Source of the DNA: an uncultured Bacilli bacterium | GTDB taxonomy: Bacteria; Bacillota_I; Bacilli_A; RF39; UBA660 | Length of the DNA stretch: 62,293 nucleotides | Assembly (NCBI GenBank): GCA_934096605.1 | Contig: CAKOMI010000003.1 | Location: 1-62,293 of the forward strand | Direction: 5' to 3' | Shown: positions 1 to 62,293 of the stretch, piece after piece | How positions within the stretch are numbered: the first letter of the stretch is position 1 | Layout of the letters: each line of letters starts with the position of its first letter | Made by a program: the position numbers and the translations under genes | Notes under the pieces: model-generated | The model's input: only the letters and a program-made list of their open reading frames with translations | Databases searched by the model: none | What the model was told of the DNA's origin: nothing

Positions 1-237
1 ATTGCAAATTTGACAAAAAAAGTCCAGTTTTATGAGCGTTAGTTAGATTTTTTATTTTCAAAAGTGTTTAAGTTCCGTGATATGGTCTACTTAGTAATAT
101 TAAGTTTTCAAATAATATGGAGTGTAGTACTTTATTATGAAAAAATAAAATTGCATAAAAAAAATTAAAAAATCAATTTTTTTCCTTGACAACATAATAT
201 ATAATATAGTAAACTTTAACAGTAATCACTTGGTAAT

Positions 238-328
238 GGAGTAGTACTCAAGAGGCTGAAGAGGCGTCCCTGCTAAGGATGTAGACCGGGTAACTGGTGC
301 GAGAGTTCGAATCTCTCCTGCTCCGCCA
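238..328 (+). tRNA. tRNA-Ser (anticodon GCT), class II with long variable arm, CCA encoded
   Basis: Cloverleaf read by eye: acceptor GGAGTAG/CTGCTCC, anticodon stem CGTCC/GGATG with loop CTGCTAA, T-arm GAGAGTTCGAATCTCTC, 3' GCCA. Confidence 0.9.
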
Positions 329-390
329 TATGTGTTTATAATCCAGTTTATGGTTTATATAAAAATTTTTATCAAATTGATAAAAAAGAC

Positions 391-419
391 TTGTCAAACG
401 ATACAAAATAAGTTAAAAT
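391..419 (+). promoter_or_regulatory. sigma-A type promoter for tRNA-Ile/tRNA-Glu
   Basis: TTGTCA (391-396), 17-nt spacer, TAAAAT (414-419), about 20 nt upstream of tRNA-Ile. Confidence 0.5.
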
Positions 420-439
420 TAAATAGTCGTTGACAAAAT

Positions 440-516
<77 letters not shown>

Positions 517-526
517 TTTTGTTTAT

Positions 527-603
527 GGCCCGTTGGTGAAGTGGTTGAACACACATGCCTTTCACGCATGCATTCATGGGTTCAAATCCCGTACGGGTCA
601 CCA
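527..603 (+). tRNA. tRNA-Glu (anticodon TTC)
   Basis: GGCCCGT acceptor pairing with ACGGGTC, anticodon stem CATGC/GCATG with loop CTTTCAC, T-loop GGTTCAAATCC, terminal CCA. Confidence 0.9.
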
Positions 604-616
604 GTTTTGTAATAAT

Positions 617-638
617 CCCTTTATTTAAAGGGTTTTTT
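617..638 (+). terminator. rho-independent terminator after the tRNA cluster
   Basis: CCCTTT/AAAGGG stem with 4-nt loop, followed by TTTTTT. Confidence 0.7.
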
Positions 639-805
639 CATACTTTCAAACTCTTTCAAACACACTTGCAACACACTATTTTAAGTTATTTATAATTTTA
701 GTCATGTTTTTTAGCTCACTTTCATGCAAATGTGTATGAATATTTAATGTCATAGATATTGGGGGAATATTCTTATTTTAATTACTCCCAAATAAAAAAT
801 TCTCC

Positions 806-1705
806 TTAAAGGAGATTTTTTTTCTTTAAAATAAGTATTAAAATAATAGCTACTAAAAATGATATTAAAACAATTAATAAAAACGAAAAAGGATTAGTAC
901 CAAATTCCCCAAGAGAAAGATTCATACCTAAAAAAGAAGAAATCATTGTTGGTATAGAAATAACTAAAGTAACAGAAGTTAAAAATTTCATAACATCATT
1001 TAAATTATTAGAAATAATAGAACTATATGTATCCATAGTACTTTCTAATATTTCTCGGTAAATATTAGCCATTTCAATTGCTTGATTAATTTCTAACTCA
1101 GCATCTATAATAAGTTCTGTATTATTACTAAAATTATCAATCTTTTTAATCTTTTCTAATAAAGAACGATTTCCTTGTAATGCAGTAGTAAAATAAAGCA
1201 AACTTTTTTGTAATGTTAACATATGTTCTAAATCTTTATTGCTAGTTGATTTAATTAATGTTTTTTCTTTTTCTAAAATATCTTCTTGAATCTCATTTAA
1301 ATACTTTATAAAATACTCAGTACTTTTCATTATCCAAATAACAGGATTAGTAATATCTATATTTTCGTTAGCCTTTAATTCTTCTATTAACGGATGTTCA
1401 TTTAAAGAAATAGAAAGTAAAATATTACCATTTAAAAATAAACTAACTGGATAAGATCTATATTTTTTATTATCACTAGTCTCTATAACATAAGGCATTT
1501 TAAAAACGTAAGTTGTAACATTACCATTTATATCTATATGTGGTGTTTCAAACTTATCAGTTGCCTTAATTAAATCGTTATAATCAAAAGCATATGTATC
1601 ACTTAATTCTTTTAATTTCTTTTCACTAGGATTACTAAAATTTAGCCATTTAAATTCTTTTAAATCTTTACTATTCATATTATCACCATCTTTATGATAC
1701 CACAT
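806..1705 (-). CDS. corA: CorA-family magnesium/cobalt transporter
   Basis: 299 aa; two C-terminal TM helices with the GMN signature (FLGMNLS) between them; hairpin TCTCCTT/AAGGAGA plus T-run spans the stop codon. Confidence 0.75.
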   Translation of the reverse strand: MWYHKDGDNMNSKDLKEFKWLNFSNPSEKKLKELSDTYAFDYNDLIKATDKFETPHIDINGNVTTYVFKMPYVIETSDNKKYRSYPVSLFLNGNILLSISLNEHPLIEELKANENIDITNPVIWIMKSTEYFIKYLNEIQEDILEKEKTLIKSTSNKDLEHMLTLQKSLLYFTTALQGNRSLLEKIKKIDNFSNNTELIIDAELEINQAIEMANIYREILESTMDTYSSIISNNLNDVMKFLTSVTLVISIPTMISSFLGMNLSLGEFGTNPFSFLLIVLISFLVAIILILILKKKNLL

Positions 1706-1740
1706 AATCGTGTTATAATAAATCCGTAAGGACGTGTTTT

Positions 1741-3219
1741 ATGCAAAAAGAATTATTAGTGCCCGTAGGCTCATTTGAAACTTTAAAGTACGCTATTTGT
1801 GGTGGAGCAGACGCAGTCTATCTAGGTGGCCAAAAATTTGGGGCTCGTGCCTACGCTAAAAACCTTTCAGAAAGTGAAATAATTAAAGCTAGGGAGTATT
1901 GTCATTTATATGGTGTAAAAATCTATGTAACTGTCAATACTATGCTTTTTGAAAGTGCTTTTACAAGTGCGGCAGAATATATTGATTTTTTATATAATGC
2001 TCATGTAGATGCCTTAATAGTTAGTGATTTAGGCTTAATTTCTTATATTCATAAGAATTATCCTGACTTAGAAATTCATGCTTCAACCCAAGCCCATACT
2101 TTTAATCAAGATGAAGTATCATTCTTAAAAACTCTTGGTGTCAAAAGGGTAGTATTTGATCGTGAAATGTCTTTAGAAGAAATAGAAAATATTAAAGATA
2201 TCGAAAAAGAAGTTTTTATTCATGGTGCTTTATGTGCTTGCTATTCAGGCCAATGTCTTATTAGTGCGTTACACAAAAAAAGAAGTGGTAACCTTGGTAG
2301 TTGTGAAGGTAGCTGTCGTATGCCTTATAAATTATATCGTCATAATAAACAAATAAATGACTATGGAGCCTATCCTTTGTCTACTAAAGAACTAAATACT
2401 AGTACTTCTTTTGCTAAATTATTAAAAAGTGATATAACTAGTTTTAAAATAGAAGGACGAATGAAAAGTAAAGAATATGTTTATTATGTTACTCGTTTAT
2501 ATAAAAGATTAATGGAAGAATATAGTAAATATAAAACTTGTACGGTTACCAATGAAGATACAAAAACACTTGAATGCCTTTTTTATCGTGGCTTCACTAA
2601 TGGCTATCTATTTAATGAAAAAAATATCTATGCACCTAAAACTAGTAATCATCAAGGTTCATTCTTAGGTGATGTTGTATCTATTAGAAAAGACAAGCTT
2701 GGTATTAAACTTGCAAGTGATTTATATCAGGGTGACGCTATTCGTTTTACGTTTGATAATACTGGTATGTATGTTAATTATTTGTATGATGCCAAAGACA
2801 ATTTAATATCTCATGGTGTAAAAGGTAGTATTGTATATGTAAAAAATAGCAATGATAAACTAATCAATTCTTCTGTTCGTAAAACAGTTAATTCCGTGTT
2901 AATTAAAAACTTAAACAATATAACAGAACCAAAAATAAAAATTACTATGTCATTTACATGTACAACGAGTGATATTTCACTAACTATTTCAGATCTCCAA
3001 AATAATATTACAGTTAAATATTCAGGGGCAGAACCTGCTACAAACAAAATAACAACTAAAGAAGAAATTGAGTCCAAATTATTAAAACTTGGCAATACTC
3101 CCTTTATATGTAAAAATATTACAATTAATATTATAGGTGATTTGTTTATTCCTATTTCCAAGGTCAATAATTTAAGAAGAGAAGCAATTACTAAACTAAT
3201 TGAAAGGAGATCTAAATAA
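1741..3219 (+). CDS. peptidase U32 family protein
   Basis: N-terminus LLVPVGSFETLKYAICGGADAVYLGG..FGARAYA and motif HGALCACYSGQCLIS are typical of U32 collagenase-like proteins. Confidence 0.8.
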   Translation: MQKELLVPVGSFETLKYAICGGADAVYLGGQKFGARAYAKNLSESEIIKAREYCHLYGVKIYVTVNTMLFESAFTSAAEYIDFLYNAHVDALIVSDLGLISYIHKNYPDLEIHASTQAHTFNQDEVSFLKTLGVKRVVFDREMSLEEIENIKDIEKEVFIHGALCACYSGQCLISALHKKRSGNLGSCEGSCRMPYKLYRHNKQINDYGAYPLSTKELNTSTSFAKLLKSDITSFKIEGRMKSKEYVYYVTRLYKRLMEEYSKYKTCTVTNEDTKTLECLFYRGFTNGYLFNEKNIYAPKTSNHQGSFLGDVVSIRKDKLGIKLASDLYQGDAIRFTFDNTGMYVNYLYDAKDNLISHGVKGSIVYVKNSNDKLINSSVRKTVNSVLIKNLNNITEPKIKITMSFTCTTSDISLTISDLQNNITVKYSGAEPATNKITTKEEIESKLLKLGNTPFICKNITINIIGDLFIPISKVNNLRREAITKLIERRSK

Positions 3220-3842
3220 TGATAAATCTTTTTGTTTTTATTACTAATGAAGAACAATATAAAGAATTATTAAAATATCCTATTAAGGCTATTTGTACAA
3301 ACAATTATGAGTTAGCTTTAAAACATCAAGATATTTATTATGAAATAGGTAGTGATGAGACTTTAGATATAATACCAACTAATTTACTTGCTAATGATAC
3401 AGGTATCATCTATAAATACAAAGATAGTCATAATATTATAACTAATTTTAATTTAAATGTAGCTAATACGGCCACAATTAAACTTTTAAAAGAGAATAAT
3501 GTTAAATATATAGGTATATCTTTAGAATGTTCTATTATAGACTTAGAAAATTTATCTTTTAAAGATAATATTATCTGTTACTTATATGGTAGACCAAAGG
3601 TAATGTTTTTAAAAAGCCATCCCTTCTTGCAAGATGGTGATATTTTAAAAAATATTAATAATAAAGAATACCAAGTCAAAAAAGAAAAAGACAAAATAGT
3701 TTTATACCATTATGACGTGTTAGATAAAAGAAAACATTTAAGTGCTTATACAACTAGTGGTATAAACAATTTCTATTTACATTTTACGAATGAATCACCA
3801 TCTATGCTAGCAGATATTATAAAAAGCATTATTGAAAAATAA
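3219..3842 (+). CDS. short U32-like protein (partial barrel), start codon overlapping the stop of the upstream U32 gene (TAATG)
   Basis: ATG overlaps upstream stop; segment NLNVANTATIKLLKENNVKYIGISLECS resembles the U32 NVxN...LSxE region. Confidence 0.45.
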   Translation: MINLFVFITNEEQYKELLKYPIKAICTNNYELALKHQDIYYEIGSDETLDIIPTNLLANDTGIIYKYKDSHNIITNFNLNVANTATIKLLKENNVKYIGISLECSIIDLENLSFKDNIICYLYGRPKVMFLKSHPFLQDGDILKNINNKEYQVKKEKDKIVLYHYDVLDKRKHLSAYTTSGINNFYLHFTNESPSMLADIIKSIIEK

Positions 3843-3925
3843 AATCATGTCAAATTAGCTATAACTTATGACTTTTATTAAAAAATTTGATATAGTATAA
3901 GAGTAATATAGAAAGGGGTGTGGTT

Positions 3926-4675
3926 ATGCAACCACCAAAAGTAATGGCTCATTTAAAACCTGCACATATTTCTTGTTCTAGAGAAGAGATTGCACCTATT
4001 GTAATTATGCCAGGAGATCCGCTAAGAGCTAAATATATATCTGAAAAATATTTAGAAGATGCTAAATTAATTAATACCGTTAGAAACATGTATGGCTATA
4101 CTGGAACATATAAAGGCACTCGTGTAACTGTCATGGCTCATGGTATGGGTATGCCTAGTGTAAGTATTTATGCATTTGAATTACTATATTTCTTTGGTGT
4201 AAAAAAAATAATAAGAATTGGTACATGTGGAGCATTAGACGAAAGAATAAATGTTCCTGAGTTAATTATTGCTAGTGATAGTTATACAGAAGCGAACTTT
4301 GCTTATTCATATAATGGAGATCCTACGCATATTGCTTATCCCAGTGAAAATCTTACTAGTATTATTACTAAAAAAGCTCAAGAAAAAGGCTTAAATTATC
4401 ACGTTGGAACAGTTATGTGTACTGAACAATTTGGCTTTTATTCTGATAATGAACATGTCTTAAATAGAGTTCCTAAAGATATTCACTTATTAGGTGAAGA
4501 AATGGAAACTTTTGCTTTGTTTCATATAGCAAATAGTTTTAAAGCCGAGTCAGCCGCGATATTAACAGTTGTAGATAGCAAATTTAATGAAGATTTCTTA
4601 ACTCCAGAACAAAGAGAGAAGTCGTTAGATGATATGATAACACTTGCTTTAGATAGCATAGTAAAAGAGGACTAA
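3926..4675 (+). CDS. deoD: purine nucleoside phosphorylase, DeoD type
   Basis: MPGDPLRAKYISEKYLEDAKLINTVRNMYGYTGTYKG..VMAHGMGMPS matches the DeoD family; start set at ATG 7 nt after RBS GAAAGGGG (ORF track starts at GTG 3920). Confidence 0.88.
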   Translation: MQPPKVMAHLKPAHISCSREEIAPIVIMPGDPLRAKYISEKYLEDAKLINTVRNMYGYTGTYKGTRVTVMAHGMGMPSVSIYAFELLYFFGVKKIIRIGTCGALDERINVPELIIASDSYTEANFAYSYNGDPTHIAYPSENLTSIITKKAQEKGLNYHVGTVMCTEQFGFYSDNEHVLNRVPKDIHLLGEEMETFALFHIANSFKAESAAILTVVDSKFNEDFLTPEQREKSLDDMITLALDSIVKED

Positions 4676-4688
4676 ATAGTCCTCTTTT
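4667..4688. terminator. bidirectional hairpin terminator between convergent deoD and the collagen-like gene
   Basis: GAGGACTA/TAGTCCTC stem spanning the deoD stop, followed by TTTT. Confidence 0.55.
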
Positions 4689-4689
4689 A

Positions 4690-5502
4690 CTATGCGGCTG
4701 GTCCTGTAGGTCCTTGTGGAATAGTTAAATCTAACGAATAAGTATTATTGCCTAAATTGTTAATAGTTGCAGCTGCATTAGTTCCAGGATTTCCAGTTGT
4801 TACTGTTCCAATTTGTAAATTGATCGCGGGTCCGGTAGGCCCCGTAGGTCCTTGTTCACCAGCAGCACCAGCAACCCCTTGTGGTCCAGTAGGTCCAGTA
4901 GGCCCCGTAGGTCCAGTAGGTCCGGTAGGTCCTTGCTCACCAGCAGTACCAGCGATACCTTGTGGTCCAGTAGGTCCGGTAGGTCCCGTAGGTCCTTGTT
5001 CACCAGCAGCACCAGCAATACCTTGTGGTCCAGTAGGTCCGGTAGGTCCTTGCTCACCAGCAGTACCAGCGATACCTTGTGGTCCAGTAGGTCCAGTAGG
5101 TCCTTGTTCACCAGCAGTACCAGCGATACCTTGTGGTCCAGTAGGTCCAGTAGGTCCTTGTTCACCAGCAGCCCCAGCAACCCCTTGTGGTCCAGTAGGT
5201 CCGGTAGGTCCTTGCTCACCAGCAGTACCAGCAATACCTTGTGGTCCAGTAGGTCCAGTAGGTCCAGCCGGTATAACAAAATTTAATATAGCATTTTCAT
5301 TAGTTCCAGCATTAACAACCGATGCACTAGAGCCTGGAAGCCCTTGTGTTGTTGTTCCGACACTTATAGTTGCCGGTCCTTGAGGTCCCGTAGGTCCCGT
5401 AGGACCAATCACACTCCTGCTTGAACAGCAGCAGCTTTGTTGTAAACTGTTTTTTTGAGCATTTTTTACATAATTATATGCTCTTTGATAATCTTGATCC
5501 AT
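4690..5502 (-). CDS. collagen-like triple-helix repeat protein (BclA-like spore surface protein candidate)
   Basis: Long G-X-Y run ([18 protein letters not shown] repeated) and two related non-collagen beta-type modules ([36 protein letters not shown]; [36 protein letters not shown]). Confidence 0.85.
4826..5269 (-). repeat. tandem 54-bp (18-codon) repeats with 9-bp GPT sub-repeats inside the collagen-like gene
   Basis: Unit ggtccagtaggtccggtaggtccttgctcaccagcagtaccagcgataccttgt recurs about 7-8 times with point variants; locally GC-rich versus the AT-rich surroundings. Confidence 0.9.
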
Positions 5503-5553
5503 AATTAAACACCTTTTCTTCTAAAGGATAATAACAAATTAATCCCTTTATAT

Positions 5554-5580
5554 TAAAATATGTCAGAAGAAATATTTTGT
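5554..5580 (-). promoter_or_regulatory. sigma-K-like (late mother cell) promoter candidate for the collagen-like gene
   Basis: Minus strand reads AC-N16-CATATTTTA, matching the AC / CATAnnnTA consensus, about 50 nt upstream of the ATG. Confidence 0.4.
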
Positions 5581-5884
5581 ATATGCTAATACCCAAGATA
5601 AATATATATTAATCCATAAAATAAGCGATATATGCTGTGTTTCTTTTCCAGAAACATTCATGATAAATCATAAAAATAAAGACTTATAATTAGACATAAG
5701 AACAAAATTTTAATTTGCCAAAAATTTAATTAAATGGCCATAAAATAATTCAAATTACTATTATCTTTAATTTAGATATTACTTAAATGTATCATTAGTT
5801 TTTATCAATTTAAAAGACATTATCTAACTTTTACATTAATTATTTTCCTATTTATTCGATTTTTATAAAATTTTCTTAAAAATA

Positions 5885-5893
5885 TGGTATAAT
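5885..5893 (+). promoter_or_regulatory. extended -10 promoter (TGgTATAAT) for the 771-aa gene
   Basis: TGGTATAAT about 27 nt upstream of the ATG at 5920. Confidence 0.5.
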
Positions 5894-5919
5894 TTTTAAC
5901 ATAGGAAGAGTGGTTAAAG

Positions 5920-8235
5920 ATGAATAAAGAAATAGAAGAACTTATTAGTGTGATAGATAAAGTAGCTAATGAACTAATTATCTCTAGAGTAAAACATGAA
6001 GATTTATTAAAAAGTTATGATGCTTATTTAGAAACTTTAGCAGATTTAGACGATAAAATTATATCTAAGAAAAATGTTAATAAAACATTGCTTGATAGTT
6101 ATAAAATCACGCGCGCAACTTATCAGTTAGAAATAAATAAGTTATTAAGTAAAATTGTAACTAGTGAAAAAGAAATTGCTTCTGCCAAAGAAGAATTAAG
6201 TGATTTAACTTTCTTAAAAGAAACATATGCCAAAAAGCTAAATTTAATTTATAAAATTAAAGCAATAGAGGTGTCTTCACTAAATTCACCAGAAAATATG
6301 TTAGAGCAAGTCAAAAGCTATTCTGGTAAAGAAATGAAAATTCTAAAAGAAGAGGTTAAAAACTATCAAGCTCTTATAGATTCCCTTGGTCTTATTGATA
6401 TAAAACTTTGCAGTGTGTTTGCTAAAGTAAAAGAAAAAGAAGAAATAAAAGATATTAATTTTGAAGAAAGTTATTTAGTTACAGAGCCACCAGTTGATGA
6501 TTTAGAAACTTTACAAAAAGAGCGTGACAACATAATAAATGCTATGACTAGTATTGAAAATATGCCTGGCAAAAAAGCTTTATTTAGTGTGAAAAATAAT
6601 GGTAATCAAATAAAAAAGCAAATATCTTCTCGTTACTTAGCTAAATATAAAGGCCTATATAATAAATTAACAGTTCTTGATTTAGAAATTGCCTCTTTAA
6701 AAACTAATACAATGCGTATTACTTTTGATGAAAATTTATATAATAACATGACTGAGCTTCAAAAACTTGCATATGCTGCTAACTTAGAATTGCAAATTGA
6801 AAATAGTGAGTACGTAGGTCCAGTCTATGTCGATAAGCATACCAATAAAAAAATACCTGTGGCCTATAAAAGTCTTTATGAAAGATTACTAAGAATTACT
6901 AATCCAAAGAAAAAAAATAATTATTTAGAAAGTCCATTAAGTAAAGAGTACTTAAGTAAGAAAACATTAAGTGATCAAAAAGATTATTATAAAGCCCTTG
7001 TTATACAGATAATTTCATCACCTGTATCAAATCCAGTCGAATATTCTTATAAAGGTGTTTCAGTGACTATAGATGCAAGTTTATTGTCTTTATTTAAAGA
7101 GACTATTGCAAACTATGAAGAAGTAATGCAAAAAGCAGAAGAAGAACTTAAAGCTGTTAATATTAAAATTGAGAATATTGATAGCCTTTTACCAAATGAG
7201 CCTATTAAAGTAACTTCTAAAAATAAAGAAATAACTATCGATAAAAATAATGTCGTTACCCTTAGTGAACTTTCAAGTAGTGCCAGCAACTTAGAAGAGT
7301 TAATGAATGATAATTTAAATGATGATATTCCTCTTGATTATCCAAAAGACTTAGATATTACTCTTGATGAAGAATATATAAAAACTTTAAATCAAGAAGA
7401 ACAAAAAGCTTATTATAAATTAAAACTCCATGATATTGAGCTTCATTCTACTAATGCTGCCAAAGTTTTAGAAACAGTTGATAAACAGCCTTATCGTTAT
7501 GATGAACACTACAGTGGTCTTTTCCATGAAATAGTAAGAAGATACAATAATATTTTAAAAAATGAAGCAAAACCTCTTACTGTTGTAGAAAAAAGACGTC
7601 CAAAATTCTTGACTAAAATAAAAAGTGAACTTAAAAAGAAGGGGGTTCAAATAGCCCTTGGTGCCGTCGCATTACTTGGTGTTTTAGCCGCTAATCATAA
7701 AAATAATTTAAATTTAGAAGAAAATGTTATTGAAGTACCTTCTGTTACTAATATTGAAGCCCTAAGTAGTGTAGACGAAGCCAAAACTTTAGAAGATGAA
7801 AAAATTCTTGATATAGTAAATACCACTTTAGAAAATGATAATAAAGAGTTAGAAGAACAAGAAGTTCTAGGTCAAACATTTAGACTTAATGAAGGGGCTA
7901 AAATCTATCATCGCTATTACTCAAGTGAAGGTGCTTCACCAACTTTCAAAAGTGATCTATATACAACCATCGGTGTTTTATTAGAAACTAATTATGGCGA
8001 AGAAATAAGAGTTGATTATAACACTCCAGATTGCGAGGAAATTATAGCCAATGTTTTAGAACAAGGTGGCAAAATAATTAAAAGACAAGCCGTATGTGCT
8101 TCTGGCTTACAAGATTTCTTAACCACTGGCATTCCTACTGGTATTGTTGATGAAAGTACTATTAGCCTTGTGAATGAAAATTCTCAGTTAAAAGATATGA
8201 TCATTAACTCACTAAATAATGGAAGGAGTAGATAA
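5920..8235 (+). CDS. hypothetical large coiled-coil protein with one TM helix and a C-terminal globular domain
   Basis: 771 aa; K/E/L-rich heptad-like N-terminal ~570 aa, TM segment GVQIALGAVALLGVLAA, ~170-aa C-terminal domain; RBS GGAAGAGTGG. Confidence 0.6.
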   Translation: MNKEIEELISVIDKVANELIISRVKHEDLLKSYDAYLETLADLDDKIISKKNVNKTLLDSYKITRATYQLEINKLLSKIVTSEKEIASAKEELSDLTFLKETYAKKLNLIYKIKAIEVSSLNSPENMLEQVKSYSGKEMKILKEEVKNYQALIDSLGLIDIKLCSVFAKVKEKEEIKDINFEESYLVTEPPVDDLETLQKERDNIINAMTSIENMPGKKALFSVKNNGNQIKKQISSRYLAKYKGLYNKLTVLDLEIASLKTNTMRITFDENLYNNMTELQKLAYAANLELQIENSEYVGPVYVDKHTNKKIPVAYKSLYERLLRITNPKKKNNYLESPLSKEYLSKKTLSDQKDYYKALVIQIISSPVSNPVEYSYKGVSVTIDASLLSLFKETIANYEEVMQKAEEELKAVNIKIENIDSLLPNEPIKVTSKNKEITIDKNNVVTLSELSSSASNLEELMNDNLNDDIPLDYPKDLDITLDEEYIKTLNQEEQKAYYKLKLHDIELHSTNAAKVLETVDKQPYRYDEHYSGLFHEIVRRYNNILKNEAKPLTVVEKRRPKFLTKIKSELKKKGVQIALGAVALLGVLAANHKNNLNLEENVIEVPSVTNIEALSSVDEAKTLEDEKILDIVNTTLENDNKELEEQEVLGQTFRLNEGAKIYHRYYSSEGASPTFKSDLYTTIGVLLETNYGEEIRVDYNTPDCEEIIANVLEQGGKIIKRQAVCASGLQDFLTTGIPTGIVDESTISLVNENSQLKDMIINSLNNGRSR

Positions 8236-8236
8236 A

Positions 8237-8491
8237 ATGATTTTTCAAGAATATGATATTGTAAGAATTGATAATAAAGAATACGTTATTGCTAAAACAA
8301 AAGAGATTAGTAAAACAAAATATTTCTTATTAGTTAGAGTGGATGAAGAAGAAAATGTTTACTCAGATGACATTCTAATTATGAAACAATCAATTTATAA
8401 TAATATTGAACCAGACAAACTATATCCTTTAAATGAAGAAGAGAAAGATTCTGTTTATCCAATGCTAAAAGAATTGTTAGAAGAAGTCTAA
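8237..8491 (+). CDS. small hypothetical protein (possibly DUF1292-like)
   Basis: Start reset to ATG 8237, preceded by GGAAGGAG, 1 nt after the upstream stop; pattern IVRIDNKEYVIAKT...LLVRVDEEEN resembles DUF1292. Confidence 0.5.
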   Translation: MIFQEYDIVRIDNKEYVIAKTKEISKTKYFLLVRVDEEENVYSDDILIMKQSIYNNIEPDKLYPLNEEEKDSVYPMLKELLEEV

Positions 8492-8650
8492 TCTCTTTTT
8501 TTTATGCTTTAAAAGCCTTTATATTCCTAGTATTTAAGTGTGTTCGACAATATGCGATAACATGTGAGTTTCTCTAACAAAATCTCCTAAAATATCCCCC
8601 TTGTCTAAATTACAAACTTGTTTTAGTATAACTTAGCAAGAAGGGCATCT

Positions 8651-9291
8651 ATGCATAACACAATCGTGAAATCCAAAAAATTTTATACTTGTAAAAGTGA
8701 TAAGCTTTTTAAAGAAATATTTGGTAATAGTAAAAATAAAAAATTATTAATTAGGGAAAACTAATGTGGGTAGAATTAATATTGCCGGAACGCGACAAAC
8801 AAAGATTACTTACATGCCAGAAACTTTTGTTACTTAAGTAATATCTATAATAAAAAATACTAGCATATCCGAGGGTTATGCGGATATACACTTACCATTC
8901 AAATTAACTTTACCTATGGTATAAAGGGTGATGATAAGATCATAAGAATATACAACATTCAAGATGATGAACAAAAATGTTACATAAAAAACTTTGAAAT
9001 ATACGAATACAATATGGATATGATAATGAATTCTTGGTATCTTTAGATACAGAAAAAGTTACTAAATATTCACGTTTAATAATGTTGGATTTAGGAAAGT
9101 ACAATTTAAAAAAATTAACAAAATATGATAAGGATATTGAAAAGTATATGAAGAAAATTACTAAGTTAAATAATGCTGCCAACTTTTGAAAAGTATTTAC
9201 ACCTGAAGAATATGAAAGATACATTAGAAATACTACCATTGCTAAAGCAACTAATTTAACCAAAAAAGATATTCTAAAACTAGGTAAATAA
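8651..9291 (+). pseudogene. decayed Rpn/YhgA-like PD-(D/E)XK nuclease ('putative transposase') gene
   Basis: N-terminal reading MHNTIVKSKKFYTCKSDKLFKEIFGNSKNKKLL then stop; later fragments in shifting frames (KIIRIYNIQDDEQKCYIKNFEIYEYNMD.., LGKYNLKKLTKYDKDIEKYMKKI..) broken by stops. Confidence 0.4.
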
Positions 9292-9306
9292 TAAGTACTT
9301 AGTTTT

Positions 9307-10194
9307 CTATATTCTTAATAAAAAGAAAAAGCAAAGACTTATAATTGTAGCTATAACTCTACCTTTTAAAAAGCTTAAATATGAAATATTTGTATCGCTT
9401 ATTATTCCTTTAACTTGTAAGTGAATTGACAAACCACCAAAATTAATAAAAATTATGGCAAGTAACATTTTAAACTTTAAAGGAATATTTGCCATACCCA
9501 GTTCATAAAGGCCACTTGTAAGTTCCAAAATACCAGTTAAAACAACATTTTTACTTGGGTTAATAACTGATCCGATAATATAAAATATTGTAATAACGCC
9601 AAGAATCATTAATAAAGTGTTCATCGCATTCTTAATACTATTAACAAAAAAAGTCCCAAAGTCTTCCTTCTTTGTCTTGTTATCTAACAGGGCTATATCT
9701 TCTGTTTTAGATGAAAATACCCCTATTAAAATATTAACAACATAGGGCATCGCAAATAAGGATAGTATAACACTCTTATTATCTTTAAAAATAAATGTTA
9801 GCATTGTATATAAAAATAAAGGATTAGCAAAATAACTAAAACGCAAAAATTTATTAGCTTCCTTAAGTGATACTTTTTCTTCTAAATATAATTTTTTCAA
9901 TAAATATGCATTAGCAGGCGTTCCAGAAAATAAAGAAATAATAAAAATAAATGGCCCATATAAAGAAGAATGAAATAAATATTTAAAAAATTTACCTAAA
10001 CTTTTAGCAAATAATAAAGGTAAATCAAAATATAAAAGTAAATCACAAATAACCATCATCGGTAGTAAACTAGGATAGACACGCGTTACAAACAATTTAC
10101 ATGCCGTTATAACATTGCCACTAATACTAGGCATACTTATAAATAGTAAACTCGTAAAAATAATAATCAAGAACAAAAATATTTTGCTTTTCAT
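9307..10194 (-). CDS. ylbJ: YlbJ-like sporulation integral membrane protein (nucleoside-recognition domain)
   Basis: Polytopic; ACKLFVTRVYPSLLPMMVICDLL and SGTPANAYLLKKLY..EA..LRFSYFANPLF resemble YlbJ; adjacent to ylbL as in Bacillus. Confidence 0.5.
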   Translation of the reverse strand: MKSKIFLFLIIIFTSLLFISMPSISGNVITACKLFVTRVYPSLLPMMVICDLLLYFDLPLLFAKSLGKFFKYLFHSSLYGPFIFIISLFSGTPANAYLLKKLYLEEKVSLKEANKFLRFSYFANPLFLYTMLTFIFKDNKSVILSLFAMPYVVNILIGVFSSKTEDIALLDNKTKKEDFGTFFVNSIKNAMNTLLMILGVITIFYIIGSVINPSKNVVLTGILELTSGLYELGMANIPLKFKMLLAIIFINFGGLSIHLQVKGIISDTNISYLSFLKGRVIATIISLCFFFLLRI

Positions 10195-10307
10195 ATTAAA
10201 CTATATGTAAGATTTTAAACTTTATACATTATAAAAAGTGTCAAATACACAAGATCTTCACATATAATTTGTTTCTTTTTGCTATAATGAATTAAGGTGA
10301 TGAAAAA

Positions 10308-11312
10308 TTGGTAAAAATTCGTGATGAAATAGTAAAGTTTTTTAAAGAAAATATTAAATATCTTGTTTTATTTATTGTCTTAATTCTTTTATTTACAATT
10401 GAACTTCCTTACAAAGTTTATGCTCCTGGCGGGATGGTGGAGCTATCCAAAAGAGTTAATGTCGAAAATGGCTATGCAACAAATGGCACTCTTGGCATGG
10501 CCTACGTTTCCATGATAAAAGGAAGTATTCCATATTTGTTACTTTCTTATGTAATACCTGATTGGGATATTGTTAGTGATACTGAGATAAAATATGATAA
10601 TGAAACAATGAAAGAAAGAATAGAGGTTGATAAAATTTCAACTGAGCAATCTATTTCCAGTGCTATCATTGCTTCCTATACTTTAGCTGGTAAAAGTGTT
10701 AAGGTAAATGAGGAGGTAGTGCATATAACTTACATTGATGAGCATGCTAATACCGATTTAAAATTACTTGATATAGTAAAAAGTGTCGAAGGGCAAAAAA
10801 TTAAGAATACTAAAGAATTAAAAGAATTATTAAAAAATTATCGGGCGGGTGATAAAGTAATATTTCAAGTTCTAAGAAGTGGCAAAGAAATAAAAGCACC
10901 TGCTACTCTTTATGATAGCAGTGATGGGGCTAAAGTAGGGGTTATGCTTACTGAAACTTATGATATTGAAGAAACACCTAATTGTAGTGTTACTATGAAG
11001 CAAAGTGAATCTGGGCCTTCTGGAGGCTTAATGATGAGTTTACAAATATATAATGATTTAACAGAAGAAGATATTACTAAGGGTAAAAAGATTATTGGTA
11101 CTGGGACAATTGATAATGAAGGTAATGTCGGGGCCATAGGTGGAGTTAAATATAAATTAATCGGGGCAGCTAGAAAACATGCTGATATTTTTCTTGTACC
11201 AACTGATAATTATGAAGAAGCAATAAGCGTTAAAGAAAGTCATAAGCTTGATATTAATATTATGGCAGTAAGCACTTTAAAAGATGCAATAGAAGCTTTA
11301 GAAAAAAGTTAG
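10308..11312 (+). CDS. ylbL: YlbL/SepM-type PDZ plus Lon-like S16 serine protease
   Basis: N-terminal TM, PDZ-like middle region, Lon catalytic motif SGPSGGLMMSL and GAIGGVKYKLIGA; TTG start after AAGGTGAT. Confidence 0.75.
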   Translation: MVKIRDEIVKFFKENIKYLVLFIVLILLFTIELPYKVYAPGGMVELSKRVNVENGYATNGTLGMAYVSMIKGSIPYLLLSYVIPDWDIVSDTEIKYDNETMKERIEVDKISTEQSISSAIIASYTLAGKSVKVNEEVVHITYIDEHANTDLKLLDIVKSVEGQKIKNTKELKELLKNYRAGDKVIFQVLRSGKEIKAPATLYDSSDGAKVGVMLTETYDIEETPNCSVTMKQSESGPSGGLMMSLQIYNDLTEEDITKGKKIIGTGTIDNEGNVGAIGGVKYKLIGAARKHADIFLVPTDNYEEAISVKESHKLDINIMAVSTLKDAIEALEKS

Positions 11313-11324
11313 ATTGGTGATAAT

Positions 11325-12323
11325 ATGGGTAATTATATTAATGAGTTATTAAAAGAGTTAAATATAGATATAAGTTATTATGAAAAAAATGTTTTAGAAA
11401 AAGATTCTTTTTTAGAAGAATTAAAAAAACAAATTGTTAAATATAGTAGTATTTATGATACAAGTAGTGAGTTAGAAAAAGAGAGTATTAAACATAATCT
11501 TATTAGATACTATAATTTGCTTTATTATATTAATGCTAAAAAGAATAAAGAAAGAATGTATGTACTTGATGATGAATTACAAAGGATACCTAATATATTT
11601 ATATTAGATGATAAACCTACTAGATTTAATATTGATGAGTCGATTCTTGCTAATTTAGATATAGAAAAAGGACTTAGTAATGATGAGGCTTTGACTCTCC
11701 TTCAGTGGGTTGTTAATAATGCAAGGGATAATTTAGACATATCTAATAAATCAAATAATTCTAATCAAAGGGTATATTCTAATGATGATTTATCAGGGAC
11801 TTGTGGTTTAAGTCAATACTTAACTCTTTATCCGTTACAAAAGCTTGGACTTCAAGTAACCATTAATAATGTTGGCGATATGTGTCATATAAGGCATGCT
11901 TATGGCACAGTTGTAATCCCTATTAATGAAGATGGGAACATAATTAACAAGAGGTTTTTAATTGATTGTACATATAGACAATTCTTTCTTTTAAAAAATA
12001 ATCTTATAAGTAATTATATTAATAATACACCAGATATTGGTTTTTTTGTAAAAGAAAGTGAGGAAGAGACTAGGTTTGCTAAAGAACTTTTAAGTAATGG
12101 TTTTACTGATGCGGGAAAAGAAGCTTTAAGTCTTTATTTGAAACCGTTTTATGCTAGTTCTCTTACTATGGATAAAGTCTTTAAATTAGATAAATTATTT
12201 AATGAGTTAGATATTTCAAATATCGTTTTAAATATGGGTGAAGAATTTGATTATGATGAAGATGAAATTTTAAGTCGGGGCATGAATATAGAGTTACCTT
12301 GTGCATCCCCTAAAAAGAAATAA
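11325..12323 (+). CDS. hypothetical protein, possible papain/transglutaminase-like Cys-His fold
   Basis: 332 aa; candidate nucleophile in SGTCGLSQYL and HAYG..D downstream; no firm family call. Confidence 0.5.
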   Translation: MGNYINELLKELNIDISYYEKNVLEKDSFLEELKKQIVKYSSIYDTSSELEKESIKHNLIRYYNLLYYINAKKNKERMYVLDDELQRIPNIFILDDKPTRFNIDESILANLDIEKGLSNDEALTLLQWVVNNARDNLDISNKSNNSNQRVYSNDDLSGTCGLSQYLTLYPLQKLGLQVTINNVGDMCHIRHAYGTVVIPINEDGNIINKRFLIDCTYRQFFLLKNNLISNYINNTPDIGFFVKESEEETRFAKELLSNGFTDAGKEALSLYLKPFYASSLTMDKVFKLDKLFNELDISNIVLNMGEEFDYDEDEILSRGMNIELPCASPKKK

Positions 12324-12394
12324 GTCTAATTTCAAATTCTAATTTTCCCTTACATATTTTAAATTAATGTATACATACAAAGGAGAGAATTTAC

Positions 12395-12982
12395 ATGCAA
12401 AATTTATTAGATGAAATAGCTATCAATATCGATTACTGTGTAAATAATAAAGATATTATAAATTATCAGATCGTAGATGATAAAATTATAATTCACTATC
12501 TTTCGGGTGAAAGTAAGGCTATACCCAAAAATATTGAAAATGAAAGGATTATCTTACAAAAGATTAAGCATCAATCACTTGGTCTTAAAGACAAAGTAGC
12601 TTCTAAAAAAAGTACTATCAAAAAGACAAAAATCGCTATTGGTGGTTTACTTATAAGTGCTGGTGTTTTTCTTTCATTTAGTATAAGTTTCATATCAAGG
12701 GCTCCTCAAATGGCTGTTTTAGCTGGCACTTTGTCCGGTACTTATCTATTTTTTGGTGGTGTATTTTACCATTATGCTAAACTTTTAGAAGAAGATATCA
12801 TCATGTCAGATAAGTATTTAAGTGTTTTAAAAAAGAGTATACAAGATGCTGATTTACAAAAAGACTTATCTTTGAGCAAAGAAAAAAATAATAGAGTAGA
12901 ATATAGTCTTGTTGAAACAAAAGACCATAACGATTCCTTAAAAGAAGAGCCATTAAGATTGACTAGAGTAAAAAAACATTAA
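12395..12982 (+). CDS. hypothetical membrane protein
   Basis: 195 aa, RBS AAAGGAG, two central TM helices. Confidence 0.55.
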   Translation: MQNLLDEIAINIDYCVNNKDIINYQIVDDKIIIHYLSGESKAIPKNIENERIILQKIKHQSLGLKDKVASKKSTIKKTKIAIGGLLISAGVFLSFSISFISRAPQMAVLAGTLSGTYLFFGGVFYHYAKLLEEDIIMSDKYLSVLKKSIQDADLQKDLSLSKEKNNRVEYSLVETKDHNDSLKEEPLRLTRVKKH

Positions 12983-13046
12983 AATTTTACTCTTTTTTCT
13001 TGTATAAAATAATGCTATTCATCTCATAAATAATGTGGGTGATGAA

Positions 13047-13826
13047 ATGGCAAAATACAAAGTTGAAATAACAGGTGTTAATACTAGTAACTTAAAAGTT
13101 TTAAAGTCAAATGAACAAATACGTCTATTTAAACTTATGCAGCAAGGTAGTAAAGAAGCCAAAGAAATGTTAATCGAAGGCAATTTAAAATTGGTTTTAA
13201 GTGTTATTCAAAAATTTAAAAACCAAAATTATAATTTAGATGACTTATTTCAGGTAGGGGTAATTGGTCTTATTAAGGCTATTGATAACTTTGATTTATC
13301 ATATAACCTAAAACTAAGTACTTATGCCACACCTCTTATTATTGGAGAGATCAAAAAATTTGCTAGAGAAAACGCCAGTTCCGTTCGGGTTAGCCGGGGT
13401 ACTAAAGAATTTGCTTATCAAATATTAAATTTTAAAGAACAATATCTTGGTAAATATGGCACTGAGCCTTCGATGGAATATCTAGAAAAACATTTTAATG
13501 CCTCATCATATCAAATAAGACAAGCTTTAATGTCTTTAAAAGAACCAGTAAGTATTTTTGAACCAATTTATAACGATGGTGGAGAGGCCATATATCTTGC
13601 TGACAAACTAAGTGATGATACCAATTTAAATACGAATAAAGATGAATTATTACTTTTAAAAAAAGCTCTTCTTAAATTAAAAGAACGTGAAAGAAATATT
13701 TTAATGGAACGTTTTTTTATTGGCAAAACCCAAATGGAATTAGCAAAGTCTTTAAATATCAGTCAAGCCCAAGTATCAAGAATTGAAAAAAGTGCTTTGA
13801 AAAATATGCGTAAACTAATGAAATAA
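13047..13826 (+). CDS. sigG: sporulation sigma factor, SigG-like (sigma-70 group 3)
   Basis: KVEITGVNTSNLKVLKSNEQ..EGNLKLVLSVIQKFKNQNYNLDDLFQVGVIGLIKAIDNFDLSYNLKLSTYATPLIIGEIKKF closely follows the SigG/SigF pattern; start set at ATG 13047. Confidence 0.8.
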   Translation: MAKYKVEITGVNTSNLKVLKSNEQIRLFKLMQQGSKEAKEMLIEGNLKLVLSVIQKFKNQNYNLDDLFQVGVIGLIKAIDNFDLSYNLKLSTYATPLIIGEIKKFARENASSVRVSRGTKEFAYQILNFKEQYLGKYGTEPSMEYLEKHFNASSYQIRQALMSLKEPVSIFEPIYNDGGEAIYLADKLSDDTNLNTNKDELLLLKKALLKLKERERNILMERFFIGKTQMELAKSLNISQAQVSRIEKSALKNMRKLMK

Positions 13827-13885
13827 TTATTTAAAATACTTTTCTTAAGTTCAAAACTTTTGTATACTTATCATGTGGTGATTGT

Positions 13886-14569
13886 ATGAAAGAAAAAATT
13901 GTTTATATAGTTATTGGTGTCTTAGTTTTAATGGCATGTTTAATAGGTCTTGTATTTTTTATAAATACTCCAAATAGTAGTCCAAAAGAAGATAATACTT
14001 CTACTTATAGTGAAATCTCTATAACTGATGAAGCAGTTAAAGAGCTTTACCAAAATATTAATGCCTCTAGCGATCTTTCTTTTAACTATTCTTTATTAAA
14101 AGATAACAATATAACGAATGCTTATATGCTAGGCGTATCCTTGGCTTCGGCTTTAAATTCTGGTAAAAACATGCCAATTACCAAGGCTGATTTAGCCGTT
14201 TATATTAGAAAAATATTTGGTAATGTAACAGTTAATTATGAAGATATTATTTTAAATAATCAAAAATATAGTTTTGATTCTGATAAAGAAGAATACAATA
14301 TTAAAGAAATATATGATTATGATAAGACCGATAAAATTCTAAGTAAACTTGTCAGTGCTAAAAAGAGCACTACTGAATATATTTTAACCATAAAGCTAGT
14401 AGTGGCAAATCCTAAAGAAAACAACATTTATAGTGATATTGATTGTACTACTATTATTGGTAGTGATGAAAATCCAGATATCGAAAAATACTTAAATGAA
14501 GCAAGTACTTATAATTATCATTTTACTTTTAATGGTGAGACTTTTGTCTTAACTAGTGTTACTAAATAG
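13886..14569 (+). CDS. hypothetical membrane-anchored protein
   Basis: 227 aa, N-terminal signal-anchor helix, RBS GGTGAT. Confidence 0.55.
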   Translation: MKEKIVYIVIGVLVLMACLIGLVFFINTPNSSPKEDNTSTYSEISITDEAVKELYQNINASSDLSFNYSLLKDNNITNAYMLGVSLASALNSGKNMPITKADLAVYIRKIFGNVTVNYEDIILNNQKYSFDSDKEEYNIKEIYDYDKTDKILSKLVSAKKSTTEYILTIKLVVANPKENNIYSDIDCTTIIGSDENPDIEKYLNEASTYNYHFTFNGETFVLTSVTK

Positions 14570-14655
14570 ATACTCCTTGTGAGTATTTTTTATTTGCTTA
14601 CATACTATTTATCGGTTATAATTTAAGTGCACTATAAAATTGAAAGAAGGATTGT

Positions 14656-17226
14656 ATGAAAAAAATAATTTTAATAGATGGAAATAACTTAATATTTCGT
14701 AGTTATTACGCTACTGCTTATTCTGGTAATCTTTTGAAAAATTCTAAAGGTATGCCAACCAATGCCTTATATGGCTTTGTAAATATGATTAATAAAATAA
14801 TTGCTGATGAAAATCCTACTTATATGGCTGTTGCCTTTGATATTGGTAAAAATTTTCGAAAAGAAAAATATTCTTTTTATAAAGAAGGAAGGAAAAAAAC
14901 ACCTGATGAACTTCATATGCAAGAACCTTACGCTAGACGTCTTTTACACGCGATGGGTGTTCCTTATTTTGAACTATGTCCTTACGAAGCCGATGATATA
15001 ATTGGTACACTTGCCAAAATGGTTGAAGAAGATAAAACTTTTGTGGGAACAATTATATCTTCAGACCGTGATCTCTTGCAACTCATAAGTCCTGAATTAG
15101 AAATGAAACTCTTAAAGCAAAAAGACTATATTCGATATAGCAAAGAAACATTTACACTAGATTATGGCATAGATCCCATTAAAATCATTGATTTAAAAGC
15201 CCTTGCAGGAGATGCTTCTGATAACATTCCTGGCGTTAAAGGAATAGGTGAGAAAACAGCTCTTAATCTTTTACAAACTTATGGTAGCCTAGAAAGCATT
15301 TATGAAAATATTGATAAGATAAAAGGTAAAACCAAAGAAAAATTACTAACTGATAAAGATAACGCTTTTATGAGTAAAGAAATTGCTACGATTTATAGAA
15401 GTGTTCCACTAGCAATAAATAGCCTAGAAGATCTTAAAATAACTCCTCCTAATGAAGAAGAACTATCAAGCCTTTATGAAGACTTAGAATTTTATTCTCT
15501 ATTAAAAGGCGTTAAAAAAACTAGTGAAATGGCACCTCATGAATACATTACTATATCTTCTGTAAGTGAGATTGATGCTTCAGATGAATATGCTTTCTAT
15601 CTAGAACTAGATGGCTATAACTATCATACGGGCAGTATTTTAGGAATGAGTATTTCTACTAAAAATAAGAATTACTTTGTAAAAAATGAGTTAATTAAAG
15701 ATGCTTTAGCCTTATTAAATGGTAAAGTCCTTTATACCTATGATTTAAAAAAGAATATTGTAGCTTTAGAAAAAATAGGCCTCACTTGTCCTCTTGTTAA
15801 TACTGACTTAATGATTCTTTACGCTCTTCTTGAAGATACTAGCAAAGATGATATAGCATATTACATGACTAATAAAGGGTATGAGGTAACATTCTTAGAT
15901 AATTTATATAAGAAAAAAGATTTTAGTTCTTTAGAAAAAGACATTACATTAAAATCAAGTTTTATTTTTGCTATGCGTGATGAGGCGATTTTAACTCTTA
16001 AAAGAGACGATATGTATGAATTATTTACGAATATTGAAATGCCTCTTGCTAGAGTTCTTGCTAAAATGGAAATAACAGGTGTTAAAGTTGACTTAGGCGT
16101 CCTAGAGAAAATGGGCGTAACATACAAAGAAAAATTAGAAAATATTACTAGCGAAATCTATAAACTCGCTGGGAAAACCTTTAATGTAGCAAGTCCCAAA
16201 CAGTTAGGTGAAGTTTTATTTATTGACCTAGGTTTACCAGGTGGCAAGAAAACCCAGAAAGGTTATAAAACTGATGTTAAAGTCTTACATAAATTAAGAG
16301 GAGAACACCCAATAATTGACAAAATTCTTGAATATCGTAATATCAGTAAAATCTATAGTACGTATATTGAAGGGTTAGAAGCATATATTTTAAGTGATGG
16401 TAAAATTCATACCATTTTTAAACAAAATTTTGCTAGAACAGGGCGTTTATCTTCTACGGAACCTAACTTACAAAATATTCCAGTTCGAGATGATGAAGGT
16501 AAAAAAATAAGACAAGCCTTTCTTCCTAGTAATGACTTATTTTTAAGTGCTGATTATAGTCAAATAGAGCTTCGTATTCTAGCCCATATATCCGGTTCTA
16601 AAGAACTTCAAGAAGCATTTATAAATGATGCTGATATTCATACAAAAGTGGCAAGTGATATTTATGGTGTAAGTGAAAGTATGGTTAGTAAGAAAATGCG
16701 TAGTACTGCTAAAGCTGTTATATTTGGTATTGTTTATGGTATTAGTGGTTATGGTTTAGGTGAGAACTTAGAAATAAGCCCTAAAGAAGCCAAAGAATTT
16801 ATTACTAAATATTATGAAATTTATCCTGGTGTTAAAAAATATATGGATGAAATAGTCGTTGAAGCCAAAGAAGAAGGCTCTGTAAGAACTTTATTTAACC
16901 GAAGAAGAACAATTCCAGAACTTGATAGCACTGAGTACATGGTAAGACAGATGGGGGAGAGAATTGCCCTTAATACACCAATTCAAGGTACCAGTGCAGA
17001 TATTATCAAAAAAGCCATGGTTGAAATCGATAACGAATTTACTGAAAAAAATATTCAAAGTAAAATGATCTTACAAGTTCACGATGAATTAATATTTGAT
17101 ATTGTTGAAAATGAGAGAGTTGAGGTTGAAGAAATCGTTAAAAGAATAATGACTAGCACAATTAAGCTAGCTGTACCTTTAAAAGTAAGCGCTGATTATG
17201 GCAAGAACTGGTATGATACAAAATAA
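14656..17226 (+). CDS. polA: DNA polymerase I
   Basis: 5' nuclease N-terminus (LIDGNNLIFRSYYA), HhH (GVKGIGEKTA), polymerase motifs DYSQIELRILAH, RSTAKAVIFGIVYG, QVHDELIF. Confidence 0.95.
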   Translation: MKKIILIDGNNLIFRSYYATAYSGNLLKNSKGMPTNALYGFVNMINKIIADENPTYMAVAFDIGKNFRKEKYSFYKEGRKKTPDELHMQEPYARRLLHAMGVPYFELCPYEADDIIGTLAKMVEEDKTFVGTIISSDRDLLQLISPELEMKLLKQKDYIRYSKETFTLDYGIDPIKIIDLKALAGDASDNIPGVKGIGEKTALNLLQTYGSLESIYENIDKIKGKTKEKLLTDKDNAFMSKEIATIYRSVPLAINSLEDLKITPPNEEELSSLYEDLEFYSLLKGVKKTSEMAPHEYITISSVSEIDASDEYAFYLELDGYNYHTGSILGMSISTKNKNYFVKNELIKDALALLNGKVLYTYDLKKNIVALEKIGLTCPLVNTDLMILYALLEDTSKDDIAYYMTNKGYEVTFLDNLYKKKDFSSLEKDITLKSSFIFAMRDEAILTLKRDDMYELFTNIEMPLARVLAKMEITGVKVDLGVLEKMGVTYKEKLENITSEIYKLAGKTFNVASPKQLGEVLFIDLGLPGGKKTQKGYKTDVKVLHKLRGEHPIIDKILEYRNISKIYSTYIEGLEAYILSDGKIHTIFKQNFARTGRLSSTEPNLQNIPVRDDEGKKIRQAFLPSNDLFLSADYSQIELRILAHISGSKELQEAFINDADIHTKVASDIYGVSESMVSKKMRSTAKAVIFGIVYGISGYGLGENLEISPKEAKEFITKYYEIYPGVKKYMDEIVVEAKEEGSVRTLFNRRRTIPELDSTEYMVRQMGERIALNTPIQGTSADIIKKAMVEIDNEFTEKNIQSKMILQVHDELIFDIVENERVEVEEIVKRIMTSTIKLAVPLKVSADYGKNWYDTK

Positions 17227-17241
17227 AAAGGAGAAAGTATT

Positions 17242-18531
17242 ATGATTAAAAATAAACCGGTAATCGGAATAATTCCAACATATAATTTAACTAATGAAGC
17301 TAATGATCCATATGCTGATCGGGCTTCATTTGTTAGAATGTATGAAGAGAAAATAACTAAAAGTGGTGGTATTGCTATTGGCTTGTTAAGTCAAAATATT
17401 ACCGATTACTTAAGTATTTGCGATGGTTACGTTTGGCCAGGTGGATCTAAAATATGGCCTGATTTCTTTCCTGTTATTGAAGATGCGATTAAAAACAAAA
17501 AACCTCTTTTAGGAGTCTGTCTTGGTATGCAAGCTATTGCTACGTACTTTAATTTAGTAGATGCTCATAAAAATAATCCTAGACTAGAACTAGAAGATTT
17601 AAAACAACTTTTAAAAGATACTGATTATTATGTGAGTGCGTTAGAAGATGCTTCCAACCACAGTCATTATGTTACTAAAGAAAGTAGTACAATTGCATCT
17701 GCTCGTCATGAAATAAACGTTTTAAAAGATAGTTTATTATATAGCATATATGGTAAAGAAAAAATGCAAGTTGTAAGTCTTCATTCTTATGTTGTTCCTA
17801 ATATTTGCGATAACTTAAAAGTAACTGCCAAAGCCCTTGATAATGTTAATGAATGTGTCGAATATACTAAGGACGGGGCTTTAATAATAGGACTCCAATT
17901 TCACCCAGAAATAGAAAGTGATAATCAAGTTTTTGCTTGGCTTATTCATGCTTGCTATACTAAAAGTATGATTCTTGTAAATAAAGAAAATGCAATTCCT
18001 GCATCTTACGAGCCTAAAATTGTTCGTTATAATTCTAAATATCCTGAATGTATAAATGATGGTGATATCGCGCTTATGGCATACGATGCTTGGCTTTCTT
18101 TAAAAGAAGAAATGCACAAAAGAGGCTTTAATATTGATGTTGAAAGTGCTTATAGGCCTCATGCACTACAAGAGAAAATATTTAACGAAAATAAAGAAAA
18201 ATATGGTATAGAACATACTTTGATTTTTGTGGCTAAACCTGGCTATTCTGAACATGAAACAGGTCTTGCCATTGATATTTGTCTTGAAAAAGACGGGCAT
18301 TGGTACAACGAATTTGCGGATGAGTTTACTGAATGCTATAAGGTGCTACATGAGATATGCGCAAACTATGGCTTTATCTTACGTTATCCAGAAGGCAAAG
18401 AAGAGATAACTGGGTATCATTACGAACCATGGCATATTAGATACTTAGGTGATATAAATGTTTGCAAAGAAATAATGACGAGTTCTAGTACCTTAGAAGA
18501 ATATTACTTAAAAAGACAAAAAAAGCTATGA
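17242..18531 (+). CDS. fusion protein: class I glutamine amidotransferase/peptidase C26 domain plus M15 VanY-type D-Ala-D-Ala carboxypeptidase domain
   Basis: N-half GVCLGMQ and LQFHPE (C26 Cys/His); C-half SEHETGLAIDI and EPWHIRY (VanY/M15 zinc ligands). Confidence 0.7.
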   Translation: MIKNKPVIGIIPTYNLTNEANDPYADRASFVRMYEEKITKSGGIAIGLLSQNITDYLSICDGYVWPGGSKIWPDFFPVIEDAIKNKKPLLGVCLGMQAIATYFNLVDAHKNNPRLELEDLKQLLKDTDYYVSALEDASNHSHYVTKESSTIASARHEINVLKDSLLYSIYGKEKMQVVSLHSYVVPNICDNLKVTAKALDNVNECVEYTKDGALIIGLQFHPEIESDNQVFAWLIHACYTKSMILVNKENAIPASYEPKIVRYNSKYPECINDGDIALMAYDAWLSLKEEMHKRGFNIDVESAYRPHALQEKIFNENKEKYGIEHTLIFVAKPGYSEHETGLAIDICLEKDGHWYNEFADEFTECYKVLHEICANYGFILRYPEGKEEITGYHYEPWHIRYLGDINVCKEIMTSSSTLEEYYLKRQKKL

Positions 18532-18768
18532 TAGCTTTTTTCTTTTGTATTCAACAATATCGTCTATTGAACAATCTAAATAATCACATAACCTAGCAAG
18601 CACTAAAATATCAATTCTTACTAAGTCCCCAGTCAAAAGTCTTTTAATTACTTTAAAATCAGTATTTGTATCACGCATAAGTTTATTAATACTTATCTTT
18701 TTTTCTTGTAACATTTTATTTAATTTAAATAAAAAAACACCATTTTCTAGCTCAATATTCACTATCAT
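18526..18768 (-). CDS. small XRE/Cro-type helix-turn-helix regulator
   Basis: 80 aa from ATG 18768 (KISINKLMRDTNTDFKVIKRLLTGD...LARLCDYLDCSIDDIVEY); the longer ORF-track start overlaps the divergent gene; stop lies in hairpin AAAAAGCTA/TAGCTTTTT. Confidence 0.65.
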   Translation of the reverse strand: MIVNIELENGVFLFKLNKMLQEKKISINKLMRDTNTDFKVIKRLLTGDLVRIDILVLARLCDYLDCSIDDIVEYKRKKLS

Positions 18769-18883
18769 TATAATCCTCTTTTCCAATAAAATTATTTTAC
18801 ATAAAGGATTATTATCTTGACTATTGGCTATATAGCCAGTATAATTTAAATAGGGTAAGGTTATATAACCAATAGGAGGATAT

Positions 18884-20218
18884 ATGAAGCTACAAAAATT
18901 TAAAGTTAGAAATAATAAAAAATTTGTTTTTATATTTATTAGTGTAATTTTCCTATTTCTTTTAGGTGGCATATATTTATGTAAAACATATGCCGTGTTT
19001 AGTGAAGAAAAACACTTTAATGTCATTAATGGTGAGGTACAAGATCCTGGAGACGTTTATTTTGCTTACTATGTAAACGATGAAATAACTAGAGAGTTAC
19101 CAAAACAAAATACAGGTTATACATTAGATACCCAAAAAAGTAATTGTACAAATGGTGTTAAAGTTAATTGGGATAATAAAAACTGGACAGCTCTAGTTAA
19201 TTATCAAGAATATAATGCAACAGATTACACCAGAACCAGATGTAATTTATATTTTAAAAAAACAGCTGTATTAAATATTTTAAATTTAGCCAAAAATGAC
19301 ACAACTAATTTAGCATTAGATGATTATGGTAATACAAGGTATATTGGAGCCAATCCAAACAACTATGTAAGTATCGATGGCAAATTATGGCGTATTATAG
19401 GTGTCATGAAAGATATTGATGATGGAACTGGTATCAAAGAAGATAGAATAAAATTAATAAGAAATGAATCAATAGGCATGTACTCATGGGATAGTAGCGA
19501 CTCTAGTATTAATTCAGGCTATGGCGTTAATGAATGGAGCCAGGCAAAGTTAATGAAACTATTAAATCCTGGGTATGAAAGTGAGTCCGTAGGAGGCTCA
19601 TTATACTGGAATAGTAAATCTGGCAATTGTTTTACCTCGCTAAATTTTGGAAATTCTAGCTGTGATTTTACAGATAATGGGCTAAGCACAAAAGAAAAAA
19701 ACTTAATGGATACTGTTCTTTGGAACATTGGTGCCTTGGGAAGCAATGATTCTGATAGAATTACGAATGCTTCTTATATGCAAGAGCGTGGAACAAATCC
19801 AGGCAATATTTGTACAGCTGGAGAATATTGTAATGATACAATAAAAAGAACAACGACATGGAAAGGATTGGTTGGTTTAATGTATCCAAGCGATTATGGA
19901 TATGCAACAAGTGGCGGCATTACAATTTCTCGAATAGAGTGCTTAAGCAAAAGCTTATACCTTTGGAATGATAGCTCGTCTAGTGATTGTAAAGGTAATA
20001 ATTGGCTTTTTAATCAAAATCATTACTGGACCATGACACCTTCCGCAAATTCTTTATATGCACACGGCATGATAGTTATAAATGGTTCGGATGGTAACAT
20101 AGTCGTTTATGGCACAAATGGAAAAAGCAATATTTATCCAGTAGTTTATTTATCTTCTAATGTTTTATTTAGTAGTGGTAATGGTTCAATAGATAATCCA
20201 TTCATTCCAAGTTTATAA
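18884..20218 (+). CDS. hypothetical secreted/anchored Cys-rich protein
   Basis: 444 aa, RBS AGGAGG, N-terminal signal anchor, no recognisable catalytic motif. Confidence 0.6.
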   Translation: MKLQKFKVRNNKKFVFIFISVIFLFLLGGIYLCKTYAVFSEEKHFNVINGEVQDPGDVYFAYYVNDEITRELPKQNTGYTLDTQKSNCTNGVKVNWDNKNWTALVNYQEYNATDYTRTRCNLYFKKTAVLNILNLAKNDTTNLALDDYGNTRYIGANPNNYVSIDGKLWRIIGVMKDIDDGTGIKEDRIKLIRNESIGMYSWDSSDSSINSGYGVNEWSQAKLMKLLNPGYESESVGGSLYWNSKSGNCFTSLNFGNSSCDFTDNGLSTKEKNLMDTVLWNIGALGSNDSDRITNASYMQERGTNPGNICTAGEYCNDTIKRTTTWKGLVGLMYPSDYGYATSGGITISRIECLSKSLYLWNDSSSSDCKGNNWLFNQNHYWTMTPSANSLYAHGMIVINGSDGNIVVYGTNGKSNIYPVVYLSSNVLFSSGNGSIDNPFIPSL

Positions 20219-20345
20219 TACTTTACATTTTACTATTTTTATAACTTTCTAAATAAGCAATTTTATGATATGCTTAATATGAATAATAACTAAGATAACG
20301 TTTTAGTAATATAAAATGTTTGCAAAAGGAGATGTGAGGCTTGGC

Positions 20346-21506
20346 ATGAAAAACTTGTTCAAAAAAATTGATAAACCTTTATTTTTTCTCATGCTAGTTT
20401 ATATCATTCTTGGCTTAGTAATGATTTTGAGTGCCTCAAGTGTTTCTGCTGTTTTAAGATATAACGTTTCCTCTTCTTACTTTTTTATAAGACAACTAAT
20501 ATTTGTTGGTTTTTCTTGTCTTATTGGTATCTTTATTATCTTAAGAATGCCTACTAAAAAATATCGTTTCATCGCCCCTGTTTATTTATTTGGGGTAATT
20601 GGTCTTTTATTTTTAGTTTTTGGTTATGGTGCTATCGCCGGTGGAGCTCAAAGCTGGCTTGACCTTGGTTTCTTTAATTTACAACCAACCGAATTTGCTA
20701 AAACTGCTTTAATTTTATTTATGGCTGTTTTTTATGAAAAAAGTGTTAAAAAAAGAAAACCATTTGCCTATAACTTTATACCCATTATTTTTGCCGCTAT
20801 CATTTTCTTTTTAGTAGCTATGCAACCAGACTTTGGTGGAGCTGTTATTATTGGTGGCATTGTATTTTTTCTTTTCTTAAGAGTTCCATTTGAAAAAGAA
20901 AGTAATGTTGAAATAATTAAATATATTGGTATTGCAGGTCTTATTGCTGTTGCTGCTCTTTTATATAGTGGCTCTGATATCTTTAATAGTGGCCAACTTG
21001 CCAGATTAAAATTTCAAAGTCCTTGTCAAAGATATATTGAAGATACTGGTTACCAAGTTTGTAATGGCTTTATCGCTTTTCATAACGGTGGCTTGTTGGG
21101 CGTTGGGCTTGGTAATTCATCACAAAAATATTTATATTTACCAGAAGCCCATACCGATTTCATCTTTCCAATTTTAGTTGAAGAATTAGGTCTTGTTGTC
21201 GGTATTATTGTCATTTTAGGCTACGCTTACATGTTATATCGTATTTTGAAAATTGCTAAAAAAGCAGATTCTTTAAGAAACTCTATGATTTGCTATGGTG
21301 CTTTCATTTACTTATTAATGCATCTGTTAGTTAACTTTATGGGCATTTTAGCCTTAGTTCCTTTAACTGGTGTTCCAGTACCTTTCCTAAGCTATGGTGG
21401 TAGTTTTAATATGAATGTTATCATCATGATGTTTATCGTTTTAAGAGTTTCTATCGAAACTGAAACTAATGAAGAAAAAAGAATAATTGCTAATTTAGGC
21501 AAATAA
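20346..21506 (+). CDS. FtsW/RodA/SpoVE family peptidoglycan glycosyltransferase
   Basis: Polytopic; QPTEFAKTALILF, PDFGGA, LPEAHTDFIF, GVPVPFLSYGGS motifs; start set at ATG 9 nt after AAAGGAG. Confidence 0.85.
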   Translation: MKNLFKKIDKPLFFLMLVYIILGLVMILSASSVSAVLRYNVSSSYFFIRQLIFVGFSCLIGIFIILRMPTKKYRFIAPVYLFGVIGLLFLVFGYGAIAGGAQSWLDLGFFNLQPTEFAKTALILFMAVFYEKSVKKRKPFAYNFIPIIFAAIIFFLVAMQPDFGGAVIIGGIVFFLFLRVPFEKESNVEIIKYIGIAGLIAVAALLYSGSDIFNSGQLARLKFQSPCQRYIEDTGYQVCNGFIAFHNGGLLGVGLGNSSQKYLYLPEAHTDFIFPILVEELGLVVGIIVILGYAYMLYRILKIAKKADSLRNSMICYGAFIYLLMHLLVNFMGILALVPLTGVPVPFLSYGGSFNMNVIIMMFIVLRVSIETETNEEKRIIANLGK

Positions 21507-21537
21507 AAAGTATAAAAAAAATGATACTTTTTATTTT

Positions 21538-21629
21538 TTTGCCCTAAAAAAAAAGAAAATCGAGGGGTTACCGGTAATAATTATAAGTAGAGGGGTAATT
21601 ATTTACCCTTCTTAGAAAGGAGAAGTCTT
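21538..21629 (+). promoter_or_regulatory. conserved leader element, copy A (upstream of comEA)
   Basis: Aligns with 36212-36297: TTTGCyCTAAAAAAAAGAAAATC .. AGTAGAGG, hairpin AGAGGGGTAA/TTACCCTTCT (21589-21612), then TAGAAAGGAG RBS. Confidence 0.5.
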
Positions 21630-22262
21630 ATGCAAAATATCTTGGAATGGTTAAAGTCTAAAAAAATATTAGTTAGTTTTATCTTAATGGCTTTTGTTAC
21701 TGTAGTTTCTCTAGGCTTATACGCAACAAGTGTTATGGCTGAAGAAACCTATACTTGTCCAAAATCTGAAGAAATAGTTCCTTCAGAAGAAGAACAAAGT
21801 GAGATCGTTGTAGACATTAAAGGTGCTGTTGCAAAACCAGGTGTATATAAAGCCAAAAAAGGTAGCATTGTAAATGACTTAATAAAAATGGCTGGTGGCT
21901 TAACTAAAGATGCAGATACTAGCAATTTAAATTTAAGCAAATCTTTAACTAATGAAATGGTTGTAACAGTCTACACTAAAGATGAAGTTAAAAATATGGC
22001 TAAGCTAGATAGTATTACTGAGAATAACGAAAGCACAAGTAATGACCAAACAACTACTGACCAAGCAAGTTCTTTAATCAATATTAACACAGCTAGTTTA
22101 AGTGAATTACAAAATATTCCTGGTGTAGGTGAGGCAAAAGCTAAACTTATTATTGATTATCGCACTAACTGTGGCAAATTTACTAAAAAAGAAGATATTA
22201 AAAATATTAAGGGTATAGGCGACAAGATGTATGAAAAAATGGCCCCATATCTTACAGTCTAA
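21630..22262 (+). CDS. comEA: ComEA competence DNA receptor (SLBB plus helix-hairpin-helix)
   Basis: N-terminal TM, VDIKGAVAKPGVYK (SLBB), INTASLSELQNIPGVGEAKAKLIIDYR..GKF..EDIKNIKGIG (HhH). Confidence 0.88.
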   Translation: MQNILEWLKSKKILVSFILMAFVTVVSLGLYATSVMAEETYTCPKSEEIVPSEEEQSEIVVDIKGAVAKPGVYKAKKGSIVNDLIKMAGGLTKDADTSNLNLSKSLTNEMVVTVYTKDEVKNMAKLDSITENNESTSNDQTTTDQASSLININTASLSELQNIPGVGEAKAKLIIDYRTNCGKFTKKEDIKNIKGIGDKMYEKMAPYLTV

Positions 22263-24291
22263 GTATGTAATAATCATTATTTTACTTTTCTTAACCATAA
22301 TATGTTATTTAAGATTATTTAGGAGTAATCATGATATTGATCCTGCTAAAGATAATCTCGTAGGGAAAGTGTTGAACTATAAAATAGATGGTGATACACT
22401 TTCTCTTACTTTAAAAAATAAAGAAAAATATATTGTTTACTACACGTTTAAAACTGAAAACGAAAAAAATTACTATGTAAATAGCTTAGGTTTTAACGAT
22501 ACTTTAGAATTATATGGTGAGTTTAACTATCCTAGTACTAATAAAATTCCTAATACTTTCAATTATCAAAAATATTTAAATAACAAAAATATTTATTATA
22601 TTTTTAATGCTAATAAAGTTTCTATTACTAAAAAGGGTAATGTTTTATTTCAAATTAAAACGAAAATTATGAATACTTTAATAAGTAAAGATAATAATGA
22701 TTATTTTCTTACGATGGTTATGGGTAATACTACTCTTTTAGATACAGATAATATTAGATTTAATGGTATTAGTCATTTATTTGCTATTTCTGGAATGCAT
22801 ATTTCTTTGTTTATTTTTTTTCTTTCTAAAATATTTGGTAGGTTAGGTAATAAGAAAAATATTATTATCTTACTTTTTTTAAGTTTTTATGCTTTTTTAA
22901 CTAGTTTTACACCTTCTGTTTTAAGAGCTAGTTTAATGTGGGTGGCATCTTTAATAAATGATAAATATAATTTGGGTTTAAATACAAGATTAAGACTATT
23001 TTATATAGTAACAATCTTACTACTTATTAATCCGTTTTTCATCTATGATATAGGCTTTCAATATTCCTTTTTAATAAGTTACTGTCTTACTTATTTAATA
23101 CCAAGAAAAAATTATTTTATAAGTCTTTTCTATACCAGCCTTGTGGCCTTTTTAGCTAGTATACCCATCACCGCTAGTAATTATTATTCTATTAATCTTC
23201 TTACTGTTATTTGGAATTTGTTTTTTGTACCTTTCGTTAGTTTTATTTTATATCCTGTCTGTTTCTTAAGTTTACTAATACCTCTTTTAAATCCTTTATT
23301 TTCTAAGTGCATTTTAATATTTTCTAATATTAATAATTTGTGTAGCACTATTACCGTCGGAGTTGTTGCTATCCCTAAAGTACCAATTATCCTTTGGTTT
23401 ATTTATTTTGTTATACTATTTATGATTTTAAAAAAGAAAAAAAGAAAATACAAACTCATCTTACCAATTGTGTTTTTGGTTATATTGTTATTTCCTATAT
23501 TAGATAACGCATGTCACGTTTACTACTTAAATGTATCCCAAGGTGACTCTAGTTTAATTGTAACACCTAATAAAAAAGCTGTCTTAATTGATACAGGAGG
23601 GTTAGTTAGTTTTAAAAAAGAAGATTGGACTGTTAAAACTAAAAAAACAAACAATGCATCGAATATTAAGACTTTTATTAATTCACTTGGCATTAATGAG
23701 TTAGAAACTTTAATAATTACACATGGAGATTACGATCATATGGGAGAAGCTGTAAATCTTGTCAATATTTTGAAAGTTAAAAAAGTAATCTTTAACTGTG
23801 GAACGTTTAATACATTAGAATCTAATTTAAGAAAAGTTTTAGAAGCAAAAAAGATTCCATACCAGTCATGTATTAAAGAGCTTAACATTGAGAACTACCA
23901 ATTAAACTTTTTAAATACAAGAGTATTTGGGGATGAAAATAATAATAGTAATGTTATTTATACAGAACTTAATGGATATAAGTTTATGTTTATGGGAGAT
24001 GCGGGAATTGAAAAAGAAAAAGATATTTTAGATAAGTATAACTTAGCAAATATTGATGTATTAAAAGTAGGACATCATGGGAGTAAGACAAGTAGTAGTA
24101 AAGAGTTTATAGATGAAATTAAACCAAAGTATTCCATTATTAGTGTTGGGAAAAATAATCGTTATGGACATCCAAATAAAGAAGTATTAAATAATTTGAG
24201 TGATTCAAAAATATATAGAACAGATCAAGATGGTAGTATTATGTTTAAGATGAAAAACAATAAATTAAAAATTGAGATATGTAGTCCATAG
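22231..24291 (+). CDS. comEC: ComEC/Rec2 DNA internalisation channel with intact C-terminal metallo-beta-lactamase domain
   Basis: Competence domain (GISHLFAISGMHISL, PSVLRASLM), MBL motifs LNVSQGDS, THGDYDHMGE, FMGDAG, KVGHHGS, RYGHP; start overlaps the comEA end. Confidence 0.9.
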   Translation: MKKWPHILQSKYVIIIILLFLTIICYLRLFRSNHDIDPAKDNLVGKVLNYKIDGDTLSLTLKNKEKYIVYYTFKTENEKNYYVNSLGFNDTLELYGEFNYPSTNKIPNTFNYQKYLNNKNIYYIFNANKVSITKKGNVLFQIKTKIMNTLISKDNNDYFLTMVMGNTTLLDTDNIRFNGISHLFAISGMHISLFIFFLSKIFGRLGNKKNIIILLFLSFYAFLTSFTPSVLRASLMWVASLINDKYNLGLNTRLRLFYIVTILLLINPFFIYDIGFQYSFLISYCLTYLIPRKNYFISLFYTSLVAFLASIPITASNYYSINLLTVIWNLFFVPFVSFILYPVCFLSLLIPLLNPLFSKCILIFSNINNLCSTITVGVVAIPKVPIILWFIYFVILFMILKKKKRKYKLILPIVFLVILLFPILDNACHVYYLNVSQGDSSLIVTPNKKAVLIDTGGLVSFKKEDWTVKTKKTNNASNIKTFINSLGINELETLIITHGDYDHMGEAVNLVNILKVKKVIFNCGTFNTLESNLRKVLEAKKIPYQSCIKELNIENYQLNFLNTRVFGDENNNSNVIYTELNGYKFMFMGDAGIEKEKDILDKYNLANIDVLKVGHHGSKTSSSKEFIDEIKPKYSIISVGKNNRYGHPNKEVLNNLSDSKIYRTDQDGSIMFKMKNNKLKIEICSP

Positions 24292-24304
24292 AAAGGAGTA
24301 AGAT

Positions 24305-25192
24305 ATGAACTATTACAACGAGATAAAAAATAAGTTAATAGATAATGAAGTTTATTCAATGGTAAAGGACTATTCGAAAGAAAGGCATAAAGTTATTACA
24401 TATTTTGAAATAGGGAGATTATTAACTGAGGCTGGAGGAAAATATGGAGATAATGTTATAGATGAATACTCTCAAAAACTAGTTGTTGAAGTTGGTAAAA
24501 AATATAATAGAAGAACATTATTTAGAATGAAACAATTATACAATATATTTAGTAATGAAAAAGTGTCCACACTGTGGACACAATTGACATGGAGTCATTT
24601 AAGATTATTATTCAGTTTAGAAACTGATTCTATGAATTATTATATTAAAGATACAATAAATAAAAATTTATCAGTTAGAGAATTAGAATTTAAGATTAAA
24701 TCTAATGAATATGAAAGATTACCTATTGAAACTAAAAACAAATTAATACTTGATGATGAAATTGAAACAACAGATTTAGTACCAAATCCCATAATAATTA
24801 GAAATAAAAATAATATTGAAATAGTTACTGAAAAAGCGTTACATAATTTAATATTAGAAGATATAGAATCATTTATGAAAGAACTCGGTAATTCATTTAG
24901 TTTTATAGGTAGTGAATATAAAATAAAAATAGGTGATAGAAATCATTATATAGATTTGTTATTATTTAATATAAAGTTTAATTGTTATGTAGTAATTGAA
25001 TTAAAAGTTACCCAATTTAAAGTTGAATATATTTCACAGGTTCAAAAGTATATGAATTACATAGATAAAAACATAAAAGAAATAAGTAATAATAATACAA
25101 CGGGAATATTAATATGCAAAAGAGAAAATAAATTTGTAATAGAATACTGTTCAGATGAGAGAATTGCTGTTAGAGAATATGAATTAGTATGA
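24305..25192 (+). CDS. YhcG/DUF1016 PD-(D/E)XK nuclease (cassette 1)
   Basis: LTWSHLRLL, VRELEFKIKSNEYERL, FMKELGNSFSFIGSEYKIKIGDRNHYIDLLLFN...VVIELK (D..ExK), GILICK..VIEY; RBS GAAAGGAG directly after the comEC stop. Confidence 0.85.
   Translation: MNYYNEIKNKLIDNEVYSMVKDYSKERHKVITYFEIGRLLTEAGGKYGDNVIDEYSQKLVVEVGKKYNRRTLFRMKQLYNIFSNEKVSTLWTQLTWSHLRLLFSLETDSMNYYIKDTINKNLSVRELEFKIKSNEYERLPIETKNKLILDDEIETTDLVPNPIIIRNKNNIEIVTEKALHNLILEDIESFMKELGNSFSFIGSEYKIKIGDRNHYIDLLLFNIKFNCYVVIELKVTQFKVEYISQVQKYMNYIDKNIKEISNNNTTGILICKRENKFVIEYCSDERIAVREYELV
24563..24581. repeat. perfect 9+1+9 palindrome inside DUF1016 copy 1
   Basis: GTGTCCACA c TGTGGACAC. Confidence 0.95.
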
Positions 25193-25198
25193 TATAAT
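25190..25198 (+). promoter_or_regulatory. extended -10 box TGATATAAT overlapping the DUF1016 stop (cassette 1 junction)
   Basis: TGA stop is the TGn of TGnTATAAT; the same box recurs at all cassette junctions; cargo ATG about 22 nt downstream. Confidence 0.55.
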
Positions 25199-25219
25199 AT
25201 AGATACTGGAAGGTGTTAT

Positions 25220-25789
25220 ATGAAAATTGAAGAGTTAAAAAAATTAAAAGAAAAAGTAGAACAATTAATAAAAAAAAGAAATGAAGTATTAGAGATTCAA
25301 GAAGAAATAAAAAAATTAGAAGAAACAGATGAAATTAAAAAATATTTAAATTTATTAAATTTATTCAAAGAAAAAACAACAGGAAGAAATACTGGAATTG
25401 AAAAATTTACTAACAAAAAAATTATTGATATTGCAGTAAGTAATACAAAAATAACTCCTGATGAGGAAATGTATGTATATATAGGAACGTATAAGTATAA
25501 TAATGAAATTGACATTGTTCATGGCTCTTGTGATATTTTAGTAAGTAGGAATGACCATAAAGCAAATTATGTTCTATATCAAAACTTAGAAGCTAAATAT
25601 TATGAAACTGTTCAAATTCCATATACAAAAGCTGACGAATTTGAGTCTACTCATAAAATAATATTTCCACAAAACGTTGCAAATAAACAAAGATATTTTT
25701 ATGATTTACAATCTGAATATTTTGAAACAATGGTTTTTGAATCTCCTGAAAAAGCAAAAGAGAAAGTTAATAGATTAATAAGAAAATAG
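25220..25789 (+). CDS. cargo 1: hypothetical protein with N-terminal coiled coil
   Basis: 189 aa, RBS GGAAGGTG; no recognisable motif. Confidence 0.6.
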   Translation: MKIEELKKLKEKVEQLIKKRNEVLEIQEEIKKLEETDEIKKYLNLLNLFKEKTTGRNTGIEKFTNKKIIDIAVSNTKITPDEEMYVYIGTYKYNNEIDIVHGSCDILVSRNDHKANYVLYQNLEAKYYETVQIPYTKADEFESTHKIIFPQNVANKQRYFYDLQSEYFETMVFESPEKAKEKVNRLIRK

Positions 25790-25801
25790 TATTAGTAAAT
25801 T

Positions 25802-25826
25802 GAGGCTTAGAAATAAGTCTCTTTTA
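25802..25826 (+). terminator. rho-independent terminator after cargo 1
   Basis: GAGGCTTA gaaa TAAGTCTC followed by TTTT. Confidence 0.65.
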
Positions 25827-25873
25827 TATAACATTATATTTGATTAAATTCGTATGCATAAACATATGTCACC

Positions 25874-26444
25874 ACATGGAGATTACGATCATATGGGAGA
25901 AGCTGTAAATCTTGTCAATATTTTGAAAGTTAAAAAAGTAATCTTTAACTGTGGAACGTTTAATACATTAGAATCTAATTTAAGAAAAGTTTTAGAAGCA
26001 AAAAAGATTCCATACCAGTCATGTATTAAAGAGCTTAACATTGAGAACTACCAATTAAACTTTTTAAATACAAGAGTATTTGGAGATGAAAATAATAATA
26101 GTAATGTTATTTATACAGATTTTAATGGATATAATTTTATATTTATGGAATATGTGGGAATTGAACAAAAAAAAGATATTTTAGATAAGTATAACTTAAC
26201 AAATATTGATGTGTTAAAAGTAGGACATCATGGGAATAAGACAAGTAGTAGTAAAGAATTTATAGATGAAACAGAACCTAAGTATGCCATTATTATTGTA
26301 GGAAAGAATAATAGATATGGCCATCTGAAAAAAGAAGTACCTAATAATTTAGATAACTCTAAAATATACAGGACAGATCAAGATGGAAGTACTATGTTTA
26401 AGATTAAAAATATCAAATTACAAATTGGGACTTGTAGTCTGTAG
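25874..26444 (+). pseudogene. displaced comEC 3' remnant 1 (full-length tail, degenerate)
   Basis: First ~265 nt match comEC 23721 onward with one mismatch seen; the rest diverges and loses MBL residues (FMGDAG to FMEYVG, GHPN to GHLK); lacks the comEC 5' 1.5 kb. Confidence 0.85.
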
Positions 26445-26456
26445 GAAGGAGCAAAT

Positions 26457-27344
26457 ATGAATTATTATAATGAAATAAAAAATAAATTAGTAGATAATGA
26501 AATATATTCAAAAGTGAAAGACTATTCGAAGGAAAGACATAAAGTTGTTACATATTTTGAAATTGGCAAGTTGCTAAATGATGCAGGTGGAAAATATGGA
26601 GATAATATTATAGATGAATATTCTAAAAAATTAGTTGTTGAAGTTGGTAAAAAATATAACAGAAGAACATTATTTAGAATGAAACAATTATACAATATAT
26701 TTAGTAATGAAAAAGTGTCCACACTGTGGACACAATTGACATGGAGTCATTTAAGATTATTATTCAGTTTAGAAACTGATTCTATGAATTATTATATTAA
26801 AGATACAATAAATAAAAATTTATCAGTTAGAGAATTAGAATTTAAGATTAAATCTAATGAATATGAAAGATTACCTATTGAAACTAAAAACAAATTAATA
26901 CTTGATGATGAAATTGAAACAACAGATTTAGTACCAAATCCCATAATAATTAGAAATAAAAATAATATTGAAATAGTTACTGAAAAAGCGTTACATAATT
27001 TAATATTAGAAGATATAGAATCATTTATGAAAGAACTCGGTAATTCATTTAGTTTTATAGGTAGTGAATATAAAATAAAAATAGGTGATAGAAATCATTA
27101 TATAGATTTGTTATTATTTAATATAAAGTTTAATTGTTATGTAGTAATTGAATTAAAAGTTACCCAATTTAAAGTTGAATATATTTCACAGGTTCAAAAG
27201 TATATGAATTACATAGATAAAAACATAAAAGAAATAAGTAATAATAATACAACGGGAATATTAATATGCAAAAGAGAAAATAAATTTGTAATAGAATACT
27301 GTTCAGATGAAAGAATCGCTATTAGAGAATATGAATTGGTGTGA
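26457..27344 (+). CDS. YhcG/DUF1016 PD-(D/E)XK nuclease (cassette 2)
   Basis: Protein identical to copy 1 from about residue 60 to residue 291 of 295 (differs at residue 292, V/I); first 60 codons diverged. Confidence 0.85.
   Translation: MNYYNEIKNKLVDNEIYSKVKDYSKERHKVVTYFEIGKLLNDAGGKYGDNIIDEYSKKLVVEVGKKYNRRTLFRMKQLYNIFSNEKVSTLWTQLTWSHLRLLFSLETDSMNYYIKDTINKNLSVRELEFKIKSNEYERLPIETKNKLILDDEIETTDLVPNPIIIRNKNNIEIVTEKALHNLILEDIESFMKELGNSFSFIGSEYKIKIGDRNHYIDLLLFNIKFNCYVVIELKVTQFKVEYISQVQKYMNYIDKNIKEISNNNTTGILICKRENKFVIEYCSDERIAIREYELV
26715..26733. repeat. perfect 9+1+9 palindrome inside DUF1016 copy 2
   Basis: GTGTCCACA c TGTGGACAC. Confidence 0.95.
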
Positions 27345-27350
27345 TATAAT
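27342..27350 (+). promoter_or_regulatory. extended -10 box TGATATAAT at cassette 2 junction
   Basis: Overlaps the DUF1016 TGA stop. Confidence 0.55.
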
Positions 27351-27372
27351 ATGTATATAGGAAGTGATTACT

Positions 27373-28086
27373 ATGTCAAAAATACTTGAAACAAATTTGT
27401 GTAGAATTAATTATTCTGATAGTTTGGAAGAATTATCTAATGCAACAGTTAAACTATTACAAAATAAGATTGTTGAATATAAGAAATTATTTAATATTGA
27501 ATTTGATGAACAGATTATTGTGAATTATTTTGACGATTTAGAAGAGTTTAGAGAATTTATATATAAGATTAGAGGAGAAAGAGTGTCATTACCTAAATAT
27601 GCAAAAGGTACTTATGATGATGGCATGGTTAATGCATGCATTGAACCAGATACACAATTAAAAAGACTATATACTGCGAGTCACGAGTTGTTTCATATTT
27701 TATATATGAAGTATATATTAAAAAATGATTATTCGAATAGAATAGTTTGGTATGATGAAGGTATGGCTCAATTTATTTCTGGGGAAAAAGATAAATATGC
27801 TGATGAAGAAAAATTTAAAAGATTTTACTTAAAAGTAAAAGAGAATACTAAAATAATACCAAATTTAAATGATTTGAAACATGGTAATTCATTTTGCAAT
27901 GATGAATATAATGGATATGATTTAAGCTATTTATCTGTTAGATATTTAAATGAAATATTAACTTCAGAAGATTTTAAAAAACTTATGTCTGATTTTTCAA
28001 CTATAAAAGAGTATGGAAACAATTTAATATATAGAATGTTTGATTATTATGATTTGAAATTTGAATGTAACAAAAGAATAAAATAA
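27373..28086 (+). CDS. cargo 2: putative gluzincin-type metallopeptidase (HExxH..E)
   Basis: SHELFHILYM then WYDEGMAQF 20 residues later (HExxH-X20-E); start at ATG after AGGAAGTGA. Confidence 0.55.
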   Translation: MSKILETNLCRINYSDSLEELSNATVKLLQNKIVEYKKLFNIEFDEQIIVNYFDDLEEFREFIYKIRGERVSLPKYAKGTYDDGMVNACIEPDTQLKRLYTASHELFHILYMKYILKNDYSNRIVWYDEGMAQFISGEKDKYADEEKFKRFYLKVKENTKIIPNLNDLKHGNSFCNDEYNGYDLSYLSVRYLNEILTSEDFKKLMSDFSTIKEYGNNLIYRMFDYYDLKFECNKRIK

Positions 28087-28187
28087 AATTAAAACTGCAT
28101 TATCAAAAAATGTGGTTTTTTCTTTGAAAATAGCCATATTTCATTCGAATTACTAATTGACAATTAGCACATGGAGATTACGATCAT

Positions 28188-29225
28188 ATGGGAGAAGCTG
28201 TAAATCTTGTCAATATTTTGAAAGTTAAACAAGTAATCTTTAACTGTGTGGTGTTTAATGATTTAGAATCTAGTTTAATAAAAGTTTTAGAAGCAAAAAA
28301 GATTCCATACCAGTCATGTATTAATGAACTTGATATTGATAATTACCAATTAAACTTTTTAAATACAAAAGTATTTGGTGATGAAAATAATAATAGTATT
28401 GTTATTTATACAAAACTTGATGGTTATAAGTTTGTGTTTATGGGAGATGCGGTAATTGAACAAGAAAAAGATATTTTAGATAAGTATAACTTAGCAAATA
28501 AAGAAGTATTAAATAATTTGAGTGATTCAAAAATATACAGGACAGATCAAGATGGTAGTATTATGTTAAAGTTTTATGAGTTGAACGAAAAAGTGCAGAC
28601 ACTGTCTGCACAATTATCTTGGTCGCATTATTGTGAATTACTATCTTTTGAGAATACTGATAAAATTAATTATTACATAGAATTAGTTAAAAATAATAAT
28701 TTATCAGTTAGGCAATTAAGAAAAAGAATAAAATCTAATGAATATGAAAGGCTTCCGGAATCTACTAAAAATAAATCAGTAGAACAAAAAGAATCCGATA
28801 TAGTTGATTTTATCAAGAATCCAATTTTGATTAAAAATAGCAATAAGTATGATATATTTTCAGAGAAAGTATTACAAAAATTAATTTTAGAAGATATTGA
28901 AAATTTTCTAGAAGAATTAGGAAATGGATTTACATTTATAAAAAGTGAATATCCAATTAAATTAGGTAATAGATACAACTATATTGATTTATTACTTTAT
29001 AATATTAAATATAGGTGTTATGTAGTTGTAGAATTAAAGATAGCAGAACTTAAGAAGGAGCATACTGGACAAATTATGACTTATATGAATTATATAGATA
29101 AGAATATAAAAACTATTGAAGAAAATGATACAGTAGGAATTATCATTTGTAAACAGGATAATTCCTACGTTATAAAATATTGTTCAGATGATAGAATTAT
29201 AGCAAGAGAATATGAACTTGTGTGA
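28188..29225 (+). CDS. chimeric ORF: comEC 3' remnant 2 (49-codon internal deletion) fused in frame to a 5'-truncated DUF1016 nuclease (cassette 3)
   Basis: MGEAVNLVNILKV..DILDKYNLAN/KEVLNNLSDSKIYRTDQDGSIML/KFYELNEKVQTLSAQLSWSHY...VVVELK..; a divergent DUF1016 allele. Confidence 0.8.
   Translation: MGEAVNLVNILKVKQVIFNCVVFNDLESSLIKVLEAKKIPYQSCINELDIDNYQLNFLNTKVFGDENNNSIVIYTKLDGYKFVFMGDAVIEQEKDILDKYNLANKEVLNNLSDSKIYRTDQDGSIMLKFYELNEKVQTLSAQLSWSHYCELLSFENTDKINYYIELVKNNNLSVRQLRKRIKSNEYERLPESTKNKSVEQKESDIVDFIKNPILIKNSNKYDIFSEKVLQKLILEDIENFLEELGNGFTFIKSEYPIKLGNRYNYIDLLLYNIKYRCYVVVELKIAELKKEHTGQIMTYMNYIDKNIKTIEENDTVGIIICKQDNSYVIKYCSDDRIIAREYELV
28593..28611. repeat. perfect 9+1+9 palindrome inside DUF1016 copy 3 (different arms)
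   Basis: GTGCAGACA c TGTCTGCAC at the same codon position as in copies 1 and 2. Confidence 0.95.
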
Positions 29226-29231
29226 TATAAT
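29223..29231 (+). promoter_or_regulatory. extended -10 box TGATATAAT at cassette 3 junction
   Basis: Overlaps the TGA stop of the chimeric DUF1016 ORF. Confidence 0.55.
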
Positions 29232-29250
29232 AAATATAGGATGTGATAAT

Positions 29251-30033
29251 ATGGCTTTACCGAAAATCATGTTTAAAGAAATGACTTTGCAAGAAAACAT
29301 AGATGTTATAAAGTGGGCATATTTTGAAAACAATGGAGCATTAAGCGTTCATGATTTTACAATTAAATACTTTCCACAACTAGCTAATTTGGATACAAAC
29401 TTATCTAGAGATGAAATTTATAAAGTTATAGAAGAAGTAGTTACTAATGATTATAATAAACATAAACATAAACATAGAATTAAAAGTGAAACCGAAAGAT
29501 ATAACAAGCTATGGAGACAATATAATGATAGTTATTTTAAGGCGTTATCATCATATTTGAAGATAGAATGGCCAAATAATTTAAAAGAAATAAGTGCAAC
29601 TGTTGGATTAATTCCGGTTTTTCCAAGATATTTAGACAATTTTTCTTTTTCAATTGGTACAGGCGTTGATGATTCTAAATTATTAGAAGTTTGTGCTCAT
29701 GAAACCCTACATTTTTTATGGTTTGAAAAATGGAATCAAATTCATCCAGAAACGCCAAGACGTGAATATGACTCACCATATTTAGTATGGCAATATAGTG
29801 AGATGGTAACAGATCCTATTTTGAATAATAAACCATTTTCTACAATGTTCGAATTTGATGAACGAGGATATGATAGCTTTTATGAACTTGAAGATGATTC
29901 TGGTAAAGTTATGGATAAATTGAGAAACATCTATAGTAAAGATATATCAATTGAAGAAAAAATGAATGATGGATTCAATTATATTAATCGAGTTTTTAAT
30001 AAAGATATAGATGAAATGATTGCGAAAAAGTAA
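29251..30033 (+). CDS. cargo 3: hypothetical HExxH protein
   Basis: CAHETLHFLWFEKW motif; unrelated to cargo 2 outside HExxH; start set at ATG 29251 after TAGGA. Confidence 0.5.
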   Translation: MALPKIMFKEMTLQENIDVIKWAYFENNGALSVHDFTIKYFPQLANLDTNLSRDEIYKVIEEVVTNDYNKHKHKHRIKSETERYNKLWRQYNDSYFKALSSYLKIEWPNNLKEISATVGLIPVFPRYLDNFSFSIGTGVDDSKLLEVCAHETLHFLWFEKWNQIHPETPRREYDSPYLVWQYSEMVTDPILNNKPFSTMFEFDERGYDSFYELEDDSGKVMDKLRNIYSKDISIEEKMNDGFNYINRVFNKDIDEMIAKK

Positions 30034-30107
30034 TCTTTTTTCTTTATAAATAAAATCATTGTATTCGACTTACTAATTGACAATCACCACATGGTGATTA
30101 TGATCAT

Positions 30108-30881
30108 ATGGGAAAAGCTGTAAATCTTGTCAATATTTTGAAAGTTAAAAAAGTAATCTTTAACTGTGGGGTGTTTAATGGTTTAATTGAAAGAGCTAAA
30201 GTTGCTTGTAAAGGAAGTAATAATAACATAGATAATCATTTTGTGTTACAATGCAAAATGATAAAATTAACAAAAGGTGCAACAAGAAAAGTTATAGATT
30301 ATAAATTATCTAGATATGCATGTTATTTAATGGTAATGAATGGTAATCCTAGGAAAAACATTATAGCTTTAGGACAAACATATTTTGCCATTCAAACAAG
30401 GAACCAAGAACTCTCTGAAAAAGAATATAATAATCTTACTGAAGATGAGAAAAGATTATATCGAAGAAATCAAACAAGAAAAGAAATTTATAATTTAAAC
30501 AAAATAGCAGTTGAAAGTGGAGTAAAAGATTTAGCTAGATTTCATAATGCAGGATATACGGGTCTTTATAATGGTGAAACAGCAGACGATATTTTTAAGA
30601 TGAAGAAACTAAGATATAGAGAAGATATATTAGATAACATGGGTAGCGAAGAACTAGCTGATAATATATTTAGAATTGCTCAAACCGATGCTAAATTAAA
30701 AAGAGATAAAGTGGATAATGAATATACTGCAAATAGTGTTCACTACGAAATTGGTAAAATAGTAAGAAAAGCAATTAAAGAAGCAGGTGGCACTATGCCA
30801 GAAGTTCTACCAACACCAAAGAAAAGTTTAAAAGAGTTAGAGAAAGAGAAAAAAGATTCAAATAAGTTACTTCAAGATTAA
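30108..30881 (+). CDS. dinD: chimeric ORF: comEC 3' remnant 3 (first ~95 nt) fused in frame to N-terminally truncated DinD (DNA-damage-inducible protein D family)
   Basis: MGKAVNLVNILKVKKVIFNCGVFNG then LSRYACYLMVMNGNP, GQTYFAIQTRNQEL, EDEKRLY, HNAGYTGLYNG, ILDNMGSEELADNIFRIAQTDAKLKRD, GGTMPEVLPTP, as I recall E. coli DinD. Confidence 0.8.
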   Translation: MGKAVNLVNILKVKKVIFNCGVFNGLIERAKVACKGSNNNIDNHFVLQCKMIKLTKGATRKVIDYKLSRYACYLMVMNGNPRKNIIALGQTYFAIQTRNQELSEKEYNNLTEDEKRLYRRNQTRKEIYNLNKIAVESGVKDLARFHNAGYTGLYNGETADDIFKMKKLRYREDILDNMGSEELADNIFRIAQTDAKLKRDKVDNEYTANSVHYEIGKIVRKAIKEAGGTMPEVLPTPKKSLKELEKEKKDSNKLLQD

Positions 30882-30896
30882 AAGGTATTATTAATG

Positions 30897-30905
30897 TGAT
30901 ATAAT
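30897..30905 (+). promoter_or_regulatory. extended -10 box TGATATAAT at cassette 4 junction (non-coding here)
   Basis: Same GTGATATAAT box 16 nt after the DinD stop, so it is conserved independently of any stop codon. Confidence 0.55.
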
Positions 30906-30924
30906 AATTACAGGTTGTGGTTAT

Positions 30925-31530
30925 ATGTCAAAGGAATCAAAATTATATTTATTTATAGATAGAAGAGACTATATAAAGAAATTAACTGATGATGATGTAA
31001 TAAATGTTATTGGAACAAAAGGCTCTGGTAAAACAACAAGTACACTAAAATATATTGAAGATGAAGATTGTATAGTGATTAATTGTGATAGATTATATGA
31101 AATGCCAACTGATAAAGTTGTTGATGATAAATATTTAACTGAAATAAAAGAGTTATTAAAAAATAAATATGGAAAAATATGTGAAGGTGAGGAATTTATA
31201 AATTGCTATAATGACATATTAGATTTTATCAAAAGTAAAAATAAAAAAGCTTTAATTGAAGGTAATGTAATCTATGATATTAAACCAATAACATTATTAA
31301 AAGGGACTATAATAGTTAAAAGAACTGGAATAATAAAATGCTTTATACGAGCAGTAAAGAGAGATTACCCAATTAAATATTTCTTAAATCAAGAAATTGA
31401 AAAGCATGGCAAAATATTAGGAAGAATCAATAGACTTAAAAATATAATAAAAAGAAGAAAAAATATTTTTAAAATATATCATGAAATTGAAAATATAATT
31501 GATGACTTAGAAACATATCAAAATGATTAA
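30925..31530 (+). CDS. cargo 4: P-loop NTPase/kinase-like protein
   Basis: Walker A GTKGSGKTT near the N-terminus; size and layout resemble small nucleotide/zeta-like kinases. Confidence 0.55.
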   Translation: MSKESKLYLFIDRRDYIKKLTDDDVINVIGTKGSGKTTSTLKYIEDEDCIVINCDRLYEMPTDKVVDDKYLTEIKELLKNKYGKICEGEEFINCYNDILDFIKSKNKKALIEGNVIYDIKPITLLKGTIIVKRTGIIKCFIRAVKRDYPIKYFLNQEIEKHGKILGRINRLKNIIKRRKNIFKIYHEIENIIDDLETYQND

Positions 31531-31575
31531 CTGTAATTATTATTTAATTGCTGTTTTTTCTTTGCGAAAATAATC

Positions 31576-31662
31576 GTTACGGGCACCATAAGGCATGTGT
31601 TTTAGACACATTAAAAAATAATAAATTAAAAATAGAGACTTGTAGTCAGTAGGAAGGAGTAA
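31576..31662 (+). pseudogene. displaced comEC 3' remnant 4 (last ~90 nt with internal deletion)
   Basis: gaaaataatcgttacgggcaccataagg matches comEC ..aaaaataatcgttatggacatccaaataaag; ..aataaattaaaaatagagacttgtagtcagtag matches the comEC terminus. Confidence 0.7.
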
Positions 31663-31664
31663 AT

Positions 31665-32548
31665 ATGAATTATTATAATGAAATAAAAAATAAATTAATA
31701 GATAATGAAATAAATAGAAAAGTAAAAAAATATTCAATTAATAGAAGTGATTTAAATACATACTATAATGTTGGAAAAATATTAAGTGAAGCCGGCAAGC
31801 ATTATGGAGAGGGTATTATTAAAGAATACTCTATTAAATTAACCAATGAATTAGGAAAGGGGTATACTCAATCAAGATTAAGATATTTTAGAAGATTTTA
31901 TAATGTTTTTTCAAAATGTCCGACATTGTCGGACAAATTATCTTATTCCCATTATTGTGAATTAATATGGATGGAAGATTTTAATAAAATAAACTATTAT
32001 ATAGACTTATCTGTTGATCATAATTTATCTGTTAGACAATTGAGAGACAGAATAAAATCAAATGAATACGAAAGGCTTGATGAAGTAGCTAAAAATAAGT
32101 TAAGAAACAAAGAAAAAAATAATGTAACAGATCTTGTTAAAAATCCAATATTAATTAAAAATAGTTATAATTATGAAAACATATCAGAAAAACTCTTGCA
32201 GAAATTAATACTTGAAGATATTGTATCTTTTATGAAAGAGTTAGGAACTGGATTTAGTTTTATAGATAATGAATTTAAAATTAAAGTAGGAGATAGTTAT
32301 AATTATATCGATTTACTTTTGTATAATATTAAGTTTAAATGCTATGTTGTTATAGAGTTGAAGTGATTAAGTTGAATTCAAATCATACTGGTCAAATTCA
32401 AAATTATATGAATTATATTGATAAAAATGTAAAAGGCATTGATGATAATAAAACTGTTGGCATTATCATTTGCAAACAAAATAATCAGTATGTAATAGAT
32501 TATTGTTCTGATGATAGAATTATTGCAAGAGAATATGAACTGGTGTAA
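31665..32548 (+). pseudogene. YhcG/DUF1016 nuclease with a frameshift right after the ELK catalytic motif (cassette 5)
   Basis: ORFs 31665-32366 and 32339-32548 together align to full-length DUF1016; frame changes at VVIELK/VIKLNSNHTGQIQNYMNYIDKN. Confidence 0.75.
31917..31935. repeat. perfect 9+1+9 palindrome inside DUF1016 copy 5 (third arm variant)
   Basis: TGTCCGACA t TGTCGGACA at the same codon position. Confidence 0.95.
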
Positions 32549-32554
32549 TATGAT
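32546..32554 (+). promoter_or_regulatory. variant junction box TAATATGAT at cassette 5
   Basis: Positional equivalent of TGATATAAT, overlapping a TAA stop. Confidence 0.4.
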
Positions 32555-32575
32555 ATTGTTAAGGGAGTGATTGTA

Positions 32576-33106
32576 ATGGAGGAAAAAAGATATATTTATG
32601 GAAAATCAAAAAATAAACTCAAAGAAAACACTATTAATTTACCAGACAAATATTTAATGAATTATGTCAATAATCCTAAGTATTTATTTCATGGCAGTCC
32701 AAAAAAATTAAAAATTATTGAGCCTAAAGAGTCAACCAGTTTTAATTATTTAATAAATAATAGGGGTGAGGCTGTATATATGACTCCTTTATTTGTTTTG
32801 GCTAGTGCCTATGCTTTTAGAGATTCTATTATAAAACTAAGTGAAAAAGTTCCTTATAACATTACAATAGGAGTAACAGAATACGCCAAAGAAATATACA
32901 TTATAATGGATAATGTTATTGTTGATGATGAGTTAGAAGGCTATATTTATGTTTTTGAGTGGGATGATAATTATAAACAAAGAAAAGACATGATTCAGTA
33001 TAAAGCTCATAAAGAAATGCCACCAATTGATATTATAAAGATTAAATTTAAAGATTTTAAAAAGTTTTATACTATTAATGAGGCTAATGAAAATATTAGA
33101 AAATAA
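32576..33106 (+). CDS. cargo 5: hypothetical protein with a possible H-Y-E ADP-ribosyltransferase-like pattern
   Basis: LFHGSP, then GEAVYMTP 29 residues later, then ELEGYIYVFE; start at ATG after GGGAGTGA. Confidence 0.5.
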   Translation: MEEKRYIYGKSKNKLKENTINLPDKYLMNYVNNPKYLFHGSPKKLKIIEPKESTSFNYLINNRGEAVYMTPLFVLASAYAFRDSIIKLSEKVPYNITIGVTEYAKEIYIIMDNVIVDDELEGYIYVFEWDDNYKQRKDMIQYKAHKEMPPIDIIKIKFKDFKKFYTINEANENIRK

Positions 33107-33133
33107 TGTGTTTTAGAAAATTATAAGACTTTT

Positions 33134-34108
33134 ATGAATAATCATGGTACAATACCTATGGTGGTTACAGTGAAAGTTATATTAATAAGTACTGATTCAG
33201 TACATTTACTTGAAGAAAAATTAAATGATTTAATTCCTACAAATTCAGTGGTAGTTCGTTATAATATGAAAGAAACGAGTCTAAATGATGTTTTAGAAGA
33301 GGCTTCATATGTATCTCTTTTTGATGATATGAAATATTTAGTTGTTAAAAATAGTGATTTTTTTGGTAAGGCAAAATTAACAGAAAAAGAAGAAAAAAGT
33401 TTTCTTTCTTATTTAGATAATCCTTATCCTTGTACAACTATTATTTTTACAACCTATGATACTATTGATAAACGCAAAAGTATTACTAAAAAAATAATTG
33501 ATAACTATAAACTAATTGAATTAAAAAGTCCTAAAAATTATGATTTAATTAGAGAAACTAAGTCAAGAACAAGTAAATATAACATAAGTGATAAATCGAT
33601 TAAATATATTGTTGATGCTTGTTTATCTAATTATGACTTAGTATTAGAAGAACTAGATAAGCTTGCGTTAATGTATAAAAAAGATGATACTATAAAATAT
33701 GAAGATATAAAAAATATTGTTGCTAGTAATGCAAGCGATAATGTTTTTAAATTTGTTGATGCTGTTATAGCCAAGGATTTACGAGTTAGTATGACTTTAT
33801 ATGAAGAGTTTTTGAGTTTGAAATTAGATCCCTTACAATTAATTAATATGTTAGTAAGAGAGTATCGTTTATTATATTATTATAAGTTATATGAAAGAAA
33901 AAGATATAGTATGAGTGATATTATGAGTAATTTACGTTTAGCTGATTGGCAAGTTCAAAAATTAATGAAAGAAGCAAGTGCTTATCATACTGATGATTTG
34001 AAAGACTACTTAATTAATTTATCAAAACTAGACTATAAAATAAAGTCTGGTAAACTTGATAAAACATCCGCTATGTATGCTTTCTTACTCCAAAATTTAG
34101 AATATTAA
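33134..34108 (+). CDS. holA: DNA polymerase III delta subunit
   Basis: Length, clamp-loader delta pattern (..LSLFDDMKYLVVKN.., ..NVFKFVDAV..) and the comEC-holA synteny known from Bacillus; true start uncertain (ATG 33158 or GTG 33170 possible). Confidence 0.7.
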   Translation: MNNHGTIPMVVTVKVILISTDSVHLLEEKLNDLIPTNSVVVRYNMKETSLNDVLEEASYVSLFDDMKYLVVKNSDFFGKAKLTEKEEKSFLSYLDNPYPCTTIIFTTYDTIDKRKSITKKIIDNYKLIELKSPKNYDLIRETKSRTSKYNISDKSIKYIVDACLSNYDLVLEELDKLALMYKKDDTIKYEDIKNIVASNASDNVFKFVDAVIAKDLRVSMTLYEEFLSLKLDPLQLINMLVREYRLLYYYKLYERKRYSMSDIMSNLRLADWQVQKLMKEASAYHTDDLKDYLINLSKLDYKIKSGKLDKTSAMYAFLLQNLEY

Positions 34109-34137
34109 AACTAGGATTTAATCTTTCCTAGTTTTTT
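34109..34137. terminator. hairpin terminator between convergent holA and rnhC
   Basis: AACTAGG/CCTAGTT stem followed by TTTT. Confidence 0.6.
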
Positions 34138-34141
34138 CATA

Positions 34142-35074
34142 TTATAAATATTCTTCTAATTTCAATGTGTTTTTAAAATTTAATTTTGCTACATCATTAA
34201 GCATATCTCTGCCGTATTTGTTAACTATTTCAGCCGCTTGTTTATCAACAAGAGTGTTTGCCCCTTTTAATAAAGGAATATGCAATGTATCACTAAGTTC
34301 ATCCATTTTCATAAGAAAGATATAACGGCTAATGCAACTTGAAACAGCAACGGATGCACATTTACTTTCAGCTTTAGTTGTAAAATCTATATCTCTTACT
34401 ATTTCTTTTGTTTCTTTAATATGTTCAAAATACTTAGCTGGATAAACAAACTGATCGACTACGATACTATCATAATTACTTTCTCTTTTTTTCATTTCTA
34501 CTAAAACTTTGTTATGTAAAATGGCTTTAATCTTATTCATGTTGTAACCCATACTTTGATATTTATTATAATCTTTGTTAGTTAATATAAAAGTACAATG
34601 AGGTATTTCTTTTATTAGAGTAGGGGCAATTTTTTTGATTTTTTCATCAGTTAAAACCTTGGAATCCCGTACACCTAAGTTTTCTACAAAACTAATTTTA
34701 TCTTTTGCTACATATGAGGCCGTTACCACAATTGGGCCAAAATAATCCCCAGTACCAACCTCATCAGAACCAATCGTTGCTTTTTGATAAAGTATATTTC
34801 TTTCTTTTTTCTCTTTTTCTTTCTTTTTCTGTGGTTCATTAATATCAATTCTAATACCCGTTAATTTATATTCAATATCGGCCCACATATTGGCATCAAC
34901 GTCAGCACTTACACCTTGAAACATAACTTTGCCAGATTCATAAAGTGTTATAATAGTGTCTGCTTCTTGGGCTTGGAAAACAGCATAAGGAGGTGTTTTA
35001 TCTCTTTTAGTATCCATATAATATTCAGTCATTTTTTCCATTAATTTTTTACTTGCTTTAAATACAATAGTCAT
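34142..35074 (-). CDS. rnhC: ribonuclease HIII
   Basis: N-terminal RNase HIII domain (PPYAVFQAQEADTIITLYESGKVMFQG), catalytic DEVGTGDYFGP; start set at ATG after GGTGGTGA. Confidence 0.85.
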   Translation of the reverse strand: MTIVFKASKKLMEKMTEYYMDTKRDKTPPYAVFQAQEADTIITLYESGKVMFQGVSADVDANMWADIEYKLTGIRIDINEPQKKKEKEKKERNILYQKATIGSDEVGTGDYFGPIVVTASYVAKDKISFVENLGVRDSKVLTDEKIKKIAPTLIKEIPHCTFILTNKDYNKYQSMGYNMNKIKAILHNKVLVEMKKRESNYDSIVVDQFVYPAKYFEHIKETKEIVRDIDFTTKAESKCASVAVSSCISRYIFLMKMDELSDTLHIPLLKGANTLVDKQAAEIVNKYGRDMLNDVAKLNFKNTLKLEEYL

Positions 35075-35155
35075 ATACATCACCACCAATAGAATACCAT
35101 AAATTTCTTTACTTTTAAAGAAAAATTCAATATAATTAAGTAGGAGGAATGAAAA

Positions 35156-35860
35156 ATGGCTTTAACTATTGATGTGATTTGTATTTTGTTTTTATTAATG
35201 GGGGCAGTTGTTGGCTTAAAAAGAGGTGTCATTAAAAGCGCAACCATGTTTATTGGTGCGATTATTGTTATCTTTCTTGCTTTTTCTTTAAAAAATCCAG
35301 TTGCTAAATTAATGTATACTTACTTACCATTTTTTGATTTTGCTGGGAACTTTGAAGGTCTTAGTGTTTTAAACATTATCATTTATGAGGCTCTTGCTTT
35401 TGTCTTAGTCTATATTGTTTTAATGAGTGTTTTACAAGTTCTAATTAAAATTACTGGTGTTTTTGAGAAAATACTAGATTTTACTATTATTTTAGGTATT
35501 CCATCAAAAATACTTGGGGCTATATTTGGTTTTTTAGAAGCATACTTATTTTTGTTTGTAGCTTTATTTTTGCTTTCTAGTTTACCAAGTACAGCAGGCG
35601 TTATAATGGATGGACCTATTGCTAGTAAGATAACTACATCAAGTCCTGTATTATCTAATATTAGTAATGAATATTTTACAGCTTTTAAAGATATAATAAA
35701 TGTTAGTACTGATATTAAAGGAGATAAAAATCGTTATAACTTAGAATGTTTAGATATTTTGCTTCGTTATAATATTGTTGATAAAGAGTCAGTTATAGGC
35801 TTACTTGATAGTGGTAAACTTGTTGTTCCTGGGGCTAGTGATATACTAAAAAAATATTAG
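35156..35860 (+). CDS. cvpA: CvpA family membrane protein
   Basis: N-terminus IDVICILFLLMGAVVGLKRGVIKS and four TM helices; the rnhC-adjacent position matches Bacillus yshB. Confidence 0.55.
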   Translation: MALTIDVICILFLLMGAVVGLKRGVIKSATMFIGAIIVIFLAFSLKNPVAKLMYTYLPFFDFAGNFEGLSVLNIIIYEALAFVLVYIVLMSVLQVLIKITGVFEKILDFTIILGIPSKILGAIFGFLEAYLFLFVALFLLSSLPSTAGVIMDGPIASKITTSSPVLSNISNEYFTAFKDIINVSTDIKGDKNRYNLECLDILLRYNIVDKESVIGLLDSGKLVVPGASDILKKY

Positions 35861-35874
35861 AAAAGAGGATTTAA

Positions 35875-36162
35875 ATGATTAAATATTTAAATAATGAAAA
35901 TTTTAATGAAGAAATTAATAAAGAAAAAGTATTAATTGATTTTTATGCTGATTGGTGTGGACCATGTAGGGCAATGGGTGAGGTTTTAGAAAATATTGAT
36001 AATTTAGATATTTTAAAAGTAAATGTTGACGAGCACCCTGATATTGCCGCAAAATACGGTGTTATGTCTATTCCAACTGTCATTGTCTTTTCTAAAGGCG
36101 AAGAGATAAAAAAACAAGTTGGTTTCTTATCTAAAGATGACTTATTAAATTGGTTAGAATAA
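35875..36162 (+). CDS. trxA: thioredoxin
   Basis: 95 aa with DFYADWCGPCRAM active site and MSIPTVIVF. Confidence 0.92.
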   Translation: MIKYLNNENFNEEINKEKVLIDFYADWCGPCRAMGEVLENIDNLDILKVNVDEHPDIAAKYGVMSIPTVIVFSKGEEIKKQVGFLSKDDLLNWLE

Positions 36163-36211
36163 ATGTAAAGAAGTGTCAAGCTATGGCACTTTTTTAATGT
36201 TTTAAAAAAAA

Positions 36212-36297
36212 TTTGCTCTAAAAAAAAGAAAATCAGGAATTCTTCTTGAATATTAATAGTAGAGGTACAGATTTATCTCTTAGAAAGGAGTGCTTTT
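36212..36297 (+). promoter_or_regulatory. conserved leader element, copy B
   Basis: Aligns with 21538-21629; hairpin AGAGGTA/TATCTCT (36261-36280) replaces the copy A hairpin with compensating changes, then the same TAGAAAGGAG. Confidence 0.5.
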
Positions 36298-36351
36298 ATG
36301 CTAAGATATTTTCGTTTATTTGTCCGTATGTTATATGCTTTCTTCGGTTAA
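36298..36351 (+). CDS. 17-codon ORF MLRYFRLFVRMLYAFFG (leader or signalling peptide candidate)
   Basis: ATG 7 nt after the strong RBS AAAGGAG of the conserved leader; followed by an 11-bp hairpin at 36367-36394. Confidence 0.35.
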   Translation: MLRYFRLFVRMLYAFFG

Positions 36352-36420
36352 GATATAATATTGGAAGAGAGTTAGTTTATAAAAACTAGCTCTCACATTT
36401 AATTTATAAGAGGAGAAAAT

Positions 36421-36879
36421 ATGGATTTATATACAAAAGAAGAATTTAATAATGTGCTTTTTGATATGGAAAATATGATTAATCTCGGGTTTATAAGAGA
36501 AAGTTCACTTGCTATTGCAAGTCCTATTTTTGGCGAAATTTGGATTTGTGAAATGCCTATACTATTAAAAAATGATAAAACTATAAGTTTTGAGAAAATC
36601 GCAAGACCTGTTTTAGTTGTTGATGATCGTTCTGAGCATTTTATTAAACATGATATAAAAAATTACTATGTTTTAAAAATCACTTCCCAAAAAGATACTT
36701 ATCAAAGAGTAAAGATAAATAACCATGAACGGCTTGGTTTGCAAAAAGAATCTTATATAAGAATTGAATTGCCTATAAAAGTAGAAAAAAGTCAGTTTTT
36801 ATATAAGATTGGCTATTTAGGCCCCAAAACTACAAATGCATACCTTCTTAAAGTTAAAAAATACCTGAAAATAAGCTAA
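36421..36879 (+). CDS. PemK/MazF-like fold protein with ~35-aa N-terminal extension (tentative)
   Basis: GEIWICEMP...ARPVLVV...KITSQKD...ESYIRIELPIKV follows the MazF/PemK spacing pattern; no adjacent antitoxin-sized ORF. Confidence 0.4.
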   Translation: MDLYTKEEFNNVLFDMENMINLGFIRESSLAIASPIFGEIWICEMPILLKNDKTISFEKIARPVLVVDDRSEHFIKHDIKNYYVLKITSQKDTYQRVKINNHERLGLQKESYIRIELPIKVEKSQFLYKIGYLGPKTTNAYLLKVKKYLKIS

Positions 36880-36885
36880 AAATAG

Positions 36886-36914
36886 TTGTCGATAAGCATT
36901 TTGTTTGATACAAT
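36886..36914 (+). promoter_or_regulatory. sigma-A promoter for rpsB-tsf
   Basis: TTGTCG, 17 nt, TGaTACAAT (extended -10), leaving a ~115-nt 5' UTR. Confidence 0.6.
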
Positions 36915-37035
36915 TATTATGGCTTTGTAAAAGCAAATAAACATGGACTGGGGATTAAATATTTCGAGTGCTCTCGGCGTAGAGTGAAATGTTTAAGAAG
37001 ATCTAGCCAGAAGATTAACGAAGGAGGATGTTTTT

Positions 37036-37941
37036 ATGGCCGTAGTTTCTAAAAGTCTATTATTAGAAGCTGGAGTTCATTTTGGACATCAAACAAAAAG
37101 ATGGAATCCAAAAATGAAACCTTATATTTTTGGGACAAGAGATGATATTTATATTATCGATCTTGACAAAACAGTTGAATGCATGGAAAATGCATACGAA
37201 GCAATGAAGAGTATTGCTGAAAATGGAGGTACTTTCTTATTTGTAGGTACTAAAAAACAAGCTGGTGAAGTAGCGCGTGATGAAGCACTAAGAAGTAATT
37301 CATTTTATGTTACTGAACGTTGGCTTGGTGGAACACTTACAAACTTCCGTACAATAAGACGTCGTATCAATCGCCTTGAAGCTATTGAAAAAATGGAAAA
37401 AGATGGTGTTTTTGAAGTTTTACCTAAAAAAGAAGTTATCAAATTAAAGAAAGAATATGACAAATTAAATCGTTTATTATGTGGTATTCGTGGTATGACT
37501 AAACTACCTCAAGCTATTATTATAGTTGACTCTAAAAAAGAAGAGAATGCTATTCGTGAAGCTAAGAAATTACATATTCCAGTATTTGGTTTAATTGATA
37601 CTAATTGTGATCCAGATAATATTGATTATGTATTACCAGCAAATGATGATGCTGTTCGTTCTATTAAAGTTGTACTTGGAGCATTAAATAATGCTATTTG
37701 TGAAGCAAATCACTTAGAAATGGTAGATTATACAACTGAAGAAGATCGTAAAAATACTACTAAAGAAAACAAAGTTGCTCCTAAAAAAGAAGAAGCAAAA
37801 AAAGAAGTTGAAACTAAAGAAGAATCTAAAGACTATAGTAAAATGACTTTAACTGAATTAAAAGCTGAAGCCAAAGAACAAGGTGTTAAAGGTTACTCTG
37901 CAATGAAAAAAGATGAATTAGTTGCAGCTTTAACAAAATAA
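37036..37941 (+). CDS. rpsB: 30S ribosomal protein S2 with K/E-rich linker and C-terminal Rho_N/SAP-like module
   Basis: [19 protein letters not shown].., [11 protein letters not shown]; extra tail ..[44 protein letters not shown]. Confidence 0.93.
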
Positions 37942-37970
37942 TAAAATAAACTAAAGAAAGAGGTGGGTTT

Positions 37971-38846
37971 ATGGTAACCGCTCAAATGGTAAAAGATTTA
38001 CGTGAAAAAACTGGCGCAGGAATGATGGATTGTAAAAAAGCTCTTGCTGAGACTAATGGCGATTTAGCTGCTGCTGAAGAATATTTAAGAGAAAAAGGCA
38101 TAGCTAAAGCTAATAAAAAAGAAAGCAGAATCGCGGCTGAAGGGCTTGCGGCTATTTATGCTGAAGGTAAAAAAGCCGTTATTTTAGAGGTTAACTCTGA
38201 AACTGATTTTGTTAGCAAAAACGAAGAATTTAAATCTATGATTGATTCTATCGGGGCTGCATTACTAAAAAGTGATGCTAAAACTTTAGAAGAAGCTTTA
38301 GAATTACCTTGTGAAGAAGGCACTATTCATGATTTAATCGTTGCTAAAACTGCTAAAATTGGTGAAAAACTTTCTTTGCGTCGCTTTGAAATTGTTTCTT
38401 TAAGTGATGGAGAAGTTTTAGGTTCATACATTCATATGGGTGGCCGTATTGCTAGTTTAGTTGTTCTAAAAGGTGGTAATGAAGCTGTAGCTAAAGACGT
38501 GGCAATGCAACAAGCCGCTATGAAACCAGAATATGTTTTTATCTCTGACGTTCCAGAAGCAGTTGTAGCTAAAGAAAAAGAAATTCAAAAAGAATTAGCT
38601 ATTAGTGAAGGAAAACCAGCAGATATTGCTGAAAAAATGGTTGAAGGACGTATCAAAAAATTCTATAAAGAAATTTGTTTAGTTGAACAAGCATTCATTA
38701 AAGATAGTGGTATGTCTGTAAATGATTACGTTAAAAACAACAATGGTGAAATAATTAAAGCTATTCGTTATGAAGTTGGTGAAGGCATGGAAAAAAGAAA
38801 TGATGACTTTGCTGCTGAAGTAATGAATCAAGTTAAAGGTAATTAA
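37971..38846 (+). CDS. tsf: elongation factor Ts
   Basis: VKDLREKTGAGMMDCKKALAETNGDL..AEEYLREKG and EVNSETDFV motifs. Confidence 0.93.
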   Translation: MVTAQMVKDLREKTGAGMMDCKKALAETNGDLAAAEEYLREKGIAKANKKESRIAAEGLAAIYAEGKKAVILEVNSETDFVSKNEEFKSMIDSIGAALLKSDAKTLEEALELPCEEGTIHDLIVAKTAKIGEKLSLRRFEIVSLSDGEVLGSYIHMGGRIASLVVLKGGNEAVAKDVAMQQAAMKPEYVFISDVPEAVVAKEKEIQKELAISEGKPADIAEKMVEGRIKKFYKEICLVEQAFIKDSGMSVNDYVKNNNGEIIKAIRYEVGEGMEKRNDDFAAEVMNQVKGN

Positions 38847-38858
38847 TCCATTATATTT

Positions 38859-38887
38859 GACACTTTTTTGATAAAGTGTCTTTTTTT
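38859..38887 (+). terminator. rho-independent terminator after tsf
   Basis: GACACTTT/AAAGTGTC stem followed by TTTTTTT. Confidence 0.75.
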
Positions 38888-38933
38888 CTAGTATTAATCT
38901 TGATATAATAAAAACGTGGAAGGAAGATGTACA

Positions 38934-39542
38934 ATGGAAATTAAGATTAAAGAAAAAAAGCCTATGCCATTGTTTCAAAAGATTTTCTATATTATCAGTT
39001 TCATTTTCTTAATCATGGCTTTTATTTATTTAGGTACTAAAAATTATAATGCTCCCATAAAAAAACTGAGTGATGCTGAAAGTTTTACTAAAGAATTCGG
39101 TATTACTAGTGATAATCGTTTTAAATATAAAAACGCCAAAGAAACATTAGAACTACTAAATACAGGCACAGGTGTTATATTCTTTTCATTTCCAGAAAAT
39201 GAATGGAGTTATACTTATGCTGAAATGTTAAATGATGTGGCCAAAGCTAATAATGAAGAATTTATCTATTACTATAATTTCAAAAATGATCGCAGTAACA
39301 AAAACTATTACTATACTAATATTGTTAAAATTCTTGAGGCTTATGTGCCAACTACTGATGCTGGTGATAAAAACATTTATGCTCCAAGTGTTGTCTTTGT
39401 AAAAGATGGTACCATCGTTGGCTATGATGATGAAACAAGTATAATGAAAGGCGACATATCAGTAAGTAACTATTGGACTAATGAAAAAATAGCAAGTAAA
39501 AAGGAAACATTTAATCTTATGTTTAAAAAACTACGGAGTTAG
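38934..39542 (+). CDS. hypothetical membrane-anchored protein (possibly a thioredoxin-fold paralogue lacking Cys)
   Basis: N-terminal TM; layout parallels the next gene, but the CxxC position is ENEWSY. Confidence 0.45.
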   Translation: MEIKIKEKKPMPLFQKIFYIISFIFLIMAFIYLGTKNYNAPIKKLSDAESFTKEFGITSDNRFKYKNAKETLELLNTGTGVIFFSFPENEWSYTYAEMLNDVAKANNEEFIYYYNFKNDRSNKNYYYTNIVKILEAYVPTTDAGDKNIYAPSVVFVKDGTIVGYDDETSIMKGDISVSNYWTNEKIASKKETFNLMFKKLRS

Positions 39543-39545
39543 CCT

Positions 39546-40097
39546 ATGCAAGATGACAATAAAAAAATAATTTATAAAATAAAACTAAGTGAAAAAGAGC
39601 AAAAAGTTCTTTACTGTATTGTTTTTATAGCCTTTCTATTGTTATTACTATTTGGTGACAAAATAGCTTTGCACTTTATCAAACAAAATCCAAATCCTAA
39701 TAATCGCGTTTTTGGTAGTGAAGAAATAATCTCTGATAGTGTTTTTAAAGAAAGTAGTATCGAGACCATTTCTTTAGATGAAGCGCTAGTAAAGGTAAAG
39801 TCAAAAGAAAATTTTTATTTACTTTCAACTAGGGATACTTGCTATCCATGCCTTGAATATATGCCAAATATATATGAAACAATCCTTAATAATGGTTTAA
39901 ACATATATCTCTTAAATCGCAGCACGATTACGAGTGATAGCCCTTCTTATACCGAATTTAAAGAGTTAGATACACGTATTGCTAATCATTTTCAATATAC
40001 ACCTTACTTATTATACTTTGAAAATGGTGAGCTAAAAAAAGAACTAACTGGTTTAAAAAATAATGCAGAATTAAAAGAATTTATTAATAAAATATAG
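39546..40097 (+). CDS. membrane-anchored thioredoxin-like protein (CxxC)
   Basis: N-terminal TM; LLSTRDTCYPCLEYMP resembles the thioredoxin-family 'bacteriocin transport accessory' proteins. Confidence 0.45.
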   Translation: MQDDNKKIIYKIKLSEKEQKVLYCIVFIAFLLLLLFGDKIALHFIKQNPNPNNRVFGSEEIISDSVFKESSIETISLDEALVKVKSKENFYLLSTRDTCYPCLEYMPNIYETILNNGLNIYLLNRSTITSDSPSYTEFKELDTRIANHFQYTPYLLYFENGELKKELTGLKNNAELKEFINKI

Positions 40098-40110
40098 AAA
40101 GAGGAAAATT

Positions 40111-40638
40111 ATGAACACAGAACAAAAAATGCAAAAAGCAATCGAAAATTTAGAAAGTAGACTAGTAACTATTCGTGCTGGTCGTGCCAATCCAGCTATG
40201 TTAAGCAAAATTATGGTCGAATATTATGGGGTGGCAACACCAATTCAAAGTGTGGCCAATATAACTGTTCCTGAGGCAAGACAATTAATGGTTAAACCTT
40301 TTGACAGAAGTGCTTTAAAAGATATTGAACGCGCTATTAATGAAGCTAACCTAGGTATTTCCCCAACTAATAATGGCGAGGTTATCATTTTACCTATTCC
40401 TGAACTTACTGAAGAAAGAAGAAGAGAATACGTGAAACAAGCTAAATCTATGTGTGAGGAAGCCAAAGTAGCACTAAGAAATATTAGACAAGATGCTAAC
40501 AGCGAAATAAAAAGTCTTGAATTACCAGAAGATGAAGAAAAACTAGAACTAGAAGACATTCAAGAGTTAATTCAAAAATACAATAAAAAAGTAGATGAAC
40601 TTGGCAAAGAAAAAGAAAAAGAATTAATGGAGGTGTAA
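40111..40638 (+). CDS. frr: ribosome recycling factor
   Basis: LVTIRAGRANPAMLSKIMVEYYG..TPI.., NLGISPTNNGEVI.., LTEERRREYVKQAK. Confidence 0.93.
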   Translation: MNTEQKMQKAIENLESRLVTIRAGRANPAMLSKIMVEYYGVATPIQSVANITVPEARQLMVKPFDRSALKDIERAINEANLGISPTNNGEVIILPIPELTEERRREYVKQAKSMCEEAKVALRNIRQDANSEIKSLELPEDEEKLELEDIQELIQKYNKKVDELGKEKEKELMEV

Positions 40639-40647
40639 CAATCCTAC

Positions 40648-40676
40648 AAAATTCAGCATTTTGCTGAATTTTTTCT
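40648..40676 (+). terminator. rho-independent terminator after frr
   Basis: AATTCAGC/GCTGAATT stem followed by a T-run. Confidence 0.75.
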
Positions 40677-40705
40677 TGCTAATAAAGGGGTTATAGTGTT
40701 ATAAT
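40676..40705 (+). promoter_or_regulatory. sigma-A promoter for rpsU-yqeY
   Basis: TTGCTA, 18 nt, TGtTATAAT (extended -10). Confidence 0.55.
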
Positions 40706-40738
40706 CATGTATAGAAAAACACGAAGGGAGGGGAAAGT

Positions 40739-40930
40739 ATGAACTCAAATAAAGTAATCGTAAAAGATGGCGATATTGATAAAGCATTAAGAAGATTTAA
40801 AGTTGTTGTTGCAAAAAGTGGTGTCCCTTCTGAATTCAAAAAAAGAAAACATTATGAAAAACCAGGCGTTAAAAGAAGAGAAGAAAAGAAAAAAAATATT
40901 CGTAATTCTCGTAAACACCGTAATTACTAA
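40739..40930 (+). CDS. rpsU: 30S ribosomal protein S21
   Basis: 63 aa, basic; KALRRFK and KKRKHYEKPG..RR motifs. Confidence 0.88.
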   Translation: MNSNKVIVKDGDIDKALRRFKVVVAKSGVPSEFKKRKHYEKPGVKRREEKKKNIRNSRKHRNY

Positions 40931-41005
40931 GATACAAAATCGTATCTTTTTTTCTTGAAGATTTTATATTTATGCGTTACAATGAACTTAGAAAAGAGGA
41001 TTTTT

Positions 41006-41455
41006 ATGAATTTAAATGAAAAAATTAAAACAGATTTAGTTAGTGCTATGAAAAGCCATGAAACATTCAAAGTATCAGTTTTAAGAATGCTTAAAAGTGA
41101 ATTGCAACTAGAAAGCATTAATTTAAAAAAAGATTTAACAGATGATGAAATAATAACTGTTATTAAAAGAAATGTCAAAAAAAGAAAAGATGCTATAGAG
41201 GAATTCAAAAAATATGGTAAATCAGAAGAAATAGAAAAAAACAATACAGAAATAACTATTCTAGAATCCTATTTGCCAGCCCAATTAAGTGATGAAGAAA
41301 TAAAGAGGGCTATAGTAGATGCAATAAATGAACTTAAACCAGAATCTATTAAGGATATGGGACGTGTCATGAAATATTTAACTGAAAAAATTGGTACAGT
41401 TGCAGATATGGGAAAAGTTAGTGCACAAGTAAAAAGTAAACTTACTTCTAACTAA
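41006..41455 (+). CDS. yqeY: GatB/YqeY domain protein
   Basis: LNEKIKTDLVSAMKSHE..VSVLRMLKSELQ and EIITVIKRNVKKRKDAIEEF; follows rpsU as in Bacillus; start reset to ATG after AAGAGGA. Confidence 0.8.
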   Translation: MNLNEKIKTDLVSAMKSHETFKVSVLRMLKSELQLESINLKKDLTDDEIITVIKRNVKKRKDAIEEFKKYGKSEEIEKNNTEITILESYLPAQLSDEEIKRAIVDAINELKPESIKDMGRVMKYLTEKIGTVADMGKVSAQVKSKLTSN

Positions 41456-41462
41456 AAATAAG

Positions 41463-41505
41463 GTTTTGACAAATTTTAGCTTATTTTGTCGAAACTGTTT
41501 TTTTT
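41463..41505 (+). terminator. rho-independent terminator after yqeY
   Basis: GTTTTGACAA/TTGTCGAAAC stem (one G-T pair) followed by TGTTTTTTTT. Confidence 0.7.
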
Positions 41506-41544
41506 ATATTACCCTTGTGCTATTCTATTTACGAGGGTGATTTT

Positions 41545-41772
41545 ATGGATTTATATTATCAAAATGAAACATTATATATTGATTTATATAACACATTAAC
41601 CGATGAAGAATATTTTGCTTTAAAAAAAAGAATTTTTAGAATTAGCAGTGATTATGACGTTGACAAAGTTATTGTTTTAAACCATCGTCATTTTTTTCAC
41701 AATCGTTTTTACTTACAACAAATGAAACAAGATTTCCTAAGAGAATATCGTGGTGAATTTGAAATAAAATAA
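41545..41772 (+). CDS. small hypothetical protein
   Basis: 75 aa from the ATG after GAGGGTGA. Confidence 0.45.
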   Translation: MDLYYQNETLYIDLYNTLTDEEYFALKKRIFRISSDYDVDKVIVLNHRHFFHNRFYLQQMKQDFLREYRGEFEIK

Positions 41773-41817
41773 CTTATAAATCCCTATAAATAGATCATAC
41801 TATTAAGGGTGAAGGAA

Positions 41818-42543
41818 ATGAAACAACAATTTATTTTAGATAGTGCTAAAGACTTTGAAGATAAAGTTTTAATTTATGAACAACAAAAGAAAAATATAAT
41901 AATAAAACACTTTCTTTTAAATACTAAAAATGGTACAAAAGAAAAAGGCGACTATTTTACTGTTACCTTTGATGATAAAGTAATGCAAAGTAATGTAGAT
42001 GACTTAAAAAACATTTTTAAAAAGACTTTAAAAGCATATTACAAAAAATATTATAAAGGGGGCCGTATTCTTTTTATAGGATTAGGTAATCCTAGTGTAA
42101 TAGGGGATTCTTTTGGTCCTAAAGTATTAGAAAACTTAATAGCCACCAATGCTTACAATGATTTTCTAACAATACCTAAAGTAGCCTTATTTATTCCTGA
42201 TGTTGTAGCCAAAACTGGTATTCCATCTTTAAAAGTAATTGAGATGCTCATAAGTTACTTGCAACCAGACTTTTTAGTCCTAGTAGATAGCTTTACAACC
42301 ACTAATAATAAATGTCTTAATCATAACCTTGAAATTAACGACTGTGGTATGATATTTCAAGAAGAAACAAGAAGCAACAAAATGATTACTAGTAAAACAT
42401 TCAATACACCAGTGTTATCAATTGGTTATACAACCCTGTTAAAAAAGAAAGATGCCTATTATACTAAATATACTTTAGAAAGAGACTTATCTTTAATAGT
42501 AGATATGGTTTCTAAAACAATTAAAGAAATTTTATTTACTTAA
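41818..42543 (+). CDS. GPR/YyaC-family spore protease-like protein
   Basis: LFIGLGNPSVIGDSFGPKVLENL matches the GLGN..DxxGP motif of germination protease/YyaC. Confidence 0.55.
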   Translation: MKQQFILDSAKDFEDKVLIYEQQKKNIIIKHFLLNTKNGTKEKGDYFTVTFDDKVMQSNVDDLKNIFKKTLKAYYKKYYKGGRILFIGLGNPSVIGDSFGPKVLENLIATNAYNDFLTIPKVALFIPDVVAKTGIPSLKVIEMLISYLQPDFLVLVDSFTTTNNKCLNHNLEINDCGMIFQEETRSNKMITSKTFNTPVLSIGYTTLLKKKDAYYTKYTLERDLSLIVDMVSKTIKEILFT

Positions 42544-42596
42544 ATTTGCTTTTTTTCTTTTTATCATGCTATACTAAAAGCAGAAATGGAGTTTTA

Positions 42597-43937
42597 ATGA
42601 TGAATATTTTAGAAAAAGCAAAGAATTTTGCAATCAAAGCCCATATGGGGCAAATAAGAAAAAGTGAACCTGATAAGCCAATGATTATGCATCCTTTAAT
42701 GGTAGGCAGCATTTTAATGGAATACGGCTTTGATAAAAATGTCATTGCTGCAGGTTTCTTACACGACGTTATAGAAGATACACCTTATAGAAAAGAAGAT
42801 TTAACACGCCTTTTTGGTAGTGACATTACAAGTCTTGTTGTTAGGGCTAGTGAACCAGATAAATCTTTATCTTGGGAAGAACGTAAAAGACACACTATTA
42901 ATAGTATTAAAACCCTTGATCTGCGTCACAAAGCAGTTGTATGCGCTGATAAAATAAGTAATTTAGAAGATTTAATGATTAAATTTCAAAAAGAAAGTAA
43001 TAGAGATTTTTCTTGTTTTAAAAGAGGAGAAAAAGCCCAAAAATGGTATTACACCAATGTTTATGAAAGTCTGATATATAATGAAGATTCAAACTTACCA
43101 ATATTTAAAAGACTAAGAAATGTTATTGATATAGTTTTTGACAAAAAAGAAGACTTATACTTAAAAGATACTATTTTTAAAAGTGATGAAAAGTATTATG
43201 AAGAGTTAAAAAGACTTCATGCAAGAAAATTAGAACTACAGAAATTAAAAGTATTAACAAGTCTTAAAAAACCATTTATTATTGAGTTTAGTGGAACACC
43301 AAGAACTGGTAAAACCTCTACTATTTATAACATTTATGATTTCTTTAAAAAAGGTGGCTTTAATGTTTCTATTAGTGAAGAATTTACTACCTCAGATTAC
43401 TATAAAACGATATTCAAAAGTGAGCATCAAAATATGGATAAAATAGCTTATAACTTAGCAATTATGGATGAAGTAGCCAGAAGACTTATTAAAGATGCTA
43501 ACCAAAACCAAGATATCATTTTAATTGATCGTTCAATAAATGACCGGCAAATATGGAATAACGCTCTTTATAAAGAAGTTCTAATGAGCCCTGATAAATA
43601 TATGGAAGCAAAGCAAAAATATTTAGAGTTATCAAAAGAATATATAGATTTTTTAGTTATGACATATTGTGATCCAACTATCTCTCTAAAAAGAGATTAC
43701 ATAGGCAGTTTAGCCTTAGAACCAAGAAGTTTTTTAAATACTAAGAACATTACTAGATTTAATAATAGTCTAGATGATTTACACGCTCTTTTTTGTGAAA
43801 GTGCTGAAAATTATTATTTTCTAGATACAACTAATATTAGTGCTAGAGAAACTACTTTAAGTATTGCTAAAGCCATTATGCCTATGGTGAGAAAAAAATA
43901 TATTGATTCCTTTAAAGATCAATATCACCTAAAATAA
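42597..43937 (+). CDS. fusion protein: RelA/SpoT-type HD hydrolase domain plus C-terminal P-loop NTPase/kinase-like domain
   Basis: N-half AKNFAIKAHMGQIRKSEPDKPMIMHPLMVG..AAGFLHDVIEDT; C-half Walker A FSGTPRTGKTS. Confidence 0.65.
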   Translation: MMNILEKAKNFAIKAHMGQIRKSEPDKPMIMHPLMVGSILMEYGFDKNVIAAGFLHDVIEDTPYRKEDLTRLFGSDITSLVVRASEPDKSLSWEERKRHTINSIKTLDLRHKAVVCADKISNLEDLMIKFQKESNRDFSCFKRGEKAQKWYYTNVYESLIYNEDSNLPIFKRLRNVIDIVFDKKEDLYLKDTIFKSDEKYYEELKRLHARKLELQKLKVLTSLKKPFIIEFSGTPRTGKTSTIYNIYDFFKKGGFNVSISEEFTTSDYYKTIFKSEHQNMDKIAYNLAIMDEVARRLIKDANQNQDIILIDRSINDRQIWNNALYKEVLMSPDKYMEAKQKYLELSKEYIDFLVMTYCDPTISLKRDYIGSLALEPRSFLNTKNITRFNNSLDDLHALFCESAENYYFLDTTNISARETTLSIAKAIMPMVRKKYIDSFKDQYHLK

Positions 43938-44008
43938 AAATAACTAATTTTACATTACATACTGTAAACTATCTTGTATTATAGTTACTTATTTGCTACA
44001 ATTTAATT

Positions 44009-44178
44009 ACCAAAGATAAGTTAGTTTTCATAAAACCGACTATGGTGATGATTGGGAGTTAGAACCCTATATGGTGTGAATGCTAATCCATTAAGTGAAT
44101 TAGAATCCTAAAGTATAGATGAGACACCCACCTGCGAGTGAGCGGGCTTTTATCACACTAATTTACTTTGGTTTTTTT
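44009..44178 (+). ncRNA. candidate structured RNA, possibly 6S RNA
   Basis: 15-bp closing helix with one bulged A: ACCAAAGaTAAGTTAG (44009-44024) pairs with CTAATTTACTTTGGT (44158-44172), then a U-run; second helix ATAAAA/TTTTAT; GC-richer interior; lies beside tcdA/rarA. Confidence 0.4.
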
Positions 44179-44194
44179 GTTTGTAGGTGATTTT

Positions 44195-44872
44195 ATGTAT
44201 GATAGAATTATTAAATTATTAGGTGAAGAAAATATCAAAATTTTTAATAATGCCAAAATTCTTTTAATAGGTTTAGGTGGAGTAGGAGGTTATGTCTTTG
44301 AATCATTAATAAGAACCGGCTTTAAAGACATAACTATCGTTGATAAAGACATTTTTGATATAACTAATTTAAACCGTCAAATACTAGCCACTAAAGCCAC
44401 ATTAGGAAAAGAAAAAGTCGCCGCAGCATATTCAAGAGCCCAGGAAATAGATGATACTATAAGTATTAAAACTATCAAAAAATATTTACAAAAAGAAGAT
44501 ATTACGCCCTCATTTCTAAGTGGTTTTGACTATGTTATTGATGCTTGTGATGATGTGGCAGTAAAAGTTACTTTAATGACTGTATGTGCTCATAATAATA
44601 TAAAACTAATATCTTCCATGGGGACAGCCAATAGGACGCATCCGGAGCTTCTCACCTTAACTAAACTAAAGGACACTAAAAATGATCCATTAGCCAAAAA
44701 AATAAGACATTTACTAAAAGATGATAAGTGTGCTTTAAAAACACCAGTCTTATGTAGTATAGAACTGCCTAAAAAAAGTAAATATCTTGGTACTATTTGT
44801 GCTGTTCCTATGGCAGCTGGTAGTATTATCTCTGCTTATGTAATTAATGACATAAAAAAAGAAGGGTATTAG
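44195..44872 (+). CDS. tcdA: ThiF/TcdA family tRNA threonylcarbamoyladenosine dehydratase
   Basis: LLIGLGGVGGY Rossmann motif, DKDIFDITNLNRQ, VIDACDDV..K; start set at ATG 44195. Confidence 0.75.
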   Translation: MYDRIIKLLGEENIKIFNNAKILLIGLGGVGGYVFESLIRTGFKDITIVDKDIFDITNLNRQILATKATLGKEKVAAAYSRAQEIDDTISIKTIKKYLQKEDITPSFLSGFDYVIDACDDVAVKVTLMTVCAHNNIKLISSMGTANRTHPELLTLTKLKDTKNDPLAKKIRHLLKDDKCALKTPVLCSIELPKKSKYLGTICAVPMAAGSIISAYVINDIKKEGY

Positions 44873-45840
44873 TCCTTCTTGAAACAGGTATTATATAAAA
44901 TATCTGTTTTTTCATTTTTATAAAGTATACCATGTATAGCCTCTAAAATAGGATATTTCTTTAATTTATTATTTAAAAAACTAACAACATTATCAATATT
45001 TTCATATCCTTCTACTGTATTTTTTTTCATATATATATTTCCTTCATTACTACTAATAGCTCTTTTAGTTCCATATATAAAGTTTCTTGATTTATGCATT
45101 GTATTTGTTAGGAAAAAGTCACCACCAACACCAGCATAAAATTCTATATCTTCAAAATCAAAATTATAATATAAAATTCTTGCCATTTCTTTATATGCTA
45201 GGGCACTATAAGATAAAAGAGTAGAGTCACTAGGGTATTTTTGATAAATCATTCCAGCTCCTATGGCATAGATATTTTTAATTGTACTTGCAAGTTCTAT
45301 TATTTCTAATTCCTTTAGTCTTTCTAGTTTTATATAATCAGGCATAAGACTTTTTATTAATTCAAAACTTTTCTTTTTCTTTGTCCCAACAGATATTAAA
45401 ACTGGCATATTATTAAGTAAATCAATAGCTTTATTAGGACCAGCTATATAACTAATATTTTTAGTTTTTAAAGCCTTTTTAGCATAACCAGATAAGAAGT
45501 ACGGTGATATATCTAAAAGCCCTTTAGTGCCTATAAAAATAGGTATAGAACGGATATTTTCATATTGTAGTTCATTTAATATATCAATAAAGTATTTACT
45601 ACTAACTAATATAAAAATCGCATCACTCTTATCTACGGCATCACTTAAAGAACTTGTCAAAGTAATATTCTCTGGAATTTCCATTGTATAATCATCAAAA
45701 CTAACTTTTTTACTATTAGTTATATTTTTAACAAATTCCTCATCATGACTCCAAATTTTAATTTTATTATTTTTATTTTCTTTTAATAAATTAGCAATTG
45801 CAAAACTAAATATGCCACTGCCAATACAAGTTATATTCAT
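44869..45840 (-). CDS. NAD(P)H-dependent glycerol-3-phosphate dehydrogenase-like protein (divergent)
   Basis: N-terminal Rossmann ITCIGSGIFSFAIANLL, GTKGL, length ~GpsA; the canonical GSWGTA is not conserved. Confidence 0.45.
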   Translation of the reverse strand: MNITCIGSGIFSFAIANLLKENKNNKIKIWSHDEEFVKNITNSKKVSFDDYTMEIPENITLTSSLSDAVDKSDAIFILVSSKYFIDILNELQYENIRSIPIFIGTKGLLDISPYFLSGYAKKALKTKNISYIAGPNKAIDLLNNMPVLISVGTKKKKSFELIKSLMPDYIKLERLKELEIIELASTIKNIYAIGAGMIYQKYPSDSTLLSYSALAYKEMARILYYNFDFEDIEFYAGVGGDFFLTNTMHKSRNFIYGTKRAISSNEGNIYMKKNTVEGYENIDNVVSFLNNKLKKYPILEAIHGILYKNEKTDILYNTCFKKD

Positions 45841-47036
45841 CTTTCACTCCTCATTTCTTTCCATAACTTATTAAGATTATTTTCATATTTGTTATCTTTA
45901 GCTACATAATATTTCTTACCCCTTAATTTTTCTGGTAGATACTCTTGTTTAACATAAGCATTTTTATAATTGTGGGGATATAAATAATTTGGTGAACTGG
46001 TTTTTATATGATTAGGCACAGGTCCGACATTCCCCATATTAACATCATTTAAAGCATTATCTAAGGCTACATGGGCTGAGTTTGATTTAGGTGATAAAGC
46101 CATTTCAGTAACAATCGTACCAAGGGGTATTCTTGCTTCAGGTAATCCTACTAATTCAGCAGCCGAAATTGCAGCCATTACTTTAGGCCCAATTGAAGGG
46201 TTAGCAAGACCAATGTCTTCATACGCAATAACACTCATCCGTCTATAAATACTATCTAAATCGCCAGCCATAATAAGGCGAGCCAAATAATGTAATGAGG
46301 CATCAACATCACTTCCTCTAATAGACTTTTGAAAGGCTGATAATACGTCATAATGGCCATCTTCATTTTTATCATGAAAAAACACAGGCTTAGCATTAAT
46401 GCTCTTTACTAAGTCAGGTGTAATAACAAAGTCTTTAGAAGCATAATATGTTGTTTCTAATAAATTTAAAGCACTTCGAAAATCACCAGAGGCACAAAAA
46501 GCAATATATTCTAAAGCCTCATCACTAGCCTTTATACCCTCTAAATGAGTACAGGCCCTTTTAAGACCAATAACAATTTCTTCTTCTGTTAAATCGTGTA
46601 ATTCAAATATTTGTACGCGACTTCTAATTGCGGGATTAATCTTGTGATAAGGATTACTCGTAGTAAGACCAATAAGCGTTATTAAACCTGATTCAATATG
46701 AGGCAACAACAAATCTTGTTTATCCTTATTCATTCTATGAATCTCATCAATAATTAAAACCATATCATCATACATTTTAGCTGTTTCAATGGCAATATCA
46801 AAATCTTGTTTATTGTTAATTGTCGCATTTAAAAACTTATAATGGCACTTTAGTTCGCTTACAATCGCATGAGCTATAGACGTTTTACCAATACCAGGTC
46901 GTCCATATAAAATCATTGAAACTAAATGTTTATGTTCTACTAAATTAGTAAGAATTTTGCCTTCACCAACCAAGTGCTTTTGACCGATAACATCGTCTAA
47001 CTTAGTTGGTCGCATTTTATTTGCTAAATTCTCCAT
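45837..47036 (-). CDS. rarA: replication-associated recombination protein A (RarA/MgsA AAA+ ATPase)
   Basis: MRPTKLDDVIGQKHL, Walker A GRPGIGKTS, LIIDEIHR, GDFRSALNLLE, HYDVLSAFQKSIRGSD; start at ATG after AGGTGG. Confidence 0.9.
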   Translation of the reverse strand: MENLANKMRPTKLDDVIGQKHLVGEGKILTNLVEHKHLVSMILYGRPGIGKTSIAHAIVSELKCHYKFLNATINNKQDFDIAIETAKMYDDMVLIIDEIHRMNKDKQDLLLPHIESGLITLIGLTTSNPYHKINPAIRSRVQIFELHDLTEEEIVIGLKRACTHLEGIKASDEALEYIAFCASGDFRSALNLLETTYYASKDFVITPDLVKSINAKPVFFHDKNEDGHYDVLSAFQKSIRGSDVDASLHYLARLIMAGDLDSIYRRMSVIAYEDIGLANPSIGPKVMAAISAAELVGLPEARIPLGTIVTEMALSPKSNSAHVALDNALNDVNMGNVGPVPNHIKTSSPNYLYPHNYKNAYVKQEYLPEKLRGKKYYVAKDNKYENNLNKLWKEMRSER

Positions 47037-47123
47037 AATACCACCTATACACCATTTTATCAAATCATTTACTATTTGACAACCAAAGCCCTTTCTTTTA
47101 TACTTGTTTTAGAAGGTGATAGT

Positions 47124-48032
47124 GTGAATAAAGAACTACCTTATGGCATGCAAAAATTTCTTGATACATTAAAATACGTTAATAAATTAAGTAAGAATAC
47201 CCTTGTATCTTATGAAGAAAATCTAAACATTTTTACAGAGTATTTAAATAATAAAGACCCATATTCTTTAAGTAGACAAGATATTGAAAATTTTTTTATC
47301 AAAGAACGTGACAAAACTGATACTACAAGAGCTCATTACCTAACAGTTATCAATCGTTTTTATATTTTTTCAGTTGAAGAAGGTCTTACAGCTTATAATC
47401 CTTGTGAAGGAATACCATTACCTAAAATAACTAAAGATTTACCCAAATATTTAACTTATGAAGAAGTAAACAAAATTCTAGATATTCCTCTTAATACACC
47501 GTATGATTATCGTACCAAAGCTATGTTAGAACTTTTATATGCTACTGGTATGCGAATAAGTGAATTATTAAGTCTTAGGTTTACTAATATTTCTTTAAGT
47601 GAAAACTTAGTAAGAGTAGAAGGAAAGGGTAGCAAAGAAAGAATTATTCCTTTTAATGAAACTAGTAAAAAATATTTAAAATTATATATTGAAGAGTATC
47701 GGGGGTACTTAATTAAAAAGGGAAAGAACTACGAAGAATTATTTTTAAATAACCGGGGTACACCTATTACAAGACAAGGGTTCTTTAAGATTCTTAAAAC
47801 TATTTGTCTTCATGCAGGCATAAAAAAAGATGTTAGTCCTCATACTTTAAGGCATTCTTTTGCTACACATCTTTTATCTAATGGAGCTGACTTACGGGTT
47901 ATTCAAGAACTTTTAGGCCATAGTGATATAACAACTACCCAAATATATACGCATGTTACTAAAGAACATGAAAAAGAAGAATACTTAAAAAGTCACCCTA
48001 GATCACAATTGAATCCTAAAGAAAAAGAATGA
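47124..48032 (+). CDS. xerD: XerD-type tyrosine recombinase
   Basis: ATGMRISELLSL, GKGSKERIIP, HTLRHSFATHLL, LLGHSDITTTQIYTHV (R-H-R-Y set); GTG start after GAAGGTGA. Confidence 0.8.
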   Translation: MNKELPYGMQKFLDTLKYVNKLSKNTLVSYEENLNIFTEYLNNKDPYSLSRQDIENFFIKERDKTDTTRAHYLTVINRFYIFSVEEGLTAYNPCEGIPLPKITKDLPKYLTYEEVNKILDIPLNTPYDYRTKAMLELLYATGMRISELLSLRFTNISLSENLVRVEGKGSKERIIPFNETSKKYLKLYIEEYRGYLIKKGKNYEELFLNNRGTPITRQGFFKILKTICLHAGIKKDVSPHTLRHSFATHLLSNGADLRVIQELLGHSDITTTQIYTHVTKEHEKEEYLKSHPRSQLNPKEKE

Positions 48033-48054
48033 CTTTTCATCGTCATTCCTTTAA

Positions 48055-48156
48055 CTAATCGCAATTTTTGTTATTTTGTTCTTCTTTTCTAGCATTTTGT
48101 CTTTTTTGACTGTTTTGTCTAGAATTTTTAGAACGATTTTCTTTTTGTTTTTTCAT
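48055..48156 (-). CDS. 33-aa highly basic small protein (below the ORF-track cutoff)
   Basis: MKKQKENRSKNSRQNSQKRQNARKEEQNNKNCD preceded by a strong RBS GGGAGGTAAAAGA. Confidence 0.4.
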   Translation of the reverse strand: MKKQKENRSKNSRQNSQKRQNARKEEQNNKNCD

Positions 48157-48267
48157 TCTTTTACCTCCCATTAATATTATGGAACATTTCTTTTTTATCA
48201 TACTAAAATTTCTTGCCAATGTTTGGTATTTTAGATAAAATAAAATTATTAGAAAGGGTGTAAGTTT

Positions 48268-49287
48268 ATGTATATTGATAAAACTAAATATTATCTTATT
48301 GTAAGTGTTAAGGGTTTACCTAGGATTGTGTCATTTAATAGGGATAACGAAAAAATAAATGAGTTTACAGATATTTCTGAATTAGATCTTATTACTATGC
48401 ATTACACTAAAGAAGAATTATTAAAATATGCAAATGTAAAAGAAAGTGACTATAAAAATACTAAAGTATTTGTTCTGCGTATGAAAGGTTATAAATACCC
48501 AAAATATTATGATTGTATTTATAAAACTGATACGAATATTTTAAAACCATTAGCAGAAGAAAGATTAAATAGAATAAATTTTAATATAACAAGAGAAAAT
48601 GGTGTTAAAAGAAAAAGTATTAATGTTAATCAAGTAAAAGATTTTGATAAAATAACGGATTCTATTTTGTCTCCAATTTGTAGAAAGCACGATGTATTAA
48701 AAAAAGCTATTTTACTTTATCAGAATAAACGGATAAAAGACCCATTGTTAAGTGATCATTTGATTGAATTATTTATTTCTTATAATGAGAATTATCTTTT
48801 AGAAAAATATTATGGTACTACCGGGTTGTTTAAAGAGTTTACTAAAGAATTAAAGTCATATAAAAAATTAAGAGGTGTTTATTTAGAAGGACTATATCTT
48901 ACAAAAAAGCAAGAGAGATTTGATAACTATGGCCTTAATGATTTATCTTATCCTAGTTTAATATTTGGTTATAATGATACCTTTTTAATCACACCATATA
49001 ATGCTTTAAAAGACGAGAATAACACCCACTTTGATGATAACATTTTAAAAACCCCTAGTGTATTAAATGAGTTAGAGCGTGTAAAAATTATTGATAATAT
49101 TATGCGTGATGATTTCCAAAACAAGAAAATGGGCGTTCTCTTTAGAGAAGGGGGAATAAACCTCATCCTAGAAAATATGGACGCAAATGATATATATAGT
49201 AGTTCCAAAGAAGATTTATTAAGAGCAGGTATCATTGATGAAAAAACGTATTTTGCCATGCAAGATAAAAAGCCAAGACGTCTATAA
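48268..49287 (+). CDS. hypothetical protein
   Basis: 339 aa, RBS AAAGGGTG; no recognisable motif. Confidence 0.55.
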   Translation: MYIDKTKYYLIVSVKGLPRIVSFNRDNEKINEFTDISELDLITMHYTKEELLKYANVKESDYKNTKVFVLRMKGYKYPKYYDCIYKTDTNILKPLAEERLNRINFNITRENGVKRKSINVNQVKDFDKITDSILSPICRKHDVLKKAILLYQNKRIKDPLLSDHLIELFISYNENYLLEKYYGTTGLFKEFTKELKSYKKLRGVYLEGLYLTKKQERFDNYGLNDLSYPSLIFGYNDTFLITPYNALKDENNTHFDDNILKTPSVLNELERVKIIDNIMRDDFQNKKMGVLFREGGINLILENMDANDIYSSSKEDLLRAGIIDEKTYFAMQDKKPRRL

Positions 49288-49323
49288 ATAAAACTTAAGA
49301 CATATAATTAGATAGGTGATTAT

Positions 49324-50079
49324 ATGTCCTTTTTTATTCCTTTCTTCATATCTTTCTTGGCTGGTATTTCAACTATATTTGGTGTAATTCCCATTTTCTT
49401 CAAATGGCAAAGAGAGAATATCAATAAATTTATTACGTTTTCTCTTAGTTTTTCCTTAACTATCATGATTGCTATTTCCATAACTGAGCTAATACCGGAA
49501 GCATCATATGCTATTCTAACTAATTATAAATTATTTAAAGGCATTTTATTTTCTTTAATATTCTTTATAATGGGTATACTAGCGGTTTATTTTATTAATA
49601 AAAAAATAGAGAAGGGTAGTAGTAACGATTTCGATTTGTACCGAGTTGGTGTTTTATCTATGCTCGCTCTTATGCTTCATAATTTTCCGGAAGGTATAGT
49701 TACATTTTTAAGTAGTTATCAAAATATCGAACTGGGCCTTAAAATTAGTCTTGCTATCATGCTTCATAATATACCAGAAGGAATAAGTATAGCCGTGCCA
49801 ATTTATTATGCCACAGGTGACAAGAAAAAAAGTATTAAAGCAACGTTGTTATCGGGTCTTGCTGAACCCTTAGGGGCAGTAGTAGCCTTTATATTTTTAC
49901 GAAAATTTATAACTGATGTCATGATAAGTTTTATATTAATATTTGTTGCCGGTATAATGATAACTTTAGCGATTCATGAATTATTGCCAAAAGCCTTGAA
50001 ATATCATCAAAATAATTATATTTTATTAGGAGCATTTGTTGGTGTTATGTTAACCATTATTAATCATTGCTTTTTATAA
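49324..50079 (+). CDS. zupT: ZIP family zinc transporter ZupT
   Basis: Polytopic with HNFPEG and HNIPEG motifs. Confidence 0.85.
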   Translation: MSFFIPFFISFLAGISTIFGVIPIFFKWQRENINKFITFSLSFSLTIMIAISITELIPEASYAILTNYKLFKGILFSLIFFIMGILAVYFINKKIEKGSSNDFDLYRVGVLSMLALMLHNFPEGIVTFLSSYQNIELGLKISLAIMLHNIPEGISIAVPIYYATGDKKKSIKATLLSGLAEPLGAVVAFIFLRKFITDVMISFILIFVAGIMITLAIHELLPKALKYHQNNYILLGAFVGVMLTIINHCFL

Positions 50080-50271
50080 TAACAAAAGCATAAATTAATT
50101 ATATAGTATTACAAATAATTGAAATAATGGTGAAGTAATTAATTAGTACATATGCTATATCTTAAGTCTGATATTCATCGTGGTTTACATAATATCTATT
50201 ATGTGACATTTAAATTTATTGAAAATAGAGCAAAAATATTATAGTTTATATATTAATTATTTAAATAAAAT

Positions 50272-50505
50272 GCATAATTATTCATCTATTATATATTCGA
50301 TGCAAAATATTAAAAGTTACTTATTCCAATATACATTTTAATTACTCATAATTGATTTATCTTGCATCAATTATTTAAAAAATCTATTTTAACATTATGG
50401 ATTATCAATTCAGCTTATATTTTGACGCAAATCATAAAAACAATTTAATTACTTTGTTGTTTTCATATGGATAATTATTCATTATTAAATATTTCGATGC
50501 AAATT
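50272..50505 (+). repeat. three imperfect ~35-nt direct repeats in a 565-bp non-coding gap
   Basis: gcataattattcatctattatatattcgatgcaaaat (50272), ggattatcaattcagcttatattttgacgcaaatc (50399), ggataattattcattattaaatatttcgatgcaaatt (50469). Confidence 0.6.
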
Positions 50506-50552
50506 AGAGAGTGCCATAAAATTATATATATCGTTATAAGCATGTATTTTTT

Positions 50553-50595
50553 ATATTAAAACTCCCCTACTAAAAATGTTAATTTAATAGGGGAG
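50553..50595 (-). terminator. rho-independent terminator of the XRE/HExxH operon
   Basis: CTCCCCTA/TAGGGGAG stem; a T-run follows on the minus strand. Confidence 0.6.
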
Positions 50596-50644
50596 TCATC
50601 AGTTAAAATTTATAATTTATCATTCAATTGAATAAAATAAGGAA

Positions 50645-51496
50645 CTAGATGTTTTTATGATAATTAATATTTCTAACAATATAATCAGATTCCATGTATT
50701 TTGCAGTCAAATATACTTGTATAGATCTAACTACATATTCATTAATAAAATTTATCTTGTCATAGTAACATTCTTGCAAACCATGCTTTTTGGCATCTGC
50801 TAAAAGTTTATCTAAATTTATTTTTTCAAAATACTCTACCCCTAGTTTATTGACATATGGATGAGAATATTCATGAAAACATATTGTTACAACTTTATCA
50901 GAAATTTCTTTTTCAGCATTAATTGATATGCAACTTAAAATTGTGTTTTCATTTATATAGCCAAAACTACCATTAACAAAATTGAATATTTTGATACCAA
51001 ACTCCCCTACACTATAGCCAAAGAAATCTGTCATAATATTTGAATTAAAATTAACATATGAGTTTAAGGCTTCAACAAATTTATTACATAATGTAGCAAA
51101 GTAATTTGTGTTAGCACTGTAAAATTTTTCATAATTTGCTTTAGTCGTAAAATCTTTTAGTAAAAAACTTATCTTTTTTTGATCAAAACATTTATTATTT
51201 ATTTTTATTTGTTCTATATATTGATTATCTTGTATATTATATTCATAATCCATGGCAAGGGCAATTTGCAAAGTTCTTTCATAATAATCAAATCCACCAT
51301 TTTTTATGTATTCTTTTAACTCTAATGAAGCATATTTTTTATACATATTATAAAAGTTTTGATAATAATCATTATTGCAACTTTTGAAAAAGAAATATTT
51401 ACCATAATTTTCAGGAATTATACCTTCTATATAAGCACAATAAAGAATACCAAAAACTAATTCAATTCTTTTATCAAAATCTGGCTTAATATTCAT
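50645..51496 (-). CDS. hypothetical HExxH protein (putative metallopeptidase)
   Basis: CFHEYSHPYVN motif; ATG 2 nt after the stop of the upstream HTH gene. Confidence 0.5.
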   Translation of the reverse strand: MNIKPDFDKRIELVFGILYCAYIEGIIPENYGKYFFFKSCNNDYYQNFYNMYKKYASLELKEYIKNGGFDYYERTLQIALAMDYEYNIQDNQYIEQIKINNKCFDQKKISFLLKDFTTKANYEKFYSANTNYFATLCNKFVEALNSYVNFNSNIMTDFFGYSVGEFGIKIFNFVNGSFGYINENTILSCISINAEKEISDKVVTICFHEYSHPYVNKLGVEYFEKINLDKLLADAKKHGLQECYYDKINFINEYVVRSIQVYLTAKYMESDYIVRNINYHKNI

Positions 51497-51497
51497 A

Positions 51498-52283
51498 TTA
51501 TTCTTCACTCATCATTGAACCACGTGATTCAATCTCGGCAATTTTTTCAATAACTTCTTCAGCATTACTTGTATTAAGTTCTGTATAGCCAAGTTCTTTT
51601 AAGGCTTGATCCTTAATAGAGAACAATTGTTGAGTTCTTCCTAATTTTTCTTCCTTTTTTTGTTCAATTTCTTGAGCGAATCTTCGATGTGATTCTGCAA
51701 GTTTACTACGTGAGGCTCCCCCATTATTATATAAAGTTAAAGCTGAGTATAAAATGCTTTCAAAAATAAATTGTCTATCTTCATTAAATTTAAAATCATC
51801 TGGATTAGTAAAGCCTGTTATTTTTGACATATAGCCAAATATATATTTGATTTCAGGTACACTATTCATTGATTGTAACATATGATAAAGATACAAAAAA
51901 GCATAATAATTTTCTTCTTTTTTTCTATCATCACTTAGCTTTTCTTTCATTAAATTAAACATATCAGATAATAAATTTTGAGCATCTTTATTTAAGTTTT
52001 TAATATCTAAATAAGCATCTTCACTAGCATTACTTTTAATACTTTGATTAAGTCTATTTTCAACATTCATTAAGTAATCAGTTGTAATATCTACATTTTC
52101 AATATCTTTGCTATCTTGAATATCTAATAATTTAAATAAAAGAATTTTCTTTTCTTTTGGCCATTTGTTAATATCGTCAAGTTCAAGATAATTGTAAACC
52201 ATTTGTCTTGATACGCCTAAGTATTTTGCTAGTCTTACCTTTGATATACCAAGTTCTTGTAATAGTTCATTTAATTTATTCAT
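51498..52283 (-). CDS. XRE-family HTH protein with ~190-aa C-terminal domain
   Basis: LNELLQELGISKVRLAKYLGVSRQMVYNY HTH; start at the fourth codon (ATG 8 nt after AGGAA). Confidence 0.65.
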   Translation of the reverse strand: MNKLNELLQELGISKVRLAKYLGVSRQMVYNYLELDDINKWPKEKKILLFKLLDIQDSKDIENVDITTDYLMNVENRLNQSIKSNASEDAYLDIKNLNKDAQNLLSDMFNLMKEKLSDDRKKEENYYAFLYLYHMLQSMNSVPEIKYIFGYMSKITGFTNPDDFKFNEDRQFIFESILYSALTLYNNGGASRSKLAESHRRFAQEIEQKKEEKLGRTQQLFSIKDQALKELGYTELNTSNAEEVIEKIAEIESRGSMMSEE

Positions 52284-52317
52284 TATCATCATTCCTATCT
52301 CTTTTATTTACATTTTA

Positions 52318-52347
52318 ATTATAAGGCACTAGACATTTTAGTGTCAA
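52318..52347 (-). promoter_or_regulatory. consensus sigma-A promoter with an embedded dyad (operator candidate)
   Basis: Minus strand: TTGACA, 18 nt, TATAAT; the spacer contains CACTAaaatgtcTAGTG. Confidence 0.6.
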
Positions 52348-52400
52348 GTAAAAGTAAACAAAAAGTTAAAAAAATAAGAAGAAAAATTTAAGTTTTCTCC

Positions 52401-53510
52401 TTATAAATACCAAAGTTTCTTATTATCTTTAAAGACCTCATTTATAACGCCACTACCAAGACATTCTTCACCATCATAGAAAACGCAAAACTGGCCTGGT
52501 GTAACGCTTTTAACGCCTTCATTATAACGAACAATTAAATTACCATTGTCTAAGTATTCTACTAAAATAGGATAGTCATCTCCCCTATAGCGGAACTTAG
52601 CCGTGCATTTAATTGGTCTTTTATCACTAATCCAATTAATATTCTCTAAAGAACACGCATCACTAATTAAATACTTGCTATCTTCACCAAAAGCAACATA
52701 TAAAATATTTTGTTCAACATTTTTACCACATACATAATGTCTTTCTTGATAGCCATTTATACCAACGTTTCTTCTTTGACCAATTGTGTAATTCATTAAA
52801 CCATTATGTTGGCCAATAATTTCTTTTGTTTCAACATTTACAATATTACCTGGATTCGGTTTTAAATAATTTTGCACAAACTCTTGAAAATGTCTTTCAC
52901 CAATAAAACAAATACCTGTTGAATCTTTTTTGCTAGCTACATTTAAGTTTTCTCTTTTAGCTATTTCTCTTACTTCAGTTTTAGTTAAATTTCCAACTGG
53001 AAATAAAACATTTTTTAATTGCTCAGGTGATAACTGGGCTAGGAAATAGGTTTGATCTTTATTAGTGTCAACACCTCTTAGAAGCTTACCATCAACAAGT
53101 CTTGCATAATGGCCAGTTGCCATGTAAGTTGCCCCAAGTTTCATGGCTTCTTTTTTAAAAACATCAAATTTTATATATTTATTACAAAGTAAATCTGGAT
53201 TAGGTGTTCTTCCTTTTTTAAGTTCCTCTAAAAAATAGGTAAAAACATTATCCCAATATTCCTTAATAAAATCTACACGGTGTAATGGAATACCAAGTAT
53301 TTCACATGTTTTTTTAGCATCGTTGTAATCAGTCTCTTGGGGGCATATATATTCGTTTAAAGTTGGATTTCCTAAGATGTCATTATTTACAAGGGCGTCC
53401 CAGTTACGCATAAAAAGACCTTCCACTTCATATCCTTCTTTTTTTAATAAATAAGCGCTGACAGCTGAATCAACTCCCCCACTCATACCTACAATTACTT
53501 TTTTTGTCAT
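52401..53510 (-). CDS. mnmA: tRNA 2-thiouridine(34) synthase MnmA
   Basis: VIVGMSGGVDSAVSAYLL PP-loop, GLFMRNWD, ATGHYAR, DQTYFL. Confidence 0.92.
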   Translation of the reverse strand: MTKKVIVGMSGGVDSAVSAYLLKKEGYEVEGLFMRNWDALVNNDILGNPTLNEYICPQETDYNDAKKTCEILGIPLHRVDFIKEYWDNVFTYFLEELKKGRTPNPDLLCNKYIKFDVFKKEAMKLGATYMATGHYARLVDGKLLRGVDTNKDQTYFLAQLSPEQLKNVLFPVGNLTKTEVREIAKRENLNVASKKDSTGICFIGERHFQEFVQNYLKPNPGNIVNVETKEIIGQHNGLMNYTIGQRRNVGINGYQERHYVCGKNVEQNILYVAFGEDSKYLISDACSLENINWISDKRPIKCTAKFRYRGDDYPILVEYLDNGNLIVRYNEGVKSVTPGQFCVFYDGEECLGSGVINEVFKDNKKLWYL

Positions 53511-53570
53511 AAACATTCCTTCTTTACATGTTTATTTTAACAAAAATATAAACATAAATCCATATTTAAT

Positions 53571-54146
53571 TTAAGTTAATAAAAAAGAGAAGGACTGAAT
53601 GATTTTACTTCCTGTAAACATAAGTAATGTATCATAAAAAATAATACCTATGACTATAACTAGTACCCCTTTTATTAAGTGTAACATTAAATCATTATTA
53701 TTACTATTATATAAAAATCTACCAATCATTCTTCTTGCAATTTGTAAACATTTAGAAAAAAGAAATATTAAAAGAAATATATATATAAATTTGGTTATTA
53801 GTAAGAATATTACACTAAATAATAAGCCTTTTAAACCGTATGTTAAACTAAAAATACCTAGTAAAAACCCGATACTCATACCTTCATAAAAAATAATTGC
53901 ACATAAAAGGGGTACACCAATTAAACAAAATGATAAAAGAACACTTATAACTACCATAAAAAAATGAAAATACAAGTAATTGAAACTCGACCCGCCCATA
54001 TTACTTGCATAACTTATAACACTATATCTTAAGGCTTCTATATTAGTTATACCTAGAAACATACCAATACCAATGCCAATTAAAAAAAGAACCATCAAAA
54101 ATAGTAATAAATACTTTCTTGCTTGCAAATACCTTTTTATATTCAT
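53571..54146 (-). CDS. spoIIM: stage II sporulation protein M
   Basis: Polytopic 191 aa; IGVPLLCAIIFYEGMSIGFLLG..GLLFSVIFLL parallels B. subtilis SpoIIM as I recall it. Confidence 0.65.
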   Translation of the reverse strand: MNIKRYLQARKYLLLFLMVLFLIGIGIGMFLGITNIEALRYSVISYASNMGGSSFNYLYFHFFMVVISVLLSFCLIGVPLLCAIIFYEGMSIGFLLGIFSLTYGLKGLLFSVIFLLITKFIYIFLLIFLFSKCLQIARRMIGRFLYNSNNNDLMLHLIKGVLVIVIGIIFYDTLLMFTGSKIIQSFSFLLT

Positions 54147-54219
54147 TAGTCCTCACCTATCAAAGTATATTTACAAAAACTATATTTTATGATAAATTGA
54201 TTAGAGAAAGAGGTGCAAG

Positions 54220-54315
54220 ATGAATAAGAAAGTAAGAACTATTGTAACTTGGATTACATTATTTATTATGGTTGCTGGTATTGCTGCTTCCATTGTTGCT
54301 TATACTATTAGTTAA
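54220..54315 (+). CDS. 31-aa single-TM small protein (below the ORF-track cutoff)
   Basis: MNKKVRTIVTWITLFIMVAGIAASIVAYTIS after RBS AGAAAGAGGTG. Confidence 0.4.
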   Translation: MNKKVRTIVTWITLFIMVAGIAASIVAYTIS

Positions 54316-54354
54316 ATCGCTTTCATATAGTGATTTTTTTTATATTTAAAAAGG

Positions 54355-55335
54355 CTATAATATTTTATCGCCTTCTTTTAACATTGTTGTAATAAATATA
54401 CCATAACCTTTTAAAGGATGATCTACTATAACATGGGTAACGGCCCCGATAATTTTGTCGTCTTGAACAATTGGTGAGCCACTCATGCCTTGAATAACGC
54501 CGCCTGTTTTATTAATAAGTTCTTGGTCAGTTATTTCAAAAGTTAAGTTCTTAGTATCTTTATTTTCAATATTAGTAATATTTATATCGTAATATTTTTT
54601 TTCACTGCCAGATAAAACTGTTACAATTTTAGCATTACCTTTTTTAATATCACTAGGATTACCGACAGAAATTGTTTTTCTATCAACGCTTTCTTTATAT
54701 ATACCAAATATTCCATGATTAGTGTTATTTTTTATATCACCATATATATGATTAAAATTAAACTTAGCATTCTTTTCACCAGCATTACCTTCACTACTTT
54801 TTCTAATACTTGTTACAGTACTTTCAAATATATTACCAGTTTTAACCTCAACAACTTTAGAGGAATTGCTTTCTATAATCTCATGCCCTAAAGCACCATA
54901 TACTTTTGTTTCTGGATCAATATAAGAAATAGTGCCAAGTCCTGTGATGCCATCTTTAACGTATAAACCAGTCTTATAAACACCATCTTGTTTTTTTAAA
55001 GACATTTCTATTGTTTTATCTTCTGTGCCTTTTCTTACTGTTAAAACAACTTTGTTATCTTTTATTTCTTTTTCGATTGCGCGAGTTAAATCATCAATAC
55101 TAGTAATTTCTTTATCATTAACTTTTAAAATATAATCACCAATCTGAATATTAGGATTTCCTCTTAAGTTTTCACCATCTACTTTATAGAATCCTATAAC
55201 CATTACGCCTGTCATATCAATATGTATACCTACGTTTTCACCACCAAGCATCACTTTATCTGAATATGCAAAAACTTTTAGTGGTAAGAGACTAAACATA
55301 CTAAGACTAACTAAAAAAGTTTGTAATTTTTTCAT
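54355..55335 (-). CDS. spoIVB: SpoIVB peptidase (S55)
   Basis: Signal anchor, PDZ (IQIGDYILKVNDKEI), catalytic region GALGHEI.. and GGVIQGMSGSPIVQDDKIIGAVTHV. Confidence 0.85.
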   Translation of the reverse strand: MKKLQTFLVSLSMFSLLPLKVFAYSDKVMLGGENVGIHIDMTGVMVIGFYKVDGENLRGNPNIQIGDYILKVNDKEITSIDDLTRAIEKEIKDNKVVLTVRKGTEDKTIEMSLKKQDGVYKTGLYVKDGITGLGTISYIDPETKVYGALGHEIIESNSSKVVEVKTGNIFESTVTSIRKSSEGNAGEKNAKFNFNHIYGDIKNNTNHGIFGIYKESVDRKTISVGNPSDIKKGNAKIVTVLSGSEKKYYDINITNIENKDTKNLTFEITDQELINKTGGVIQGMSGSPIVQDDKIIGAVTHVIVDHPLKGYGIFITTMLKEGDKIL

Positions 55336-55460
55336 TATCATCACCATTTATATTATGATAATTTATAGTTATTTAATAATGGTAATATTTACTAGTTAGA
55401 GTGTTTTCATAATAAAAAGCCCTTAATAGGACTTAATATTGTTTATTTGCGTACTAATCT

Positions 55461-56039
55461 TTATGCTTTGCTAAGATATTTTTTATAAGTATTAATTAAA
55501 TCTATATCCATTAAATTTGTTGGAATATTTTCTAAGGCAAAAAACTTTAAACATTTAGTTTCTGAATCACCTTTTAAATTGCTGGCATCATGAAGAGCAA
55601 CACGGGCTACGTACAAAGAAGTATTATTATATACAATATCGCCATTTGGATAACTGTTTTTTCTTGATTCGCCGGATAGTGTATCTATTAATTCTAATTC
55701 ATCTGGGTTTAGCATCAAGCCAGTTTCTTCTTTGGCTTCTCTAACCGCTGTAAAGCGTAAGTCTTCACCTAAATCTTGACAGCCACCTGGCAATCCCCAT
55801 TGATTTCTATCAGTTCTTTCTTGTAAAAGAATTTCTTTATTTTCATTTTCAATTATAACGGCGGCCCCTGTTTGAATAAAAGGGATATGACTTATTCTTT
55901 CATCAAGTGCCATACGAAATAAAACAGGGTATCCACCATAATTAGCACTTAAATCTAATATTTGTTCTTCAGTCAAATTTAAAACAAGTTCCACAAGTTC
56001 TTCATGTGAATAATCTCTCATGTTTTTAAAACTTTTCAT
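55461..56039 (-). CDS. NUDIX hydrolase
   Basis: Nudix box GLPGGCQDLGEDLRFTAVREAKEETGL. Confidence 0.85.
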   Translation of the reverse strand: MKSFKNMRDYSHEELVELVLNLTEEQILDLSANYGGYPVLFRMALDERISHIPFIQTGAAVIIENENKEILLQERTDRNQWGLPGGCQDLGEDLRFTAVREAKEETGLMLNPDELELIDTLSGESRKNSYPNGDIVYNNTSLYVARVALHDASNLKGDSETKCLKFFALENIPTNLMDIDLINTYKKYLSKA

Positions 56040-56053
56040 TGTAATTCTCCTAA

Positions 56054-57472
56054 CTAATATTGTTTACCAAAGTATATCTTATGTTTGGCAGGTTTACCAC
56101 AGTAGGCACAAACACCATCAGTAATATCTTCTTTTATACAACGGCTTTTTAAACCAGTTTCTTCTTTAATCTTATCTTCACAAGCAGTCTCACCACACCA
56201 GGCTGCTAGAATGAATCCTGGTTTTGTTTTAGCTGTATTTATAAATTCTTCTTTAGATGTAACCTCATAAATCATACTATCACGTCTTTTTAAGGCTCTA
56301 TTATACATATCACTTTGAATAATTGGCAACGTATCTATAATTTTATTTACTACTTCATTAGTAGGTACACTTATTTTTTCTAAGGTATCTCTTCTAACTA
56401 AAGTAACTGTATTTTGTTCTAAATCTCTTAGTCCAACTTCAATTCGAATGGGAATACCTTTGACCTCAGCATCAGCAAATTTGAATCCTGGCGATTTATT
56501 AGAATCATCAATACTATAAGTAATATTATCTGGTAATTTGCTCGCAATATCATTAACTACATTTAATACTTTTTCATCATTACTAATTGGCACGAATACT
56601 ACTTTTATTGGAGCAATATTTGGTGGTAGTACAAGACCGTGATTATCACCATGCGTCATTATAAGGGCACCAATCATTCTAGTAGAAACACCCCAGCTAG
56701 TTTGAAAAGGGGTCTTTAAAGTATTATCTTCATCTAAGTATTGAATACCAAAGGCTTTGGCAAAATGATCACCAAAGAAATGACTTGTCCCGTTTTGTAA
56801 GGCCACTCCATCATACATCATTGCTTCAAGAGTATATGTTTCTTCAGCCCCAGCAAATTTTTCTTTTTCAGTTTTCTTGCCAGTTAATACTGGTAAAGCA
56901 AGGACATTTCTTTGAAAGTCTTCATATACCCGAAACATTCTAAGTGTTTCTTGTTTTGCTTCTTCTTTTGTTCTATGTAACGTATGGCCTTCTTGCCAAA
57001 GAATCTCCCTACTTCTAAGGAAAGGTCTAGTTGTTTTTTCCCAACGCACAATCGTACACCACTGATTATATAAAATAGGTAAATCACGATAAGACTTAAC
57101 AATATTTTTAAAGTGATCACAAAATAATACTTCACTTGTTGGTCTAACGCACATTCTTTCTTCTAATTTATTTTCGCCACCATGGGTTACCCAGGCAACT
57201 TCAGGAGCAAAACCTTTAACATGTTCTTTTTCAATATTTAGTAATGACTCAGGAATAAACATAGGCATTTGCACATTTTGGTGTCCTAAGCGTTTAAACT
57301 CTTTATCTAAAATGCTTTGCATTTGTTCCCATATTGCGTAACCATAAGGCCTAATTATCATGCTGCCTTTCGTATTACTATAACTTACTAAATCAGCTTC
57401 TCTTACTACGTCTGTATACCAAAGAGCAAAGTCAGTATCTCTGTCTGTTATCTTTGTTACCATTTTACTCAT
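56054..57472 (-). CDS. proS: prolyl-tRNA synthetase, archaeal/eukaryotic-like type
   Basis: FALWYTDVVREADL.., IIRPYGYAIWE, class II motifs, C-terminal Zn-type CxxC..CAYCG tail; start ambiguous (57472 or 57481), overlaps xseB. Confidence 0.88.
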   Translation of the reverse strand: MSKMVTKITDRDTDFALWYTDVVREADLVSYSNTKGSMIIRPYGYAIWEQMQSILDKEFKRLGHQNVQMPMFIPESLLNIEKEHVKGFAPEVAWVTHGGENKLEERMCVRPTSEVLFCDHFKNIVKSYRDLPILYNQWCTIVRWEKTTRPFLRSREILWQEGHTLHRTKEEAKQETLRMFRVYEDFQRNVLALPVLTGKKTEKEKFAGAEETYTLEAMMYDGVALQNGTSHFFGDHFAKAFGIQYLDEDNTLKTPFQTSWGVSTRMIGALIMTHGDNHGLVLPPNIAPIKVVFVPISNDEKVLNVVNDIASKLPDNITYSIDDSNKSPGFKFADAEVKGIPIRIEVGLRDLEQNTVTLVRRDTLEKISVPTNEVVNKIIDTLPIIQSDMYNRALKRRDSMIYEVTSKEEFINTAKTKPGFILAAWCGETACEDKIKEETGLKSRCIKEDITDGVCAYCGKPAKHKIYFGKQY

Positions 57473-57698
57473 TTGTATCACTCACTTCACTTTGAAAATC
57501 AGATATAGTTCCGTTTTCATTTAAGATCTTATTTACTTGACTAGTTGCATTATCAAGTTTTTCTTGACAAATTTTAACTAAGTTCATCGCATCTGTATAA
57601 GCAGTAATCGCTTCTTCTAGTGGCGTGCCACCACTTTCTAATTTCTTTATAATTTCTTCTAATTCTTTTAATGCACTATCAAATGTTTTTTCATTCAT
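57465..57698 (-). CDS. xseB: exodeoxyribonuclease VII small subunit
   Basis: 77 aa; FDSALKELEEIIKKLESGGTPLEEAI..Y. Confidence 0.88.
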   Translation of the reverse strand: MNEKTFDSALKELEEIIKKLESGGTPLEEAITAYTDAMNLVKICQEKLDNATSQVNKILNENGTISDFQSEVSDTNE

Positions 57699-59026
57699 GA
57701 TATTATCTCCTTTACCTCTACATTAATTTCTCCATCATGTAATATAACATGTAGATTATCTTTTATTTTTAAATTTTTACTTTCTTTGATAATAACCCCA
57801 TCTTTTTCAATTAATGAATAACCTTTATCTAAAATATTTAAGGGATTAACTAATTTTAATGTTTGTAATATATATTGTAAACTAGCATCATTCTTATCAA
57901 TGATACTTTTAATTTCCTTTTTTAACAATTTCTCTTTGTTATTTAGTTCTTCTTGCCTACTTGTTAAAAGCATATAAGGATTTTCTAGGATATAATTAGA
58001 TGTTAAATGACTAAGAGTAAGTCTTTTTTCTTTTAAAATATTAGTTATATCACTATTTAGATTATCTACTAAAGTATCTAGTTTTTGAGCTTTTATTTCA
58101 TATAAAGTCATTGGATTTTTAAGAATATAACTAGATTCTAATTTAAGTAATCGTTCATTATAAAAATTAATATTATTTTTAATAGCATTACCGAGTTTAC
58201 TTTCTAATAATTTAAATGTGTTTTTAACCTCTAGTATTGTTGGTACAGCCATCTCAGCAGCTCCCGTTGGAGTCGGGGCTCGCATATCGGCAACATAATC
58301 ACTAATTGTTACGTCTACTTCATGCCCTACGGCACTAATAATTGGTACTTTTGAATTATATATAGCTCTTGCTACAATCTCTTCATTAAAAGCCCACAAG
58401 TCTTCGATAGACCCACCACCTCGGCCCACAATTAAAACATCTATATCATAGTTATTTGCTATTTCGATTTTACGAGCAATATCACTTGCAGCCGATACAC
58501 CTTGGACTAAAGCCGGAAATAAAATTGTTTCGCATAATGGGAATCTTCTTTTTATCGTACTTAATATATCTTTAATTGCTGCCCCAGTAGGTGCTGTAAC
58601 AATACCAATTTTACTCGGATATTTAGGGATTGGTTTTTTATGTTCTTTAGCAAATAAACCTTCTTGTAATAATTTTCTTTTTAATTTTTCAAACTCGACA
58701 TATAAAGAACCTAACCCATCTACTTCCATGTGGTCAATATATATTTGATAATTACCACCAGCAGGATACACACTAATTCTGCCACTTACTAAAACGTTCA
58801 TACCATCTTCTGGAGTAAATTTTAGAGTACTTGCTGCACTTCTAAACATAATTGCACTTATTCTTGATTCGTTATCTTTAAGAGTTAAATAAAGGTGTCC
58901 TGATGAATGGTGTTTAAAGTTACTAATTTCACCCTTTAAATATATTTTCTTTAAATGGGGATTTTCATCAAATATTGTTCTAATATAGTTATTTACTTGG
59001 GTTATTGTAATATAATTTTGATTCAT
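57695..59026 (-). CDS. xseA: exodeoxyribonuclease VII large subunit
   Basis: ITVTQVNNYIRTIFD.., GEISNFK.HSSGHLYLTLKD, VGRGGGSIEDLWAFNEE, ISAVGHEVD.TISD.VAD.RAPTPT. Confidence 0.92.
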   Translation of the reverse strand: MNQNYITITQVNNYIRTIFDENPHLKKIYLKGEISNFKHHSSGHLYLTLKDNESRISAIMFRSAASTLKFTPEDGMNVLVSGRISVYPAGGNYQIYIDHMEVDGLGSLYVEFEKLKRKLLQEGLFAKEHKKPIPKYPSKIGIVTAPTGAAIKDILSTIKRRFPLCETILFPALVQGVSAASDIARKIEIANNYDIDVLIVGRGGGSIEDLWAFNEEIVARAIYNSKVPIISAVGHEVDVTISDYVADMRAPTPTGAAEMAVPTILEVKNTFKLLESKLGNAIKNNINFYNERLLKLESSYILKNPMTLYEIKAQKLDTLVDNLNSDITNILKEKRLTLSHLTSNYILENPYMLLTSRQEELNNKEKLLKKEIKSIIDKNDASLQYILQTLKLVNPLNILDKGYSLIEKDGVIIKESKNLKIKDNLHVILHDGEINVEVKEIIS

Positions 59027-59421
59027 TATTCTTCCTTTAATAATTTATCTAAAACGGCATTAATCATTTTTACAACGTCACTATCAGTATAAATTTTAGC
59101 AAGCTCTATGGCTTCATTAATAACTACTACAGGTGGTGTATCCATATATTTCATTTCATAAATACCCATTCTTAAAATGGCCGCACCTGTTTTATCAAGC
59201 CTTTTAATATCCCAATTATTTAAATAACTATTAGCTAGTTTATCAATTTCATCAATTCTTTCCATGACACCAAAAACTATATCTTTAACAAACTCGTTAT
59301 CAAAACCTATATTTTCTTTAATAACATTCTCTATTTCATACGGCACTTTATTCTGACGCAAAATGTCTATTTGGTATAAAATAGTCATACATTCTTTTCT
59401 AAGTTCGCTTCTTTTAAGCAT
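59026..59421 (-). CDS. nusB: transcription antitermination factor NusB
   Basis: 131 aa; R..RE..MTILYQ.., ILRMGIYEM.., VVINEAIELAK. Confidence 0.88.
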   Translation of the reverse strand: MLKRSELRKECMTILYQIDILRQNKVPYEIENVIKENIGFDNEFVKDIVFGVMERIDEIDKLANSYLNNWDIKRLDKTGAAILRMGIYEMKYMDTPPVVVINEAIELAKIYTDSDVVKMINAVLDKLLKEE

Positions 59422-59470
59422 AAAACATCACCATCATTATTTTATCAAAAAAGACTAGTACATACTAGTC

Positions 59471-60103
59471 CTAATCCACCTTTTTACGACGATATAACTT
59501 AATTTCTTCTGTATCTATAGGCATTTTTAAAGAAAACATATTAATTAAATAATGATAAACTGGTCTTTTCAAAATAAATTCGACATTTTCTTGCAATGTT
59601 TTAGTATCCCCATTTAAAATAGCTTGATTTATTTCTTCATATTTAGTCTTTCTTGCTAATTCTTTATCATCTTTATGAATCCTTACTAGAGGTATATCAG
59701 TATTTTTATCAAAATAATAATCAAAACTAAATATAGCCTTTTCTTTTCTTCTTTTTCTATCACTATCAAGGGGCATTTCTTCACTAAAACCAATTATTAC
59801 CGGATAAGCACTTGTTGTATAATTTTTAAGCATTGTATTAAATTCTTTGTAATGCTCTGATTTTTTAAGAGCAACAACTTGACCAGTTTCTGTAATACTA
59901 GAGCTATTAATTACTTTTTTGACATTTTTAATACCATACTCTGAAAATAAATAACCTAGTTCTATTAAAGATTTTTCTGAATTATAATTATTAATAATAT
60001 TTTTTAATCCTTTTTTTATTTCCATTTCTTCTTCTTTGGTCATATTTTCATTACCAAAAGAAATACAATTTTTTAAGAAATAAGTTTTTGTTTCTTGTTC
60101 CAT
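59471..60103 (-). CDS. hypothetical protein
   Basis: 210 aa, RBS AAGGA; no recognisable motif. Confidence 0.5.
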   Translation of the reverse strand: MEQETKTYFLKNCISFGNENMTKEEEMEIKKGLKNIINNYNSEKSLIELGYLFSEYGIKNVKKVINSSSITETGQVVALKKSEHYKEFNTMLKNYTTSAYPVIIGFSEEMPLDSDRKRRKEKAIFSFDYYFDKNTDIPLVRIHKDDKELARKTKYEEINQAILNGDTKTLQENVEFILKRPVYHYLINMFSLKMPIDTEEIKLYRRKKVD

Positions 60104-60118
60104 ATCATCAGTCCTTTT

Positions 60119-62293
60119 CTAATATTTATGATTATTTTCTTCTTTTAATTCATATAAAACATTTATTGCTTCCATTGGAGTCATTCTAAGGGGGTCAATA
60201 CTATCAAGTTTTTCTCTAATGGGGTCTTTTTTCTCATCTTGAAAATCCATTACTAATTGTATTTGCGATTCATCATATTTTTTCTTTGGTTTATTTTCAT
60301 AAACACTTAGTATCTTCATTGCGTCATTTATAATTTCATCAGGTAAGCCAGCCAGTTTAGCTACATGAATACCATAACTTTTATCAACAGCTCCATTTTT
60401 AATTTTATGCAGAAATGTTAATTTACCATTTTCTTCGACAGCACTTACATGAACGTTTTTGATAGAAGGTATTTTGTTTTCTAAAACCGTAAGTTCATGG
60501 TAATGGGTTGAAAATAGTGTTTTACACTGAATATGGGTTGCTACAAAATTTAATATAGCTTCAGCAATACTCATACCATCATATGTTGCAGTTCCACGTC
60601 CTAGTTCATCAAATAATATTAAACTATTTTCAGTTGCATTTAAAATCGCGTTACAAGCCTCTTTCATTTCCACCATAAATGTAGATTCACCACTTACTAA
60701 GTCATCACTGGCCCCAATCCTTGTAAAAATCTTATCAATAATAGGCAACTTAGCACTTTTGGCCGGTACAAACGATCCCATCTGAGCAAGAATAACAATG
60801 ATCGCTAATTGCCGCATAAACGTTGATTTACCACTCATATTAGGACCAGTTATTAAAAGAGTATTAATAGAATTATCCATAATGCAATCATTCGCGACAT
60901 AAGAAGCATTACTAACTTTTTCAATAACTGGGTGTCTACCGGCTTTTATTTCAATAAAATGTTCCTCATTTAAAACAGGTCTTACAAATCTATATTCTTC
61001 TGCTACTACTGATAAAGAGGTAATCGCATCTAACTCAGCTATAACATTAGCTGTATCTTTTAAACTTAAGATATTTCTTTTAATCTCTTCTTTAACTTCA
61101 TTAAATAAATTATATTCAATATCTATAATTTTTTCTTCAGCATTTAAAATAAGAGCTTCTTTTTCTTTTAATTCAGGTGAGATATACCGTTCTGCATTTG
61201 TAAGAGTTTGCCTTCGTTCCCAATGTAAGTCTTCTGGTACATTAGCAATTTGGCCTTTGGTAATCTCAATAAAATAACCAAATACTTTATTATAACCAAC
61301 TTTTAAATTTTTAATACCAGTTTCTTCTTTTAAATGATTTTCAAAACTAGCAATAAACTCTTTACCACCACTTCTAATACTTTTTAATTCATCAAGTTCA
61401 CTATTATAGCCTTCTTTAATTAAATAGCCTTCTTTTAGTGTAATAGGAGGATTTTCATAAATAGCCTTATCTAGTAAGTTATATAATTCTTCATGGGTAG
61501 TAATTTTTTCTTTAAAACCTAGTTCTTTTACTATTTTCTTAATATTAGGTAATTCTTGCAAGCTTACCTTTAATTGTAGTAAATCCCGGGCATTAACAGA
61601 TCCACATGTAATCTTACCACATAGTCTTTCAATATCATAAACTTTGTATAATGAATCTCTTAAACTATCTTTTAAAATAAACTGATTATTAAGAATTTCT
61701 ATTTTATCATATCTTTCTTCTATTAACTTACGATCTTTAAGGGGATTTAAAAGCCAACTTTTTAATTTTCTTGAACCCATACTTGTTCTTGTTTTATCAA
61801 TTAACCAAATAAGGGAAAAATTTCTTTCTTTAAGTCTTAGTGTTTCTACTAATTCTAAGTTTCTTATTGTATGCACGTCCATCTCTAAATAGTCATCTGG
61901 TATTACTACGATAGCTGGTTTAAAATGGCTCAAATCCTTAAGTTCTTTAACTACTAGATAATATAGTAAATGTTTAATCGCGTGAACATAATGTTCTTCT
62001 TCTAAATGACTATATAAAGACTCATACTTTTCTTCTAGTTCCTCAGTACAAACTGATACTTCAATACCATAAGTTCCTTTTAAAAGAGCTAGTAGTTCGG
62101 TATCTTCATTATCTCTTAAAATAATCTCTAATATTCCTGATTTCAAAATAGTATTAATAAGTTTTTCTTTTTGATGGGGTAATATTGAGACATAACAATC
62201 CCCCGTGGAAATATCCGCATAACATATAACATATATATAATTATAATCAGATACACTAGCAATATAGTGATTATTGTGTTCGTTTAATAATTC
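60119..62293 (-). CDS. mutS: DNA mismatch repair protein MutS (5' end beyond the window)
   Basis: Frame stays open to the window edge (..YADISTGDCYVSILPHQKEKL..); TNAERYISPELKE, Walker A GPNMSGKST, LILFDELGRGT, STHYHEL. Confidence 0.9.
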   Translation of the reverse strand, partial: ELLNEHNNHYIASVSDYNYIYVICYADISTGDCYVSILPHQKEKLINTILKSGILEIILRDNEDTELLALLKGTYGIEVSVCTEELEEKYESLYSHLEEEHYVHAIKHLLYYLVVKELKDLSHFKPAIVVIPDDYLEMDVHTIRNLELVETLRLKERNFSLIWLIDKTRTSMGSRKLKSWLLNPLKDRKLIEERYDKIEILNNQFILKDSLRDSLYKVYDIERLCGKITCGSVNARDLLQLKVSLQELPNIKKIVKELGFKEKITTHEELYNLLDKAIYENPPITLKEGYLIKEGYNSELDELKSIRSGGKEFIASFENHLKEETGIKNLKVGYNKVFGYFIEITKGQIANVPEDLHWERRQTLTNAERYISPELKEKEALILNAEEKIIDIEYNLFNEVKEEIKRNILSLKDTANVIAELDAITSLSVVAEEYRFVRPVLNEEHFIEIKAGRHPVIEKVSNASYVANDCIMDNSINTLLITGPNMSGKSTFMRQLAIIVILAQMGSFVPAKSAKLPIIDKIFTRIGASDDLVSGESTFMVEMKEACNAILNATENSLILFDELGRGTATYDGMSIAEAILNFVATHIQCKTLFSTHYHELTVLENKIPSIKNVHVSAVEENGKLTFLHKIKNGAVDKSYGIHVAKLAGLPDEIINDAMKILSVYENKPKKKYDESQIQLVMDFQDEKKDPIREKLDSIDPLRMTPMEAINVLYELKEENNHKY

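Follow-up and report, generated by a model that had tools for sequence, protein, structure and literature searches.

The interval between comEC and holA in this uncultured Bacilli bacterium (UBA660) is probably a tandem accretion array, built at the attB site of temperate phages that integrate into comEC by means of a large serine recombinase (LSR). Comparison with phages and lysogens showed the array junctions to be phage att sites, and placed phage integration at the same dinucleotide. The window analysed comprises 62,293 nt; comEC, holA and the array features between them are all on the plus strand.

Architecture of the comEC-holA interval

Five co-oriented units lie 3' of comEC, each in the order comEC 3' end, gene for a DUF1016 nuclease or DinD, cargo gene, with one unrelated gene per unit besides the nuclease or DinD. 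The array described by a sequence-only reading of this DNA proved real, since self-BLAST and repeat finding reproduced its structure. The last ~570 nt of comEC are repeated at 25873/25875-26444, 28168-28572, 30088-30182 and ~31559-31652, decay grows along this series of displaced ends, and positions 23720-25212 are 93.7% identical to 25873-27364. The frequent contig breaks inside tails could point to an assembly artefact or chance repeats. However, the same array, with identical order, was recovered in independent metagenome assemblies; at least 31 of 80 species-level genomes have homologous arrays, and contigs of 77-650 kb are among those that carry them; and the copies have diverged, each decaying differently. 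The probability of an artefact is therefore negligible. Both cargo and copy number differ among the genomes, confirming the earlier expectation of polymorphic intervals.

The comEC gene itself (22231-24291) is intact and encodes 686 aa with Pfam Competence and Lactamase_B domains. Its first 1491 nt are lineage-specific, and its 3' 570 nt (23722-24291) constitute a currently functional, horizontally exchanged tail that is the start of unit 1. The putative attB of comEC-targeting LSRs spans positions 23700-23748, with the crossover dinucleotide CA (23722-23723) forming bases 1-2 of the His codon of the HGDYDH motif; the B arm lies upstream (...LIIT) and the B' arm is the start of the tail. The slot gene of unit 1 (24305-25192), beginning 13 nt past the comEC stop, encodes an intact 295 aa DUF1016/YhcG PD-(D/E)XK nuclease (PF17761 and PF06250, the families also of the nucleases between the remnants downstream; PADLOC PDC-S02, E=4e-59). 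The adjoining cargo gene (25220-25789, 189 aa) gave no family match and has copies at 97% amino acid identity in locus L019 and 76% in L070. A terminator-like hairpin with a T run (25802-25821) ends the unit, followed by a 27-nt P arm of type J-B (25848-25874; one mismatch to the consensus ATTCGTATGCATAAACGTATGTCACCA), which together with CA (25875-25876) and tail 2 makes up an attR-type junction.

Displaced tail 2 (25875-26444) is full length, has lost its catalytic GD and is identical over 211 nt, from its start, to the functional tail. It precedes an intact 295 aa nuclease (26457-27344) and a cargo gene (27364-28086) for a 240 aa HExxH protein with weak Peptidase_M9/MA_2 matches, copies of which occur at 96-97% amino acid identity in L069, L083 and L098. 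The next P arm, of type J-A (28143-28169; five mismatches to the phage P arm described below), forms an attR-type junction with tail 3. In unit 3 (28170-29225) the tail (28170-28572), with an internal deletion of 42 codons rather than the 49 first read, is fused in frame to an N-truncated nuclease (28584-29225); the cargo gene (29212-30033) encodes a 273 aa HExxH-motif protein with copies at 86-95% amino acid identity in L021, L036 and L038. The second J-A arm (30063-30089) has two mismatches, and its junction reads AATCACCA-CA-TGGTGATT, a perfect palindrome with 8-bp arms.

Unit 4 opens with a fusion (30090-30881) of tail 4 and a DinD/Bro-N-family gene that lacks its own N-terminus (30108-30881; DinD equivalog NF008573, E=2e-80; PADLOC PDC-S13). 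Only the first ~93 nt of the tail are retained, and the B' half-site is thus kept. The cargo gene (30925-31530) specifies a 201 aa P-loop protein with weak AAA matches, and its copy in L064, at 80% amino acid identity, is placed after a nuclease. Tail 5 (31559-31652) has neither a P arm nor a B' start. It had been taken for the last ~90 nt of comEC, but is doubly deleted, consisting of a GKNNRYGH piece and the last ~45 nt including the stop. Nuclease 5 (31665-32548) is split into 233 + 69 aa by a frameshift near 32366 and is intact (294 aa) in other strains; the 179 aa cargo (32567-33106), again with no family match, has homologues at ~52% amino acid identity in L030 and L065, where a P arm and tail come next. 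Immediately 5' of holA, positions 33106-33133 may preserve a final stub of the native end of comEC, an assignment that is plausible but weak: the 12-mer ATGTGTTTTAGA that this stretch has in common with tail 5 is found exactly twice in the 62 kb. The downstream boundary is holA (33134-34108; PF06144 and PF21694), and the terminal displaced tails of L040 and L069 lie at native spacing 5' of this gene.

Family searches, including Pfam and PADLOC, found no toxin/immunity signature in the array genes. As a separate observation, the DUF1016 genes carry a covarying 19-nt palindrome, which is perfect and GC-rich in nuclease 1 (24563-24581, no strand) and has equivalents of different sequence at 26715-26733, 28593-28611 and 31917-31935.

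A phage attachment site at the array junctions

Well-preserved displaced tails without exception begin at the CA that opens the HGDYDH His codon; in the window, self-comparison placed the start of the displaced tails at CACATGG. Across ~30 junctions from many species the displaced tails are preceded by a conserved 27-nt motif, of which the 80 species-level loci contain two types at H-codon tail starts, J-A (ATTCGACTTACTTTTTGACAATCACCA) and J-B. A search of both strands of 1.6 Mb found the motif at these junctions only, and all 29 plus-strand matches are followed by a CATGG-type tail start. The junctions have 8+2+8 palindromic symmetry around a central, non-palindromic CA. Two arms in the window also contain promoter-like elements, a hybrid TTGACA-N16-TACGAT at 28143-28169 and TTGACA-N16-TATGAT (11/12) at 30063-30089.

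The J-A motif agrees, at 27 of 27 nt, with the left half of an imperfect dyad of 56 bp that a siphovirus carries 24 nt downstream of a Resolvase+Recombinase+Zn_ribbon_recom gene, which adjoins a CI-like repressor gene. The dyad is read as the attP of a large serine recombinase carried by temperate siphoviruses. Dyads with the same CCA-CA-TGG core accompany related integrases (65-73% identical); the arms of these dyads are J-B-like, and none of the phages sampled has an exact J-B arm. For comparison, the A118 integrase uses a 50-bp attP, a 42-bp attB within a competence gene and a 2-bp crossover that sets orientation, and serine-recombinase prophages at a fixed dinucleotide in comEC are already known.

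At the CA that opens the displaced tails, host coding sequence gives way to the phage P' arm in ten lysogen junctions, with comEC as the host gene in eight. The attL layout (L101, L125, L134-L141) is host '...YL(I/L)(I/L)(T/S)', then CA-TGG-P', then the integrase gene; the comEC genes of the lysogens are truncated at 480-513 aa, adjoining the attL junctions, and one identical integrase was found in at least six host backgrounds. Because the array arm is the phage P arm and the lysogens are joined at the same CA, the array junctions (P-CA-B') are best read as attR-type sites, with every new tail predicted to regenerate attB. Moreover, P-CA-P' junctions and decayed phage ends are also present in arrays. 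The absence of a recombinase from the array, as originally noted, held true, and no recombinase gene was found in or near any of the arrays; the accompanying claim that no element ends are visible did not, given the three 27-nt phage-type att arms at 25848-25874, 28143-28169 and 30063-30089.

Since the units pile up at the exact phage insertion spot, phage-type site-specific recombination, and not the nuclease genes, explains the stacking. The sequence-only reading had seen no candidate mobility enzyme other than the nuclease, which would act through homing or through illegitimate recombination driven by transformation. In a homing scheme the DUF1016 protein would be a free-standing, mORF-like endonuclease that cuts comEC alleles close to HGDYDH; repair of the double-strand break would then copy its gene in together with a co-converted tail. 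This would account for the tight linkage of tail and nuclease, which follows 65 of 83 complete tails at 13-17 nt, and for their co-transfer as a 1475-nt block; the architecture resembles that of mORFs, whose foreign C-terminus displaces the native one, and PD-(D/E)XK nucleases can be sequence specific. However, 10 of 83 slots contain DinD in place of the nuclease, other slots after a junction have no nuclease at all, and some units start with P' and carry neither gene. The target is regenerated unchanged on insertion, so that it would confer no self-immunity; of 80 homologous nucleases, about 20 are encoded at unrelated loci where the ends of neighbouring genes are not duplicated; and a donor-encoded nuclease would not be expressed from incoming single-stranded DNA. 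In addition, the phage att site, its P arm abutting the crossover dinucleotide, fully accounts for boundary and flanking motif, and phages with the integrase occupy this comEC CA in many hosts. Homing is thus very improbable: mobility is not the task of the nucleases, which are cargo or operon partners of comEC. A recombinase encoded elsewhere, named in that reading as the finding that would contradict it, is indicated by these sequence comparisons.

Transfer, stacking and reshuffling of units

Against another species, comEC is ~33% identical in the N-terminus and 60-88% in the tail; tail identity and N-terminus identity are uncorrelated (rho 0.05). Cross-species HSPs start at position 0, the H codon, and end at the nuclease stop, with 85-92% nucleotide identity, and comEC upstream of that codon does not align; from the H codon on, unit 2 of the window aligns with the functional unit of L069 for 2334 nt at 86% identity. 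These alignments show functional comEC genes to be chimeric exactly at that CA, and whole units to have moved between species with only ~35%-identical comEC N-termini.

Units 1 and 2 have two 100%-identical blocks, 23720-23930 (211 nt) and 24509-25158 (650 nt), of which the latter, common to both nucleases, is gene conversion. The correlation between tail and nuclease is weak (rho 0.19), which suggests frequent recombination inside units; together, the identical blocks and the shuffled nuclease-cargo pairs (L021, L064) show that homologous recombination contributes. It has reshuffled units later, and it could be the source of some insertions. On this evidence, and because the lineage retains comEA and comEC, RecA-dependent recombination, for example after natural transformation, might alone have spread and stacked units through tails and nuclease genes, the P arms being passive scars of one or two ancient phage events. 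That account is unlikely. The P arm retains a mean pairwise identity of 0.81-0.89 vs 0.33-0.47 immediately upstream, its length and both arm types fit functional phage half-sites, the B' half-site at the start of the tail survives in truncated copies (tail 4; L037, L058), and the left limits of cross-species exchange cluster at CA. Moreover, the homologies of a tail-flanked unit and a single-tail recipient are permuted, so that double crossover could not add the unit from a linear single-stranded donor.

In the favoured phage-type model a unit starts with CA and a replacement comEC 3' end that doubles as the B' half-site, carries a slot gene (DUF1016 nuclease or DinD, both phage-defence candidates), a variable cargo gene and a terminator, and closes with the 27-nt P arm. 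Insertion at attB would place the incoming tail behind the 5' part of the resident comEC, leaving comEC intact and attB regenerated; the old tail would be stranded behind a P-CA-B' junction and then decay, and repeated rounds would place the youngest units proximally and the oldest distally. This agrees with the original proposal that units insert again and again at a single point of the comEC 3' part, each supplying a fresh tail and pushing older ones toward holA.

As the arrays contain no recombinase, we infer that integrase-less units would be moved in trans by the phage LSR, with or without a directionality factor, in canonical reactions. Characterised LSRs recombine attP with attB only, or attL with attR given a directionality factor; a free unit circle would bear an attR-type P-CA-B' site, and simple insertion of such a circle into attB would therefore be non-canonical. 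Prophage excision by attL and a more distal attR could instead yield a phage that carries the proximal unit; this composite could integrate elsewhere through the P arm of the unit, and excision through the inner attR would leave the unit behind. Alternatively, excised unit circles might be inserted by attL x attR recombination. IMG/VR yielded no phage with a comEC tail or nuclease unit, which is the intermediate that the model predicts, and a search for circular units found none.

Relation to known systems

The array belongs with SCC/CIME-like accretion, and the likeness originally drawn to tandem islands at gene 3' ends was apt. The SCC composite islands of staphylococci, at rlmH/orfX, use Ccr large serine recombinases and include ccr-less pseudo-SCC elements. 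As there, tandem cassettes of mixed cargo occupy a single site within the 3' portion of a conserved gene that is left intact, the chemistry would be that of large serine recombinases, and some att-bounded units lack a recombinase. Here, however, the target is comEC, and the repeated gene end is 570 nt, the whole beta-lactamase-fold domain from the catalytic motif on, as against ~15-20 nt in SCC. The matching recombinases are on temperate phages, with none in any array seen, and the phage integrase is, as far as tested, not a Ccr homologue; unlike SCC, the comEC junctions are attR-type (P-B') with a regenerated attB.

CIMEs and the accretion of ICE- or IME-derived elements likewise involve att-bearing, integrase-less elements in tandem beside the 3' end of a target gene, and such elements can travel with a functional one through alternative att pairings (cis-mobilisation). 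Those systems rely on tyrosine integrases, for which hybrid att sites are again substrates, whereas the comEC sites are serine-integrase half-sites with strict pairing, the helper would be a phage, and the units are only ~2 kb.

In Phi1207.3, Phi10394.4 and Tn1207.1 (comEC) and A118 (comK), serine recombinases also integrate at a fixed dinucleotide in a competence gene, and lysogens of the present lineage likewise have a split comEC, here at the CA; the known elements just interrupt the gene, with no description of cassettes, single or stacked, that bring a replacement comEC end.

Fungal mitochondrial mORFs (Allomyces atp6; Glomus atp6/atp9/cox2/nad3) produce a comparable hybrid gene, its 5' part resident and its 3' part imported, with a nuclease gene right behind it and the native 3' end displaced downstream as a pseudogene; transfer is likewise interspecific. 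In mORFs the endonuclease is the demonstrated mobility agent, and multi-unit arrays and extra cargo do not occur; here the junctions carry phage att arms and the nuclease is dispensable for unit structure.

At Rhs/CdiA loci, displaced 3' gene pieces, each with a small gene, stack downstream of a full-length gene. The comEC array may be seen as analogous to these orphan modules, but its tails are conserved rather than polymorphic, its genes gave no toxin/immunity signature, and its junctions are att sites.

A tail-and-nuclease array behind comEC

Self-comparison of the window showed that comEC (22231-24291; 686 aa, with Competence and Lactamase_B domains) is intact and that its last ∼ 570 nt, the tail, recur in four further copies downstream. 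Between the tail copies lie a DUF1016_N + YhcG_C nuclease gene or a DinD gene (NF008573) and one unrelated cargo gene per unit. The self-comparison and the domain matches thus bear out this layout, which had been proposed in a sequence-only reading of the same DNA. The first tail and nuclease (23720-25212) are 93.7% identical to 25873-27364. Tail copy 3 (28168-28572) has lost 42 codons internally, rather than the 49 first counted, and is fused to an N-truncated nuclease gene. Copy 4 retains only its first ∼ 95 nt, fused to a DinD-family gene, and copy 5 (about 31559-31652) is a stub with two deletions. The additional comEC stub suspected just before holA is a plausible but weak candidate, the 12-mer on which it rests being indeed shared and found only twice in the window. 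The G+C content of the array equals that of its flanks, and a search for known RNAs and tRNAs within it found none.

The same array is found in independently made assemblies from this strain group, so that it is not an assembly artefact, an outcome that the sequence-only reading had allowed for. The empty sites expected at strain level were not seen, since assemblies with identical holA all have the same array and differ by frameshifts only; no other record of the exact comEC protein was found. Units 1 and 2 are 100% identical over 23720-23930 / 25873-26083 (211 nt) and 24509-25158 / 26661-27310 (650 nt). These blocks are separated by stretches that are 12-14% diverged, a pattern indicative of recent gene conversion between the two neighbours. 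Elsewhere in the window, an ORF with a collagen-like 11-residue repeat occupies 4690-5502 on the minus strand.

The window nuclease matches PF17761 (E=7e-23), PF06250 (E=4e-35) and PADLOC PDC-S02 (E=4e-59) and contains the motif IDLLL...VIELK, while the DinD of the array matches PADLOC PDC-S13. By its domains and D...ExK motif the nuclease is assigned to the DUF1016/YhcG PD-(D/E)XK family and is a candidate defence protein; comparison with solved structures gave a marginal Cas4 match only. Both slot families are known inside type I R-M and BREX-type loci. No PADLOC match was obtained for the cargo, matches being confined to the slot genes and generic HTH proteins. The nuclease gene starts 13-17 nt past the comEC stop codon and is therefore probably co-transcribed with comEC.

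The host belongs to an uncultured, low-G+C, RF39-like lineage of gut Bacilli/'Tenericutes'. When species-representative genomes were scanned with the nuclease, 521 relatives emerged, and the best 80 of the 521 were mapped with a protein panel. At most of the 80 mapped loci the nuclease directly follows comEC, and at least 31 have one or more displaced tails. A complete tail (83 slots) is followed by a nuclease gene 65 times, by DinD ten times and by holA twice. The two tails before holA are terminal displaced ones, at the native spacing that the original gene end should have. Cargo genes of the window recur in other species at 76-97% amino acid identity, the comEC N-terminus there being only ∼ 35% identical. 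Moreover, window unit 2 (tail, nuclease, HExxH cargo and junction) corresponds to the comEC-proximal functional unit of another species' locus, L069, at 86% identity over 2,334 nt from the H codon of the HGDYDH motif. Whole units thus move between species.

DNA alignments of comEC between species begin only at the HGDYDH codons. The left ends of 757 pairwise HSPs cluster from -75 to +5 nt relative to the H codon, and the best pairs (85-92% nucleotide identity) start precisely at position 0 and end at the nuclease stop. Tails are conserved across species (mean 68% amino acid identity), and their identity is uncorrelated with that of the N-terminus of the same comEC (rho 0.05) and weakly correlated with that of the nuclease (rho 0.19). 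The earlier proposal, in which every insertion supplies a new tail and shifts the previous one downstream, thus proves correct and general, given that units move and that tail identity is decoupled from the comEC N-terminus. Since nuclease-cargo pairs are also reshuffled among loci, and units 1 and 2 share identical blocks, homologous recombination acts on the units later.

Several side observations were made in these alignments. Among intact comEC tails (L031, L039, L053, L056, L068 and L088 being singled out), identity to the window is bimodal, at 49-57% or 69-82%, and the low-identity group comprises single-unit loci; the two groups may be never-exchanged native tails and one widely circulating mobile tail lineage. 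In contigs L009-L018 of another species (e.g. L014 6830-11148) the order is comEC, DinD/Bro-N, nuclease and pcrA, without holA downstream, so the comEC-nuclease linkage persists despite a different downstream neighbour. L133 (1050-2135) adds another kind of cargo, a protein of 361 aa that matches a transglutaminase core weakly; as the nuclease of this unit shares 97% identity with nuclease 1, cargo turns over rapidly behind near-identical nucleases.

Junctions and the phage attachment site

Displaced tails, found independently via protein similarity, all have the H codon as their start. Almost every one has a 27-nt motif of either J-A or J-B type in front of it, and the motifs themselves come after a terminator-like hairpin; in the window J-B lies at 25848-25874 and J-A at 28143-28169 and 30063-30089. 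In 1.6 Mb searched on both strands the motifs were found only at tail junctions. Of 30 matches 29 lie on the comEC strand, with all units co-oriented with comEC, and each of these 29 runs into a tail start of CATGG type, even if only a few dozen bases of tail remain. Conservation is 0.81-0.89 within the motif vs 0.33-0.47 just upstream, the matches having been chosen by similarity to the consensus. The last 8 nt of the motif are the inverted complement of the first tail bases, centred on CA, the first two bases of the H codon, and the arms are perfect in several junction copies (AATCACCA-CA-TGGTGATT).

Two other identities for the motif were rejected. A Xer/dif-like site fits poorly, as the arms are by eye unlike Xer half-sites and the 2-bp centre suits a serine recombinase better. 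A role solely as promoter cannot explain both motif types: J-A with the tail reads TTGACA-N16-TATGAT, a near-consensus predicted promoter of sigma-70 type, but J-B has no -35 element and the promoter is absent with it. At window 28157-28184 and 30077-30104, J-A supplies a perfect TTGACA and the tail codons GAT-TAT/TAC-GAT, 16 nt on, supply TATGAT or TACGAT. Through this predicted promoter a phage or unit insertion could transcribe the displaced tail, later genes and ultimately holA.

When viral contigs were scanned by exact pattern for J-A, the motif was present in a 22-kb siphovirus contig, 24 nt 3' of a 473-aa Resolvase + Recombinase + Zn_ribbon_recom gene that adjoins a CI-like repressor; a loose J-B seed gave chance matches only. 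There J-A makes up the left half of an imperfect dyad of 56 bp, ATTCGACTTACTTTTTGACAATCACCA-CA-TGGAGGTATGTGGTTAGTAAGTCGAAT, the outer 12 nt of which are perfectly inverted. For the A118 integrase the minimal attP is 50 bp and attB 42 bp, with exchange at the central 2 bp, whose asymmetry sets orientation. The dyad matches this architecture of a large-serine-integrase attP. The CCA-CA-TGG core recurs, with arms resembling J-B, in the dyads of integrases that are 65-73% identical. The J-A consensus agrees with the phage P arm at 27/27 positions; the window copies have 1-5 mismatches and all abut the CA-TGG of a comEC tail.

The opposite junction was found in lysogens. A contig with an identical integrase ends in TTAATAATAACT joined to CATGG-P', which is the comEC 'LIIT-H' junction, and a metagenome scan with CA+P' recovered a lysogen whose upstream flank translates as ...YLKSVGISKLNYLIIT-H. 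Such attL junctions, in which comEC '...L(I/L)(T/S)' runs into CA-TGG-P' and then the integrase, occur in L101, L125 and L134-L141. In two integrase clusters the phage adjoins a comEC truncated at 480-513 aa, retaining the Competence domain without the beta-lactamase tail. One identical integrase stands beside truncated comEC in at least six host backgrounds, always joined at the CA. The same integrase is joined at CA to non-comEC sequence in L142 and L143 (about 11420-11610, just 3' of the integrase), at '...GVLIT-H' in a 54-aa Lactamase_B fragment and at '...NVFIT-H' beside RhuM, UvrB and UvrA, which suggests that other metallo-beta-lactamase-motif sequences may serve as secondary attachment sites. 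A serine-recombinase prophage at a fixed dinucleotide within comEC has already been documented in streptococci.

An attP dyad by the integrase, attL and attR at the same dinucleotide and a non-palindromic CA centre are thus all present, as for large serine recombinases. At the level of sequence, these joins show that the phage integrates at the same dinucleotide as the array junctions. comEC itself is chimeric at the CA. The array junctions are accordingly of attR type, the phage P arm being joined through CA to the host B', and the functional comEC carries a regenerated attB. Unit boundaries are CA cores, with a B' or P' half-site on the left and a P arm on the right. Junctions of attR type explain the nucleotide-exact boundary, the conserved 27-nt arm and the single orientation and, with attB regenerated, the proximal-young, distal-old order and the lack of a recombinase in the array. 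They also explain the retention of the first bases in truncated tails, as these bases form the B' half-site.

Complete P-CA-P' junctions occur in the arrays at L119 and L127, as do shorter B-like arms that run into P'; remnants of phage origin follow P'. Here (L119 5616-7400, L127 2769-4470) units begin with the phage P' arm, not a comEC tail, and have a single gene each, for an esterase or an HTH-membrane protein. The left partner of P' is either a full P arm, giving a complete attP-like chromosomal site, or the shorter TTTCGA(C/T)ACTTAAAAAGTGG, possibly a half-site of B type. The comEC-holA interval thus amounts to a mosaic made of serine-integrase half-sites.

Mobility of the units

Neither a serine or tyrosine recombinase nor a transposase was found in the array, so its units lack the recombinase of an autonomous element. 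Beside the 80 arrays no homologue of the large serine recombinase was detected, except one of 23% identity 8 kb off in L041. In the whole window a recombinase signature was seen only at 47076-48032, in a Xer-like tyrosine recombinase (C-terminal LGHSDITTTQIYTH), probably the chromosomal dimer-resolution enzyme.

The sequence-only reading had made the nuclease itself the only candidate mobility enzyme, homing into comEC or acting through transformation-driven recombination. The likeness of the units to fungal mORFs holds for architecture, not for the agent of mobility, and homing is unlikely for several reasons. An endonuclease is not obligatory, as the slot can hold DinD (10/83) or lack a nuclease, and P'-initiated units have an esterase or HTH gene only. 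Insertion restores the same target, the first 60-211 nt of successive tails being nearly identical, so that the recognition sequence is left unaltered and no self-immunity arises. About 20 of the 80 nuclease homologues are located elsewhere, at unrelated loci whose neighbouring genes have no duplicated ends, and the att site already explains the unit boundary. A donor-encoded nuclease would also stay unexpressed on incoming single-stranded DNA. Among nucleases away from comEC none follows another gene with its own displaced ends, and those of L023 and L086 retain decayed comEC remnants. The analysis thereby removes the appealing idea of a novel homing system in bacteria, which is unsupported.

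We infer instead that the integrase-less units are mobilised in trans by the phage integrase. Characterised large serine recombinases recombine only attP with attB or, with a directionality factor, attL with attR, so that entry of a unit circle (P-CA-B') into attB would be non-canonical. Two routes would need canonical reactions only. In route (a), recombination in a lysogen between attL and a more distal array attR would excise the prophage along with the proximal unit; the composite circle, with a P1-CA-P' attP, would integrate into the next host's comEC, and later excision via the inner attR would leave the unit behind at a restored comEC. In route (b), attB and an internal P-CA-P' site would recombine to release unit circles, which would be re-inserted into lysogens by attL x attR recombination. 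Intermediates of both routes were sought in viral contigs and as a circular unit, and none was seen. In the one viral collection searched, where absence is not decisive, no contig held a comEC tail, the nuclease or a P-arm-tail junction, and the unit-length contig of cluster P0001 (2,270 nt) turned out linear, with its breaks lying within tails.

It is conceivable, though we consider it improbable, that the tail-bearing cassettes act as gene-repair satellites in an arms race that turns on competence. The phage would split comEC and silence DNA uptake; a cassette circle (P-CA-tail) would recombine with attL, using the phage integrase and directionality factor, making comEC intact again. The prophage, left between a non-excisable attP/attR pair, would be trapped and decay, which would account for the P-CA-P' junctions with phage remnants behind them. 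Phage or incoming DNA would be the target of the co-transcribed nuclease or DinD, and a palindrome embedded in the DUF1016 genes could be the nuclease's own recognition or regulatory site.

This palindrome, perfect and with 8-9-bp arms, is present in 79/95 nuclease genes at the same codons just 5' of QLSW(S/T)H, within the DUF1016_N coding region. It is usually 9+1+9 nt and GC-rich (consensus GTGTCnnCA-N-TGnnGACAC), and its more than 40 covarying sequence versions keep strict Watson-Crick complementarity; only 5/552 control segments had arms of at least 8 bp. In the window it lies at 24563-24581, 26715-26733, 28593-28611 and 31917-31935, and elsewhere at nt ∼ 258 in the L019-L098 nucleases and at nt 277 and 305 of the L130 and L131 genes. 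It is retained in Butyrivibrio (34%) and Citrobacter plasmid DUF1016 genes of only 31-34% amino acid identity, with 13-bp arms and 64% G+C in Citrobacter, and is absent from one Methylibium DUF1016 gene. It may be a protein-binding or recombination site, and it offers a separate lead on this widespread but uncharacterised family of candidate defence nucleases. In L131 (1682-3945; Citrobacter freundii plasmid CP060651) the DUF1016 gene overlaps a tyrosine recombinase stop, another recombinase association of the family.

Relation to known mobile arrays

Overall, small cassettes carry the C-terminal nuclease domain of ComEC horizontally among many species of this uncultured gut lineage, and a phage integrase site sets the breakpoint with single-nucleotide precision. 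Replacement tails are a possible route for the host to retain competence despite a phage attachment site in comEC. The loci also offer natural multi-host attB/attP/attL/attR sets for a large serine integrase family of about 1,500 relatives, useful to genome engineers.

No account of such arrays at comEC was found in the searchable literature. The suggested likeness to Rhs/CdiA orphan modules, which are polymorphic toxic C-termini with cognate immunity, does not hold, since here the tails are conserved and are followed by a nuclease or DinD, and the genes after the tails gave no toxin or immunity family matches. The closest working analogue is the SCC composite islands at rlmH, which likewise use large serine recombinases and include att-bounded units without a recombinase. 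CIME accretion and cis-mobilisation are the other close analogue, and the present units likewise lack integration and transfer genes yet have flanking att sites. Unlike in SCC and CIME, a 570-nt replacement of the catalytic domain takes the place of a short repeat, the helpers are phages, the junctions are serine-integrase hybrid sites and the target is the DNA-uptake channel. We therefore rate the array mechanism not as a new mobility principle but as an extension of SCC/CIME-type accretion, which now covers phage serine integrases and units carrying a whole replacement gene end.

Follow-up and report, generated by a model that had tools for sequence, protein, structure and literature searches.

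An intragenic palindrome in DUF1016/YhcG genes changes in step with the ParB-like domain that the same genes encode

Introduction

The locus analyzed here belongs to a 62,293-nucleotide stretch of DNA from an uncultured Bacilli bacterium (contig CAKOMI010000003.1; hereafter the window), in which copies of a DUF1016/YhcG gene lie downstream of comEC. An initial annotation pointed to a perfect palindrome at the same codon position of each copy, with arms that differ between alleles and compensate one another. This raises the question of why coding sequences should hold such symmetry and what, if anything, reads it. The question reaches beyond this locus, since DUF1016/YhcG is a widespread family in which a near-perfect palindrome lies within the family's own coding sequence, and we found no published description of such a family-wide intragenic element in the literature.

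Results

The genes and palindromes of the locus are as follows.

22231..24291, + strand: comEC, intact, context gene
24305..25192, + strand: DUF1016/YhcG copy 1, 295 aa, with a predicted ParB-like N-terminal DNA-binding domain and PD-(D/E)XK nuclease
24563..24581, no strand: palindrome 1, GTGTCCACA c TGTGGACAC, encoding V87-Q93, proposed cognate site of copy 1
26457..27344, + strand: DUF1016 copy 2, 295 aa, nearly identical to copy 1 from about codon 60
26715..26733, no strand: palindrome 2, same sequence as palindrome 1
28188..29225, + strand: DUF1016 copy 3, an in-frame fusion of a 3' comEC fragment with a DUF1016 gene
28593..28611, no strand: palindrome 3, GTGCAGACA c TGTCTGCAC, encoding VQTLSAQ
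31665..32549, + strand: DUF1016 copy 5, a pseudogene with its DNA-binding domain intact
31917..31935, no strand: palindrome 5, TGTCCGACA t TGTCGGACA, encoding CPTLSDK

Copy 1 starts 14 nt past the comEC stop codon, matches Pfam DUF1016_N (6.6e-23) and YhcG_C (4.2e-35), and is assigned to PDC-S02 by PADLOC. Copy 3 has no HTH-coding N-terminus, its homology beginning near family residue 77-84, and copy 5 carries a stop at 32364-32366, directly after the IELK motif, with a frameshift next. The DUF1016 copies of the window are four, the slot of "copy 4" being held by a DinD-like gene.

All four claimed 9+1+9 palindromes were verified as perfect, one in each DUF1016 copy. Palindromes 1 and 2 both read GTGTCCACAcTGTGGACAC, palindrome 3 reads GTGCAGACAcTGTCTGCAC and palindrome 5 reads TGTCCGACAtTGTCGGACA. 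Each lies inside a gene with DUF1016_N and YhcG_C domains, seven codons 5' of the L(S/T)(W/Y)SH motif. In the 62 kb window, whose G+C content is 28%, they are the sole G+C-rich perfect palindromes with arms of at least 9 bp, and no further copies of them occur elsewhere in it. The encoded heptapeptide had been placed in an otherwise conserved region; it turned out to be a variable, low-confidence loop between two helices.

The palindrome is also found far outside this locus. It occupies the same codon position in DUF1016/YhcG genes of approximately 80 Bacilli species, and plasmid and phage copies carry it across seven phyla, with plasmid examples in Lachnospiraceae, Rhodococcus, Hymenobacter, Citrobacter, Vibrio, Simkania and Holosporales. 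IMG/VR contributed 80 loci, with arms of up to 15 bp, and metagenomes another 80. In E. coli K-12, yhcG holds three tandem palindromes, with arms of up to 15 bp, and in E. coli the site occurs once per genome, unique to the yhcG gene. Two blocks within the palindrome are conserved across phyla, CA-N-TG inside and CAATTG outside, and about 10% of family members have no clear palindrome. The initial observation was correct, and understated, as the symmetry recurs family-wide from these gut Bacilli to E. coli K-12.

Chance is excluded as the origin of the palindromes, since resampling synonymous codons for the same peptides yields complete 9/9 pairing with a probability of 8e-5 under the codon usage of the window, or 5e-4 under uniform usage, while 34 of 60 distinct homologous 21-mers are perfect (a further 24 pair at 8/9). 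A perfect arm of at least 8 bp is present at the anchor position in 136 of 182 genes and elsewhere in approximately 1 kb of the same gene in 34 of 182. Among 108 distinct sequences, 85.3% of cells are paired, compared with 56.1% in shuffles (none of 500 reaches the observed value) and 25-44% in slid registers; cells changed on both sides number 337, where 100 are expected. A hold-out clade gives the same picture codon by codon: Val GTC occurs solely with Gly GGA (38 cases) and GTG almost solely with Ala (GCA 28, GCC 2), and the crosswise combinations, GTC with Ala and GTG with Gly, are absent from it. Together, codon resampling and covariation statistics support the earlier proposal of nucleotide-level selection for dyad symmetry.

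The symmetry could in principle serve RNA, single-stranded DNA or duplex DNA, and the pairing pattern distinguishes among these. For each core pair, 0-2 sequences show a one-sided change from G-C to G-U, whereas double changes number 9-60. Mismatches comprise 27 A:C, 5 G:T and 27 others; G:U or U:G cells amount to 5 across the eight core pairs of the 108 sequences. The hold-out set shows 633 Watson-Crick, 2 G:T and 4 A:C pairs. Counting positions (k) from the palindrome center, pairs beside the single central base are mostly kept (96% at k=2, 80% at k=1). Because pairing is strictly Watson-Crick, with G:T almost absent, and symmetry extends up to one central base, the palindrome fits a double-stranded DNA dyad and not an RNA or attC-like hairpin.

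In this regard, an mRNA hairpin that controls translation, RNA stability or processing, or that binds the protein as RNA, is highly improbable. The covariation does resemble that of an RNA stem, and a terminator scan describes a stable 8-bp stem with a 3-nt loop; however, A:C mismatches are at least as frequent as the scarce G:U, and complementarity usually persists beside a 1-nt center, where the loop of an RNA hairpin could not pair. The site is also remote from the RBS, 85-125 codons into the gene, and Rfam gave no match. The same scan raises the idea of an intrinsic terminator for antisense or bidirectional transcription, with minus-strand calls at 3 of the 4 window sites (stem then TTTTTC), copy 5 being called on the plus strand alone, and at least five A within 8 nt upstream in 90% of Bacilli-clade genes. 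This A-run, however, consists of the NEK/DEK codons of one AT-rich clade and appears in only 23% of plasmid and viral members, none of which has a sense-strand T-tail. A terminator would also leave unexplained the residue-base co-variation described below, and we regard it as very unlikely to be the basis of the element. Termination could nevertheless be a secondary use of the palindrome in the AT-rich Bacilli clade.

The arrangement of the locus calls attention to recombination. The 3' part of comEC, from its HGDYDH codons (~23722), recurs before each downstream cassette, and arrays of DUF1016, cargo and comEC fragment adjoin comEC in the window and in about 50 of 80 related loci. An attC-like, IS200-like or comEC-flanked crossover site, possibly acting on imported single-stranded DNA, would suit such arrays, as well as the many database fragments that begin or end near the palindrome and the yhcG genes of some E. 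coli strains, truncated at its 3' edge. The cassette boundaries, however, fall at the HGDYDH codons and not at the palindrome, and recombination breakpoints (pairwise max-chi2) concentrate 100-200 nt downstream of it, in the domain linker. No recombinase or Y1 transposase is associated with the element, which is perfect where attC sites are imperfect, with extrahelical bases, and which also occurs in single-copy genes with no comEC nearby. These findings leave little room for a mobility site, and the suggested single-stranded hairpin and its tie to the ssDNA importer gene comEC found no support, the palindrome being family-wide and independent of comEC.

We therefore turn to the encoded protein. 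The N-terminal domain of DUF1016 resembles the DNA-binding domain of ParB/Spo0J, although the homology is remote. The hhalign comparison of copy 1 with Spo0J (E 8.3e-5, probability 61%) spans the HTH and the next helices, the top 12 Foldseek matches in the PDB are all ParB, Spo0J or Noc (E-values 0.15-0.6), hmmsearch matches Spo0J 6sdk, and a sub-threshold HTH_ParB Pfam match is present in 19 of 40 members. Confidence in the AF2 model is limited to the N-terminal domain. Three elements of copy 1 are relevant here.

24494..24535, + strand: codons G64-Q77 (GKKYNRRTLFRMKQ), aligned to the ParB HTH recognition helix
24602..24604, + strand: codon R100, two residues past WSH (WSH+2), predicted equivalent of ParB R204
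24674..24676, + strand: codon V124, the X of LS-X-RELE, within the stretch that aligns with the Spo0J LNVRQLE motif

Residues in these elements co-vary with individual palindrome bases. Where WSH+2 is Arg, k=4 is C:G (49 of 49 sequences and 9 of 9 clusters at 60% identity; MI 1.30 of 1.61 bits, z 8.4). Lys or Arg in LS-X-RE goes with C:G at k=3 (60/60), and Arg70 with G at k=7 (103/103 sequences, 13/13 clusters). At k=8, Phe, Tyr, Trp or Met accompany T (87/87), Glu accompanies C (6/6) and Gln accompanies A (7/8). In copy 1, R70 co-varies with k=7, F73 with k=8-9 and V124 with k=3 (Val with A), while R74, T71 and N68 are the top-ranked yet weaker columns for k=5-6 (z ~3). The other alleles fit as well: C149 of copy 3 (28632-28634) and C98 of copy 5 (31956-31958) agree with the pairing of Cys with G at k=4, and V174 (28707-28709) and V123 (32031-32033), respectively, with that of Val with A at k=3. 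The co-varying residues map to segments aligned with ParB helices alpha4 and alpha6, and the third, in the LSVRE motif, to what we take to be alpha8. In line with this, alpha4 and alpha6 contact DNA in the crystal structure of Caulobacter ParB-parS (PMC7383237).

In these statistics kinship was handled only by clusters at 60% identity and a hold-out clade. Three rules could be re-tested in that clade, and two of them held: Arg with G at k=7 in 35/35, once more ahead of every other column of the protein (MI 1.01 of 1.07), and LS-X-RE Arg with C at k=3 in 76/79. The third held with a register shift of one base, WSH+2 Arg going with C in 5/6 and non-Arg with A in 73/74, at k=5 and not k=4; this one-base register shift is that of the PWGH clade. 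Since, in addition, Val and Thr at WSH+2 go with G in one clade and with A in another, the co-variation looks like a recognition code but not a single universal one.

Every base change in the palindrome also alters an encoded loop residue, so protein-protein co-evolution could still account for hydrophobic classes such as Leu, found with A where codon 5 encodes Val or Leu. The Arg rule at WSH+2, however, is kept with palindrome codon 5 encoding Trp (17), Arg (14), Gly (11) or Cys (5), which indicates that the variable shared with this Arg is the base and not the loop residue.

A structure-specific element, that is, a cruciform or single-stranded hairpin read by shape and whatever its sequence provided that the arms pair, for example by a Holliday-junction-resolvase-like nuclease domain, would explain why every arm position co-varies with Watson-Crick complementarity, why arms are G+C-rich in a 28% G+C genome and why truncations or deletions of E. 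coli alleles fall at the palindromes. It also agrees with the NucS_C match of the C-terminal domain, predicted to be closest to archaeal Holliday-junction resolvases (PMC1189080). Even so, a pure shape model does not predict the Arg-G, Glu-C, Gln-A and aromatic-T preferences by which individual bases follow residues in HTH-type helices, nor the blocks conserved across phyla. Arms of 9 bp are, moreover, short for extrusion in vivo, and we judge this explanation unlikely. Both models are compatible, as a protein that binds a specific sequence might also cut it once extruded. A functionless by-product, in which template switching, known to perfect quasi-palindromes, keeps an ancestral one perfect, is scarcely credible for an element that lasts across phyla and G+C contents, forces changes in the peptide and follows residues far from it, and that in Rhodococcus uses AT-rich codons that are rare there.

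Discussion

Taken together, our results suggest that each protein probably recognizes the palindrome of its own gene as double-stranded DNA, because the bases of the palindrome change in step with the predicted DNA-reading residues of the ParB-like domain. The earlier reading of one cognate dimer-binding site per allele is supported by this base-by-base co-variation.

We propose a model in which DUF1016/YhcG proteins would consist of an N-terminal helix-turn-helix domain of the ParB/Spo0J type and a C-terminal PD-(D/E)XK nuclease. Each of the two identical half-sites would be read by one subunit, and in that case the arms would change together and symmetry would mostly extend up to the single central base pair. 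Specificity has probably diversified: bases 5-9 from the center follow residues of the recognition helix, and bases 2-4 follow the R204-equivalent residue and one in the LS-X-RE helix. The palindrome is encoded where the DNA-binding domain has a loop between two helices, which tolerates structural change, and would thus travel with the gene.

As to its use, autogenous control is the one we consider most likely. A dimer (three of them in E. coli K-12) bound ahead of the sequence for the nuclease half could act as an operator or roadblock needing no promoter, and the palindrome probably gives portable autoregulation. Such control would suit a toxic gene usually inserted promoterless into foreign operons, such as those of comEC, type I R-M and integrases; DUF1016 genes typically adjoin or overlap a same-strand upstream gene. 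The nuclease might alternatively cleave, or be sequestered at, its own locus. An active nuclease bound within its own gene poses an unexplained self-cleavage problem for the binding-site reading.

Several known systems resemble this arrangement in part. Integron attC and IS200/IS605 hairpins share dyad symmetry and variable sequence, but they form in single-stranded DNA, deviate from perfect symmetry (extrahelical bases, subterminal positions) and depend on IntI or Y1; none of these features is seen for the DUF1016 palindrome. Homing endonucleases, with one PD-(D/E)XK example, are likewise nucleases with a long allele-specific recognition sequence tied to their own gene. Gene insertion splits and destroys their sites, whereas the DUF1016 site is intact in the gene and absent from loci lacking it, and so cannot drive classical homing.

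Restriction-modification C proteins bind a palindrome as HTH dimers, exert autogenous control over a potentially lethal nuclease, as proposed here, and thereby aid safe establishment after horizontal transfer. C-boxes, however, belong to upstream promoters and are bound by a small protein distinct from the nuclease, whereas the DUF1016 binder and nuclease would be one polypeptide and the site is intragenic. Intragenic operators and roadblocks (lac O2 in lacZ, gal OI in galE, and PurR, CodY and CcpA sites within ORFs) also place a dimeric repressor site in coding sequence, where codon choice preserves the operator. They regulate other genes and are not conserved in the regulator's own gene family, while the DUF1016 site lies in the own ORF of nearly all members, with regulation here inferred.

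A close parallel is ParB/Spo0J-parS, together with Noc-NBS and KorB-OB, in which an HTH domain with extra DNA-contact helices sits as a symmetric dimer on a palindrome; in ParB, specificity is set by a few residues (PMC7383237). Unlike ParB, DUF1016 has no N-terminal CTPase/spreading domain and no ParA partner, and carries a PD-(D/E)XK nuclease instead. Its site, in turn, is odd-length, with one central base and 9-15-bp arms, varies between close relatives where parS is nearly invariant, and holds a fixed codon position within the coding region of the DNA-binding domain. A cognate palindrome can sit within its protein's own ORF in the ParB system too: Listeria parB/spo0J contains its own parS at codon 218, and B. 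subtilis spo0J harbors a parS as well, as reported by Lin & Grossman (1998).

A palindrome at a fixed codon position of DUF1016/YhcG genes

Each DUF1016/YhcG gene of the window (copies 1, 2, 3 and 5) carries a perfect 9+1+9 palindrome seven codons before its L(S/T)(W/Y)SH motif, as the initial annotation had claimed, and no other G+C-rich perfect palindrome of that size exists in the 62 kb. The genes lie between comEC and holA, arranged as follows:

21630-24291: comEA-comEC, left border of the cassette region
24305-25192: DUF1016 copy 1, then a cargo ORF and a comEC 3' fragment
26457-27344: DUF1016 copy 2, then HExxH peptidase-like cargo and a comEC fragment fused to copy 3
28188-29225: DUF1016 copy 3, 5'-truncated and fused to a comEC fragment, then further cargo
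30108-30881: DinD-like gene fused to a comEC fragment, then P-loop cargo
31665-32549: DUF1016 copy 5, a pseudogene, then the last cargo
33134-34108: holA, right border of the cassette region

When homologous genes were anchored by HMM and the 19-mer was taken at the identical codon position, 80 species-level genome loci plus the window yielded 58 distinct 19-mers, 34 of them perfect and 22 with 8/9 pairs. The arms of the Bacilli 19-mers are highly varied (GTGTCGCCA, TGGTCGCCA, GGTGCCACA, GTGAACGCA, GTGCACCCA, TTGAACCCA and others). The suspicion that dyad symmetry is selected at the nucleotide level was borne out by a codon-shuffle control in which the peptide was kept and synonymous codons were resampled: a perfect site arose with P = 8e-5 under window codon usage and 5e-4 under uniform usage, and since resampling rarely gives a perfect site, codon choice itself must be constrained. 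Covariation statistics over 108 distinct sequences agree, with 85.3% of cells paired against 56.1% in column shuffles (a level reached in 0/500), 337 double-sided changes observed against 100 expected, and pairing of only 25-44% in registers shifted by 1-3 columns. A perfect arm of at least 8 bp is found at the anchor in 136/182 genes, compared with 34/182 anywhere in the remaining ~1 kb of the gene.

In the one-genome-per-species set, the closest pairs with different arms are ~80% identical in the N-terminal domain, which leaves this set too sparse for a shape-versus-sequence test. The DUF1016 gene of comparison locus L007 is 97% identical to those of L013, L015 and L018 in its C-terminal half and 82% in its N-terminal domain, and their palindromes differ in concert on both arms (GTGTCGCCA/TGGCGACAC vs TGGTCGCCA/TGGCGACCA). 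This group displays domain-level mosaicism, with breakpoints clustered in the inter-domain linker.

Pairing statistics pointing to a duplex DNA element

Numbering arm bases from the palindrome centre (k), pairing is kept up to the single central nucleotide (96% at k=2 and 80% at k=1). Complementarity at these positions argues for a duplex rather than a hairpin, since a hairpin loop could not pair there. One-sided changes from G-C to G-U are seen in 0-2 sequences for each core pair, compared with 9-60 double changes; mismatches in near-perfect sites comprise 27 A:C, 5 G:T and 27 others; and in a hold-out set, the PWGH clade, the cells divide into 633 Watson-Crick, 4 A:C, 2 G:T and 9 others. This near-absence of G:U speaks against an RNA helix, which would be G:U-rich. 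An mRNA hairpin is therefore disfavoured by the pair statistics, and an Rfam search at E-values up to 10 gave no relevant family match to the palindrome. As far as base pairing can indicate it, the symmetry points to a double-stranded DNA type of element. Its conserved blocks are CA-N-TG inside and often CAATTG outside, kept even in high-G+C Rhodococcus, where the corresponding codons are rare. As a practical caution, strong co-variation in a coding region can arise from a protein-binding dyad instead of RNA structure.

An antisense intrinsic terminator is a reading restricted to one clade. With a G+C-rich stem and a U-run, the minus strand does resemble a terminator at three window sites out of four and, within the Bacilli clade, in 90% of members, owing to the N/D-E-K codons that precede the palindrome there; the same look is present in only 23% of other family members, and on the sense strand in none.

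Co-variation between protein residues and palindrome bases

Mutual information (MI) between each arm base and every protein column was calculated over 164 non-redundant gene-site pairs, with palindrome-encoded columns discounted. The top columns are sharp outliers located in the segments aligned with three DNA-contact helices of ParB, and the residue-base pairings are classical side-chain/base preferences.

Table. Protein positions co-varying with palindrome bases (arm base; position; pairings; MI)
k=3; X of LS-X-RE; Lys/Arg-C 60/60, Val/Ile-A, Thr/Tyr/Gly-G; 1.37 of 1.67 bits, z 7.1
k=4; residue two after WSH; Arg-C 49/49 (9/9 clusters at 60% identity), Leu-A 36/40, Cys, Ser, Val-G; 1.30 of 1.61 bits, z 8.4
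k=7; second Arg of KKYNRR; Arg-G 103/103 (13/13 clusters); 0.94 of 1.33 bits, z 4.4
k=8; Phe73 position; Phe/Tyr/Trp/Met-T 87/87, Glu-C 6/6, Gln-A 7/8, Arg/Lys-G or T; 0.87 of 1.25 bits, z 4.6

In the hold-out clade, the same residue was again the best column of the whole protein for k=7 (MI 1.01 of 1.07), with Arg-G in 35/35 and Ala/Ser/Thr-C in 45/46 cases, and at LS-X-RE an Arg is accompanied by C at k=3 in 76/79. The residue two after WGH gives Arg-C in 5/6 versus non-Arg-A in 73/74, but at k=5, a one-base register shift. Each palindrome base also changes a loop residue, and the shared variable was therefore checked. Arg at WSH+2 is found with palindrome codon 5 encoding Trp (17), Arg (14), Gly (11) or Cys (5), and Lys/Arg at LS-X-RE with codon 3 encoding Gln, Pro, Arg or His. 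As the codon-5 residues share only the G at the second codon position, the co-variation partner is the base and not the amino acid.

The window genes obey these rules: in copies 1 and 2 the residues R100, V124, R70 and F73 (copy 1 numbering) accompany C at k=4, A at k=3, G at k=7 and T at k=8, respectively, and in copies 3 and 5 a Cys accompanies G at k=4 and a Val accompanies A at k=3. Two readings of the palindrome had been offered in the initial annotation. The first, that each allele carries its own cognate dimer site, gains from the co-variation of site bases with DNA-contact residues in both the training and hold-out sets, which makes each site the predicted target of its own gene product. 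The second, a purely structure-specific cruciform or hairpin, leaves the residue-base code unexplained; such a structure may exist as an additional state.

A predicted ParB-like DNA-binding domain joined to a nuclease

Copy 1 scores 81.8 and 121.4 bits against the Pfam families DUF1016_N (PF17761) and YhcG_C (PF06250), whose cut-offs are 32.8 and 32.5; copies 3 and 5 also exceed both gathering scores, and the PADLOC candidate PDC-S02 was matched at 3.7e-59. The catalytic D...E-x-K is kept in copies 1-3 (IDLLL...VIELK; D217, E232, K234), and copy 5 ends immediately after ELK. D217 and K234 are invariant in family alignments A1 and A4, and E232 in A1 only.

No solved structure of any DUF1016/YhcG member was found. 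An AF2 model built from 40 sequences is confident only for residues 1-148 (pLDDT 85-95) and puts residues 86-90, which the palindrome encodes, into a loop of low confidence that connects helices 69-82 and 96-102; a model from 6 sequences was poor (pLDDT 53). The top 12 Foldseek matches in the PDB were all ParB, Spo0J or Noc DNA-binding domains, with E-values of only 0.15-0.6, the best being Spo0J-parS (4umk; probability 0.99, rmsd 3.1 A over 101 columns). A family profile search matches B. subtilis Spo0J 153-194, and Pfam HTH_ParB gives a sub-threshold match in 19/40 members (19 bits against a cut-off of 22.6). Alignment by hhalign with five Spo0J/ParB proteins (E 8.3e-5, probability 61%) covers only Spo0J 140-217. 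In it, GKKYNRRTLFRMKQ corresponds to the GKSR..IAN..RLL recognition helix, the loop encoded by the palindrome to the helix that follows, LTWSHLRLLF to LSMAHGRTLL and LSVRELE to LNVRQLE. In the crystal structure of Caulobacter ParB-parS, the helices in contact with DNA are alpha4, alpha6 and alpha8, and two residues of the ParB GHAR motif, G201 and R204, touch parS (PMC7383237); R100 of copy 1 aligns to R204.

The window DUF1016 genes have no Pfam match to ParBc (the N-terminal ParB/Srx CTP-binding domain with its GERRxR box), and they have no parA as a neighbour. For these reasons, and because the hhalign match is limited to Spo0J 140-217, DUF1016 would act like a ParB DNA-binding domain but is not itself a ParB.

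Distribution across the family

Symmetry at this codon position recurs in plasmid, viral, metagenome and E. coli homologues. Plasmid genes from Butyrivibrio, Rhodococcus, Hymenobacter, Citrobacter (IncA/C), Vibrio, Simkania and a Holosporales symbiont have a palindrome centred on the same base, the first of the conserved Leu codon in ..IVxTLSxQ-LSWSH (e.g. TTGCGTCCGCAcTGCGGACGCAA and CAATTGTCGTGACgctGTCACGACAATTG), and eighty IMG/VR loci likewise carry one, with arms of up to 15 bp (e.g. GAATTTGTGCAGACAaTGTCTGCACAAATTC). The hold-out IVQQxVGQLPWGH clade comprises 87 loci (80 metagenome, 7 viral); 62 of its 80 distinct 33-mers are fully paired over the 8 positions k=2-9, and another 14 pair at 7/8. 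The metagenome scan for this set used alignment A6, and as the search pattern includes part of the palindrome-encoded peptide, the set is skewed towards a single clade in protein sequence but not in DNA sequence. Conservation across phyla is more than neutral palindrome correction can account for. A degenerate or displaced site is found in about one tenth of family members, e.g. Rickettsia and Nostoc.

The initial annotation had also drawn attention to the neighbouring ssDNA importer gene, comEC. This context is incidental, because the palindrome is family-wide and occurs with no comEC nearby in about 30 of 80 related genome loci.

In E. coli K-12, yhcG (nt 300-410; positions 13100-13240 of comparison locus L171) contains three tandem 39-nt units, each palindromic and sharing the core CAGAC, the third being a perfect 15+3+15; yhcG of O157:H7 contains a single unit, a perfect 13+1+13. 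In 3,540 of 5,426 complete E. coli genomes the K-12 site is present as one copy, always inside yhcG, and the number of units differs among strains (L171-L174). In strains PE15 and 18KM2445, yhcG breaks off exactly where the third palindrome ends on its 3' side; unrelated DNA follows, together with a 101-aa ORF annotated as 'transposase', for which no Pfam match was found. Strain 18KM2445 has also lost the DNA between unit 1's left arm and unit 2's right arm, so that these two are joined. These breaks and the variation in unit number are compatible with occasional self-cleavage as well as with ordinary palindrome or tandem-repeat instability.

The cassette region and recombination

The host genome has a G+C content of 28%, and its nearest relatives are uncultured gut 'Bacilli/Tenericutes' MAGs. 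From comEC to holA (24292-33133), each cassette consists of a comEC 3' fragment, a DUF1016 or DinD-like gene and variable cargo, and all comEC fragments begin at one point, the HGDYDH codons (CACATGGAGATTACGATCAT). The architecture is seen again in about 50 of 80 related species (L004, L007, L009, L012, L037-L039, L045, L046, L050 and others). A conserved motif, ATTCGAaTTACTAATTGACAAT, lies 5' of two comEC fragments (28130-28184 and 30050-30104); it places TTGACA 16 nt from the TACGAT/TATGAT within the HGDYDH codons, a promoter-like spacing that would transcribe across the comEC fragment into the next DUF1016 or DinD gene. In addition, an extended -10 promoter (TGTGATATAAT; 25171-25198, 27323-27350, about 29222-29240 and 30878-30905) is embedded in the final codons (..EYELV-stop) of each DUF1016/DinD gene, ~25 nt before the cargo start, so that each cargo appears to have its own promoter. 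The array looks as if small modules, each carrying a promoter, had been added one after another behind the 3' end of comEC, with no integrase.

The DinD-family gene (30108-30881; NCBIfam PRK11525, 2e-79; PADLOC PDC-S13) occupies a DUF1016 slot as an in-frame fusion to a short comEC fragment, and no palindrome comparable to the DUF1016 site was seen in it. DinD-like and DUF1016 genes alternate at one position in related loci, and both families are known inside type I R-M loci. An 8+2+8 palindrome (AATCACCA ca TGGTGATT, 30082-30099) sits exactly at one junction between a cassette and a comEC fragment, overlapping (P/T)HGD codons; its similarity to half-sites of other DUF1016 alleles (GTGTCACCA) may be coincidental. 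The longest perfect inverted repeat of the window (4656-4695; 19-bp arms and a 2-nt spacer, GCATAGTAAAAGAGGACTA aa TAGTCCTCTTTTACTATGC) spans the ends of the convergent ORFs 3920-4675 (+) and 4690-5502 (-) and is presumably a bidirectional terminator.

As for the DUF1016 palindrome, a role as a recombination or attC-like site is disfavoured: the cassette junctions are the comEC HGDYDH codons and not the palindrome, max-chi2 pairwise breakpoints among 88 Bacilli genes cluster in the inter-domain linker, away from it, and no recombinase is present at the cassette region. Database ORF fragments 'starting' near the site were considered as a sign of recombination and discarded, as many simply begin at the Met of the RMKQFY motif.

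Proposed function and relation to known systems

Together, our comparisons establish at the sequence level a conserved duplex-type dyad within the ORF, a predicted ParB-like HTH encoded around it and the co-evolution of both. We propose that a dimer of the DUF1016/YhcG protein would bind the palindrome, plausibly dimerising through its resolvase-like PD-(D/E)XK domain, whose nearest kin Feder & Bujnicki found in archaeal Holliday-junction resolvases (PMC1189080). The most probable use of such binding would be autogenous control, because DUF1016 genes are usually wedged promoterless behind another gene: here 14 nt after comEC, on three plasmids overlapping a methyltransferase, hsdS or integrase gene, and on two more 11-14 nt behind the upstream gene. 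An intragenic operator upstream of the nuclease-coding half would be the only cis-element certain to accompany the gene wherever it goes, which would suit a toxic gene hopping promoterless into foreign operons, and with this element in the loop-coding segment, target site or regulator and reader would be inherited as one unit.

The site may also be cut, or may sequester the nuclease. It seems unlikely that the protein is a site-specific nuclease whose sole genomic target is the long palindrome in its own gene, the DNA site, in place of a protein or RNA, serving as an antidote or parking place or being deliberately self-cut. In the antidote case, the nuclease would be set free or switched on when the locus is lost or when invading DNA titrates the protein; in the self-cut case, the break would trigger abortive infection or, among cassette alleles, gene conversion.

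With 6,687 clusters at 50% identity, YhcG/DUF1016 ranks as a very large family. It has a member in E. coli K-12, is frequent on plasmids, phages and ICEs, and is enriched in type I R-M and defence loci. The literature regards it as an uncharacterised PD-(D/E)XK nuclease; it is enriched beside phase-variable R-M genes (PMC9881135) and is listed by PADLOC as defence candidate PDC-S02. In a full-text literature search, we found no paper tying it to a palindrome, hairpin, inverted repeat or ParB-like fold. A family previously lacking a known ligand or function gains a specific, testable predicted ligand, the palindrome in its own ORF; its N-terminal domain is assigned a predicted fold, and candidate residues for specificity are named. 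Whatever the function, thousands of matched pairs of DNA-binding domain and palindrome would form a natural library that could yield a readable, re-programmable code for a ParB-type HTH fused to a nuclease, and since every gene supplies a protein-site pair, this recognition code could be obtained without binding experiments.

The analogies to mobile elements offered in the initial annotation did not withstand comparison. An integron attC is an imperfect hairpin with extrahelical bases at cassette 3' ends, with IntI nearby, whereas the DUF1016 palindromes are perfect and inside the ORF, the cassette junctions are elsewhere and the window region holds no integrase. In IS200/IS605 elements, subterminal hairpins flank the gene for the Y1 transposase (TnpA), whereas each DUF1016 gene has a single, central site and no Y1 transposase was present among the cassette ORFs scanned. 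A homing endonuclease gene was considered as well and rejected: such an enzyme recognises a site in the empty allele that the gene interrupts, unlike the DUF1016 site, which is intact within the gene and in E. coli is found only inside yhcG, once per genome.

A precedent for a cognate palindrome inside the ORF of its own binder is parS in parB/spo0J, which we located at codon 218/284 in Listeria; a literature search gave no source to cite for the position of parS inside spo0J. As a class of mechanism, the binding of a palindrome by an HTH dimer, with possible autoregulation, is already known. What would be new is a site at a fixed codon position inside the reader's own gene, in a huge nuclease family with fast-diversifying, matched specificities.
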